64,000 nucleotides of DNA from Azolla caroliniana (lineage: Eukaryota; Plantae; Polypodiophyta): assembly GCA_043228905.1 (NCBI GenBank), contig JBHGNT010000022.1, positions 3,286,001 through 3,350,000 on the forward strand, in the 5' to 3' direction. How positions within the stretch are numbered: the stretch's first letter is position 1; every line of letters starts with the position of its first letter. Under the pieces are notes generated by a model. That model did not search any database and had not been told where the DNA came from. It worked only from the letters and a program-made list of their open reading frames with translations. The position numbers and the translations under genes were made by a program. Positions 1 to 64,000 of this stretch are shown in pieces.

Positions 1-78
1 GAGGTGGCCGAGATGGTCTAAAGCGCTAGATTAAGGTTCTAGTCCAAAAGGGTGTGGGTTCAAATCCCACTCTCATCA
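1..78 (+). pseudogene. tRNA-Leu(AAG)-like copy 1 (5' end cut by window edge; mismatches in D and variable arms)
   Basis: GAGGTGGCCGAGATGGTCTAAAGCGCTAGATTAAGGTTCTAGTCCAAAAGGGTGTGGGTTCAAATCCCACTCTCATCA resembles plant tRNA-Leu(AAG): A box, CTAGA-TTAAGGT-TCTAG anticodon arm, long variable arm, GGTTCAAATCC B box. Confidence 0.75.
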
Positions 79-138
79 TCGATGTAAAACAAACATGCGT
101 TGTTTTGATGACGAGTTGATTAGGCAACACCATAAGTG

Positions 139-219
139 GATGAGGTGGCCGAGTTGGTCTAAGGAGCTATATTAAGGTTCTAGTCCGAAAGGGCGTGGGT
201 TGAAATCCCACTCTCATCA
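139..219 (+). pseudogene. tRNA-Leu(AAG)-like copy 2 (degenerate)
   Basis: GATGAGG...CTCTCATCA 81-nt cloverleaf; D-stem/anticodon-stem substitutions (AAGGAGCTATATTAAG) and T-loop GGTTGAAAT instead of GGTTCAAAT. Confidence 0.75.
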
Positions 220-250
220 TCGATGTAAAACAAACATGCTTTGTTTTTAC

Positions 251-254
<4 letters not shown>

Positions 255-326
<72 letters not shown>
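255..326. repeat. compound (GA)n(GT)n microsatellite
   Basis: seen directly. Confidence 0.95.
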
Positions 327-332
<6 letters not shown>

Positions 333-639
333 CAACTACGCTTGTGCATGTGTTTGTATTTGACGATTTTGTGTGTGCGGGTGCATGCAATTGTGGATTG
401 TGGGCATGTATGTTTTTGTACCGACTAATATATTTTCTCTTTATGTGTTTGTAAATTTGTAATATATGTGTGTGTGTGTCTGTGCGTTAAAATAATTGTA
501 GTTTTAAGGGGTTGTAAACTTTTGGAATTTATAATAATTATTTGCTGGAATTTGTGGGCATTTTGTAAAATGGAGGCCCTAGGGTGTTTTGAGTGTGTAA
601 GGAGGATTGGACATAAATGTCGAAGACAGAAAGAATCAA

Positions 640-1362
640 TAGTGTGCACCTTATGACTTTGGTACTGAACTCAAGGTCAAAGAGATAAACCAATGACGAG
701 GAGGTTCATCATTAGACTTCTGATGGTGCAAGCATTGTTGCACAACATGCAACAACTCCTCTTGTAGTGCAATTGCTCTACATGATAAGTAGTGACCCGA
801 TCTGTCATGCAAAAGTTCCACACAATGGTCATTGGCTAATAATGATAGTTCCCTCGCCCCGATGGCTCAAGTTCCTTCATCTGGGATTGTACACAATATA
901 GTTTATGTTGGGCCCACAATTGTAGGACATGATATGGAACTCCTATGGTCTTTGATGGAAGGGCATTGGATCTACAAAATCCAAAGATGTGGGTGCAAAT
1001 CCCCCACCTTGTAAAAGCTATCAAGTTTGTGTGGGAGTTAGGAATCAAAAAATAAAATCACAAAACAAGAGTGAAGAAGTAGATCACACAAAGAAGAAGA
1101 AGAAGAAGGAAGAGGATAACAAGATGAGCTCTCTATTCACTATGATGAACAATGTGTCTATAAGTACGAGTGAAGCGAGAGCTATATATGGAACCCTAAC
1201 TTCCCTAAGTATTATGAACTACCACATATTAGTGTATCATGTATATGTGGTTACATGGGGGGGGAAACCTCTAGCCAACTACATAGTAAAAAGTAGCCAC
1301 GTATATGGAAATTGTTCACATCAAAGCTACTTGAGAGACACATAATTGTAACAAACCCTCCC
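640..1362 (-). mobile_element. old LTR-retrotransposon remnant (gag-like scraps plus LTR-like segment ~1027-1352)
   Basis: LTR-like segment ending TGTAACA next to a purine tract on the minus strand; weak gag-like peptide RAIALQEEL on the minus strand; heavily decayed. Confidence 0.3.
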
Positions 1363-1471
1363 TGGAGCGAATGATGTGAACACATACAGGGACTGATAGA
1401 TCATCATCCCCTACAAGGTAGTAAGCCTAAAGCTTTGCCAAAAGCTTCAAACTTATGCATGCATGTATGTA

Positions 1472-1767
1472 GTCGCCTTTGAAGATGCAATGATTAAGTA
1501 AGCAATTCGTGTCAAACATACATAGCGTTTCGGTCTAAACCCGTTAAGGATTAATCGGTTTGGATAAACTGGTGCTTAAACAAGTTTACGCTTAACCGGT
1601 TTGGTGAAACCCAGTTTAGGAGACGATTCGGTTCAAGTTTGAAATCTCCCAAATTGGTCAAGGCTTAACTGATTTGGCCACAAACCAGTTAAGCCGAAAC
1701 AAAACCGTTGTCGATTCCTATTGATGACACGAGTTGCTTGCTTAATCATTACATCTTCAAAGGCGAC
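1472..1767. mobile_element. MITE with ~43-bp terminal inverted repeats
   Basis: GTCGCCTTTGAAGATGCAATGATTAAGTAAGCAATTCGTGTCA at 1472 is the reverse complement (3 mismatches) of the segment ending GGCGAC at 1767; interior rich in AACC/GGTT motifs. Confidence 0.8.
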
Positions 1768-1779
1768 ATACATACATAC

Positions 1780-2094
1780 TGTTGAGAATCAAGCTCAACT
1801 TGGTCTAGTGTGTGAACTCACCTTGAGAGTGAATAAACACTCCAACGGTCAAGAGTCACCATTATGTCACCTCTTTGTATTCTAGCATTTAGTATTAGTC
1901 ATAGAATCACATTCTATGACACATAACTTATGAGCTTTCACATTCCCCATGCTCCATGAGTCTTGTAGTTAATGAAGAGAGAGGGTGACTATATAAAGCA
2001 CCCTCCTCCCACCTTGTAAAGAAGTCGTGTCTTTCCCCTTTGTTAAAATACTTAACCTTGCATATACACTGTGTGTGTCTCTCTCTCTTTATCT

Positions 2095-2131
<37 letters not shown>

Positions 2132-2176
2132 CACACCTATTCCGCTTCACAAGAATCAATCTCTTGATTCTTTACA
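1780..2176 (+). repeat. 5' LTR of Copia element 1
   Basis: TGTTGAGAATC...CTTTACA, near-identical to 7242-7626. Confidence 0.95.
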
Positions 2177-2338
2177 TGGTATCAGAGCGATTTGGTAGCT
2201 CGATCTAGCCCATTCGCCTCATCGTGATCGTGTGTTGTGCTCCACGCCGACGACCAAGAACCGGCTCCTCGCTATCGTAGCTTCGCTACATAGCTCGCAT
2301 TCGAAGAGAGAAGAAGAAGAAGAAGAAGAATCGACATA

Positions 2339-5300
2339 ATGAATACTCAAATGGGGAGCGCTCTCCCTACTAAGAAGTTGGATCGAAACAACTTCGCATC
2401 TTGGGAGTACAAGATGCACCAATACCTTGTCGGACAAGGCTATTGGAGCTACATCAAAGGAGCGCATGAAGACCGACCCGCCGAAGCAGCTCCCGGATAC
2501 GCGATATGGGAGCAAGCCGCAAGCCCGCGTGATGTATTGTTTGGCGACATGTGTTCACGACCACATGCTCGGTTACATTCGAGAAGCCAAGACGCCGAAG
2601 GAAGCGTGGGAAAATCTACGAAAGATTTTCGCCGCCAACACGACCGCAAGGAAGCCTCAACTCCGCCAAGAGTTGAACAACAATCAACAAAGGGACATGT
2701 CCATCACGACATACACCTTGAAGATTAAGGAGCTTTGTGACTCGCTCGACTCAATAAGCGTAAGTATAGATGATGATGAGATGGTGCAAATATGCCTCAA
2801 CGGCCTCGCACCATGGTTCGGCATGATGCGAACCGTCGTTCTAGCACAGGAGAAATCTCCCTCCTTCTTCGAGCTCCAATCAATGCTATTGGTCGAAGAA
2901 AACCACGTGCGTACAAGGAGCAATGAGTCGGAAGGCCACATGCTCTACATGCACTCTAATGGAGGAAGAGGACGTGGATGAGCGAGAGGCCGATTCGGCC
3001 AAGGACAAGGCGAACGAGGTCCGACCTACGACAACAACTCCCAATTTCGGCCGCAAAACGGAGGCCAACAAGGAACCTTCACAAGAAGGGGGCGCTTCCA
3101 CTCCGGCCCGAGCCGTCAAAACGCAATTGAATGCGGATATTGCGGAAAGCTCGGCGACCACGAAGAAGAGTGCCGAAAGAAGATGCGTGAATCAGCTTCC
3201 ACAAGCCTAGAACTCACGAATTACGCACACAATTCCGATTACGAAGAGTATAGCGGAATGTACGGGAACAACTCCGACTACGAAGATCATGGTGGAATGT
3301 ATGCACACAACTCCGACCGTGGCGGAATGTTCATGATGAAACATAGCGCAAACTCTATGTCGGCCTCTACCTCAACTAGTGCCTCCGGTCCGGAAGACGT
3401 ATGGTTCCGTCGATTCTAGTGCCTCGAACCATATGACATCGCATCAAGAATGGTTCCGAGAACTTCAAGAGCCGGACCAACCCGGCTATGTCGAAACCGG
3501 AGACGACACTACACACCCGATTCGGCACATCGACAATGTTCCGTTCGGAAAAGAAGGTAAGCAAAATTACATTAAAAATGTCTTGCATGTACCGACCATT
3601 ACGAAGAATTTGGTCTCCGTCGGCCAAATTGTAGAGCAAGGGATGCAAGTTCGATTTAATAAAGGTGGTTGCTTCATCGAAAAAGAGGGCCGACTCATCG
3701 CACGCGGACGAAGAGAGGGCCAAATGTTCATTCTCGACTCACACAAGATGAAATCAACCATGTTCGCAAAGGGCATGAAAGCCGACTCTGACATAGAGTT
3801 CTGGCACAAGTGGATTGGCCATATAAATCTCCAAAAGCTCAAAGCAATGAAATCGAAAGGACTCGTCATCGGACTCCCAACATTTAAAGAGAAGGAGATT
3901 GAAGGTGTATGCGAAGCGTGCCAATTCGGCAAGCAACACTGACACCCATTCCTGAAAGAGCGGAACATTAGCAAAGGTCTACTCGACGTAGTCCATTCCG
4001 ACGTATGGGGACCGGCGCAAACGGCTACATTCGGCGGATGCCGATATTACGTGCTCTTCATCGATGACTTCTCCAGGCACACTTGGATCTACCCGATGCG
4101 GCAAAAGAGCGAAGTGTTTGGACACTTCCAAACTTTCAAGAATGAAGTCGAGAAAGCCACGAGCCGACATGTACGTTGTCTTTGATCGGATGGTGGTAAG
4201 GAGTACTTCTCGGACAACTTCACGGCGTATCTCCAAAAGGAATGAATTCGGTGAGAATTCACTTGCCGACACACTCCGCAACAAAACGGGGTAGCTGAGC
4301 GCAAAAATCGGCACATCCTCAAAGTAGTGCGGGCCATGATGAATGAGAAGCATATGCCCACGTCATATTGGGCCGAAGCTGCAAATACGGTCGTCTACCT
4401 AATGAGTTTCCTACGATAGCGTACGTGCACATCCCCGACAAGAAGCGTCAAAAGCTTGACCGGAAGTCGGAGAAATGTATCCTCGTAGGATACTCATTGG
4501 AGCAAAAGGGGTACAAGTGCTACAACCCTTAAACTCGAAAATCTCGAGTAAGTCGAGTGTTGCCTCTTAGGAACACGGTCCGTGGTCAGTCCTTCGACCT
4601 AGACCCCAAGGTGGGTGTGGAACAACGAACAGAGCTTAAGCGTACTGCATAAGGAGAGACCCTCTGTGATTCCTTCGTGTGTAAGGGGAGACGGCTACAA
4701 CCGACTCCTTATCACAGGTTGCACTTACGTATCCGAGACACAGACACTGAATTAGTCGTAGCTATACACAGAAACTCAGAGAAGATAGTATTCTATTATC
4801 AGGCGTTCTTTTACATTTCCCAAAATTTACACGCACCTCCTTAAGAGGTTTTCTGCCCTTTATATATGCAGGGTATAATTAGCCGTTCCCGCTTCCCCGC
4901 GTGAACCGTTACATACGTTACGCTTTATATAGTTTCTTATTCCTACGCTTTTGGCTGTCGGTTACTATTCCGGCGGACAACATCGAGACGTCGTTTTTGA
5001 CGAGTCCGCATCTTGGTACGCACCAAAGACAACTCCAACTCTGACTCCGCTCGACCCGGAATTCGCCGAACAAGATATCGAGGATGAAGATCGCCTTACG
5101 CGCATATTCGAAGAAAGTCCGATCACGACCCGATTGAGCGGACCACAAGAGCCTTTGAGCAATCAAAGCACATCACGGCCTAGCCCGAAGATGGACAAAG
5201 GCAAGGCGAAAATGTCGGAATACGAAGCCGATCGCTTCAACGACGATGAGTCGACTCACTCACTCGACAGTGAGTTCGGCGGTTTCAAGGTACCAATCGG

Positions 5301-7005
5301 AGCTAAGAAAGCCCTCATCTCTGCAAATGAAAAACTCTGTCGATCCACCCGTGAAAAGAACACCGTAAGCGGATTCGGCTACAACAATTATATGGCGTAC
5401 CATTACGCCTTTATGATGAAGGTAGCGACAGTACGGGAGCTGGAAACCTTTTCGGAAGCCGCGAAGGACCCGTGATGGATCGAAGCAATGAACGAGGAGA
5501 TGCAGGCACTACGGAAGAACGAGACATGGGATCTCGTTTCCACCTCACCACACAAAAAGGCGATCAGATGCAGATGGATCTACAAGGTGAAGTATAATGT
5601 TGATGGCTCCGTAAACCGCTACAAAGCTCGACTCGTAGCGAAAGGATACGCTCAGACGCATGGCGTCGACTACGAAGAGACCTTTGCCCCGGTGGCAAAG
5701 ATGACGACGGTGCAGACCGTAATTGCGCTTGCCGCGGCAAAAGGGTGGCACCTCCATCAAATGGACGTCAAGAACGCCTTTCTACAAGGCGAATTAGAAG
5801 AGGAGGTGTACATGATACAACCACCCGGCTTCAACTCGAGCACCCATCCGAAAGTTGTATGCCGACTCAAGAAGCCACTCTACAGCCTCAAGCAAGCACC
5901 ACGTGCTTGGCATTCGAAGATAATGCAATATCTTCATCAAATCAGCTTCCGTATGTCATAATTGGACAACTCCCTCTACATATGAAGCGATTCCACAAGT
6001 CCGACCATCATCATTTAATATGTGGATGACCTAATAATTGGAGGTGAGCATCTAGTCGAAATCAATAAAGTCAAATCCCTCCTTTCCGACAAATTCGAGA
6101 TGACGGACATGAAGGAGCTCCACTACTTCCTCGGCATCGAGGTAATTCGAACTCTGGCCAAAATCATAATTTCTCAACGGCACTACATCCTCAACTTGTT
6201 ATACAAGTTCGGTATGGCTGAGTGCAAATCCGCGGCAACCCCGCTCGATCGCAATCTCAAACTCGATGCGAACTCCGGCACCAAAGTGTGTGAGCCGACT
6301 CAGTATCGGCAACTCATCGGGAGTCTCATCTACCTCACGATCACATGACCCGATCTCAGTTATCCGGTCGGTCTCCTTAGCCAATTCATGCAAACACCGC
6401 GTGATACTCACTTGGATTGCGCTAAGCGAGTTCTACGATACATGAGCGGCACAATGGATTGCGGCATCCTCTACAAGACCACGATGCCAATACGACTCGA
6501 GGGGTACACCGACGCCAATTGGGCCGACTATAAAGCTGATAGAAGATCAACCTCCGGATTTGTTTTCTCCCTCGGCAGCGGAGCAATATCCTGGAGTAGC
6601 AAGAAGCAGCCTATCATTGCTCTTTCGAGTACGGAGGCGGAATACAGGGGCGCAGCCGTAGCTGCGTGTGAAGTCGTATGGCTCAAGAGGATTTTGAAGG
6701 ATCTGGGTGTACCCATCAAGGATTCGACCTCCCTTTACTGCGACAACATGAGCAGTATCTATCTGGCTCGGAACCCGGTGTTCCACGCGCGGACAAAGCA
6801 CATCGAAGTGCACTATCACTTCATTCGAGAGCGCGTTCTAGCTGGCGATGTCGACCTACAACACATTAGCACCAATCTTCAAACGACTAACATCTTCACT
6901 AAAGCCTTAGGAGCCGACAAGCTATGGCAATTCATGACCGATCTCGGATTGACGATCCCTGACCTGCCAAGCTTGAGGGGGAGTACTGAAGAGACTATGC
7001 AATAA
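2339..7005 (+). pseudogene. Copia gag-pol polyprotein pseudogene
   Basis: ORF fragments 2339-2728, 2427-2981, 3379-3942, 4951-5475, 5488-5961, 6022-6348 and 6388-7005 in Copia domain order. Confidence 0.93.
4558..4982. mobile_element. solo LTR (unrelated family) nested in Copia integrase
   Basis: TGTTG...CAACA termini; 5-bp TSD TCGAG (4553-4557 and 4983-4987); removing it restores the RVSRDV motif seen intact at ~63495. Confidence 0.9.
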
Positions 7006-7241
7006 CGCGATTCCGCAACCACGCAACGAAGCCGCGAAGAGTTGATCTACCGCGCAAAGCCGCGAAGAAAGACACAAGCCGAAGCACAGACTTCGTAACT
7101 ACGCACAACGCAAGCTGGAGCACGGATCCCGTAACTCTACATAAATGCGAATCGACACGAGTCGATGCGGACTCCAGAACGCGAGTCGAAGCGAATTTCG
7201 GATATCGTCTGAAATCGACCCGACTTGAGCTTGAGGGGGCG

Positions 7242-7626
7242 TGTTGAGAATCAAGCTCAACTTGGTCTAATGTGTGAACTCACCTTGAGAGTGAATAAAC
7301 ACTCCAACGGTCAAGAGTCACCATTATGTCACCTCTTTGTATTCTAGCATTTAGTATGAGTCATAGAATCATATTCTATGACACATAACTTATGAGCTTT
7401 CACATTCCCCATGTTCCATGAGTCTTGTAGTTAATGAAGAGAGAGGGTGACTATATAAAGCACCCTCCTCCCACCTTGTAAAGAAGTCGTATCTTTCCCC
7501 TTTGTTAAAATACTTAACCTTGCATATACACTATGTGTGTGTCTCTCTCTCTCTATCTCATACACACACACACACACAGTTCACACCTATTCCGTTTCAC
7601 AAGAATCCATCTCTTGATTCTTTACA
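7242..7626 (+). repeat. 3' LTR of Copia element 1
   Basis: direct repeat of 1780-2176, about 8 substitutions by eye plus microsatellite length changes. Confidence 0.95.
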
Positions 7627-7895
7627 CATACATACATACATACATAGTACATACGTACATACACATATACATACATACATAGTATGTACGTACGTACGTA
7701 CGTACACATATACATACATACATACATATCGTGGAGAAGGCAAGCCAAGGCCCAATGACCCGAAAAAACATCGATGTAAATCCGAGAGTGAGTTAACGGC
7801 CGGAGTTTGTTGTTGTCCGGACAAGTGTGAACGCAGAAGAAGAAGGTGTGCAGAGAGAGACAAAAACTTTGGAAGAATTAGGTCACATACATACA

Positions 7896-8005
7896 TATAT
7901 AAAGACCAAGGCTCTCTCTCCCCTGCACCAGGTAAACCCTAACCAATCCCTAATCCCCTTGGATCTGTGTGGATTTGTTCTCATCCCCATGCTTCTAAAC
8001 CCTAA
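7896..8005 (+). promoter_or_regulatory. DPH1 promoter/leader: TATA-like box and two telo-boxes
   Basis: TATATAAA 7896-7903; AAACCCTAA at 7934 and 7997; telo-boxes are common upstream of plant translation-machinery genes. Confidence 0.5.
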
Positions 8006-8062
8006 CCCTACTTCTAAACCGTGTTTGATTATTGCAGCATCAACTGCTATCCCTTTGTAGAT

Positions 8063-10028
8063 ATGGTTCATCCCACCCCTGCCCTTACTGTTGTAGAAAA
8101 CAGCCGCATCGACGACAAGCCCTGTGTAGATATGGCAGAGCCAACCCTAGCCCTTAACCCTGGTCTCAGTGATGAAGGCAACAGCAGCGTCAAGGGCAAC
8201 CTAGGTGGAGGTATGGCATCGCCAAGCCAGAATTCTCACCCAAGCCCTAGCCCTAAATCAGAACAAAACCAAAGCCCTAATCCCAACTCCAACTCTAACT
8301 CCACCCTTGACCCTAATGGTGATGCAGGAAGCATTATTGTGAGCACTTCCACCAACACAAAGGAGAAGAAAGTAGCCCCACGCAGGTTTGTAAGGCAACA
8401 AGTACCGGATACAATCACCAATGACCCATCATTACTTGCAGCCATTGCAATTTTGCCTGCCCATTACAACTTGGAAATCCCAAAGACAATTTGGCGCCTG
8501 CGCCAGTCGAAAGCTAAGCGAGTTGCCCTCCAATTGCCAGAAGGTCTCCTCATGTTTGCACTTGTTTTATCTGATATCCTGGAGAAATTTGCCGATCTTG
8601 AAGAATGCTTCGTATTAGGTGATGTCACATATGGTGCTTGTTGTGTTGATGATTTCTCAGCTTTTGCACTGGGCGCTGACTTTTTGGTACATTATGGGCA
8701 TAGTTGCCTTGTTCCCATTGATTCATCCATGATACCTTGCTTGTATGTGTTTGTTGAGATTCACATTGATGTACTTCATTTAATCGATACAATTAAGCTC
8801 AATTTTGATCCACATGAGAGGGTGGCGATGGCGGGGACAATACAATTTGGACCAGCTGTTCATAGTGCAAAGGCTGCCCTTTCAGGTGTACATTTTGAAT
8901 CGGATGTGATTGTACCGCAAGAAAAGCCACTCTCGGGTGGAGAAGTACTGGGTTGTACTGCCCCTTCTATGCCACGCAACTCTGTGGATTCTTTTGTCTT
9001 TGTCTCAGATGGTCGCTTTCACATGGAAGCCTTCATGATTGCCAACCCTAGCATCAAAGCATTCAGGTTGGTTTATTTTGAAACCAAAAAACAAAATACA
9101 TTAGGTTTTTGCCCAAAAAGAAAGCTAAAAGGCAGTTTTAAATTGTAATTTATATAAGGACTTTGGAATTCATCAAAATGAAAACATTGTCAGACTAACA
9201 TGTTTGAAGAAGTTTAAAGCCTTGTTCTATTTATAAATTGTGAATTTACTCAAGGTATACAAAGTATCAAAATATGAATGTTTTTGGTTTAGAAATTCTT
9301 CAAAGTCCCATCTTTGCATCAATTTGAATATTTTATTTATGCATCATGAATTCATGACATAAAAATCTATCAAACTTTGAAAGTATTTCGTTCTAGGATA
9401 TTTTTAAAGATGTGGATGTAATTTACGATTCAAAGATGGTTTACAAAATATGGAACCAAAAGTTATGCTTAAAATTCCATATTGGTTCAGGTATGACCCT
9501 TATTCTAAGGTTTTATCTCTGGAAGAGTATGATCACAAGGGCATGAGAAGTGGTCGAGAGAAAGCTATCAAGCAAGCGAGTTCTTTTATTGGTAAGCAAT
9601 GGGGGGTTGTCTTAGGTACCTTGGGGCGTCAAGGAAACTTGAAAGTGTTATCCCATGTGGAGAAAAGGCTTGCTTCTCGAGAAATTGAATACAATGTATT
9701 TCTGGTATCGGAACTATCTCCGACAAAGATATCGTTGTTTGAAGATTCCATTCAAGTATGGGTGCAAATTGCTTGTCCAAGGCTATCAATTGATTGGGGA
9801 GAAGCATTCACTAAGCCTCTTCTCACACCTTATGAGGCAGAAGTTGCTCTTGGCTTTGTTGATGCACCTTGGAGCCGTAGCTGTTCTTCTTGCTCGTGCA
9901 ACGAAGAGAAGAATGGTGATGGTAATCACAAAGAAGAATACGATGTCTATCCAATGGATTACTATGCGAGAGATGGTGGACCTTGGAACTCTTCTTATGC
10001 ACCAAAACCACGGCCAAGGAAAGTGTAA
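8063..10028 (+). CDS. DPH1: diphthamide biosynthesis protein 1 (2-(3-amino-3-carboxypropyl)histidine synthase subunit); exons 8063-9066 and 9491-10028
   Basis: motifs VALQLPEGL, GDVTYGACCVDD, VHYGHSCLVP, GEVLGCTAP, DGRFHME, LGTLGRQG, QIACPRLSIDWG, YPMDYY; GT-AG intron joins AFR|YDPY in frame; start could be 8063 or 8132. Confidence 0.93.
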
Positions 10029-13000
10029 TCTGAAGGCGTTATTTGAGGAGGGTTATAGTATGTAATTGAAAGATGAAAAATACTATTTGAACTTTGGAGG
10101 CATTATATGAAGATGGTTTTGAAGATTGGAAGCGCTAAATTGCCAAGTATAATTTGAAGGCACTATAGGACCTGGAAGTATAGTTTGGAGGCATAAATAT
10201 GGATGATTTGGCGTTGTTATCACGAGCTTGATTAAAAGTTGAACCTGGGAGTACAGGTTAGACTTTATACTCTTTTTTCACTTTTTTTCCTGATATATGC
10301 TCATTATCCTAATTTGGGTAGCTGCATTGAGGTCATTTTTAATCTAAATATGAACAAAGATGATATTATATCTTTATTGATTGGTCTATTGTGCACATAG
10401 ATGGATGAATCTTCTTTATGTTTCCATACTTGAAGTTAAATCACATAGTTTTGTATTGTATTAGTGAATAATTATTTATGAGTATATTATATGTTTCTTA
10501 TGTTATTTGCAAGATAGTGTGTAATGAGATATATATTATATATCCATGTTCTTTGGTGTATTACATGTTTCTTATTAGATCTTTGGTGGTTTAAATGGTG
10601 TGTAGAACTTTTCTTACATTAGTAAAAGTAATCCGCACAATACAGGTAGGCATTTGTTTTCACTGCCCATTATTTTTTCATCTCATTACCTTTTTAGTTC
10701 TTTGTGTGCATGCTAGAGAAATTGCTTACTAATATAACTTCCCTTCAATATTTTATCTAAAGTGAGTGAAGTGTGGGAACTACAGGGTTTCTCTTACAAT
10801 TGGTGGTGGTACTAAACAAGGAATTGTCCTTATTCTTGGTGGTATGCATTAGTGCATTACTACTGTAAATGTGGACATAGATTTATTGACCGGTAGGTCT
10901 GCGGTGACTTTAGATGGTTGTGTAGAAGTTTTGATACAGCCATAAAGGCAATCCGCACAATGACCCACTGGTGTTTGTGTCATTTAATCATGATTATTTG
11001 CTTTTCATGTCATCAAGTTACCGTCCTAATTCTTGGTGGCTTGCATTGGGGGCATTCTCACTGTAAATATGGACGAAGATAAAATTATATCATAGTTTAA
11101 CTGTGGAGAACTTAGATGGGTGTGAACTAGTATATGTGTACATCCATAAAGTTGAACCAAACAGTTGTGATTTATAAATATACGGTGAAAAAATTCCACA
11201 ATGGCCTTAAGAGTTTTTCTCGATTTCCTCAATACCCTGTGTGTGTATGTTTCTCTTGAAAAATACCCTTTTGGCATTTAGGGGAATAAATAAAAACTCA
11301 AATGGGTATTTTGGAGTTCTTCCCTAATATAATATCATATGTAGTATGTATTACTATGTTTCTAATGCACAATATTATATGTTGATATATGTAAAGTATA
11401 TACATACATACAATGCAGAAAATATGTTGAATGTAAAATATATACATACAATATAGCAATGCAGAGAATATGTTCTGCATGTGCATAATGCATGTAATAT
11501 TGTTTGTAAGGTTGTGTCTGCATCTTTCAGTGATAATATAAGAGAGATTTGGATGGTGTTTGAATTTTTGACACATTGAATCTGAAATATTTACAGGGTT
11601 CTTATTATGGAGGCAAGATTTTGGAAACGCTCAGTTGATAACAGATTAGAGGTAATGGTGGCAGTTTCTCTTGTTATGTACTTTATGCTTTCTTTCCAGA
11701 ATTTATCTTTGATGTGCAGTTACTTTTGGATGGTTGGGCAGATCATCGTCTTTCATAATGGAGATGTAGTAAAGTGACAAGTGACACAGCCTAGTTTGCA
11801 CACTCTTATTTATCTGTAACACACAATGTGGGGTTATAACAGGGAATTTTTACTCTTATGATTCAGCTTCTCGAAGCTTTTCTCTGATATTTGTGATATC
11901 CTTGTAATGTTGATTAGCTGAATATGTGATATGGGTTTTATCAATGACTTGGCACCTTATTTTCTGCTGTGTTATGTATAGAAACAAGTGCAAATTTTCT
12001 GCACTGATTTTATCTTCTTTTGTCCAAGCATAGAAATGAGTATGTACAAATGTTAGACGTGTGATTTTGTCCCGTGGTCCTCAAACATAGAAATGAGGAC
12101 AATAGTTCCGGTGCTCGTCTTTTTCATGCATATAAATGAGTAAACATTTCTTTGTCCCAAAAAACAAAAAAATGGTAATTTTTAGATGGTAAATAAGTAA
12201 ATAAAGTGGAAATTAGGGAAATGAGCCATTTGTTCTCAAAGCAATATATCTAATGCATAGAAAGGTAGGTAAATTAAAAGGGCATTTCTTCTCTTTTTGA
12301 GTCATCTGCAAGTAGCCAATAATGGCACAATAATGACTTGGATGAAATTTATGGAACGGTTTGGAGAGATATTCTACCATATGTAGGGGGATAATATGCC
12401 CCAATGGGTTGCTTCCTTTTACTTACATAGAACACTTTGGAGAGATATATTTTACCAGATGTATGTAGGGGGTATCAAGCAAGTGCAGTAACTCATGGCT
12501 CTTTATAGTTCTCATTTTACGGTGTCAAGTAATGGTACTCATGACTCTTTATGATTCCCTGGAGGTATCATTTTATGGTCAAGCAAGTGTCATACTCTTA
12601 AACATGCACTCTGAATGAAATTGACTTTCACATGTGAAGCATGACAACTCCCTCTACATGTGAATCCACTGCCATGATGCCATTAGAGAACATATGGATA
12701 TTGTCAAGAGAGTGAACCTACAATATTTGCCAAATTTGAAATGTACATATAGATATTCTTCATTAACTTTTCTGCATTGAGGTACTCTTCCATATATTTC
12801 ATATGATCTTGTTTTCCCAACACTTGCATTTTCGATTTCGTAGTGATGCAAAGTGATCATGACATTGTTTTATTGTAACCTGAATATACAAAACTGCTTC
12901 CAACTCCATATATTGATGCAGCATAGTAAAGACATAATCAGAAACCTTCGTTCTTTTACAGTCATCTGTTCAGCCTCCATACCAATTCCCTCAGGCACTA

Positions 13001-14559
13001 TGCAGTGGGTACTTCAGATTGCATAAAGTAGCTGATGTGATTATTAATGCAGGTTGTGGCATATTTCACAATGCAAAACTCCATGAAGACATTAATATAT
13101 CTTTCTTTCTTAGTCTCTTAACCATAAATAAAGGGTGACCAGTGACCCATGTAATATCACCATAACATGGTCAATACATAATGTATGTATTGAACAATTG
13201 CTCCATTTTTTCTCTGAATCTCGTTGCTATGCCCCAATACCATAGGAGGCAGTACGGTTGCAAAGTAAATAAGGTAATAGGAAATTTAGGAAACTTTAAT
13301 ATCACATGCATACATAATTGTTCAACCAATTGTGTCCATAATCATAGTACACCAAGGTATATGGTTGACCACCAAAGGTACCATATTGATGAGCTACATG
13401 AATACAGTAACCTACCACTTAACAAAGTACCTAACTATGAGATTCAATGTCTTCATTCTTACGCATATGAAATTCCTATCATGCAATGTATACAATACAC
13501 AGTGTTGACACTGCACATTAGGGATATGTTCAAGCGACAACATCTATGGTAGGTGTTTGGAGAGTTAAAACAAAAGACATAAAATCATCGTCGTGTGCAT
13601 TAGTTGGGAGACATTATGGAAATGAAAGCATGTGTGAGCAATGGTGAGGAGAATGAAACTGTTGATGGGGTTGGGATAGGGTGTTGATGGGGTCACCAAG
13701 TGATAATGGGTGGGGGGTGGAGCCTTGCTCCCAAGGGGTTGAGCGTGAGGGGGGAGGGGAGAGAGATTAGAGAGGAAGAATTATTGTTATTATCATCCCA
13801 TGTGGGGTTATATAGTACAGGCGGATTACACATCAACGTTATACATAGGGGTACATACCCCTCTATCCAATCACACACCCAACTCACTCATACTTTTTCA
13901 TATCTACACACATGCACACACATGTGCATGTGTTCACATACGAATATCCTTACTCTTGTGCACATTACAAATACACTTAAGACAATACTTTTCACACAAA
14001 GGCTCTCACTCATCCATTCCCGTAGCTCTCGTACGGATAAGAAAAACATGGAGTATAGGTATGTGCTGTGACTCAAGTGGAGACAGTTGAGGACAAGGGG
14101 GATGTAAGAAGAAGTAAATAGGCCCTAAAAACGGGAATGGCCAAAAAGAAAAATACGTAGAAAATGGAGCTTACAAAGGAGCACAAGCCTACAAAATTAT
14201 ATACGTCGATGTACACATGCAAGAATTTGAAAATGGACATAGATGAATAACATCAATGTGCTGGAATATGTAGCTTACAATGAATGAACTACATTCAAAA
14301 ACAATTTCAGCTGCAATGCCATTGATGTTTTTCTCTTAATCAGGTGTAATCGCACATATTCAGGTGCCGATGTAGATTCATGAAGATAAAAATTTCACCC
14401 AACAAGGTTCCATTTTCACTAACCCCTGATATGCAGATAAAAATAATGAACACTTTAAAAGGAGACTTACATGTAGCTAAACAATTCAAGATCAGAAGTT
14501 TTTTGTATGAAAGCTAAATTATTATATACAAATGCAAAATCATCACCTGTCTGTTATAA

Positions 14560-17500
14560 TTACTCATTACATATGCACTCCCGGAATGACTCTGATAAGA
14601 GCTCCTTGTTCAAGCTCTTACCTGCATGACGCTCACCAAGTTACAGAAACTCAGGTACATTAAAAGGTAAAAGTGATCAATATTAATGCTCAAAAAAATG
14701 CTTCTAACCAATAAAGACAATCTTGTTGATTTGCTTCTCATCAACTCCCCATTTCTGCACTGGTACAATTTCATAGATATCTCGAACTGCCTGGACAATA
14801 AACGCAAACTAGAAATTGAATCGAAATTTTGATCTTGAAAACATGAATTATTTTCCAGGGCAAATAGCTCGCAAATGAAAGTTACTTGTATACACCATGT
14901 CTTTAACCTGGAGCATGTGTGACTGATCAGAACCATGTATATTCAAAACTCCTTTAGCTCGAAGAATTTCAACACCTTGTTGTTCCCATAGTAGTTGCTC
15001 CAACCACTCTTTCACCTACGTGGAACCAAACATTGACATGAGTTCACAATTCATCTTCATAAAGCTAAAGTTTTCTTTTCATCAAAACACAGGCCCAAAG
15101 TTTGATCATACCTTGTCTAGATAAGCTTTACCAATTTCAGTTATACAGACAGTGATCACTTTCACATTGTGATAATCCGGATTCGAACTTGAATCAGCCA
15201 GATCCAAAGGTATACTCTTGCTGGAAAATTGCTATCATAGATAAAGAGGTGTTTAAGTTTTCATGTTATGAGTCTTCCGAAGAGAAAGAAGATAAGAGTA
15301 GAGTTGAGGTATATGCAATTTCACCTCTCTATCATATGCTCTGCATTCAAGAATTTCACTCCAGTTAACCCGGCAGTGTTCCGTTCGAACTATCTTTGCC
15401 AAAGAATTTATTTGATGGATTTCATTCTCTAAATCACTGATTCTTTGTGCTATACTGCCTTCATCCACCTTTCCAAGCGAATCAATCTTGTTGACAATCA
15501 CAACATCCTGCAATATTGACTTACAGTCAATAATAACTGAACAAAAAAGCAAATCGCTAGCTACAAGCACATTTCTGTTATTGGATAAGCACATGCCCCA
15601 GACTTGGCAGAGGATTAATCTTTAATGAGTCAATAATAACAGAACAAAAATGCAAATCGCTAGCTACAAGCACACCTCTGTTATTGGATAAGCACATGCC
15701 CCAGACTTGGCAGAGGATTAAACTTTAATGAGTCAATAATAACAGAACAAAAAAGTAAATCGCTAGCTACAAGCACACTGCTGCTCTAAAAAGCAAAAAA
15801 TACCTTTGGAAGCTCCAAATTACAATCAGTGTATCTGTGGTCCAACTCCAAACAAAATAAAATATCACAACTCTTATGCTACGCTAAACAAAAATATATT
15901 TGGGATAGACGCATACATTTAAAAGAGATTCTGTATTAATGAAACTAATGATGACTTCTTTGCAATTTTATAACATTTGCGACCAGATCACATTAGAGAC
16001 TTTTCCTAACCGCATACGCTATCTGCAGGAATGCCTCCGATATTTTCCCCGATTCTTTTTGCTCATGCAACTGGTAATTGAAGTTCTTTGCATCCACAAC
16101 CTGTAATAGCACCAGGGAATGAATAAAGTCAAATTCTCTATTTGACATATTCGTACCTACTACTTAGATAATAAAGCTTCCATTTTTTTTAGATGTAAAC
16201 CGTAATTATTGAATTGATGTAAATTGTTGACTCCAGTTCATCATCAACCCATAAGGCTGAAACTATTGCGCCAGGGTTAGCAAGGCCTGTTGTTTCTAGC
16301 AAGATATGATCAAATCTGCCACCCAAAGTAAGAATAAGAAATCCATTGCGAGCTAGCAAAAAAATACAACATTCTGAAATTATCTTTTTGATGTCTGACA
16401 CATAATTTAATGTTTCTCAGTCTCAGTTCCATGCTAAATCAATGTCTAGTGCTTACAGATAAGCGGAATAAAACAATTGATAGGCCAAGTATCGAGATTG
16501 TTGATAAAGATTGGCATCATGTAAAGGGTAAGTCAAAGGGGAAATCAATGAATATGCGACATAATAATGTGCCCACAACTCGTCATACTACTTATCAAGG
16601 TAGTTCAGGAACAAGAAAGGGGCCTCAGAAAGCTCCTTGACAATGACAATTTAGAGAGAAAAAATTATCCCTTCAACTTCAATTTGATTCATTGGGATGG
16701 GTTGTAAATCCATTGAACCCTCGAGGTTCTCGTCAAGTGGGAGGACCTAAATAAAAGGTTTTTGTAGATGGCCCTGGGGATGTGGTGCATGAAAACCCAT
16801 ATGCAACATCAGAACACGCTTTGATTAGTTTCATGGCATCAGTTGCTCTAAGGAGCAAATGCACCCATAATATCATTGTGAGAGGGGGCATATCCTCATA
16901 AGAAGAATGTATTATGAAAAACTTTGTTTAGTAGAGAATGGGATATATTATGTGCAGTTGGTTCAGCATAAGTGTCATGAGTTAGCAGGGTCTACAATTT
17001 ATTTACATGGACATTCATCAATCCATGCAAGATATCTTAGTAACCATAACTCAGGTGTGGTGTTAATTGTGCGGGATAAGTATTATCCTCAAGTTGTGTA
17101 TAATGATCCTTTTGATTGGTCTTTGATTGGTCTTTGATTATAGGAATCTTCAACTGTTTAAAGCCTTCTCACTTCCACTTTTCCAAGATTATTCTCTCTT
17201 ATTCCTCATTTATTGTACCTGATCAGTAGTACAAGAGTCACTTAACTACCAAACAACCACTTCACCCAAGTTCCCCGAATTTGTATACCAGCCTCTTTAA
17301 TAAGAACTTTTATTTTCTCTACACTTTGGTTGTGTCGCTACTTTTTGCAACTATTTTGCTTTGTTGTCTAACAGACTTCTCACAGCTTGGCTGTATCTAT
17401 TTTTTTCTTCTAACTGTTTCGCTGCTGCTACTAACATCTTTTCTCACATTGTATCAGAGCTATGAGGTCTCTATAGCCTCAGCCTGATTTTTGCCTAAGA

Positions 17501-20500
17501 GCACACAACCCTATCTTCTTTTATCCCATTCTCCCACCCTTAAGAGGTATGTTCTTTTCTTTGCAACCTCCCTCCCCACCCTAAAGAGGAGGTTCTCTTA
17601 GCTTGGTATGACAAAATTGATGCATTCTTTCTCTCTCCTGGGTTTCAGCACTATTATGCTGACAATAATCTCTATGTCTTTTACCAAGATGATTTGTTAT
17701 GCTTCTAATTACAAGGTCCCCTCCTAAAATACAGCACCTCCACACTGACCTCAAAACCACTTGAAAAGACTGATTTAGAACTTCTCTGTTACTTCTTCGG
17801 TATGAAGGTCTGTAAATCACATGGTGGTATCTTCCTCGGCCAACATAGGTATCTCATGCCATTTCTTAAAACCTATGGCATGTCAAATTGCAAGCCACTC
17901 TCATGTCCCATGGATCCAAACTCAAAGGTATCTCATGAAGATGATTCGCCCATATTTGAAGAAATCACAAAATATAGAACGTTAATTGGGTCTCTTCTTT
18001 ACTTAACTTACACCAACCCTAATTTGTTCTATAATGTGAGTACTCTCAGCCAATTCTCAAGTGCTCCAACACAAAGTCATTTGCAAGCAACTATTCATGT
18101 TCTTAGGTATTTGGCCACATACTCAAATATGGTTTCTTTTCCTAAGGTCAGGCTTTAAGCTTGTTGGCTCTTCCAACATAGATTGGGCAAGTGACATTGA
18201 TTCTACACATTCCACATCCGGCTATTGCTTTGTGCTAGGCTCAAGCTTAATTTCTATTTCTTGGAAATCAAAGAAGCAAAATTCTATTTCTACTTCATGG
18301 ACCGAAGTTGAATATCAAGCCTATTTGGATACATGTTATGAGTTGCTTTGGCTAATGTAATGCTCTGTCACATTGGGTGTTGCATCTCAATCTACAAAAC
18401 ATTCAATCATGGATGATCTTGAGCAAATTGCTTGGGTTGTGGAGGTTCTTAACTTGGATGTAAGGACATGGTTGCATGGCAATGATCCAAGATTTACCTT
18501 CCAATTTGCATAACATAGACAAACATCTGTGGAGTTTCTTAATTTGGATGTATGGACATGGTTGCATGGAAATGATCCAAGACTTACCTTCCAATTTGCA
18601 TAACATACATAGACATGGAGTTGGCTAGATAGAATGTATGTGATGCATAATAATTTCTTTTTACCAACATCACTTCGTATAACAATCCAATGAGATGTGG
18701 AATTTTCAAACCACCTCCCTATTTGTTTGGAAATGTGCAATCATGCAATTGACATGTATAAATCCTTACTTGGAAATCCTCCATTATGCTTTCACTCTTC
18801 TCTTTTGTTCAACCTCACTTTGATTCTCTTATGGATCAAAATTTGGTGAATTTTTCACAACAAGTGGATAATAAGGGAGTAAAGGCATGGATACAACTTT
18901 AGAAATATTAAGATCATTCATCATATGTATGGGTTTACCAATGCCCAACAACAATGGGATCTCACAAGTGCTCTCTAGGTGTAATGCATTATTGATACAT
19001 CCACCATTAGATGAGGAGCTTTTGGATATCCGAAGTCAATTGCAAGTCATTATTCTCAATTGAAATGTCAAAGTTATTGTTATGTCAAGATATGACAACT
19101 AAAGGATGGGCTCATAGATAATCAAAGTCAACCTCATTTGTTTTTCCAAAGCGAGCTAGCAAAAAAATACAAATGAAGTTTTTTTAGGCAATATTTCCAC
19201 ATTTTAAAGGGGCCCCTAACTTTGATGTTTCAACATTGTTGGGATTCTCGTTTTATGCCCAAGCATGGAAGGTTGGTCTCATTACATTAGTTTTGAAGTT
19301 GGCATCCAGAGTCATTTCACTAGTGGCGACCTATTCCTTTGATGGGGGTTTTGTATAATATATTTACAAAGGACTTGGCAAATAGATTACAAAGGTAGTT
19401 GCCAAAGTTGATACATCCCGCCCAATATAGTTTCAATGCAGGTAGGAACATATTGTATAATGTGTTGAATGTTCAAATGGCCATAGATTATGCATGACAC
19501 ACTCATCAAAATTTGATTAACGTGCAATTAGATTTGAAGAGAGCTTATGATCATGTTAAGTGGTCCTTTGTTTTGGAGTTAATGCATACAATGGGCTTTG
19601 GACCATGTATGTGTCACATCTCATATTTTTATTAGGATAAGATGTTGGGATTACATCAAATATTGCTCTCACGAGATTTGTTCATCAAGGATGCCCAATT
19701 AGCTCATTGTTGTTTGCTATTGTTACTCATCCCTTATTGGTGACTAGCAACTAATGGTGACATTGTGAGCTTACACCTTCCATCTGGGTGGCAATTGATA
19801 GTGTAAGCTTTGGCAGATGATTCTTTCATGTTTCTATAAGCCTCGCATGACAATCTTGGGAAAGCGATGCTCATATGGAACCAATTTACATTGGCAATTG
19901 GATTGCATATTAATTGGAGAAAGGGATCTAAGATGGCAAGGATCAGATAAATATAATCATGATAAACCCCAAGTTGTCAATTTATCCCCACAAGCATTCT
20001 TAGAGTGCACATTTTGTGATAGCGCCCCAAATGAGAAGTAGCTATGGTGCAACCCGGCCATGTGGGTCAATAATGTGTCAATGTAGGAAACCATAGATGA
20101 CTAGGATAGAATGTATTTAGGAAAAAGGGAAGTAGGGTAATAGGATGGAATAGTCAAGTCGACTAGAAGAATATTTTGTGGGCAAGTTAAGATGTACTTA
20201 GGCTTGAAGTATGTGCCATTGACTTTAAGATAAGTACTATCTAGCACTAGCTTCTATCTAGGGAGCTAGATCATATTAAATATCATGTCAATCGACAAAA
20301 AAGAAATATCCCCATTACCATCAATTGATTTACACATTAAAGGCAACATTGAGACCAAACAAAGAATATAATCCACTCTCTCTATCTCTTACCAAGTGGC
20401 TGTGATTATTATCTGTCCCCACTAATTTTGTAGTCAACTGGTCTACATCCCATCTAAGCTCTAAGGTGTGAGCACGTGTGGACTACCATTGCGAGCTACT

Positions 20501-23386
20501 CTCATATGTAATAGAAAGTTTATTTTCATAAATACATCTCTATGATTATAGCTCCATATGCCTATCTAATCGATTCTCAATCTTTTTAACAGGATCTATG
20601 GTTAGAAAAGTATTTTTCGACACTTAGGGGTATCTATTGGTTATGAATGAGACGAATGGCCAATTCATTGAATGGATGTCTAGCAAGTTAATGGATAAGC
20701 TCATGTATTGGAAGTCACAATCTTGGCCATTTAGTGTATGCCTAAGCTTTGCATTTTGTTTTGCAACCTCTTCGATATTTTTTGTGGAGAAAAAGAGATA
20801 AGATGGGAATCACATGGTTTGTATGGAACAATCTAGCAACTCCTAAGCATTGAGAGGGAGTGGGAACGACAATATGAGACTTACCTATGCATATTATGGC
20901 TCATATATTTTCGTTCTTGCAAGACATGTGTTCAAACTCACAACCATGGATATCTATTGCCCAATATTTCATTGAGAATGATGGCATCATGGACAATTAT
21001 TGGGTGGATGTAGTCCACTTAAGATTCCCCACTATTCATGTGCAAAACACTTGGTTGTCTCATGGCATGTAGCACTCTTGTTATTTCTATGGAAACCATT
21101 ATCTAGTAAAGAGCATTGTAATTCTCTGTAAAAATTGTTGCACGTGTCTTTTCGGTTATCATGTTGAACTAGAACAGAGAGATTGCACTCTTAGGTTTAA
21201 TCACTTGTTTCGTTTGGAAGTCAAAGAGGTTGAGGCTTAATCTCAAAGAATATTGGAGTTTGTTGAAGCACGACAATCATTATGTATTCTACCCAATTAT
21301 TTATTTATCTAGCAACAACTACAAAATATAACATTGTTGCAAGGTCCTTTACCTCTACAAATCATAGAGAAACCATGGTTTGATAGGAATTTACAGGAAC
21401 ACACATCATTGAGTTTCTAGTGTTATTGTTCCATTGAGTTTCTTCGATGGCTATCATCTAAGGCTGCCCAATTATTTATTTATCTAGCAACATCTACAAA
21501 ATAATTGGGCAGATGTAAGGAAGGTCTTCATTCACAAAGTTTTGATTGGGAATTTGCCTTTGGTATTATCTCTAAAGCAATATGACAGCACGCAATTACT
21601 TCTTTTAAATTGTTCAAGTGGGAGATAGAACTCATCGTTTCTTATGATGTTTGATTGCTTGTCAAATCTAGAGTTACATTTCTACAATTCGACAAGCTTT
21701 GTCATGGTGTATTTAACTCCAAGTGGGTGGGTGTTGGCACAATTAATACAATTGACCCAAAATCAAAGATGGAGATTGTTTCCCTATTTCTAAGATATTA
21801 GGGATTGCATCATAATTGGGATGTGCACAATGCTTTTATATTTGATGGTAGGCATAGAATCAAAGCATATCTACAAAAGTTGAAAGGGGTACTAATATGA
21901 CAATTTTCCTTATTGGGGCAAATAAAAATTGTTTCCTCGGTGGAGTCTTTGTCTTGCCCATTGGCAATTCAATATGCTTCATTGCTCGTGTAGTGATGAC
22001 CATACTCCACATGGTACACATTGTAAGTAGTGTTTTTCACACACATTTTTCAAAATAATTCTGTTTTCACCAAGAGAGAGAGAGAGAGAGAGAATAGAAT
22101 ACAAAATTTTATCTTCTATGATGAGGCCAATTTTGTCCTATGGGACTAAATAAACATATCATCTTGTTGTGACTCCTTCCTAAGAAGGGTATTACTAAGA
22201 ATTTTGACCTATGGAACCAAGAACTCTCGATGTGAAAATAATGCATGCACACATGTGCCCACCCTTCTCGGTGGAAATTTGGGTATGACACTCACATTAT
22301 CATGCCCATTTAGCAGAGAGAGAATGTAAGACAAATTGAGAGATAAAGAATAAGGAATGCACACGACACACCATAAAGGAAGGAGGGGGAGGAGGAGGAA
22401 AAGCAAGAAAGACGAAGAAGCAAAAGGAGAAAGAAGGAGGAAGACCATAAGACAAACAAAGAGACAACGAATAGAGCATGCACACAACACGCCACAAAGG
22501 AAGGAGGAGGAGGAGGAGGAAAAGCAAGAAAGAAGGAGAAGCAAAAGAAGGAAGAAGTAAGGAGTAATAGTGCAAATTAACTATACTTGTCTTGATGCTC
22601 GGCCAACTGTTCAAGTGCTTGAAGAAGACTATGTTTTACACTGCAACACACACAACCATTGGGTAGCTCAATCCACTCTTCAAAAAGGCTCTCCTCTTGG
22701 CCTCGATTAACTGCCAACTTTTCTATGCCAAGCGCCTCCCCAAATTCATTAAGTATAACTGCGATCCTTAGGCCATGTTGCTCTTTCAGTATATAATTCA
22801 CAAGCTGCAAAGGATGAAGAAATTTGCCAATGAGGATGAAAAAAAAAAACTTGAAACCCAAAACCTAAACCACAAACTGTTATCTTTCTCTATGCCTAGC
22901 ACCTGCTGAACTTGTTAAATAGAATGGCAATCTCTAAAGCATTTTGTTCAAAAACACTAAACCCAGAATATCATAAGATATATTGGCAATTTGAAGGCAT
23001 AATTAGATAAGCAAGTTCTCATGAAGAAAAAACACCCAAACCTAGATCCAAAGGATTTTTGAACATATTCTCTTTTGGAAAAGTTCTCATGAACAAGAGG
23101 GAAGTTCCTAAAGCCTAGAATTGTATAGGAAGCCCTAACTCTATCCCTAACCCCAAACCCAACCAACCGCTAGCTCTAGACCCTAACTCTAATCACTTAA
23201 TCCTTAAAAAACCCACAAATGCAGTTCAAAAACGTGAATTCAACGGAAGACAAGAGAGCTGAGAGATCATACCGTCGTTTTGCCAGAGCCGAGATAACCA
23301 GTGATGACTGTGACTCCTGTTGATGCCTTTTGAGGAGCATGATGTCCTTGCAGAGGCACGGCAACAGGAATCTCTTCTTCTTCCAT
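14560..23386 (-). CDS. ZNG1: COG0523/CobW-domain Zn-regulated GTPase metalloprotein activator (ZNG1/CBWD-like), multi-exon
   Basis: exon 23386-23273 [12 protein letters not shown]...[14 protein letters not shown]; 22804-22587 IAVILNEFG...NGCVCCSVK; from 16315 [14 protein letters not shown]; VVDAK; DVVIVNKID; 15015-14908 LRAKGVL; 14790-14709 KIVFIG; last exon stop at 14560; canonical splice sites. Confidence 0.9.
15525..15778. repeat. intronic 103-bp tandem repeat (~2.5 copies)
   Basis: AAATCGCTAGCTACAAGCAC recurs at 15551, 15654 and 15757. Confidence 0.9.
17000..18390 (+). mobile_element. Copia remnant inside ZNG1 intron 2 (LTR end/PBS-like site plus RT-RNaseH fragment)
   Basis: CA-TTGTATCAGAGC PBS-like site at ~17449; peptides [28 protein letters not shown]; left boundary approximate. 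Confidence 0.75.
18438..18612. repeat. 90-bp tandem duplication
   Basis: TGTGGAG...GCATAACATA at 18438 and 18528. Confidence 0.85.
19480..21950 (+). mobile_element. degenerate L1-type LINE reverse transcriptase remnant in ZNG1 intron 2
   Basis: peptides RAYDHVKW.F...GFG (~19540), [12 protein letters not shown] (~19680), ADDSF (~19813); many stops; boundaries approximate. Confidence 0.65.
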
Positions 23387-23507
23387 ATTAGAAATTCAAA
23401 AAAGAGAGGATGAATTGCCTCACATAATTCTTGAGGGGAAAGACAGTGTTCTGAATCAACCAAAGTAAGAATAAAATGAAAACACACACAAAGCGCCCAG
23501 AAATCGG

Positions 23508-23800
23508 CAATGGTTCAGTTTGAACTGGACTGAACCGTGAAACCGCAGCTTGACGGTTTAATGGTTTAAACAGTTCAGTTCAGTTCAAGTTCAGGTTTTT
23601 TTAACCGTTCGAATTGGTTCGATTCAAACAGTTTGAATCCGTGGTTTAAATGGTTTAAGGTCATCACTTGAAATTTGTTTTCTTAAACATTTTTCTGAAC
23701 AACCTTTTCATTTAAGCGTAATTCTTGACATTTTAGGGGAAATTTTTTTAATTTGAGCTATAACTTGAAAACCGAAACTGAACCACGAAACTGCACGGAT
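23508..23800. mobile_element. hAT-type MITE remnant immediately upstream of ZNG1
   Basis: dense AACCG/CGGTT and GAAC/GTTC subterminal-type motifs in both orientations; no clean TIR or TSD resolved. Confidence 0.45.
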
Positions 23801-24608
23801 CTTACTAGGGGTACATCTTTTTAAGGGGGCCTTAATGTAATACGAGATGTGTCATGCACTTACCTACACACCATGCCTTCAATCAAGGGTTGGAGACTTA
23901 TTTACTAGTCCTTGCCTCTCTCTTTTTTAGTGTAATATTGCACTTTAAGGTCCTTTAACACCCAACCCCTCGATATGTTTACCATGGCTAAATCATGTAC
24001 ATGCCCACAACATCCTTTGATTCTTTCCACACTAATGTGTTGTTAACATATTATTTCTAAAACCACCCTTAGAGATACGAAGTAATGCTTATTTATGTCT
24101 CTAGACTCTTGAAGTAAAGTATGCACAATAAACAACTCATGAGTCTAAAAAGAGGTTATGAGTGGACAAAGCTACTAGGTTACAATCCTTTATCTCATGC
24201 CTACTTTTTGATAGATCAAGAACCATATTAGTCTTATTCATTACTCTTCCAGCAGAAAATAGGAAATGTATAATTACCCACAACATTGTTGTGCATTCCA
24301 AAGAATAGTCCTCCATATAAACAAGAGTTTCTTATTACATTATGAAAATACCATTACATTTCGAGTATAGAACGCAAAAAATGGTCTTTCAACATTATCA
24401 AAATGTGGATAAATGAATTGATCACTTTCATATATAACTTTGATGAATAGTGATTAGTCTCTCTCAAAAAAATTGAAGGTAATGAATTAATCACTTGATA
24501 TATATAACTTCGATTATCAGTGATTAGTTCTATTAATATTTCAGAACGGACAAAATGCATTCATAGCTCTTGGTAAATATAAAGACACAAGAATCGATTC
24601 ATGGCATC

Positions 24609-27600
24609 TCAACTCCTCCCATAAGGCGCTATTGTTGACACAGGTGGACCATACGAATATCTCCACTCATTGCAAGCTGCACATTTATCAATAGCAATGC
24701 CATTTTGAAGCGTACAAAATTTGCAACTCCAAGATGATGCCACCGCAGAAACTTTTTTGGCATTCAGCTCCATGTTTGAGACATTCTCCGATACTGCTTG
24801 TCCGAGTTTCCTTTTCATGCACCAATAATACAAAAGGAAATTAGTAAAGAAAAATACCACAATTTATATAGGAATTTGGTAATAGGTTTATATACAATGC
24901 TGTTGGGAGTTTGGTTTCCTCTATGATTTACTACCACAAATTCAGAGGAAAATTGAAGTATTATTTGTATTTCATTTGTTTGCTCCATGCAAAATAAAAT
25001 TCAACTGAAAAATTTAAGAAATGTTTGATATTTTGTAGTGAATGAGGGGGGACACCTTTTTCCGGAGCACCCATTCAACTTTGGCTCATCACAAGCTGCA
25101 CATTTGTGAAGAGACTCCACATTTTCTAGTGTACAAGATTTACATGTCCAACTTTGTGCATCTACCCAAGCCCGAACTGTTGAGCATGCCGCACATATTG
25201 TAGCAAGAGGCTGTTCCCAAACAACAATAAATATAGACATATGACATTGGCAGAAAACATTGTTCACAAAAACGATAAATCAGATAGTTAAATAAGATCA
25301 ACAGAAAAGTCGTTCAACAACGAAGTTAGATAGACCAGGCTCAGTCAGGAAATTTGTCGCATACAACAAATAGAAACATAAGATCACCAGAAATGTAGAT
25401 GTGGTCTCACCACCCAGCCATAGACATCTATAGCATGTCTCTCACCATAAGTAAAGTAACCCAGGCTTTTTTAGGCCTTCAAGCTATCTTACACTATTAC
25501 AAATATCGATTTTACAACCATATAAGTCTGTCCATCCATGATCCCTAGACTAGTAAACTAATCCTATGGGACATTTTGATGACCACAATCCTAGGAGCTA
25601 AAGTTCCAGAGACTTTTGACATATCCTAGCTATCTATGATTTTAGGGTTCCATAACCTATGAATTTGCCCAACCATTTACATTTAGTAAGTATATGAGTT
25701 TTATTATTTTTTCCTGTTCTTTTCAGGGTCTAAAATTATTTTCCATCAATTAGTCTTTTTTACCAATTAGCTGTAGAGGTTTCACACCACATAAGTCATC
25801 CCTGATTCCTAGGATGCTGAATTTGTTTATTCTTCTATCTACATTAAATACTAGAGTGGATTAATCATTCAGGACATGGGAGAACCACTTTTATTCTTAG
25901 ATATATAATTCTTTCTGTTCTCACATTACTTACCGGGTTCAACAATGTGCATGCAGTACACTCCCATGAGGAGAAGTTGGAGGTCAATGCCACAGAATGA
26001 TCTTGATTACTACTACTAACACTTGGATTCACTGATACTTTGCTAGTAATGGATGGGTTTCCATGACACTTTGCACACTCTCTTTCTTCGGCTTTCTGTT
26101 GTCCATCCGATCCAAGGGTATCCGGAGCACCGCACCAAAGATCATCTCTCAACCTTCTTTCAGCTGCCATGGCCGCAGCTTGGATAGGGCTCAAAGCTTT
26201 CATGATAGCATTATCACCACCTAGCCTCCTTGGACCATTCGACATGAGTGAACCTGTATGAGCACGTTTTTCAGCAGCTCCAAGAAGAGCATTTCGCATA
26301 TTATATGATGGAGGGTTGTGAGTGCGGCCCCCTAATCGAGTCCCTCGAGCATCGAACCCTTCACCAGTGCCAGAGATGCCTTTTGCTATCAATTCTTCAC
26401 ATTCCTGCTAAGTATCAAAATATAAGACATTACATGCAACGCATAATGTGATGCATTCTCTCGTCTTGTTCCCAAAAGGTAATGATGAATTAACTGTAGA
26501 TGAATTTAGCAATAATCAATGAATATTAACAGGAGCTGATATGAGAGCTATATACGTCATGCAAACATTCTTAAATAAATAAAAAACAAAAGCACAAAAA
26601 AATTTCATCCCCAAATCTAGATTTTGCCAATCATTTCAGTTTATGACTCTCAAAATAGTAGGGCTGCTTAGGCAGAGCCAGTGTGAAGAAAAGATAAGAA
26701 CAACTATGTTTTGATACCAAGACAGAAGCTTTAACAATATCTTTCCAAACTAGACTTCTCAAAACAACAGGATGCCTTTTTAGAGAGAGGAGTGCTAATA
26801 AGCTTTCAAGGGAATGGGCACGGGCACCCGTTAGGTGACACCTTTGCACAACCCTAGTTTCCTAATCAAACTATATTAGTATTAAAAAATGAAATGAAAA
26901 TACCTTGGTAATCTCATCAAGCAGTTTGTAGAATTTTGCGTCATGAGGTCCATGATCATTATGAACCAATTCATGCAACATGGTGCCCACTAAGGACTCA
27001 TAGGGCAAGAATTCTTCTTCTCTCCCCGGCTTCCGGAGTCGTATTCTAACCTCCTTACCAGCCCCAATATTCAACCCTAGAAGAGCAGAATTTTTTGGGC
27101 TATTCATCACCAGAAGAAACCATTGATCGGTTATTCTATCATCAGCTAGCAATAACAAAGTTTGGAACCACTTTTACACAGGGAAAATCCATGTTTCAGA
27201 TAAAACAGTAGGTAATTTGAATCACTGGAAGAAACCGTTGATCAGTAATTCTATCATCAGTTAGCAATTAGCAAAGTTTCAAACAACTTTTACATGATAA
27301 AACCCATGTTCCAGATAAAAGTTTAGGCATACAGAATGAAAAAAACAAGCGCGTTTTAGATGTGCAAATCACAATGCGATACACTGTCAATTATTTGCAT
27401 ATGTAATGATGAATTAACATTTAGAAGCAGATTTGGTAGCACAGTAGATATGGTTCAAATATTCAAATGAAAAGCTAGATTACAAGGGTATAAATTTGAT
27501 ACCAAGAAAAAGCACCCATTACAAGAGCCAAACATATAGTTCAATTACATAAAAAAAAACCTCAATTGCATAGAATCAATGATATAATTCAGAATTCAAA

Positions 27601-28217
27601 TATATGAAAGAACAAAAAACTTGATTACAAGAGCAACGATATAGTAAAATAAAAATACACTACAAGAACAACAATATACTGAAAAAAACTTCCTTGCAAA
27701 TGATAAACGATATAGTTCAAGTGCATAAAGTGTAAATAGGACAAACATAAACAAAGATCGAATATGAATGAGATCAGGATATCGTTCAAAAGCATCAAAT
27801 CAAAGATATATCCAAATACATAAATCCAAAGAGATTGATCAAACATATAGGGACAAAGAGATAGATCAAATACAAGGAGACAAATATATAGTTCAAATGT
27901 CTAGGCCCAAAGATAGATTCAAATCCAAAACAGCAATATATAGTTCACATATATACAGCCCAAGACACGTTCAAAACACACAAACGAGAAAGACACAACC
28001 ACGAAAATAAAAAATTTTGAGAGTGGATGAGATGAAAAGCTTACTAGAACTCAGAGAGAAGTAGAACTCTCCATTTTCTCTTCCTCATGATGGGCTGCAC
28101 CTGCTTCGCAATCTGTTCGAGAAGTGCGCGAGCATCGGAATCTCTGGACCGTCCAATCGTCTTGATCTCCCATACTTTGGACAAATCTCCACCTTCAATC
28201 GATGACACAACCGGCAT
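24609..28217 (-). CDS. WSS1A: Wss1-like WLM-domain DNA-protein crosslink metalloprotease with C-terminal RanBP2-type zinc fingers
   Basis: exon 28217-28045 ...IAKQVQPIMRKRKWRVLLLSEF; exon from 27099 YPKNSALLGLN...TMLHELVHN...HDAKFY (HExxH); GFDARGTRLGG; SPIQAAAMAAERR; three W.C..CT..N fingers; C-terminus WRYSYGPP. Confidence 0.9.
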
Positions 28218-28596
28218 TCTCTCGCTCTCTCTCTCTCTTCCCCTTTATCTACTTGGTTTGTCTGATCTTCTTTTCTCTCTCTCCACACTCTATACCTCTG
28301 ATCTTCTTCTTCTTCTTCTTCTTCTTCTTCTTCTTCTTCTTCTTCTCTCTCTCACTCTCTTTATCTATCAATCAATTTATCAATCAATCTACTCTTGTTT
28401 CTCTAATCTTCTTTCACTCTCTACACTTTATTTCACTGATCTTCTTCTTCATCTACCCTATCTATCAGTATATCTACTCTGTTTCTCTCTCGTTCTCTAT
28501 CCTCTGTTTTTCTTTCTCCCTGCTCTGTTTCTTCTTCTCTTTTCAAAAAACTTGTTTGTTATTTACACACATAAGTAAGTACATACATATATTATA

Positions 28597-29020
28597 GGGA
28601 AAAGTACGAGGGAGGATACCCCTGGAAGTTCATCTATTTACCAGAATGCCCCTGGAAGTTCCAAATTTACCAAACTACCCCTATGTCCAAAAAATTACAC
28701 TTTATAAAGTAATTATACACTCAAATCTACAAGCCCTATTTACCAAAGATGGAAGAAATGGACCCGAACTAGCGCTATTTACCAAGCCCTATTTACCAAA
28801 GATGGAAGAAATGGACCCGAACTAGCGCTATTTACCAAGCCCTATTTACCAAAGATGGAAGAAATGGACCCGAACTAGCGCTATTTACCAAAGATTTGAG
28901 TGTATAATTACCTTTATAAAGTGTAATTTCTTGGACATAGGGGTAGTTTGGTAAATTTGGAACTTACAGGGGCATTCTGGTAAATAGACGAATTTCCAGG
29001 GGTATCTTGGTACTTTTCCC
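28597..29020. mobile_element. Mutator-like MITE with ~130-bp TIRs and 9-bp TSD
   Basis: GGGAAAAGTAC...GTACTTTTCCC long inverted arms; TSD TATATTATA at 28588-28596 and 29021-29029. Confidence 0.92.
28731..28890. repeat. three perfect 53-bp tandem repeats inside the MITE
   Basis: AAGCCCTATTTACCAAAGATGGAAGAAATGGACCCGAACTAGCGCTATTTACC at 28731, 28784 and 28837. Confidence 0.95.
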
Positions 29021-29204
29021 TATATTATATATACATATACACATGTATGTGTGTATATATATATGTATATGTATATGTATATCCATAGAACGTAATATTC
29101 GTGTTCGTGCAAGCATTCAAACGTTTGGAAACGAACACGTTTGGAATGGGAAAAATAGGTGATTCTTGTTTTTCTCTTTTTTGTCATCTATTATCATTAC
29201 AATT

Positions 29205-29860
29205 TAGTGTACCCTAGTGGTAAGGAGCCATGCTAATGCTTTATCAAGGTCTTGGGTTCAAATCTCCAATTTTCTCATCTCTCTCTCTCTCTCTCATTAG
29301 TACCATGTCGTAGCAAAATTTTATGTTAGTGTTATAATAGTTTTTTCCTTTTATTTTTTTATTATTAGAACTAAGCACAACCTAGTGATAAGTTGTTGTG
29401 CTACTATTACTTGTGTCTTGGGTTCAATTCCCAACTTTCTCATATCCTCTTGTTAGTGTCATGGCAAATTTTTATGTTAGTGTCATGTTCCTTTTTCTTC
29501 TTTTTCTTTCTTTCTTTGTTATAAGAAATTAGGTCACCCGCGTGATAAGTTGTTATGATACTACTGCCTATGTCATGGCAAAATTTTATGTTAGTGTCAT
29601 GTTCCTTTTTCTTTCTTTCTTTCTTTGTTATTAGAAATTAGGTCACCCTAGTGGTAAGTTGTTATGCTATTACTGCCTATGTCATGTTTTCTTCATATTC
29701 TTGAATATACGTTTTATGAGTTTTTGATCGTTCCTTTTTTTCTTTCTTTGTTATTAGAAATTAGGTCAACCTGGTGGTAAGTTGTTATGCTACTACTACC
29801 TATGTCATGTTTTCTTCATATTCTCGAATATACGTTTTATATGAGTTTTTGATCATTTGA
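29205..29860 (+). repeat. degenerate tandem repeat (110-170-bp units) with tRNA/SINE-like A and B boxes in the first units
   Basis: CTAGTGGTAAG-like motif at ~29214, 29381, 29540, 29648 and 29771; GGGTTCAAATC and GGGTTCAATTCC in the first two units. Confidence 0.6.
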
Positions 29861-31153
29861 TTATAATTTATAATGACATATTTTGATTCAATCTCTATAG
29901 TTCATACTCATTTTTTTGTAAAGTTCTAAAGTGAGGATGATAGAAATGTCTTGATTCGCATCCCAAAAGTATGCATGTGATACAATGCAAATATTGCATC
30001 CATACTTATGTTGGTGGTTCACAATGGATTAGAGTCAACTTATTGGGATTGAGAGTGAATCAATATATAATATAGACCCTAGTCAATCCAATCCAACTTT
30101 GAGATGATTTACCATACATGTTTGATTGAATCATTCTCGAATTGGAATGCACACATGATACATATGGTTCATTCTATGTGTATATCAATATGTATATGTA
30201 CATGTATAAGTATAAGTATATGTATTCTCTTTTCCATTTTCCATTTTCCATTTCAAAAACAAAACATCATCATTTCCTACTCCTGCTCACGTGGTGCAAC
30301 TTTTGACCAGTCGGACAAAATGCCTCTTTCCATCAGTTTCCTGCGCTTCCTGGATCTCAATCCTCTAAATGATCAATTGAAAGATTCTCATAAATTCATG
30401 GATTGTACGATTGTCCGTTTTCATACCATGAATCATGGGCCATTATTATCCGTCGTGAAAACTGACATGCTCCAGAGGCTATCGTATCACACATTCCCAC
30501 GAATTTGTGATTCCCTACTCCTAGCACAAGAAAATCAAGAAATTGTTCGACAGAGACATTGTCCCATCTCATTGCCTTTCCTTCCATTGGATTTGTTTGT
30601 GAGGCATGCTTCAAAATTGTTGTTTGTCCTTTGCCCAATCTATCATTGATTGTTTATGGCCATATTGTTTCGAAAAAACGTTGTATCATGCCTTTGGAGC
30701 ATTACTTTTTGAGATATTCCCAACATTTCAAGGAGATTTGCTATCAATGGGAACCATATTGTCTTATAATTGTCCAAAGACTATGGCATATGTGGTCATT
30801 GCCTTCCCTTCCTATATTTTGGCCAAATCTCAAGCCCTACATCAATGCCAAAGACATCTCCCTCAATCAACGACAAACAAATGGATGACTGAAAACATGG
30901 GAAAGAAATAATGTCTTCCTCACGTTGTCAACCATAGCCATTGATAAATGTATGCCTTAGGATTGTATCTCATTCTTATATTTTAGCAATAGATGAATGT
31001 CAAAGACATCTCTCAAGTGTTAGAAATATAAGCCTAGACATGTGTTTGTGAACACACCCTAGGTAGGGATCCTCATGTGAAAAGTATTTAGGGTTAGTCA
31101 CATTTTTTGTAATCGCGCCTATATATATAAAGCAAATATAGAAGTTCATGTGT

Positions 31154-31204
<51 letters not shown>

Positions 31205-32331
31205 GTATTCCCACACTAACACTAACCCATTGCAGAGATTTCAATATCAAGCATCCATTTCCTAATATTCTCAAGTAATATTAGACCATTGTTGAGATAT
31301 CTCACTTTCTCTCTCCTATTGGGTTCTACTCTAATGATAAGCATAAATTTATCAAAATCTTATTGGTTCCATTTTTCCACAAACCACAACACATACTATA
31401 TGAGTTTAAAGCATGACCTTCTAGTCTTCATCATACAATACAACTTACCACTAGAGCTATATCCTTTTGGTTTCGCAAAGCTATAGAAACACGTGTGCAC
31501 AAACACACAATCTCTTTAGTCGGATCAAGCTTGTTTTTTATTTGATACATATGCTATTTTGATAAAAGAAAAAAAAAACTTTCCTCTCGATCTCTCATCT
31601 TATACTATGTTTCTTCATCGTCACTTAATAGCATCTTCATCCAAGATGTAGAAAGAGAAGGCCCATTCAATTCTCCTCATCTCCTTTCCATGAAACCAAG
31701 GAATCACTTCTGGACCAAGCAAATGGATATAAAACTTGCACTTTTTCACATATTAGGATTGAAAGCATAATTTTATCGTTCTTACTACTATTAATAACAA
31801 ATCCTCTAATTGATCAAGTCATTTTTTACACCTTAAGATTAGGCCCAATTGTTTCACATGAAAATACATCCATCCAATCTATTTTCATCCTCAAGTATAA
31901 TGTTTATTACGTCACATCTCTAAAGAGCCAACCAACAAAACATTGGATCCTAAACCATAATGTGAAACTATTGTTTCCCATACGTTCATTGGAAATTATC
32001 GTTGCATATGAAAGAAAAAGGTGATAATGTAGTACCAAAGCTTATGATTTTTAACCTTAAGGTTGTTGGTTTAAGTCCAAAGGAGGTTATGGGTGTAAAT
32101 GTACGCTACCTATAAACCCCATATAGATTATGGTTTGGAGATCGAATAACTAGACTAGGTGGAAATTATATCATTACCTTTTACATTTTTCTTAATAAAG
32201 TAAAAGTGCCAAACTTCTACATCATTTATAACTTGCACAATGAAATGAATCTTATGAGTAAGTTGGAAAAAAAAATTCACTTAGTGAGGCCGCTAATGAA
32301 ACTCTCCATGGCTTTCCTCAATTTTACTTCA

Positions 32332-33162
32332 TTAGCTTGTAAAAGCCAATGATGGAAGACGTCGAGTTTGTCCACGATTCATAGTCTTGGCGACAGGCAC
32401 ACGGGTAGCATTTCGTCGAAGGTGTGAGAGTGTGAGGAAGTGAACAAGAATGTCCTCGTTCTCATTCGCATCGTCCAGGATCGCTTCGTAATGGGGATAA
32501 ACGCTAGGGTCCAAGTAAGCCTTGCAAGACAACACGAAGAGGTAAGGCAACGATGGGACCATGCTAGAAAGTTGGACATCATCGACGAGAGATGGTATAG
32601 ATGATGTTATCCTAGCGAGCCGGAGGCCATCACGTAAGCTCATCTTGGCTTCCTCCTTGACGATGTGTAGTGCGGATGCGGCTAGGTCAACCGAAGTGTG
32701 ATCAAGCGTGTTTCCCATGTTTGTTGTCAATGGAGGAATGGTGGTGTCCATGGTAACCCCTTTGGGAGCTTCATCTTGTATTGCGGGTGGTGATAATGAT
32801 GATGGAGTACCAACCATGGGTTGTGGTGGGGTCGTTGATGGTGATCCGGTACTTATAGTGGCGGCTTCTTCGAGGAGCCTCCGCACCGCGATGTCGGCCT
32901 TGGTTCGGATGAATACAAAAGGCGGTCTCCCAAGATGGAGAGCGTGTCGAGCAATTTCAAAGTCGAGGGTGTGGAATCGATCACTCACAATGAGGATGAG
33001 ATCGAACGCGTAGAGCTTCTTGTCAATGAAAAATGTGAGGGATGGGTGTCCGACAACGCCCGCACCAGGGAAATCCCACAACAATATTCCAGTCGGAAGG
33101 CTACTGCTATTGTTATATGCCTTCACTTCTCTGGTGCCTTCTCCTCCCATCATTGCTCTATC

Positions 33163-33200
<38 letters not shown>

Positions 33201-34266
33201 GGAAAAAACATTCATCATTAAGTGTCTTGTACCCCCATTGGGTTGATCCTTTAGGGCTTCATATCCTTACCATGCACCACATGACAAAGTTGTTCTAGGG
33301 TTTTTTGAGTTATTAAGGGTAACTCCAATTACTTCTCTTATAATCACTTGCATGGACACCTCCCATCCCATTTAAAGAGAGAAGTAACACTTTGCAATTT
33401 CTCTCTTTGAATTAGGGTTTCAAAGTTTTCCAATGCACACAACACTAAGAGGTAGGTCACTCGGGAATCTAGGAATTTCATATTACATATGAAGAATATA
33501 AGGTTTCTATGTGTATTGGAAGATATGGGTTTTGTTTTGACTTGCAGTGAGACATGCTATATATCCAACCCTTCTTTGATTAGGTTTCTAATTTTTGGCA
33601 ATTGTTTTGGTCCCCCTAAGGACCGATTTGTCATGAGCCAATAGTACATCCATCTTTATCTTGTGATCCGACTATGATGAAATGCAATTGACACCATAGA
33701 GACTCAATTGTGGTTCTTGGCAGTCATTAACCGACAATGCACTATAAAATTCATCTATGAACGGATTTAGATATATTGAGGGTGATTGATTAACTATATG
33801 ACATGCAATCAAATATTTATTATTATGAACAATATATTATTGATCATGGAAAAAATAAAACATCCCAAGAGAACAATTATAGGTACCAAAGGAATGTTCA
33901 AGTTAAACATGCATATGTGACATTTAAAATTGCCTTTGTGGTATCCAACCAAAATTTCCATCAACTAAAAACCATATGAGAGATTTGGGGGCCTAGGGCA
34001 AGAAATATCTCACTAGTATCATCATCATTGAAATGGAGAAGCCCATTGATTAACGATGACTTCCCCACGCTCTTCGCTCCTACCACAGCTACATTGAAAT
34101 CATTTGCTTTCATTTTGTAGAAGGTCTTTGCATCAAAGACCATTTGCTCCAAGTTTTCAATGCTAATAAACCGTAAAGACTCAGTCTTGTCTATTGGTGG
34201 TTCTGGTGGTCGTGTGGCTTTCTCAACAAACTCTACAAACCATCTGATAAGTGACAGAATACCCAT
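32332..34266 (-). CDS. immunity-related GTPase (IRG/IIGP)-like P-loop GTPase, ~360 aa; exons 34266-34014 and 33161-32332
   Basis: G1 NVAVVGAKSVGKSSLINGL; G3 LWDFPGAG; LYAFDLILIVSDRF; G4 FIRTKAD; FVLS G5 region; motif order and spacing follow IRG proteins (GKSSFINAL...WDLPG...YDFFII...RF...FVRTKVD); phase-1 GT-AG intron keeps the frame. Confidence 0.8.
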
Positions 34267-35162
34267 CTCTATCTGAACCTGGTAATGTCTTACCACAAGG
34301 TCAGCACAATTACTCAGCCATGGACAAAAATCATGCCCATCCCTAAACTTGGTATAATGTCTTCTGACAATACCTGCATAATTACTCAACCATGGAATGT
34401 ACAAAAATCCTTCTCATCTTTAAAGACAAAGCCAGGTGGGATAAAGACAAAGTTACTTCACCAATTGGCAATGAGTGTTCCAATCATTTCTGCTCTGCCA
34501 AAAGCATATACACAGGATAAAGCATAAACCACATGAGATTGCTTCATTACAAAGCAAACATGAGCAAATAACGATTCTCAAGATTCAAATCTAGAGTTTC
34601 AGACTACTGATAATGTATAACTATTGTCTTAAAATATCATCATCATACTCTTGAGGCATATGGAAAATGGATTAGGAGCATTTTGAGTTCATCCATTCCA
34701 TCATCATCATTCAAACAAATTATCAAATTGAACTTTTAACATATTATCAAATCAAACTTTTATTCTTGACTAGTCTCCTACAATTGCAAAAACTGAAATC
34801 AAGAAAATGTCTTTCATGTGTTGCTCAAAGTTACTATTACTAGTGAAAGAAGACCAGATAATTGGAATCATAATAAATAGTTTAATTTTAAAAACCGTAG
34901 CTCCAATTATCAAAATAACTGGAATATTGCCAATCAATGAAGCTGCATTGAACTGCACTCAAAATGTTTTGTTCCAATTACTATGAATTGAGCAGAACTC
35001 CCAGCAATTAAATTCACAGTAATAGAGTGAGCCTTGAAAGATGAGACAAAACTGAAACCAAACACCCATCCGCATCATCGCATTACTGTACAGACTCGGG
35101 CTTTTTCTCTCCACACAAAAAACCCAGTTTGTCTTTGTGTGCTTCAGTTTCATTCAATCAAA

Positions 35163-38100
35163 TCACTCGTCTCCAAACGTTGTCTTCTTGCCTACGAACA
35201 AGTCCATGTAAATCAGCAACATCATATATATGTATTTTACTTATTCTACAGATGTACGTGTAAAATATACAGTACCATTTTACATAAATATGCAAATACA
35301 TCATGTTATGTCTAGTTAGATATAGACATGTTATGCAGTAACAGTTTACATAAATATGCATTATACTTCTATTAAAATGTTAGATATAGATATGATATGC
35401 ACAAATGCAAGACAATTAATTACATACACATACATATAGGTCATATATTTCATCAGATACACATGTATAAATATTTGCATTCATATTTACTTATATCCTT
35501 GTATACATGCACTCTTATATATCAGATATAAAACTGCACATAGTCTTTTACCTGAACCAAGATATAGATATGATATGCACAAATGCAAGACAATTAATTA
35601 CATACACATACATAAAGGTCATATATTTCATCAGATACACATGTATAAATATTTGCATTCATATTTACTTATATCCTTGTATGCATGCACTCTTATATAT
35701 CAGATATAAAACTGCACATAGTCTTTTACCTGAACCAAGATATAGATATGATATGCACAAATGCAAGACAATTAATTACATACACATACATAAAGGTCAT
35801 ATATTTCATCAGATACATACGTATAAATATTTTACTTATCCTTGTATGCATGCACTCCTACATATCAGATATAAAACTGCACATAGTCTTTTACCTGAAC
35901 CAGCGAGACTCACTTTCTCCCTGGGACTAAATCCTCTTCCACCACCAAATCCTCCCCTTCCTCCCCTTCCTCTCCTTCCTGTTTATATATGATGCAAGGA
36001 GCACATGAATAACAATGTTTTATTTGTCTCTAAAACATACTACTTTCCAAGTGAAAAGGACAATCGTCAGTTTTCATTCAAAATAGGACTATACTCTAAA
36101 TCCAGTTACTATTTCCTAATGCATGTGTTACATGGCATGTTAGAGTTCTATTTCCTAATGCATATGTTACATGGCATGTGAGTTCATAATGTAGAGAACG
36201 GTGTTTATCTTTTGTAGAGTAAAGTAGGAATCTTATACCTCCTCCATCACTGAAATCCCCTCTACCACCACCTCTTCCACCACGGAAACCACCACCTCCA
36301 CCTCCACGGCCACCAAAACCACGACCACCACCTCCACTACCTGGTGCAGGTGCTCCACCTGCTTCTTCAACCATCAATGACCAGCCCTCCAAACTCGATC
36401 CATTGTACTCAATGGCACTTGAAAGACCTTGTTTATCTTTGAAATCAATATATGCAAACCTACAACATATCCAGATGTATTATTTTAGGGTATACTATAT
36501 GCTTCTCCATTCTGAATTTTGAAACAGTCTCTATGCATTATAATTAACAGAATTATGTCTTGATAATACATAATAGAAGAGAAGGATAACACTATCGCAC
36601 TGCCTGAAGATTAGAGAAGAGATTGAATTTGACTAACCCTTTTATGTTTCCAGTCTCCCTGTCTGTTGGTATTCTGATTTTTTGGACTCCACATTTACTG
36701 AAGTGCTCAGTCAATGAATTGCGGATCTGCAAAATATATACATGCATGTAATTTGTCACAAATATGGGAAATTGTGAGGCCGACTTAGCAGGCAAAGGAG
36801 CAAGAGACCCATGAAATGAACATAGATATGTCTGTATGTACCGTGTCTTCATCTTGAAACTTGTCGAAACCCCTCACATATGCCGTTGCGTCAGAACCAA
36901 ATCTATTGCCTCTGGAAAAATGGTTAAAAAAAACTTCACATAAGTAGTATTCCTTAAAAAGGGAAGCTAAAATGCACAGGAAGCAGGATGCACTCATGAG
37001 CCATGATAGAAATTGTAATTCCTTTTTACATTTCATACAAATAAATAACTCAAATGATTATATAACTCAAATAAAATAACTCAAATGTTTATATATTTAT
37101 TGAAGCACTAAGAAAAAATATATATATATATACCCAGCAGGAGTACCGAAGTCCCTCTTTCCTTGACTTCCTGGCGTGTTAGTATAAGCACGTTCTCGTG
37201 CTAAATCCACAAAGATTTCACGGCCAGCAAGCATCTCTCCTGACTTTTTGCAAGCCTAATAAAGATAAAACCCATCTCCTTACCACTCACTGCTATAAAT
37301 TAGAAATTCAAATACAATGTTTTTAAATGTCATCCTACTTCCTTATATTCCTGGCACTCATTCATGTGGCTCAATTAATTTTCAGAACGTTCGAATAAAA
37401 TAATCATACCTTATTTGCTCCATCTTCAGTGTTGAATTCTACGTGTCCAAAACCACGAAATTGACCTTCTCCATCCATTGCGAGGCGTACTTCTTTCACT
37501 TCACCAGCAGAACTAAAAAATGCTTTGCTGATCAAATTGAAGCAAATATTAGTTCATATGAATATAACCCAAAACCATGCTCAAATGTATTAAACCCTGA
37601 AAGAATAAGCAGAGGCACTCAAAATCTAAAATTCAATATATAAATCCCAATAACACTGTAAAAATAACTTACACAGATTCTTCATCAACACTCCATGCCA
37701 AATTCTTCACAAATACCGTCTTGCTTCCTCCACCACCAGGGGTAGCTGGAGCCGGAGTAGTTGGCTTCAGCAAAAACATTGATGAAGTTCAGAGAAGTCA
37801 TAACATAATACAGTCAAAACTTCAATCAAAATAATAACTCAATATAGTCTTACCTGCTTAGTTTGCTCCTCTTTCTTTGTATTACCATTAGCAGGCTGCA
37901 AAAAGCAAAACAATAAAACTTCAAACAGTCCCTGACGCTACAAGTAAAAAACCCAACATAAAAAGAAGAAAATAATACAAATACAAACAATAATAATAAT
38001 AATATTACCTTTTTCGCCTTTGGTTCATCCTCATCAGAATCATTCTCATCATCATCATCATCACTTTCCTCATCACTATCTGCTGCAGCAGCCTTGGCCT

Positions 38101-41100
38101 TTGGTTTTTCTTCTTCATCTTCATCAGAGTCACTTTCTTCTTCATCTTCAGACTCTTCATCAGAGTCACTTTCCTCTTTCTTCTTTGGAGCAACCGGTTT
38201 CGCAGCCTTAGTCAGCTTTGGTTCATCTTCTTCATCACTGTCTTCTTCATCGCTGCTATCTTCTTCCTCGCTGCTTTCTATCTTCTTTGCAGGGGGCTTT
38301 ACTGTAGGCTGCATTACATAAATGTATTGCTTACACAATATATTTGATATACAATTTCAACAATATTTTCCAATGATATCTATTTAAAGATGTCATAACA
38401 AATAGACAAATTATCACCTTGTCGTCTTCGTCATCATCATCACTGTCATCTGATGATTCATCAGAGCTAGTTTCTTCTTTCTTTGCAGACTTTGCAGGAA
38501 CGGGTTTGGCTTGCTGCAACTCCAATTAGTTGGATGGAGAACAACGCAAAATAATGTCAATTAGAAAATCGTATAAGAATGATGACAAACATCAAAAAAG
38601 AAATTTATACAACAAAATTCACAGAAATATTACAAAAACATGAGTTGAACACGTTCACAATAACTTTGCACCAATGTCCAAACAATGAAACAAAAGATAA
38701 TTCTGAATACACTAGTTACAATAGAGAATGGCTCCAAAAAAACAGGAATATAACATACAATTTGAACATTTCAATAATAGATATATCAGTTCATATTACC
38801 TCCACATCACTATCTTCAGATGAATCATCATCAGAAGAGTCCTCCTTTGAAGGTTTTCCTTTAGCAGGAGCAGCCTTGGTTGCTGCCACTTTCGTCTTTG
38901 CAGGCTGAAGCATTATTGTTTACATCAATACAATTTAAAGGATCAAAAGAAACCGAACACAAAAAAAAACCTTGATTGATCATTTTTCTTTACCTCTTCA
39001 TCACTATCTGAATCGTCTGACTCATCTGAACTTTCAGGCTTTGCAGCAACTTTAGTGGGTGGAATCTTAGATTTGGAAACTGGTTTAGCAACAACCTTGG
39101 CAGGCTAAAAGTAACAGTAACAAAGCTCAATACAATGAAAATCAAACAAAAAATGGCATAAATGAATTTGGCAGTAGTATATAATTGTAAAAACAACTAT
39201 CTATCAAAGACTTGAGAAATCTTACTTCTTCATCGCTATCAGAATCGTCCTCATCTGAAGAGCTTTCCTTTTTCTCAACTTTCTTACCATTCTTTGTTGG
39301 CACGATTTTAGGTTTCACAGTCACAGCTCCATTTTTAGTTCCGTTCTTCACAGGAGTCTGAATATATAACACATAATCTCATTCTCCTCATTATATACAA
39401 TATATTTCAAAAGCTATTCCAATAATATTAAAATTTCTCAACATATATTATTCTGAGACAGAATGTCCCTACCTAAATAAAGACTTTATTATAACATTAC
39501 AGATGATGATTCAAGCATTTAATCAACATGACGATATTTGAAGATATACATACCTCTTCTTCCGATGAGTCATCAGAACTCGACTCTTCAACTTTAGCCG
39601 ACTGTAATTCGGAATAATAAGAAGTGTAAGCATAGAAAGAACCAACGTAAATAAACACCTTATCAGAAGTATGACTACAGCCCAAAAGCAAACGCAAATA
39701 ACATCTTACCTTCTTCTTGGTAGGTTCCTCAGCTTTTGATTTTGATTTTGATTTTTCAACCACATTCTTCACAGGCTAAATCAAATAATCCAATATGTAC
39801 ATACAATATAAACATCAGGATAAACAAAAACCAATCAGTAAGATTCTTGTATCTCTAACAAAAAATGCAAAAAACATAAGCAATGAAGAAAATCAAAGAG
39901 ATTAAGTAAGTTGTTAATTATGCAACATGAAGATTTACAATTTTTCAGGTAGACTGTTAATTTGTCATTTTGGATTTACTTCAGGGCTTACCTTGGCTAC
40001 TTTCTGCTTCTTTGATGACTTCTCCAACTCGGGCTCCTCCAGGCTTCTTTTCCCACCTTTTCAATATACAAATCACAGCCCAAAACTAAGACTCGGGCAA
40101 GAAATGAAACAAAACATTAACTCACAAATGATCTTTTCCATCACACATTCTTCGCATTTAACACATTCAATGTGTGACAAACAAGTAAGAGAGTGAGCAA
40201 TTTCGCATTGTCAAATTAACAAAATTCAGTAAAAAAAAACTTAATGTGCGTTTCTCCTTCATGATTTTCTCTTGAGAGGAAAGGGCCCCTCGAGGATTCC
40301 TCTCTCTTCCTTTCCTTCGTGCTGTTCCGTGCGTAAAGCCTCACAACAACATCATAATATCACATCAAATAGATTCCTGCCTCTCTACTACATGCGTGGA
40401 ATAACAAGGTTTACTGTTACAGTTTCCTATGGATAAGGAAAGGAAACCCCCATGATTGATTACACAAGCAGAGAAAACAAAAGTGTCCACTCTCATTCAG
40501 GATTTCTTATGTAGGAAAGTGGAATTTCTTGGCTCTCCATGGTTTTATCACATGTAACAAACGAGTGAAGGTTATATTATACTCTCAAAGTGAACAAGAT
40601 TGTGCGCTATTATTAACGAGCTAAAGACCCTAATTTCCCTTTTCACAAAACAAACAAATACAGTCGCCAATTTCCTTCAGCATTTCTTATGTAGGAAAGT
40701 GGAATTTCTTGGCTCTCCATGGTATTATCACATGTAACAAATGAGTGAAGGTATATTCTCTCAAAGTGAACAAGAATTGTGCGCTATTATAGTAAAGAGC
40801 TAAACATCCTAATTCTTCAGGATTTCTTAAGTATGAAAGTGGAATTTCTTGGCTCTCCATGGTACTATAACATGTAACAAATGAGGTCAAAGTGAACAAG
40901 AATTGTGCGCTGGTAGTGAAGAGCTACAGATCCTAATTTCTGAGTTTCTAAGAAATTGTGTGAGCTTCTAATTTCCCTTTCCTCAAAAAACAAACAAATA
41001 CAGCGCAGCGTCTCTTCCTTAAACACTTACTGCGTGTGTTAAAATAAATTTTAACAAAAGAAAAAACAACAGTTTGAGCAAAAGAAAGAGAGACTAATGC

Positions 41101-41274
41101 TTACCTTTCTTGGCCGGAATAGCGTCGACAGGTGCAGCAACCTGAGATAAGCAGAAAAGAAAACATTTGTGTGTGAGAAAACAAGAGCCAAGATGAGCCA
41201 GAAGAAAGAAAGAAAAGAACACAATTTCTTCTTCTTTTTTTTACCTCCACAGCTTGCTTCTTAGACTTGCCCAT
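35163..41274 (-). CDS. NUCL1: nucleolin (acidic/basic N-terminal repeats, two RRMs, GAR domain), many exons
   Basis: start MGKSKK at 41274; SSSDEDDSD acidic blocks; RRM1 KTVFVKNLAWSVDE...FRGFGHVEF; RRM2 AYVRGFDK...RIPTDRETGNIKGFAYIDF; RGG repeats; terminal exon 35191-35163 GKKTTFGDE*. Confidence 0.92.
35381..35901. repeat. ~178-bp tandem triplication in the last nucleolin intron, including the 5' splice site
   Basis: unit ending ...TTTTACCTGAACC at ~35558, 35736 and 35901. Confidence 0.92.
40495..40945. repeat. intronic tandem repeat (3 copies, 140-180 bp) in nucleolin intron 2
   Basis: GAAAGTGGAATTTCTTGGCTCTCCATGG recurs at ~40515, 40695 and 40835. Confidence 0.9.
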
Positions 41275-41538
41275 CGCTAAAAAAAAAAAATAAGAAGAAA
41301 GCACAGAGATTTATGTTTAAGTAAGTAAAGCTGCTGCGAGCAAAGAGCAAAGAGGGGAAGAAAATCCTACCCCACCAAAAAAAATAACAAAAAAAACAGA
41401 TGGGGAAAGCGTCTCTCAAAAATTCTTCTTGTCTCAATTAATCTCTTTAGATAGGGTCTGAGCGCACATGTGTGAGAGAAGCCATAGCTGGAAGCTTACC
41501 TGCTTTAAGCTGGGAGAAGGAGGAGGAAACGACGGCGA

Positions 41539-41569
<31 letters not shown>

Positions 41570-41597
41570 AAGAAGAACAGTGAGAGAAGAGAGGGAT

Positions 41598-41842
41598 TTA
41601 GGGTTTCTGCAGCTTTGTGGGCGATTTATATATATAGATATATGTGTATGTGTATGTGTGTGTTCTCTCTCTTTCTCTCTCTCTCTCTCTCTGAGAAAAG
41701 AAGATGGCTAGGGTTTCTCTTATAACACTCAGATATTTTTTCCCTTCTAAGGATTATGTATGAGGTTTTAGACTAGGGTTTTTTATTATGTATAAGAGTG
41801 TCTGTATTTACTATTGATATGAAACCCTAATATGTAGGGTTT
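41598..41842 (-). promoter_or_regulatory. nucleolin promoter: TATA box and cluster of telo-boxes
   Basis: minus-strand TATATATATAAA ~41625-41637; TAGGGTTT/AAACCCTA at 41598, 41709, 41775, 41822 and 41835; a 5'UTR donor site lies near 41500. Confidence 0.6.
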
Positions 41843-41854
41843 CTCTTACAGATT

Positions 41855-41912
<58 letters not shown>

Positions 41913-42545
41913 GGTGCCCCAAGTGTTGCCATTCCGCGAACAAATTGTCCGATATTTCTCAGCGACCATCACGCAAGCACACACATCTGTCCCTTCGCAA
42001 ACTCCTACGCCAGCTGTTTCTGTGTAAAGCCATATGTATGTCTATGTCTATGTCTATGTCTATGTCTATGTCTATGTCTATGTCTATGTCTATGTGTACG
42101 TGTCCATATGTCTATGTCTATGTCTATGTCTATGTCTGTGTACATGTACGTGTACGTGTCCATACGTATATGTGCATGTGTACGCGTCCATACGTATATG
42201 GGTATGTGTATGTGTGTGTATGCATATGTGTCATGTACGTGTATGTGTATGTGTACGTGTACGTGTATGTGTAGGTGTAGGTGTATGCGTATGCATATGT
42301 GTAGGTGTAGGTGTGTGTGTACTTGTACTTGTACTTGTACTTGTACGTGTATGTGTATATGTACGTGTACGTGTGTGTGTGTCTATGTGTATGTGTGTAT
42401 GTGTATGTGTATGTGTATATGCAAGTGTATGCGCGAGCATAGGTGTAGGTGTAGGTGTACTTGTACTTGTACTTTGTACCTGTATGTGCAAGTGTATCCA
42501 CGGGTGTAGATGTAGGTGTAGGTTGTATGGTGTATGTGTAGGAAA
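41855..42545. repeat. (TAG)n followed by a long compound hexamer microsatellite (TATGTC/TGTACG/TGTAGG/TGTACT)
   Basis: seen directly; explains the overlapping low-complexity ORFs. Confidence 0.9.
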
Positions 42546-44639
42546 TATTGTTCCCCATTTTGTAGGCTTGATCATCGCATATCCTCAATAATTTGATCGA
42601 CTCGTTTAGTTTGACCATTAGATAGTAGATGATTGGAGGCAACTCATCCGCGAATTCGTACACCAACTTGCGATCTCAACCTTATTCATCTAACGTTGCA
42701 AACATTTGATTACACATAAACTTGTATGTCATGGCATAATTTAGGCCAAAGCTTTCTTTTTTCTAGAGATTTGAACGAGTGTTTGATGTATTCCACAATG
42801 TCTAATTGTGGGTGTATGTATCATGACACTAAAAGAAAAACATGAGGGAGTTGGTGGACGCAAACCTTTCCTTTATGTTATACGATGAACCATTAGAAAC
42901 GTAAAAGGTTGACTTCCAGATTTAGCTATCAACAAATATCTTTTGAAGAAACTGTTTGCAAGGTGGTTCCTCTAAGTTGATCAAAATTTTCAAATTTCAA
43001 TTAAGTGAAACTAAGCATTTTTACCTCATACATGCCACTAAGAACATAATAATTGCGTCCATTAATTAAACCTTTGTGATAACTAATGGAAAAATCAACG
43101 TCTTGGATGTGATTTGCCCATCTACCTTTTACGAGCAACGAGATCATGTTGATCACAATTTTCTTTTCAAGATTGGTGGTCTATTGTGACCATAAAACGA
43201 ATACCATATAAATAATGTCTCCATGTTTTAAGTGCATGAATGACCGCAAATAATGTTATTTTTCATGAATTGAATACCAACATAAAATAGAATCGAGTTT
43301 CTTACTCTCGAAAACAATAGGTCTTCCATCACACGCTAAAGAACAACAACAATTGCATAATTACTAGCATTGATTTCAACCTCGAAAGCTAATGCATACA
43401 TGTATCATGAGGATGATGGAACATTCTTGCAAATCTCATTACAAGGAATTAGTCCTCGCAATTATAAATGGTCAATGTCTCATATGAGGACTGTTATAGG
43501 GCCCACAATTAGTGTTGGGTTCAACAAGTGTGCGAGGCATTACTTTATAGGAATTGTTTGTTAGGAACGACGGTCTAGATTTCACCGTTCTAATAGTTGA
43601 GATGAATGGACGTGTTGCATATTCATGTGTGTTCCAATTGGTTAACACGCAAATGTTTTACATGCCCATGTGTGTGTCTCTTATTATAAAATCAGCGATA
43701 AACCAATATTAGATTAGGGAATCTCAAGTTCATCACATGAACATCAAGCTTTTGTATATTTGAATTTGTGCAAATGAGCAATTCATGAGCTACAACATTG
43801 ATGAATTGTATTTCTCTACATATTACTAAGTGTGATCACTTATTTCTATTCAAAATTCCAACATTTGTGCCAACTGATCATCGATTAGTTTGTACGAAGT
43901 AGCCTTATCAAGCATATATGCATTGGGGATCCATTGATTTGATTGATTTCTTACAATATAGCATTTGTTCCTCATAAATGTTTGGGAAAATAATAGTTTG
44001 AACTTCAATAATATTGAGGAACTAACCTTTATGGTTTGAAGTTTTTTTTTCTTCTGTCAATGTGAAAACATTTTGGTTTTCTATTGGAGTTAGAGGCAAT
44101 AGTCTTTTTGTATACCCCCTTTTTGTATAATATTCACAAGAAAGGAGAATGTGCTTAATGTTTTGACCCACATCATTAATGGATTTCAAAGTGTTTCCCA
44201 TTGAATTATATACACTTTATTGAAGTGCAGACATCTTTATTGTGATCCTTCTTTGAAGTACAAACTCAACAATATCTTCAAAGGTTTCTCTTTTTTCTTT
44301 TTCTTTTTCCAAAAAATATCTTTAAAGTTTTCAATATTCTTATCATGCAATATCCAATAATGGTATGAATTTGGAATGCCAGTACGAAAATAAGCTAAAA
44401 TTCATTTTTTCCCCTCAGGTCTCAATTTTTTATTTCCGTTTGTATGTAATGAACATAATCCTCAAGAGAGTGAAATGCCATAGGTAGATAGCGTCATTAG
44501 CTTTTGTGTTGCTTCAATTTGAGAGGGTGGTTGTAGAAATTGTTGTTTCAACTTTCAAGATGTCAATGAAGTTATTCAACGTATTGGGCAAATTATTTGT
44601 AGTATGATGATCCCACATTTTTATCCAAAATTTGAGTCA

Positions 44640-45085
44640 CAAGCTAACAACAACTCCTACATTCAACAACTCGGCTACAACCGGTCAGACTCCGACCCAT
44701 GTTTATATATTTGGCAATTGGCTGACGAGTTCCGGATCTATCTGATCCTATACGTCGACGACATACTGATTGCAGGGAGCAATCAAGTCGAAATCGGAAA
44801 GTTAAAACGGAGCCATCACGACAAATTCGCAATGAAGGAACTCGGACAAGCCCAACACATATTGGGCATGAGGATCGAGCGAAATCGGACGGTAAAGACT
44901 CTCCCAACTCTCCCAGTCCGACTATATTTGAAAGGTGACGAAGCGCTTCAACATGGAGAATGTGAAGCCAACATCAACACCTCTTCCGACGTCGATCTGA
45001 CTATTGGATAAAGACTCTCCTTCGACGGATTAGGAGAAAGAGCTCAATGGAAAGATGCCCTACACATCGGCCATAGGAAGTATCA
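44640..45085 (+). mobile_element. Copia RT fragment
   Basis: SDSDPCLY...LILYVDDILIAG...FAMKELG..ILGMRI. Confidence 0.85.
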
Positions 45086-45728
45086 CCTTGTGTTACCCTA
45101 TGTAATTAGTTAACACAGGGTGTCCCTTTGGAACACTTCACAAAAGGGGTGGTACGGTAAGGAATGTGCAGACCGTAATACAGAATCGATCCTTCCCGGT
45201 TACTATCCGGAACGATTAAGTTGATACACGCGTATGATAATCACATTAAGCACAGAACGACATTAACAAGATAAACAATACGTAAAGACACAACACTTCT
45301 CTATTAATTATCCGTTGTTAATTACATCGTCTCAGGATCCTTTTATAGGTATCCGACTGTGTTACAAACCGGTGCCAACCGGCAACCGGCTACGAACCGG
45401 TCCAGATCCGAATCGGCATATCGATTCCGGGTCCGTTCGATCTTATAATTATCATAATTTATCTAATTACAACTCCCAAAACCAGCTCCCCGTTCATACT
45501 CTGGCCTAACCAGCCAACACATGGCACGCCCATGGGATAATACATTGTAAGTCGAAACCACGGTTAGCCCCTTCATTCATCCTCCAAAATGTCCATAATG
45601 CTCTGGTCCAGGGGTTCCAACGGTTCATTGGGTAGTTGCTCCATCGACTGCTGTTGTTGCTCCCCCAGTTGTAGTAGTAGTTGTTGTTGGTCTCCGGCCT
45701 ACTCTTCCTCTCAGGCTCTACTGGTCTC

Positions 45729-48700
45729 TGTTGGAAGTAATGTCGTCTGTGCGGAAGATCTTGAAGCACTCGATTCCTGTTTATTCTCCTGCGTATGACA
45801 GAATGTAGGTCGTTGCAGAGAGAGAGAGAGAGAGACACACACACAAAAGAGTTTCTTATTTCATAAAGCAACCATACAACAACCAACCCCACAAAGAGGT
45901 TACAAGGTCACTATATATAGTGACTGACTTAGGGCAACTACCCTTTATGCTAATTACACAAATGGCCAAAACGGGATAGTGTGAATACGTCCATTATACA
46001 CATGTATTCGACACTCCCCCGTAATGGGCGTATACATGGGTTATCTAAGATTACAGGTATAGACTTAGGTTCTCGGACATATCAGCTTTGTTCGAGTCGG
46101 CAGGGTCCGAAGGCAGAAGACCGAACTGGTCGGGTCGGAACAGTTGAAGCCGATCATTAAGGAACTGATGTCGGTTGTCGGGAACCATCCTGCTCTGTGT
46201 CCGGCTCTAACCGGACTGGTTTGCCGTTACGCCCATCTGATGCCGAAGAGACCGAAAACGGTCTGCCGAAAGACACTTGGTCATTCCATCTGCGACATTG
46301 TCGGTTGTGGATATTTTCTCTAGACCGATTTTCCCTGAAATGACGCAGTCCCGAACAAAGTGATATCGAACGTCGATATGTTTGGAGGCGTTGTGGTGAA
46401 CCGGATTTTTTGACAAGGCAACAGCACCTTGACTGTCGCTGTAGACAACTGGAGCCGAGTCATGGTCGACTTGTCGAAACGTGTGCGCCAGCCGACCGAG
46501 CCACAAAGCTTCTTTTGCTGCGTCGGACGCAGCTACATATTCTGCTTCGGTCGTTGAGGTCGCTGTGCACTCCTGAAGTTTCGACTTCCACGAGATTGCT
46601 CCATTGCCGAATTTGAAGCAGTATCCGGTTGTTGATTTCCGACTGTCTATACAGCCGGCGAAGTCCGAGTCGGTGTAACCGACTACGCCTGAGGTTCGGT
46701 TCGGTCCGAAAAGAATGCCATGGTCTTTTGTGCCAGCCAGATATCTGAACACATGCTTGACTGCGTTCCAATGCGATCGGCCAGGATTGTGCATAAATCT
46801 GCTAACGACTCCTACGGCATGAGAGATATCAGGCCGTGTCGCGACCATCAGGTACATAAGGGAGCCGACTGCCGGTGCATACGGTACCGACTTCATATCT
46901 TCCCCCTCCGGACCGGATGTCGGGCAGTCTCGCTGAGAGAGCCGAAGATTCATAGGGAGCGGGGTTGAAGCAGATTTGGCTGATTGCATGTTGAAGCGTT
47001 CCAAGACACGTCCGATATAGTCGGTCTGAGACAAAAAAAGGTGTCGTTTGTCGCGATGCCGACTGATCTTCATGCCGAGTATGTGTCGTGCCGGACCGAG
47101 ATCCTTCATGGCAAACTTCAATCGCAGTTGCCGAATGAGATCGGCAAGTTCGCCCGCGTGGCGTCCAGAAATTAGCATGTCGTCCACGTAAATGATGAGG
47201 AAGATGGGTGATCCATCTTGAGCTGTGTTGGTGAAGAGACAATGGTCCTCATCGCTTTTTGAGAAGCCGATCGATGTGATGAAGTCGTCGAACTTCTTGT
47301 ACCATTGTCGCGGTGCCTGTTTGAGGCCGTATAGACTCTTCCTGAGTCGGCAGACTAGATGTTCTTGGCCAGTCGCCACGAAGCCTTTTGGCTGCTCCAT
47401 ATAAATTTCTTCGTCTAGATCACCATGGAGGAATGCTGTTTTGACATCTAGCTGAATCAGCTCCAAGTTGTCGGCTGCCACTACGCCGAGTAGGAAACGA
47501 AGGGTTGTCATTTTCACCACTGGTGAAAAAATCTCGTCGAAGTCGACGCCGTATTCTTGTCGGAAGCCCTTCGCAACTAGTCTGGCCTTGTACTTTGGGG
47601 TGGTCGAATCAGACGTCTCTTTTAGTCGATAAACCCACTTGCAAGGAAGAGCACGTCGGTTCCTAGGTAATTCGACCAGATCCCAAGTCTTGTTTGCCCG
47701 AATGGAGTGCATTTCCGACTCCATCGCCAGATGCCAGGTGGCTGAATCGACGGATGTCGATGCTTCTTCGTAAGACGTCGGTTCGCCGGCGTCGGTGAAG
47801 AAAATTCCAGGAGAATACCTCTCCGGAGGTTGCGACAGTCTCTCGGATCGTCGAGGCATGATTGGACTGGTCGCATCGGGTATCGTGGTCGGATGGTCCG
47901 AAAGCGGATTGTTCTGCTGTGCCGAGTCGGAGTTGTCCGAGTCGGTAGTGTAAGGTTCAGCTACCCGTGAAGCTGACCGTGTGTTGAGAGCGGGGCCTTC
48001 TTGAAGGGTCGGCACATCGGAAAAGGTTACCCTTCGGACTTCGATCGGTTTTTCGACTGATGGATTCATGGCCGACTCGTTGAACACAACGTCCGAACTT
48101 CGAACGATTTGTCTGCGTTCGGGGTCCCAGAGTCGGTATCCCATTTCGCCGTTGGATCCATATCCAAGGAAAATGCATTTCCTGGACCGAGGTGCAAGTT
48201 TTCGGCGATCATCTTTCGGAATAAGGGTGTACGCCTCGCATCCGAAGATCCTCAGCTTGTCGTAATTCGGCTTACTGCCGATCCATAGTTCCTGAGGAAT
48301 TTGAAGTCCTAGAGGTCTACTTGGCGACATATTGATTATGTGTACTGCCGTGAGTAGAGCCTCTGCCCAGAAGCCATCCGACAGTCCGGAGTGTTGGAGC
48401 ATGGAAACTGTCCGTTCTTGGATTGTCCGATTCATGCGTTCGGCAATCCCGTTTTGCTCCGGACTGTGTGGTGCCGTAAATTCTCGTCGGATGCCGCGTT
48501 GTCGGCAGAATTTGACGAATTCTTCAGATTTAAACTCTCCCCCATTGTCTGTCCGAAGGCATTTCAGCTTTCGGTCGGTTTGATTTTCTACCATAGCGAG
48601 CCAGTCGGTGAAGATCGAGAAGACCCGATCTTTGGTGCGAATTGGATAAGCCCACACCTTTCGAGTCGAATCGTCAATAAAAGTGACGAAGTAAGAGGCA

Positions 48701-51179
48701 CCACCGAGAGACTGATGCGGCATTGGGCCACAGACGTCCGAGTGGACCAAATCGAGAGGTCTCGATTCTCTTGGTGCTGATGTCGGGTGTGATGTGGCTG
48801 CTTGTTTGCCATACTGGCAATGCTCGCAGAATTGATGGTCGGAGAAGGAGAGTTTGGGGATGTATCCGGCTCTAGATAGGTGCGTGATGCCGGCCTTGCT
48901 GAGGTGTCCTAATCTTCGGTGCCATAGTGATGACACAGGAATATCCACCAAAAACAGGTTACCCTCTCTGAGCGTAACATGTAACGGATACAGGGAGTGT
49001 ATCTTGGGTCCTCTAGCAAGCAGGAGGTTCCCCCTGTGGAGTGTCCACCCTCCCGAAGAAAAACCGGCACGAATGCCGTCTTCATCTAGTTGTCCGACTG
49101 AGATCAATGGCCGTGAGAGCTCGGGTACATGTCGGACATTGTGGAGTACAAGTGTAGAGCCACCTGCAAGGTTGAGCTCTACTGTGCCGATTCCGATGAT
49201 GTCACAGTGTTGCGAGTTACCGACCCGAACTGAGTCGGAGTGACGGATCGTGTATTGCCGAAATTGGGATCGATGAGGAGTCACGTGAAACGACGCGCCC
49301 GAATCCAAGAGCCATGTGCTCGATTCTTCAGTCGTGAGCAGAACTTCTGAGCCAACTGGATTTTCGATTGATAGTATGTTCGGGTCGTCTGGTAGCACAT
49401 CAGCTGAGAAGCTGACGTAATTGATCTCCTCATGCCGGCCACTCTTCTTGTTGTTCTTGTTCTTGAGTGCGCGGCAGTCGGCTTTGATGTGTCCGGGTTT
49501 CTTGCAGTAGTTGCAGATTCGGTTATCCCGTGACTGGCTCCGTCTTCGCTGATTGTTCGGCGGCCGTGAGGAATCTCTTCCTCGTATGTTCGATCGGTCT
49601 GTCGAACCTTGTACTACGTAAGCGTCGTCTGTTGAGTCTTTGGCGAAAGACTTTCTCCGAGCTGCTTCGGTCAGGATTGCGCTCGTGACTTCGGAGTATT
49701 TGACAGCCGTGGTTGACGCGTTGCACACGGTTGTGACGAAAGTTTCCCATGATGAGGGAAGGCTGCTCATGAGTATCATTGCTCTGAGTTCATCCTCGAT
49801 TGCCGTCCCCTGTGACGAGATTTGGGAGCTTATGCTTTCGTACTCATTGAGGTGTGCTTGAACCGAGTCGGATTCTTTCATCCGCAAGTTGTAGAGGCGC
49901 CGGATCAGAAACATCTTTGTTGCGGCGACCTTCTTTTCGTAAGTGTCCGACAGTGTTTTCCACAGTTCAAATGCTGTCGTACACGATTGCACCGTAAAGT
50001 ATACCGATTCCGATAGGTGCATCCGAATCGTGGCGCGGACGATTCTGTCCAGCTTCTGCCACTCAATTGGTTTGTATCCTTCTGGAGGTTCTTCATTTTC
50101 GATGGGATCGATTTGCCCCTTGACTATGAGATAGTCTTGCATTTGTTCCTTCCAGAAGTTGAAGTTCGATCCATCGAACTTTCGTAGACTCATTTCTGAC
50201 GAGCCGGATGTTGATGCCATCAAATTCGGTTTTGGTTAACGAAGCTCGGTTCGGAGTTGACTACGGACCTTGTTGGAGTGCAGCCGGTTGGCTCACCCGA
50301 TATTGTTCTAGTCGGGTTTGAACCCGAGTCGGTTCGGCTTCGGAACTTGCTCGAATTGACTTCGGTAGCTTGAGGGACAGAGCCGACTGGTCTTCCCGAA
50401 TGTTGCCGAGTCGGAGTGAGCCCGGTTCGTTTCGGATATATATGCCGAATACCGATTATTAAAACCGATTATCTGAACCGATTTTGCTTCGGTTGACTGC
50501 AGCAACGAGAGAGACGGATCCAACTGATCCTCCTAAATGTCGATCAGCCAGATGAAGCATGAATTTGGGGTTGCTGTCTTGAGACCGATCTGCACCGAGT
50601 GGTTACAACGAGCGGCGAGCAGCGTTCAGTGACCTTTTCGGATGCCGTTTAACCGAGTGGAGCACGATCGTGTCAATGTTGAACAAGGGGATTTCACCTC
50701 GAGCGGTTACGATCACTAGGAACGGAGTACAACCTGCTGGCTTACTCCAAGCAAGATAATCTAACGCGATGAGATGCAAACCTGGTTTTTTTCTTCTTCT
50801 CCTCTCTTCTTCGAATGACGCAGGAAACCGAATGCAGAGACGACGGCCGACAGCGGATTGAGGGACCGACTGCTGTGCAGGCTCTGATACCAGATGTTGG
50901 AAGTAATGTCGTCTGTGCGGAAGATCTTGAAGCACTCGATTCCTGTTTATTCTCCTGCGTATGACAGAATGTAGGTCGTTGCACAGAGAGAGAGAGAGAG
51001 AGAGAGACACAAAAGAGTTTCTTATTTCATAAAGCAACCATACAACAACCAACCCCACAAAGAGGTTACAAGGTCACTATATATAGTGACTGACTTAGGG
51101 CAACTACCCTTTATGCTAATTACACAAATGGCCAAAACGGGATAGTGTGAATACGTCCATTATACACATGTATTCGACA
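45729..51179 (-). mobile_element. intact young Ty1/Copia LTR retrotransposon
   Basis: 285-bp LTRs 45729-46013 and 50895-51179 differing only in the GA/CA microsatellite; TSD GTCTC both sides; PBS at 50881-50892; PPT at 46014-46020. Confidence 0.98.
46207..50223 (-). CDS. Copia gag-pol polyprotein, 1338 aa, uninterrupted
   Basis: gag, CNYCKKPGHIKADC knuckle, WLLDSGASFH protease, HHCC and DDE integrase (RTDNGGEF), RT YVDD, RNaseH KHIDVRYHF. Confidence 0.97.
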   Translation of the reverse strand: MMASTSGSSEMSLRKFDGSNFNFWKEQMQDYLIVKGQIDPIENEEPPEGYKPIEWQKLDRIVRATIRMHLSESVYFTVQSCTTAFELWKTLSDTYEKKVAATKMFLIRRLYNLRMKESDSVQAHLNEYESISSQISSQGTAIEDELRAMILMSSLPSSWETFVTTVCNASTTAVKYSEVTSAILTEAARRKSFAKDSTDDAYVVQGSTDRSNIRGRDSSRPPNNQRRRSQSRDNRICNYCKKPGHIKADCRALKNKNNKKSGRHEEINYVSFSADVLPDDPNILSIENPVGSEVLLTTEESSTWLLDSGASFHVTPHRSQFRQYTIRHSDSVRVGNSQHCDIIGIGTVELNLAGGSTLVLHNVRHVPELSRPLISVGQLDEDGIRAGFSSGGWTLHRGNLLLARGPKIHSLYPLHVTLREGNLFLVDIPVSSLWHRRLGHLSKAGITHLSRAGYIPKLSFSDHQFCEHCQYGKQAATSHPTSAPRESRPLDLVHSDVCGPMPHQSLGGASYFVTFIDDSTRKVWAYPIRTKDRVFSIFTDWLAMVENQTDRKLKCLRTDNGGEFKSEEFVKFCRQRGIRREFTAPHSPEQNGIAERMNRTIQERTVSMLQHSGLSDGFWAEALLTAVHIINMSPSRPLGLQIPQELWIGSKPNYDKLRIFGCEAYTLIPKDDRRKLAPRSRKCIFLGYGSNGEMGYRLWDPERRQIVRSSDVVFNESAMNPSVEKPIEVRRVTFSDVPTLQEGPALNTRSASRVAEPYTTDSDNSDSAQQNNPLSDHPTTIPDATSPIMPRRSERLSQPPERYSPGIFFTDAGEPTSYEEASTSVDSATWHLAMESEMHSIRANKTWDLVELPRNRRALPCKWVYRLKETSDSTTPKYKARLVAKGFRQEYGVDFDEIFSPVVKMTTLRFLLGVVAADNLELIQLDVKTAFLHGDLDEEIYMEQPKGFVATGQEHLVCRLRKSLYGLKQAPRQWYKKFDDFITSIGFSKSDEDHCLFTNTAQDGSPIFLIIYVDDMLISGRHAGELADLIRQLRLKFAMKDLGPARHILGMKISRHRDKRHLFLSQTDYIGRVLERFNMQSAKSASTPLPMNLRLSQRDCPTSGPEGEDMKSVPYAPAVGSLMYLMVATRPDISHAVGVVSRFMHNPGRSHWNAVKHVFRYLAGTKDHGILFGPNRTSGVVGYTDSDFAGCIDSRKSTTGYCFKFGNGAISWKSKLQECTATSTTEAEYVAASDAAKEALWLGRLAHTFRQVDHDSAPVVYSDSQGAVALSKNPVHHNASKHIDVRYHFVRDCVISGKIGLEKISTTDNVADGMTKCLSADRFRSLRHQMGVTANQSG

Positions 51180-52069
51180 GTCTCGACATTTCTGGCTTCG
51201 GATCCTTCATCCTTGGCTCCTCCTGCTGTTGCACTAGGGCTCTGTCTGGCTCCGCCGGTCAGACTTATTCTGGATGTTCTAGTCGGGCTTCGTTTGGTTG
51301 GCCTCCTCCGGTCCTGGCTACATTCAGTGGCTGCTCTGGAGATTGCCCTCCGTCACTAATGTTAATTGTCGTTGACATTTGCGATGTTATCTGCCGTCTT
51401 CGCTCCCGTTTGTATCGCTCGAACTGGAGTTGAGTGCCAAGCTGGTCATCATCCACTTGTTCTACCAACTGCCTTACAACCGCCAATTATTCTCCTGCCA
51501 GGGACAAGAAATTGTCTGACAAATCCTCCCGGATGGTTACAATGCTCTCTGCATCCATCTTGTAGAAGTTGTCACTGTCCTTTCTCCGGTTTTCCGCATC
51601 CGCTTGCAGCGTCTGTAATTGCATTGAGCTTTCATCAATCATACTCTTTGTCCTTTCTTTCCATCCTAGCACAATGGTGCGGATCCGGTTGAGCCCCGTC
51701 TTGGATTTTTCCTCCTCAACCTGCTTTTCCTCCTTTAACTTCTATATCAGGCCTGTGGTTGCCCGTGGTTGCACCTCATATTCCAGCAATTGGGTATGAT
51801 ACGTTGTATGAACCCTATTCAAAGTGAATTTTGCTTGTTCCATCTCGTCATAGTGTTGTCTGGTAAGCACAACCCTTTCTCTTGCCGCTTGCTCTAGCAA
51901 CTTTGCTGACTCGACCGCCTTTGTTCGTTCTTCCGACAATGCCTCCGTTTTTTTGGTTACTTTATTTCGGAGTTCTTCAGTTGTGGCGAACAACCGACCC
52001 TGTTATGCTCTCTCTTCCACTTCAATTTGGCTTACAACCTCGGCTACCTGCTCTCCGATCCATTGCAAC

Positions 52070-52361
52070 TGTTGCGAATCAAGCTCAACTTGGTCTAGTG
52101 TGTGAACTCACCTTGAGAGTGAAGAGACACTCCAACGGTCAAGAGTCACCATTATGTCACCACTTTGTATTCTAGCATTTAGTATGAGTCATAGAATCAT
52201 ATTCTATGACACATAACTTATGAGCTTTCAAATTCCCCATGCTCCATGAGCCTTGTAGTTAATGAAGAGAGAGGGTGACTACATAAAGCACCCTCCTCCC
52301 ACCTTGTATAGTGTTGAGTCTTTCTCCTTTGTCAATATACTTTTACCTTGCGTATTCTCTG

Positions 52362-52402
<41 letters not shown>

Positions 52403-52446
52403 CACACATAACTCACATCTCTTCCGCTTCACAAGAATCCATCTCT
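52070..52446 (+). mobile_element. 3'-truncated solo LTR of the Copia-1 family
   Basis: TGTTGCGAATCAAGCTCAACT... aligns with 1780-2164; last ~12 bp and matching TSD missing. Confidence 0.88.
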
Positions 52447-54729
52447 CCACAAACCCTTGTTGTATTGTTGTCTTTAACGACAACTCCTTCTCTTGTTGTG
52501 CCTGTCGACCCGGTGAGATTGGTACTTCTATTATCGTGACTGGCCAAACAAGCTCGGTTTCCTTCCTTGGCTCTGGTCCCTTGGAGCGGGGTGTCGGTGT
52601 GATGTCCTTTACCGAACTTGATTCGTCCCCCTTCTGCTCCGCGTCGCTTCTCTTCTGGCAACGTAGGAGAGTGTCGGCGGGTTCTTCCTCCGCCTCCTCC
52701 TCTTGGGTTCCCATGTTTATCCCTTGAGCCAAGTTAGGCGGCTCTTGCTCTTGTTGGCGCAATTTGATTTTAAGAGGCCTAACCGGTTGCTCTATCGATG
52801 CCTCTGTCTCCGCTTGCCGCTTCCGACTGGGCTGCTCCTTTTCTTTCTGTGATGAACCTCCCTCTGTCCAACTGGGAGTGTGCTTGGCAAGGAGTTGTTG
52901 CCGCTTTGAGGGCTTGTTTGGTGTCGTATCGGCCATTCGGCCCCGCTTCTTTGCCTTTAATGTCGGCATCGGCGGTACCAGGAGAGTGAACCATTGAGCC
53001 ACTACTATCCACACCTTCTTACCATCTACCACCGATTGTATGGTCACTCGCAAACAATCAACGATGATTACCGAGCAATCCACCTCTACCCTTCGTATGT
53101 GGCGATGATGATTCTGGCTTTGTTCTTTGGCATTGCCGAGGGTCAGGGGTGCACGAACCCATACTCGTGGAGCACACGAGCTACTTCTCGGAACAAGGCA
53201 TTGTTGTCGCCTTGTGTCCGGTATGCTTTGCTGGCCAGGGAGTACTCTCTGAAGAACTTCATCAACGTCTCTAGGGAAGGATTCTCAATGGAGTAGATCC
53301 CTCCCTCCGGCAATCCGATTAAGGCGCGGATGACCTCCTCCGTGATTACTTCTAGGTCGATCTTCTTCATGCGGAGGTGCCTCTGCTATCCATAGGAAGC
53401 CCTCCAAGCCATGTTGAGTGAACCATATCTTGGCAGTCTCGGAAAGCGCCATGGGTTCTAGCGTGTCCTCTGTTGTGGTGGTGGTGGGGAGCTTTTGGTG
53501 TGCCTGTGGTAGCTTCTTGCGTTTGCCTAATCACATGTATCTGCCTCTGTGTGCTAAGTGCTCTGTGTTCGCGATATGAGAGAGTCTCTGTTATGCGGAG
53601 GTTTTGTGTTCCCATCTTTGCCGCCTTTTCTCGATTTGTGTGCATGCATGTCGTTGCTTTAATAGTGGCTGTGTGTTGCGTGGTGTGGTTTAATTGGCTG
53701 ACGTCACACCGTCTTGAGGTGTCTGTTCATTTTTTAATGGCCTTCATTTTTCTCTTCTTTTCTTTTTGCCTGCAGTCGCCGCGTCTTTACTCCTCGCCCC
53801 TGCATGATGGTTTTTTTTTTCACACGCATGGTATTCTAAACCCTTGTATTTGGCAACACTAGATTCGTTGAATGTTCCTCCTCTTGGTTGTCGGCTATCC
53901 GCTTGCCATTCCCGATTTCTGCTTCGGCATTCGGTTGTTTGAACGGGCTCCGGTGTTGGTATGTGGTCTAACTCGTCGTCTTCCGGGTCGTTTGGGGTAT
54001 CATGGCTACTACGATAATTCAATTGGATGTTATGTTCGCCGTCCAAATCCGATTCGATGGCGGAGAAGGCTTCTGAACTGCCGTCTCTTGCGGCAAGTGT
54101 CTGTAGAATGGACTCCGCTTCCTACAGACTGCTCAGACTACTTCCTTCGTCCGGGTGGTGGTTCTGTTGCAATCGGAGTGACTCTTCCGCGACTTGCCGA
54201 ATCACTCTGGAAAAAGACCAATCCGACTGGATCTCCTCCGCCGCCTGTTGGTAAGCCTCCTGCTTCTGCAATCTCTCGGCCAGTCTTTTTGCTGAAGAAA
54301 CAACATTGAGCGAGGATACCGACTGGAATGGAAACAATCGAGAAGCGAACGAACTTGGATACAGATTGAGGATCAAGTGAGAAGCACAGGAGCAAGGATG
54401 AGCGGATGACAACAAATCGACACAAGGCCAAAATCGAGAATCTGACTTTAGTCGACTCCGACAAACAAGCTGATTCGAACGGAAGACAACTCAACCGACT
54501 CGAACCAACTGAAACTTGAGATTAGTTGAACTAAGGTAGACTTCGATTTTACCTTTGTTGACTGACTTGTAACATAAATTTAGATTAATTTTGTAATCTA
54601 GGCTTATAGGGGAGATAACCCCAAATCACTTGTATACGTAGGAAAGAGTAGTCGTTTTACAAGGGAGTTTGTTGTCATAAAGGCAAACTCCTTCTACTTT
54701 GTATCTTGGCGTGAACACCAAGGAGAGAA

Positions 54730-55836
54730 AAATCCCATGCCAGATTGAAGTTCAAAGGTAAGCTAACATGCTTTTATTGTGGAAAACCTGGACACTTCCA
54801 GAAGGACTACTGACATCTTAAGAAGGACAAGAGTGTCGGTAATAATGTCGAACCCAGGAAGATTCCTGATGAAAAGGGCACTTCGGCCATTGCTACGACC
54901 AATGAAGAACTTTTGTTCATTTGTGAACAGACAAGTGCAAACCTAGTGAGTGAAGAATATACTTGGGTGATCAACTCCGGTGCATCTTTCCATATAACTC
55001 CGTCGAGAGAGTATTTCTCAATTTATAGAGTTGGGGATCATGGTTATGTAAAGATGGGTGACAATGGAGAGTGCAAGATAGCTAGAGTCGGAAGTGTCAG
55101 CTTGACGATGTCGACAGGGTGTCGACTGACCCTGAAGGAAGTTCGACATGTCATGAAATGTAAGGAGTACACTTGGAGAAGTGTGTCATTTGCTTAGTCG
55201 AAAAGCAGAATAGAGCAGCATTCCACACGAGACCACCAAGGAGAAGAGAAGTTGCACTGGAACTAGTCCACACAGACGTGTGCTATGTGGATGCTCCATC
55301 TCATCGGGGTGGACAATAATTTGTAATGTTTATTGATGACTATAGTCGGAAGACATGGGCCTTTGTACTGAGGTCGAAGGATCAAGTACTGTTGTTCTGC
55401 AAGGAATTCCAGGCAAGAGCTGAACGGGAGTCAAGTCGGATTGTAAATAACCCATTTTGTATATTAGTAAAAATACACCCGGGGCAAACTGTAGAGTTGA
55501 GCAGAATAGTGTGTGTTGTGTATAGTGTAGAATCGTGAAACGCGTACGTGAGAGACAAAAGAGAGCGAGAGAGTAAGCGGCGCCATAACTACGAAACTTT
55601 GAACGCCAAGAGCCTTGGGAGGCTATTACACTCTATAGACATAGTGTTGTGACATGTTCTGGCATGTATATTCTTGATATAGTGGAATCTTTGTTCCCGT
55701 GGTTTTCCCCGTTTAGGGTTTCCACGCAAATAATTGTGTACTGTGCATTTGCTATTTTCACGTGTGTTGTGTATTTCGAGTTAGTCTTTCTCACATATTT
55801 GAGATTCGATGCTCATCAAACAGTCCTCCGATCAAC
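54730..55836 (+). mobile_element. deleted Copia remnant (Zn knuckle, protease, integrase) with LTR-like segment 55442-55836
   Basis: CFYCGKPGHFQKD, WVINSGASFH, FIDDYSRKTW; TGTAAAT...TCAACA segment with GTGGTTTTCCCC...GGGTTTCCACG. Confidence 0.75.
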
Positions 55837-55849
55837 AATTACCACATTA

Positions 55850-57659
55850 TGAATGACAATTACTTGACTCTATTTTAGATGATTTTCAAGACATGTTTCC
55901 TAATGAATTGTCGTTTACTTTACCACGAAAATGTAATGTGCACCATCATATTGAACTCATCCCCAGTGTTGCTCCTGTGTGCATTCCACCTTATCAACTT
56001 AGTCGATTAGAAGAGGATGAGACCGCTAAACAACTTAATGAATACTTGAGAATGGGCTACATTAGGTATTAATAGTAAATCACCTTGGGATGCACCAATT
56101 CTGTTAGTTAAGAAGAAGGAAGGTTCATGGTGAATGTGTATCAATTATCATCGTTTGAATAAAACTACAATAAAAAAGACATGTATCTGTTACCTCGTGC
56201 CAATGATTTGATTGATTGTTTGCATAGGTCCTGATATTTTACGAAAATTGACTTACGAACAAGTTATCATCAAATTTGCATTGCCGAAGATGATATTCCT
56301 TAAACCACTTTTCGTACGCACTATGGCCATTATGAGTTTTTAGTCGTGCCTTTCGGGTTGACTAATGCTCCAACCACATTCCAACAAAGCGATGAATGAC
56401 GTTTTCCGAGATAAACTCGGTGATTTTGTTACCGTCTTCTTGGATGATATTATCATATATAGCCATACCTTGCAAGATCATGTTCAACATGTTTGATTTG
56501 TTTTGTAAAAGTTGCGTGACGACTCTTTCTATGCAAACCATTCAAAATGTGATTTTTTCCAAAAATCTACTATGTATCTAGGTCATTTAATTACGAAAAC
56601 TGACGTTGAAATGGACCTTCTCGTATTGAAAAGGTTGGCCCATTCCCTGTAATATTCGTGAACTTCGCTCATTCTTAAGATTTGTTGGATTTTTACGTTG
56701 TCGTGCCTATTGGCTCCAGATCGTTGCGTGAGTCCTCCTTGTCCCATTCGGAGGAACAAAAATGCAATTTTCATGTAGTGTGCGAATTACACTACGACAA
56801 TGTAACTCAATGCGTAACTATTCCAAATTGACGACACCATTAATTGACCTTTTAAAAGATCATCCACGTAAGTTTGTCAAACCAATTTCATGGGATGGAA
56901 AACTTCACACATCATTTGAGACACTCAAAGAGTATGTGTGTCAAGCTCCTACTCTTCTATTACCGGACCCTTCCAAGCCTTTGTCAATTGAACCGATGCT
57001 AGTGATTATGCTATTGATGGTGTTGTCCTTTATCAAGACGGTCATCCTATTGCTTTTGAAAGTAAAAAGCTTGATGCTACTCAATCTTGGTATTCGGTTC
57101 AAGGGAAAGAATTGTTCACGGTAATACATGCACTAAAAACATGGAGGCATTATCTCTATGGAAATCAATTTGTGGTTACAACGGACCGTCAATCATTGAA
57201 GTATTCTTGTGACCAGCGAGATCTTGTTGGTCGTAAAGGCCGTTGGGTGCCCTTATGCAAGATTTTGATTTTTCCATATGATATCGCAAGGGTTCTATGA
57301 ACACCGTTGCGGATGCTCGTAGTCGCATTAAAGAAGTTAACATGCTTAGCTTCACGGAAATAAAATATGATCTTTTAGATTATCTTCGAGGGAAATATCT
57401 TGATGACAGTTATTTCTCGAAATACTCGACGAAAGCCGAATTTGGTTTAGATGTCGTTACTAACACCCTACCCTCGAAGGTAACCTTTATCATTACAAAC
57501 GGTTTGCCCTACCGTAGTGGAAAGGTCTATGTTCTAGATTTACCAAATGTAAAACAAAAAAATCTTCATACATGTCATGATGCACCATCGGTTGGTCATC
57601 ATGGAATACAACACACTCATTCTCATGTTGAGTACTTTTTTCTAGCCTAAGATGCGCTC
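55850..57659 (+). mobile_element. degenerate Ty3/Gypsy pol (RT, RNaseH, integrase Zn region)
   Basis: [65 protein letters not shown]; many stops; cut at 57660 by the hAT element. Confidence 0.88.
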
Positions 57660-60600
57660 CATGGTTATAACATACGTAGCATACCATACACGTGCAATAC
57701 GTATGTTACGTATTTTATAAGTACTCTAAATTTTTATTATAAGTTCTTTGAATACGTATTTAAAGGTTGAATACGTTGAATATGTGGTTGAATACGTCAA
57801 ATACTTGAACACGTTACACCATTGATGTTGAATGCAAAGATACTTGGAATTTGATTAGTAAATACAAATTATCTTTATTTCCCTTGGATAACACATGGTT
57901 ATCTATGTTTCAACTTTCAATATTTTAAAATGAAAGTGGAGATTCAAGAACATAATTGAAGTTTGAATCAAAACGCATATTATTTCAACCCTCATAGAAA
58001 ATGAATAAAGTGATAAAAAAACTATTAGAATTTAAAACTTTCTTCATACTCATAGTAAAAACCAACAATACATTATCTCCATGCAATTTTCGATTATGTT
58101 TCTTCTTCTACATCATCATTAGAAGATTTCGTTGTTGTACCATCATAGTTGTCCACATAATCGCTATCAGAAGATGAATCAAGTATGACATTGTCAATGT
58201 CTTCATCCTCTTGATCTCCATCATCATTACCATATTCAACATTGCAAGCCTCAGTTGTAGTTTGTCAAGTATTTACCCTTCTTGTACTTGCAACTCTCGC
58301 ACAAACTCTTCTAATAGTGCTAGAACTTGACCCCACCAATCCTTCATCCACTATCATATTGGCAAACTTAGATCTACTTCGAGTAACCCGACCAATATGC
58401 ATAGCCTCTGCTTCCTCAAAATATGCTTGTGCGGCTTGAGTATCAATATTGGTTGTTGATGGAGGCATTTCAGCAATCTTGTCAATGTCTATCTCATCAG
58501 GATTTACCTAAATCAAATAATATTTTGGTATCATAATCATGATTCATAATATTTAAACCATAACCAATTAACAAGGTTCGTTAATTAACCTACAAATGTT
58601 TTTTTAAACATCAAGTGTCAAACATGAGTAAGAAAGATGTAGACTTGCATTGGAAGACCAACATGAGTTTGAAAGCGTCAAACAAGCCTTACGTTTTCTC
58701 TAACATATACTAATCTCTCCACTTGTTTCACTTTCAAACGGTTCCTCCTTTTTGTATGTGCCAATGCATGTGCATTCCAATTTCTTTCGACAGCTCCAGA
58801 AGAGCAATCCTATGACACAAAATATTAAGCAAACAATACATGTCATTGTAGAAGATTAATAAAATTGAAACATTAATAAAAAATGAACTATAATACCTGA
58901 GACTATACTCTACAAGCTAATGATTGTAGTAAGGGCACATTGTCCCCATATCTTTCCCACCATGAAACAGGTTTACATTTTGCAATGTGTGACTTTGATA
59001 GTTCATTGCTAAATCGGCCCACACCATTTCTATACATGTCAAATTGATCTTGCAAGATTTCACATTCATCTATAGAATATACCTTTTGAATATATGCAAG
59101 CCATCCATCAGTCATCTCTGCATTCATAATAATTGGTTGATCTTTGGGCTTCCATAAAGGATGCAAAATATGTGCAACAATATGAATTGGCTTTTTTGAA
59201 CCACGACCAACGACAATCAAAACATTCCAAAACCTCTTTATATCTGCATTAACATTTGGCAAACTTAAATCAAAAGTGGAAATCAGTTACCAAAATATGC
59301 ATAATATAGACAACAACAATGATTCAAAGAAATGAAAAAGATGCAATAAACAACAATTGTACATACTACATACATAGTGCATAGAAATAATAATATTAGA
59401 ATAGAAACGTATTACTTGTCCTTGTTTAATGTGTCTTCTCTCGCTCCTCGTTGCAACGTGTCTCTAGCCCTCCTCATGAACTCATAAAGTAAGCCCATTG
59501 TAGATCCTTCACGATCAGTTAACCGCAAAACAAAAAACAATGGACACATAATTGAAATTACAATCATAATTGAAGGCAAAGTAGAGCTATCTTGCACAAT
59601 GGACTTCACCTTGATAACATTTGGCTTTTTGGAGTCACTCCAATACTCCCAATAGTTACTAACCATAGTTTGTTCAAGGGCTCTCCAAACTCTTGCCAGC
59701 CTCTCAAGGACAATAAGAATATAGCCAAATCGAGTGGCACTTGGCCTAAGGAGCACAAGAGATGAATAGTTGCTGAAATTTTTTCGTGCATTCCTTTTCT
59801 TGGTGAATAGTCTAACCACATAATTTGCTCTCTTGTGCACTCCTCGAACCCAAGACAACTTCCCAATGTCCTCTAGCAATAAATCTAAACAATGTGATGC
59901 ACAAGGAGTCCATACAAGGCTTGGGAATTCAGTCTCTAGAATGTGACCCATGCTAACACAATTCGATGCATTGTCAGTGACAATTTGCACCACATTTTCT
60001 ACTTTTACTTCATTTACTATAGTTGATAGCATTTCAGCCAACCATGGACCATCGACCCTTGTAGAAACACCACTACAATCAATAGTTTTAAGGTACAAAG
60101 TGCCATAACAACATGAGACTAAAATATTCACAAGTGCACGCTTGCTAGTGTCAATCCATCCATCTGAAAGTATGGTAACTCCATATTTTGGCCAAAGGGC
60201 TTTCACATTTTCCACTTTGTGTTGCACATTCAAATGCTCTTTCTTTAAATATTTAACTCTTAAATCATTGTAGGCAATACCACTATACTTTTCCCCAATA
60301 TCAAAGAAAGCTAACAACATGTTCCTCCAACATGACATTTTCAAAAGATTAAATGATAGATTACCTTCCACAATGCATCTAACCAACATTGTGTTTGCAT
60401 GGTCTTTCTTGATCAACATAGCAGCACTTGATCCTCTCCTTATTGTGCTTTGAGTGAGACTTTTTCTTCTTGAACCTTTTGTATCTTCAATATCAATAGG
60501 AATTTGGTCTATTGAATCCTTCTTAGATGAGGCACTTATGCTAGCCATTGAAGGTTGTGATTGGAACATTGAATCAACCATTGAATCCACCATGCCTTCT

Positions 60601-60763
60601 TGAAGCTCAATTTGTTGTTCCATGGCTTCCACTTCTTTAATGCATTTTAGCTTCTTGCGAGTCAATTCACTTTCTTGTGCTACCGCCATAGCCTCTTGAT
60701 ATGCCTCTAGAGTTATTTGCACACACTTTTCTATACCTTCACCTTTAATTCCAGCAAGGTGAG
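57660..60763 (-). mobile_element. hAT-superfamily DNA transposon (3' end plus transposase), 5' part displaced by a Copia insertion
   Basis: terminus CATGGTTATAAC with ATACGT subterminal repeats at 57660-57820; transposase gene adjacent. Confidence 0.8.
58094..60763 (-). pseudogene. hAT transposase (BED finger remnant, DUF659-type core, dimerisation domain), spliced, disrupted at its 5' end
   Basis: HLAGIKG...C; TILSDGW; VVQIVTDNASN; WTPCASHCLDLLLEDIG; RPSATRF; PVSWWERYG...LQSLA; SSGAVERNW...KRRNRL. Confidence 0.88.
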
Positions 60764-63700
60764 TGTTGAGCGGCAAGCTCAACTGGGGCCGGATCGGCTG
60801 AATAAGCCTGAGCCGGCAAGCGAGACGGATCGATAAGCCGTGAGCAACCGAGCCGGCAAGCAACAGAGCCGGTGAGCTGGGGAGCCGGTTAGCCGGATCC
60901 AATCGGTAATTGGAAGCCTAGTATTAGTTTAGACTACTAGGCAATTATAGTCTCGTAGTAAGTGTCAGAAGCTCGTGTGAGCATTGAAGTACGCGGTACT
61001 TGTGTCAGTCCCACGAGGACTTGTATAAATAGTGCTACTGAGCATAGTTGTATGTGACAGAGTGTTTTATATATTTTTGAATATAGCTTTGAGGTTCTGC
61101 TCTCTCTGCCTCTCCCGTGTACTCTGTGTATTCCCTAATTTCTCTGTTTTCTAACGCTTCCGCAAGTAATCGTTGACATGGTATCAGAGCGCGAGGGTTG
61201 AGAACCTTTGCAGCCGACAAACGCTTGAAAGCAAACCCTGAACAGGTCGTAAGAACAACAAACAGAGAAGTGATGGATAGAGGGATGGCTAGCTCGCTCC
61301 TTGTGGAGAAACTCGACAGATCCAACTACGCATCTTGGTCGTACAAGATGCACTAGTACCTGCTTGGGCATGGCTACTGGAGCTTCGTCGAAGGAGCCAA
61401 CGAAACAACACCTGATGTGGCACATAAGGATTTCCCAGTGTGGGAACAATCGGCAAGCAGAGTAATGTACTGCTTCGCGTCCAGTGTCGGAGACACAGCT
61501 GCTGAGCCACATCCGAGACGCCAAGACGCCGAAGGAGGCTTGGGGAAACATGAAGAAGGACTTCGCCGCGAGCACCACGTCTCGGAAGCTGCAACTACAA
61601 CAAGAGTTGAGCAATGTCCGACAAAAGGACATGTCGGTAGCGGATTACACGGCCCGGATCAAAGAGATATGCGACTCGCTTGCCTCTATCAACGTTACCG
61701 TAGAGGAAGACGAGATGGTACAGGTCTGTCTTGGGGGCCTGGCGTCTAAGTTCAGAGCGTTCTGAACAGCAGTGTGTACAAGGGAGAATACGTCGTCATT
61801 TTTTGACTTACAGTCGATGCTCCTTGTAAAGGAGAACCACGCCGGTGCGTCAACTAGAGCACCCAATGACAACCGGATGTTGTACACGGAGGCGGATCGG
61901 TCCCGTGGGTGTGGTGGACGAAGCGGGTCCGCACGCAATGGAGGCGGTCGAAAAGAGCAAGAACGAAGGCACAGAGAACGTGCGGACAACAGTTCAGGGA
62001 CTTCCATAGGCAGGGTGAGTCGAGGTGGTGCCGGAGGCCGGCAAGACAAATCCGCAACGAAATGTTGGTACTGTGGCAAGAAGGGCCACAAAGAAAGCGA
62101 GTGCTGGAGAAAGCGCGCCAATTCGGACAAATCTGAATCCGGCAAGGCCGGCAAGGATGGCCGGCAAAGCTCACATTACGCGAAGGGATCGGGAGGATCC
62201 AAGTACGGTAACGGGCCAACCTTGGTGATGAAGCACGAGGCGAACTCAATGAAGAAGACCACTTCCAAAGTGGAGGAAGTGTGGTATGTTGATTCTGGTG
62301 CGTTGAACCACATGACGAACCACAAAGAGTGGTTCTCCTTCTTGGAGAAACCGGATCAACCAGGAGTAGTCGAAACCGGAGAGGATACTCCTCACCCAAT
62401 CGTGCATGTCAGAGAAGTCCCTTTGAGCCACGTCGGACAGAAGGGGAAGCTGATGAATGTATTACACGTTCCAACAATCACGAAGAACCTGGTGTCAGTC
62501 GGACAGATCGTCGACCACAGGATGCAGGTGCGGTTTATGCACCTCGGGTGCGTCATCGAGGAAGAGGGCCAGATTATTGCGCAACGACGCAGAGACGGGA
62601 GGATGTTTATCCTCGACACCAACGACGTCGGCACCGCTATGTTTGCAAAAGGACAGAAGGTCGAATCAGACATCGACCTGTGGCACAAGCGGATAGGCCA
62701 CGTCAATTACTAGAGGCTTCAAGACCTGCAAACGAAAAAAGTTGTTTTCGGTTTGCCGAAGCTCAGCGGCCAGACGGCCCAAGTATGTGAAGCCTGCCAA
62801 CTCGGGAAGCAACACCGGCTTCCATTCCCTACCGAACGTAACCGGAGCCGTAACAAGCTCGACCTAATCCATTCGGATGTGTGGGGACCAACACAGAATG
62901 TTAGTCTTGGCGAGAGTCGATATTTCGTCTCCTTCATCGACGACTATACACAACACACATGGATCTACCTCATTGAGCGGAAGAGTGAAGTCTTCGAGTG
63001 TTTCCAGAGTCTCCAAAGCATGGTGGAACGGGAATCGGAGAGGAAGATCAAATGCTTGCGGTCGGATGGCGGGAAAGAGTACTTTTCCGGCCAATTCAAC
63101 AATTATCTGCAACAAACGGGAATTCGGCGAGAGTTCAGCTGCAGATACACACCACAATAGAACGGTGTTGCCGAGAGGAAGAACCAGTCGCTTATCGATG
63201 CGGCAAGGGCAATGGTGGAGGAAAAGAGCATGCCCAAATTCTACTGGGCGGAGGCAATCGGAACGGCTGTCTACATCCAGAACCGGATCGGTGACAAGGT
63301 GTCAGCTTACGAGCTGTATTTCGGGCGGAAGCCGAATTTGAGACACCTTAAGATCTTTGGTAGCATTGCATATGTGCATGTACCGGATGAGAAGCGGAGG
63401 AAGCTGGATGCAAAATCGGAAAAATGCATCCTAGTCGGCTATGCTCAAGAGCAAAAGGGTTATAAGTGTTATAACCCCCAGACAAGGCAGGTCCGAGTTA
63501 GTCGAGATGTCGAGTTTGATGAATCGGCATTGTGGTACTCCTTACTGACTCTGACTTCCGAATCTAACCTGGTGCCGGAGGATGAGGCTAGTGAGCCCGA
63601 AGCGGCCCAGGTAGAGGATGATGAAGCGTGGACTCAGGATGAGAGTCCGGAATCGTTTCGGCTGAGTGGGCCGAACGAGAGACTGAGTCAATCTGACCAG

Positions 63701-64000
63701 TCCGATCAGGAACCAACGTGTAGTGGAGACTCCGCCGTGCACTCCCCGCGCAAGGAACCGAGGAGATGGTTCACGCGCAAAGAGAAGGGGAAGAAGAAGA
63801 TGTCGGAATTTGAAACCGGCAACGATGAGTTGGATCGGTGTGCATCCGACTCCGGCAAGGACAAAGGTGGATCTTCGGCAACGAAGATCGAACCGGCCAA
63901 GAAAGGCCTTAAACCGGGTAACGGTGAGTTACGCCGGTCCACCTGCCAGAAGGATCCCGTCAAGCGGTACGGGTACAATGAGTACATGGCACATCACTAT
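60764..64000 (+). mobile_element. Ty1/Copia element (5' LTR 60764-61178, degenerate gag-pol), runs off the window
   Basis: TGTTGAG...TTGACA LTR; PBS TGGTATCAGAGC 61179-61190; gag, CWYCGKKGH, WYVDSGA, integrase; stops and frameshifts; proteins related to Copia 1. Confidence 0.95.

What the first reader, a model, noticed from the sequence alone, without database searches (positions are those of the whole stretch)
32332..34266. Immunity-related GTPase (IRG/IIGP)-like gene in a plant genome
Seen: a spliced ~360-aa ORF with G1 GAKSVGKS, G3 WDFPG, the IRG-type segment 'FFIDKKLYAFDLILIVSDRF' and G4 RTKAD. Established: IRG/p47 GTPases (Pfam IIGP) attack pathogen-containing membranes in vertebrates, and related proteins occur in fungi and some invertebrates; to my knowledge they are not a characterised flowering-plant family. 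Inference: this may be an undescribed cell-autonomous defence or membrane-remodelling GTPase of non-seed plants, either retained anciently or acquired horizontally (the WDxPGAG...YxFD pattern recalls fungal-type members). It sits between ordinary plant genes and has an intron, so contamination is unlikely.
Basis: partly seen in the sequence, partly recalled or inferred. Interest (0 to 1): 0.8.

Follow-up and report, generated by a model that had tools for sequence, protein, structure and literature searches.

The report
Fern gene for short IRG-type GTPase
This fern-type genome carries one intact two-exon gene for a shortened relative of the GTPases that mice use against parasites inside their cells; it belongs to a fern-wide family not found described in the papers searched, and it likely works as a membrane-anchored GTP switch, with a defence role possible but untested.

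Summary
A contig from a close relative joins exactly at 34014/33161. Pfam IIGP, PDB sequence search and Foldseek all rank IRGs first. One copy was found in the genome. It sits in a 21-protein clade (support 100/97) whose six species-named members are all ferns (Psilotum, Pteridium, Ceratopteris, two Adiantum species). These are 'short IRGs': N-terminal amphipathic helix, G domain, short helical tail, without the vertebrate C-terminal helical domain; the same build occurs in green algae, a choanoflagellate and unnamed microbes. The clade holds canonical members and a derived branch in which the G3 aspartate is lost and the switch-I catalytic residues are mostly eroded, while the two dimer-interface residues are kept. 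The window protein nests in that derived branch, yet is the only one of 11 with all three catalytic residues. Origin is unresolved: fungal, green-algal and animal sisters are not rejected, so 'fungal-type' is unsupported. Defence is untested, and the single copy plus non-immune IRG precedents weigh against assuming it. Databases already label fern members 'IRG-type G domain'; no paper was found.

The parts
34014..34266 (-). Exon 1 (aa 1-84 plus one base): Met-Gly start, amphipathic helix, Pro-rich linker, G1 P-loop
   Evidence: 83% and 96% identical to exon-1 products from other samples
34210..34266 (-). N-terminal amphipathic helix (aa 1-19), predicted membrane anchor; Gly2 a possible myristoylation site
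   Evidence: aa 6-19 has the highest hydrophobic moment (0.81) of any 14-mer in the protein; helix 2-18 in the model of the Adiantum homologue
34057..34080 (-). G1 GAKSVGKS (GKS type; K69 = Irga6 K82)
33162..34013 (-). Phase-1 GT..AG intron, 852 nt, with a (CA)17 run before the acceptor
   Evidence: junction seen in a relative's contig
32332..33161 (-). Exon 2 (aa 85-360 and stop): switch I, G3, G4, insert, G5, C-terminal helix
33127..33141 (-). Switch I EGTRE: E92 and T94 align with Irga6 E106 and T108
   Evidence: Irga6 numbering read from the alignment
33064..33078 (-). G3 WDFPG (D114 = Irga6 D126); Glu or Ser in the other 10 members of its branch
32959..32985 (-). SDRFHTLDF: R146 and D151 = Irga6 R159 and D164 of the catalytic dimer interface, kept in 21 of 21 clade members
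   Evidence: PMC3042988 passages
32893..32907 (-). G4 RTKAD (D174 = Irga6 D186)
32686..32862 (-). 59-aa Pro/Thr/Ser-rich insert (aa 185-243), predicted disordered, far longer than in relatives
   Evidence: spanned without a gap by a contig of run X1
32518..32532 (-). G5-position motif LSCKA (Ser kept in 21 of 21 clade members)

Best explanation
This is an intact, single-copy, spliced fern-type gene for a short IRG-type GTPase that likely anchors to an internal membrane by its N-terminal amphipathic helix and is predicted to switch itself on by pairing G domain to G domain when bound to GTP, as mouse Irga6 does. Shown: gene structure, IRG-type G domain, presence of the equivalents of Irga6 K82, E106, T108, D126, R159, D164 and D186, absence of the vertebrate C-terminal helical domain, and a place in a fern clade. 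Inferred: membrane binding (perhaps helped by myristoylated Gly2), GTP-dependent dimers and cooperative hydrolysis. Because the helical domain is missing, it most likely marks a membrane and recruits other proteins to it rather than rupturing it. Which membrane (around a microbe, or a damaged or lipid-rich organelle) is open; I put defence at about one in three.
For: Pfam IIGP 33.5 bits, above cut-off; full-length fern relatives 57-117 bits. PDB sequence search with the fern profile: 13 of 15 hits are mouse IRGs, best E 3e-25; the next family is at 1e-4. Foldseek on the Adiantum model (pLDDT 91): all listed rows to rank 37 are IRGs, mitofusin comes first at rank 39. Catalytic and interface residues are present; R159 and D164 equivalents are kept in 21 of 21 clade members, and PMC3042988 (passages) shows E106, R159 and D164 are needed for Irga6 oligomerisation or hydrolysis. 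Of 8 listed differences in the relative's contig, 6 are silent third-position changes, one of them keeping D114. Strong N-terminal amphipathic helix; 32 of 67 short relatives start Met-Gly, 19 with Ser/Thr at position 6 (some rows are fragments).
Confidence: 0.55

Rival explanations
1. It is a quasi-GTPase: it binds membranes and partners but hydrolyses GTP poorly, acting as an adaptor or regulator like vertebrate IRGM or IRGQ. The catalytic-looking residues are leftovers or chance.
For: It nests among 10 relatives lacking the G3 Asp (9 Glu, 1 Ser); of those 10 only P0012 keeps both switch-I residues. The Adiantum capillus-veneris member has Arg at the E106 position, the change PMC3042988 reports for regulatory GMS proteins. 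Its switch I is one residue short.
Against: All three residues are present, D114 is kept by a silent change in a relative, and no canonical partner to regulate was found in this genome by four searches.
Confidence: 0.2
2. It is a true defence effector that loads onto and breaks membranes around invading microbes, as Irga6 does on the Toxoplasma vacuole.
For: Closest solved relatives are mouse resistance IRGs; fast change in switch I, the loop a parasite kinase attacks in Irga6 (PMC3042988 passage); patchy range; tandem copies in unnamed microbial eukaryote contigs L006 and L007.
Against: No C-terminal helical domain (Pfam match ends by position 201 of 375; at most 214 of 393 on a profile of animal IRGs). 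Single copy, no array. IRG-like GTPases have non-immune jobs elsewhere: the algal pyrenoid matrix (PMC10927497, passages) and lipid droplets (PMC9288484, passages). No infection data.
Confidence: 0.15
3. It is a dispensable gene under relaxed selection, on its way to loss.
For: Longest end branch in the clade, a 59-aa low-complexity insert, and only low-depth contigs in the runs laid (depth cannot rank genes).
Against: Frame open over 360 codons; 6 of 8 listed differences in a relative are silent; exon 1 is 83% identical in another sample's protein with the G1 region unchanged; splice kept.
Confidence: 0.1

Closest known systems
Mouse GKS-type immunity-related GTPases (Irga6/IIGP1, Irgb6, Irgb10, GM4951); Pfam PF05049
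   Same: G1 GKS, switch-I E-x-T, G3 DxPG, R159/D164 interface pair, G4 TKxD; best sequence and Foldseek matches; N-terminal Gly2.
   Different: No C-terminal helical domain; single copy; one intron inside the G domain; 59-aa insert; 31-36% identity over about 125 residues to animal IRGs; no interferon system in plants (established knowledge).
Database-labelled fern 'IRG-type G domain-containing proteins' (Adiantum GOP47_0001744, L7F22_017970, L7F22_063245; Ceratopteris KP509_21G087400; Pteridium and Psilotum EukProt entries)
   Same: One clade, 100/97; same build; 51-55% identity over the first ~180 aa for the three genome-annotated members of the derived branch.
   Different: Automatic labels only, no study found. 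Closest ones have Glu in G3 and an eroded switch I; the window protein has Asp and E-x-T.
Short IRG-like GTPases of microbial eukaryotes (Trebouxia, Coccomyxa, Codosiga; Atlas clusters mostly rotifer, ascomycete, basidiomycete)
   Same: About 250-300 aa in many (Trebouxia 258 aa), often a Met-Gly start, helix, Pro-rich linker, G domain, short tail.
   Different: Separate clades; none is a supported sister. Uncharacterised, apart from pyrenoid GTPases of chlorarachniophytes (PMC10927497), which I did not align.
IRGM (GMS) and IRGQ regulatory or quasi-GTPases
   Same: The derived fern branch parallels them: altered nucleotide site, in one member the same E106-to-R change.
   Different: Ferns keep the G1 lysine and R159/D164, which GMS proteins change (PMC3042988); likeness is convergent, and the window protein itself keeps the catalytic set.

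Membership tests
IRG-type G domain (Pfam IIGP, PF05049) | Scores above the Pfam cut-off and better than other GTPase families | tested here: met
   Exon 2: 33.5 bits vs cut-off 24, only hit. Exon 1 alone (G1 only) reaches no family's cut-off. Full-length relatives 57-117 bits, ahead of MMR_HSR1 at 20-34.
IRG-type G domain (Pfam IIGP, PF05049) | G1 GKS, G3 DxPG with a hydrophobic residue after it, G4 TKxD | tested here: met
   hydrophobic substitution noted as shared but not diagnostic in PMC1297648 section 14
GKS-type IRG (Irga6-like) | Switch-I catalytic Glu106 and Thr108 | tested here: met
   E92 and T94 align by BLAST and by counting from the conserved Tyr; the loop is one residue short and the T102 equivalent is absent
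GKS-type IRG (Irga6-like) | Catalytic dimer interface residues | tested here: inconclusive
   G103, E106, T108, R159, D164 kept; E77, T102, K161, K162 not
Vertebrate IRG (p47) resistance proteins | C-terminal helical domain after the G domain (about 47 kDa protein) | tested here: not met
   Matches end at Pfam position 201 of 375 or earlier and at 214 of 393 or earlier; the homologue's model has only two helices after the last strand
Vertebrate IRG (p47) resistance proteins | GTP-dependent oligomerisation and cooperative hydrolysis | not testable with these tools
   needs purified protein
Vertebrate IRG (p47) resistance proteins | Induced by infection and loaded on pathogen-containing membranes | not testable with these tools
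   no infection data; no raw-read RNA run was listed
IRGM (GMS) / IRGQ quasi-GTPases | G1 Lys replaced or nucleotide site disrupted | tested here: not met
   K69, D114, D174 present in the window protein; the other 10 members of its branch lack the G3 Asp
AIG1/Toc34, septin, MMR_HSR1 or dynamin families | Best profile or structure match | tested here: not met
   All below IIGP; Toc34 is at Foldseek rank 47, E 5e-7, against 3e-13 for IRGs

The most novel reading that the evidence does not exclude
Ferns, alone among land plants, run a minimal IRG defence system inherited from or donated by a microbial eukaryote, which split into active GTPases and regulatory quasi-GTPases independently of the mouse GKS/GMS split; in this lineage, which kept only the derived copy, that copy regained its G3 aspartate and became an active enzyme again.
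Probability: 0.15. Interest if true: 0.8.

Novelty: new variant of a known kind. Interest (0 to 1): 0.5.

Why it matters
IRGs are studied almost only in mice, and their origin was called obscure (PMC1297648). A fern-wide family with the Irga6 catalytic and dimer residues but without the helical domain is a natural minimal IRG in a multicellular plant, and one member lies in the laboratory fern Ceratopteris. It lets one test whether membrane defence is the ancestral job of IRGs or a vertebrate invention, and what the helical domain adds. The canonical and eroded paralogues within one species (Adiantum nelumboides) allow a test of convergent enzyme/pseudo-enzyme pairing. If the job is housekeeping, it remains an undescribed fern gene family of uncertain origin.

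Tried and rejected
Paralogues: four searches of G000 (own exon 2, derived relative P0006, Pfam profile, canonical relative P0191) found only this locus (first-look filters make this a lower bound). Contamination: rejected; intron, neighbours, multi-megabase contig, orthologues in fern genomes. Viral or prokaryotic donor: pattern scans found no relative in viral contigs (0 of 82 stretches) or prokaryote genomes (0 of 255); these scans are insensitive. Fungal origin: neither shown nor rejected. P0033 was labelled basidiomycete-like only through the Atlas. A sister link to three metagenome proteins, one beside a Zn2Cys6 gene, was borderline rejected (p 0.046). Insert as a hidden intron: an X1 contig spans it ungapped, but X1 is not on record as RNA. 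Expression: no RNA holder listed; X1 and X2 contigs fall on exon 2, its 3' flank and the neighbour's last exon and 3' flank, a hint only. The exon-2-only model is poor (pLDDT 69) and gave no Foldseek match at E<=0.001, though IRGs led the list. Papers: ten searches showed none on fern or land-plant IRGs; five returned zero or one paper, and for (20 of 413; 20 of 26) I saw only the listed part. Three reviews or papers I wanted were not held. Supplementary gene-transfer tables of fern genome papers were not seen and may list this family. Trees left out fragments and duplicates (14 ids); one search used 82 chosen rows, one search dropped 23 more rows (long branches, near-duplicates, surplus animal rows) and added 3.

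Full report
Observation. The gene lies on the minus strand: exon 1 34266-34014, an 852-nt GT..AG intron, exon 2 33161-32332; the join is 360 aa with no stop. Exon 2 hits Pfam IIGP above its cut-off and nothing else; exon 1 alone, holding only G1, reaches no cut-off. The splice was tested with public runs. None was on record as RNA, but one 162-nt contig of run X2, from a relative about 93% identical, follows exon 2 up to 33161 and continues with 14 letters matching the end of exon 1 at 13 of 14. A second 13-of-14 match at 34632 has no GT donor. Six of 8 listed differences in that contig are silent, one of them in the G3 Asp codon.

Setting. The window is G000:C22:3286001-3350000 in a 523-Mb assembly. 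Flanking genes are a WLM protease, a diphthamide synthesis gene and a nucleolin-like gene ending about 900 bases upstream of the start codon (name recalled), among retrotransposon remains (read by eye). Four searches found no second copy. I call the host a fern because the nearest named relatives are ferns; I did not test that with other genes.

Relatives. Three word-index searches returned 6, 19 and 47 proteins; a full HMMER scan of 1.84 billion representatives gave 2104 at E<=0.001, of which the best 150 were listed, unnamed. An IQ-TREE tree of 82 chosen rows gives a 21-row clade at 100/97: the window protein, six rows named to five fern species (Adiantum capillus-veneris, A. nelumboides twice, Pteridium, Ceratopteris, Psilotum), three EukProt rows whose species I could not look up, and 11 unnamed rows. 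Psilotum implies the family is as old as ferns (fern phylogeny recalled). No named hit came from a bryophyte, lycophyte or seed plant, but the unnamed rows could hide some and the searches were capped, so 'fern-only' is a hint, not a result. Named non-fern relatives are Trebouxia, Coccomyxa, Codosiga, Gregarina and animals; Atlas neighbours add rotifer, ascomycete and basidiomycete clusters.

Origin. The sister of the fern clade was a Codosiga/Trebouxia group at 87/92 in one tree and unresolved in another. AU tests did not reject a basidiomycete-like sister (p 0.37), green algae (p 0.083) or animals (p 0.30); a set of three metagenome proteins was borderline (p 0.046). Scans of viral and prokaryote collections found nothing.

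Catalytic state. Using Irga6 numbering read and the mutagenesis in PMC3042988 (passages): R159 and D164 equivalents are kept in 21 of 21 clade members; 10 of 10 canonical members keep E106, T108 and D126; in the derived branch of 11, ten have lost D126 (9 Glu, 1 Ser) and, besides the window protein, only P0012 keeps both switch-I residues. The window protein keeps all three, yet the data reject moving it out of that branch (p 7.5e-5). The simplest reading of G3 is a Glu-to-Asp reversion; switch I may be retention or chance. That the G3 Asp matters is shown for GM4951 D125G (PMC9288484, passages), but a Glu there need not kill activity (recalled: yeast Gtr2 has one), so 'quasi-GTPase' for the other ferns is an inference. 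A. nelumboides holds one canonical and one eroded paralogue; this genome has only the derived type.

Mechanism. Most likely (0.55) a membrane-anchored, self-activating GTPase that dimerises through its G domains and marks a membrane for other factors. Rivals: quasi-GTPase adaptor (0.2), Irga6-like membrane-breaking defence effector (0.15), decaying gene (0.1). Defence in any form I put near one in three: the single copy and the non-immune precedents (pyrenoid GTPases in PMC10927497, passages; GM4951 on lipid droplets) offset the kinship with mouse IRGs and the fast-changing switch I.

Known or new. PMC1297648 (passages and section 14) found no unambiguous IRG outside vertebrates in 2005. Databases now show many, and UniRef labels the Adiantum and Ceratopteris proteins 'IRG-type G domain-containing'. 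Ten literature searches showed no paper on fern or land-plant IRGs; the nearest were one mention of an IIGP domain among Chlamydomonas U-box proteins (PMC4378952, passage) and a statement that GBPs, a different family, occur in plants (PMC6400534, passages). Subscription papers and supplements were not covered. Earlier scan notes held nothing on this gene; one reports an IRG in a protist. Verdict: a real member of the IRG-type G-domain family, not of the full vertebrate p47 build; a new variant of a known kind; interest 0.5.

Noticed in passing
window 34283-34424: Degenerate duplicated block of about 70 bp (79% identical pieces, spacing 72-77) just upstream of the start codon.
   Followed up: no
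window 35382-35902: Three tandem 178-bp copies (94% matches), probably inside the last intron of the nucleolin-like gene.
   Followed up: no
window about 34950-39200 (-): Nucleolin-like gene: acidic repeats, RRM pieces, Gly/Arg tail, last exon GKKTTFGDE; its 3' end lies under 1 kb from the GTPase start.
   Followed up: partly
window 25868-28244 (-) and 8018-10025 (+): WLM (Wss1-like) protease gene and a diphthamide synthesis gene, the latter in two long open frames that were not checked for a frameshift or intron.
   Followed up: no
window 2343-7002, 46210-50235, 59415-60917, 61357-64000: Copia-type retrotransposon remains, one with a 1342-codon open frame, and a DUF659 transposase-like frame.
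   Followed up: no
L004-L007 (metagenome contigs): Intronless short IRG-like genes, tandem in L006 and L007, next to an ankyrin-repeat gene and, in L005, a Zn2Cys6 gene; host unknown.
   Followed up: partly
L008-L027 (Trebouxia-like loci): Short IRG-like genes 85-100% identical to Trebouxia-type proteins in many metagenome contigs, long stretches without introns, 17-48 members per cluster.
   Followed up: no
L033-L035: Runs of three adjacent small GTPase genes with weak IIGP/AIG1 hits, followed by an AAA ATPase and a DUF2201 gene (L033) or beside an anaerobic ribonucleotide reductase (L034); look bacterial.
   Followed up: no
P0048 and P0004 (Adiantum nelumboides): One species holds both a canonical and an eroded paralogue, a ready pair for an enzyme/pseudo-enzyme test.
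   Followed up: partly
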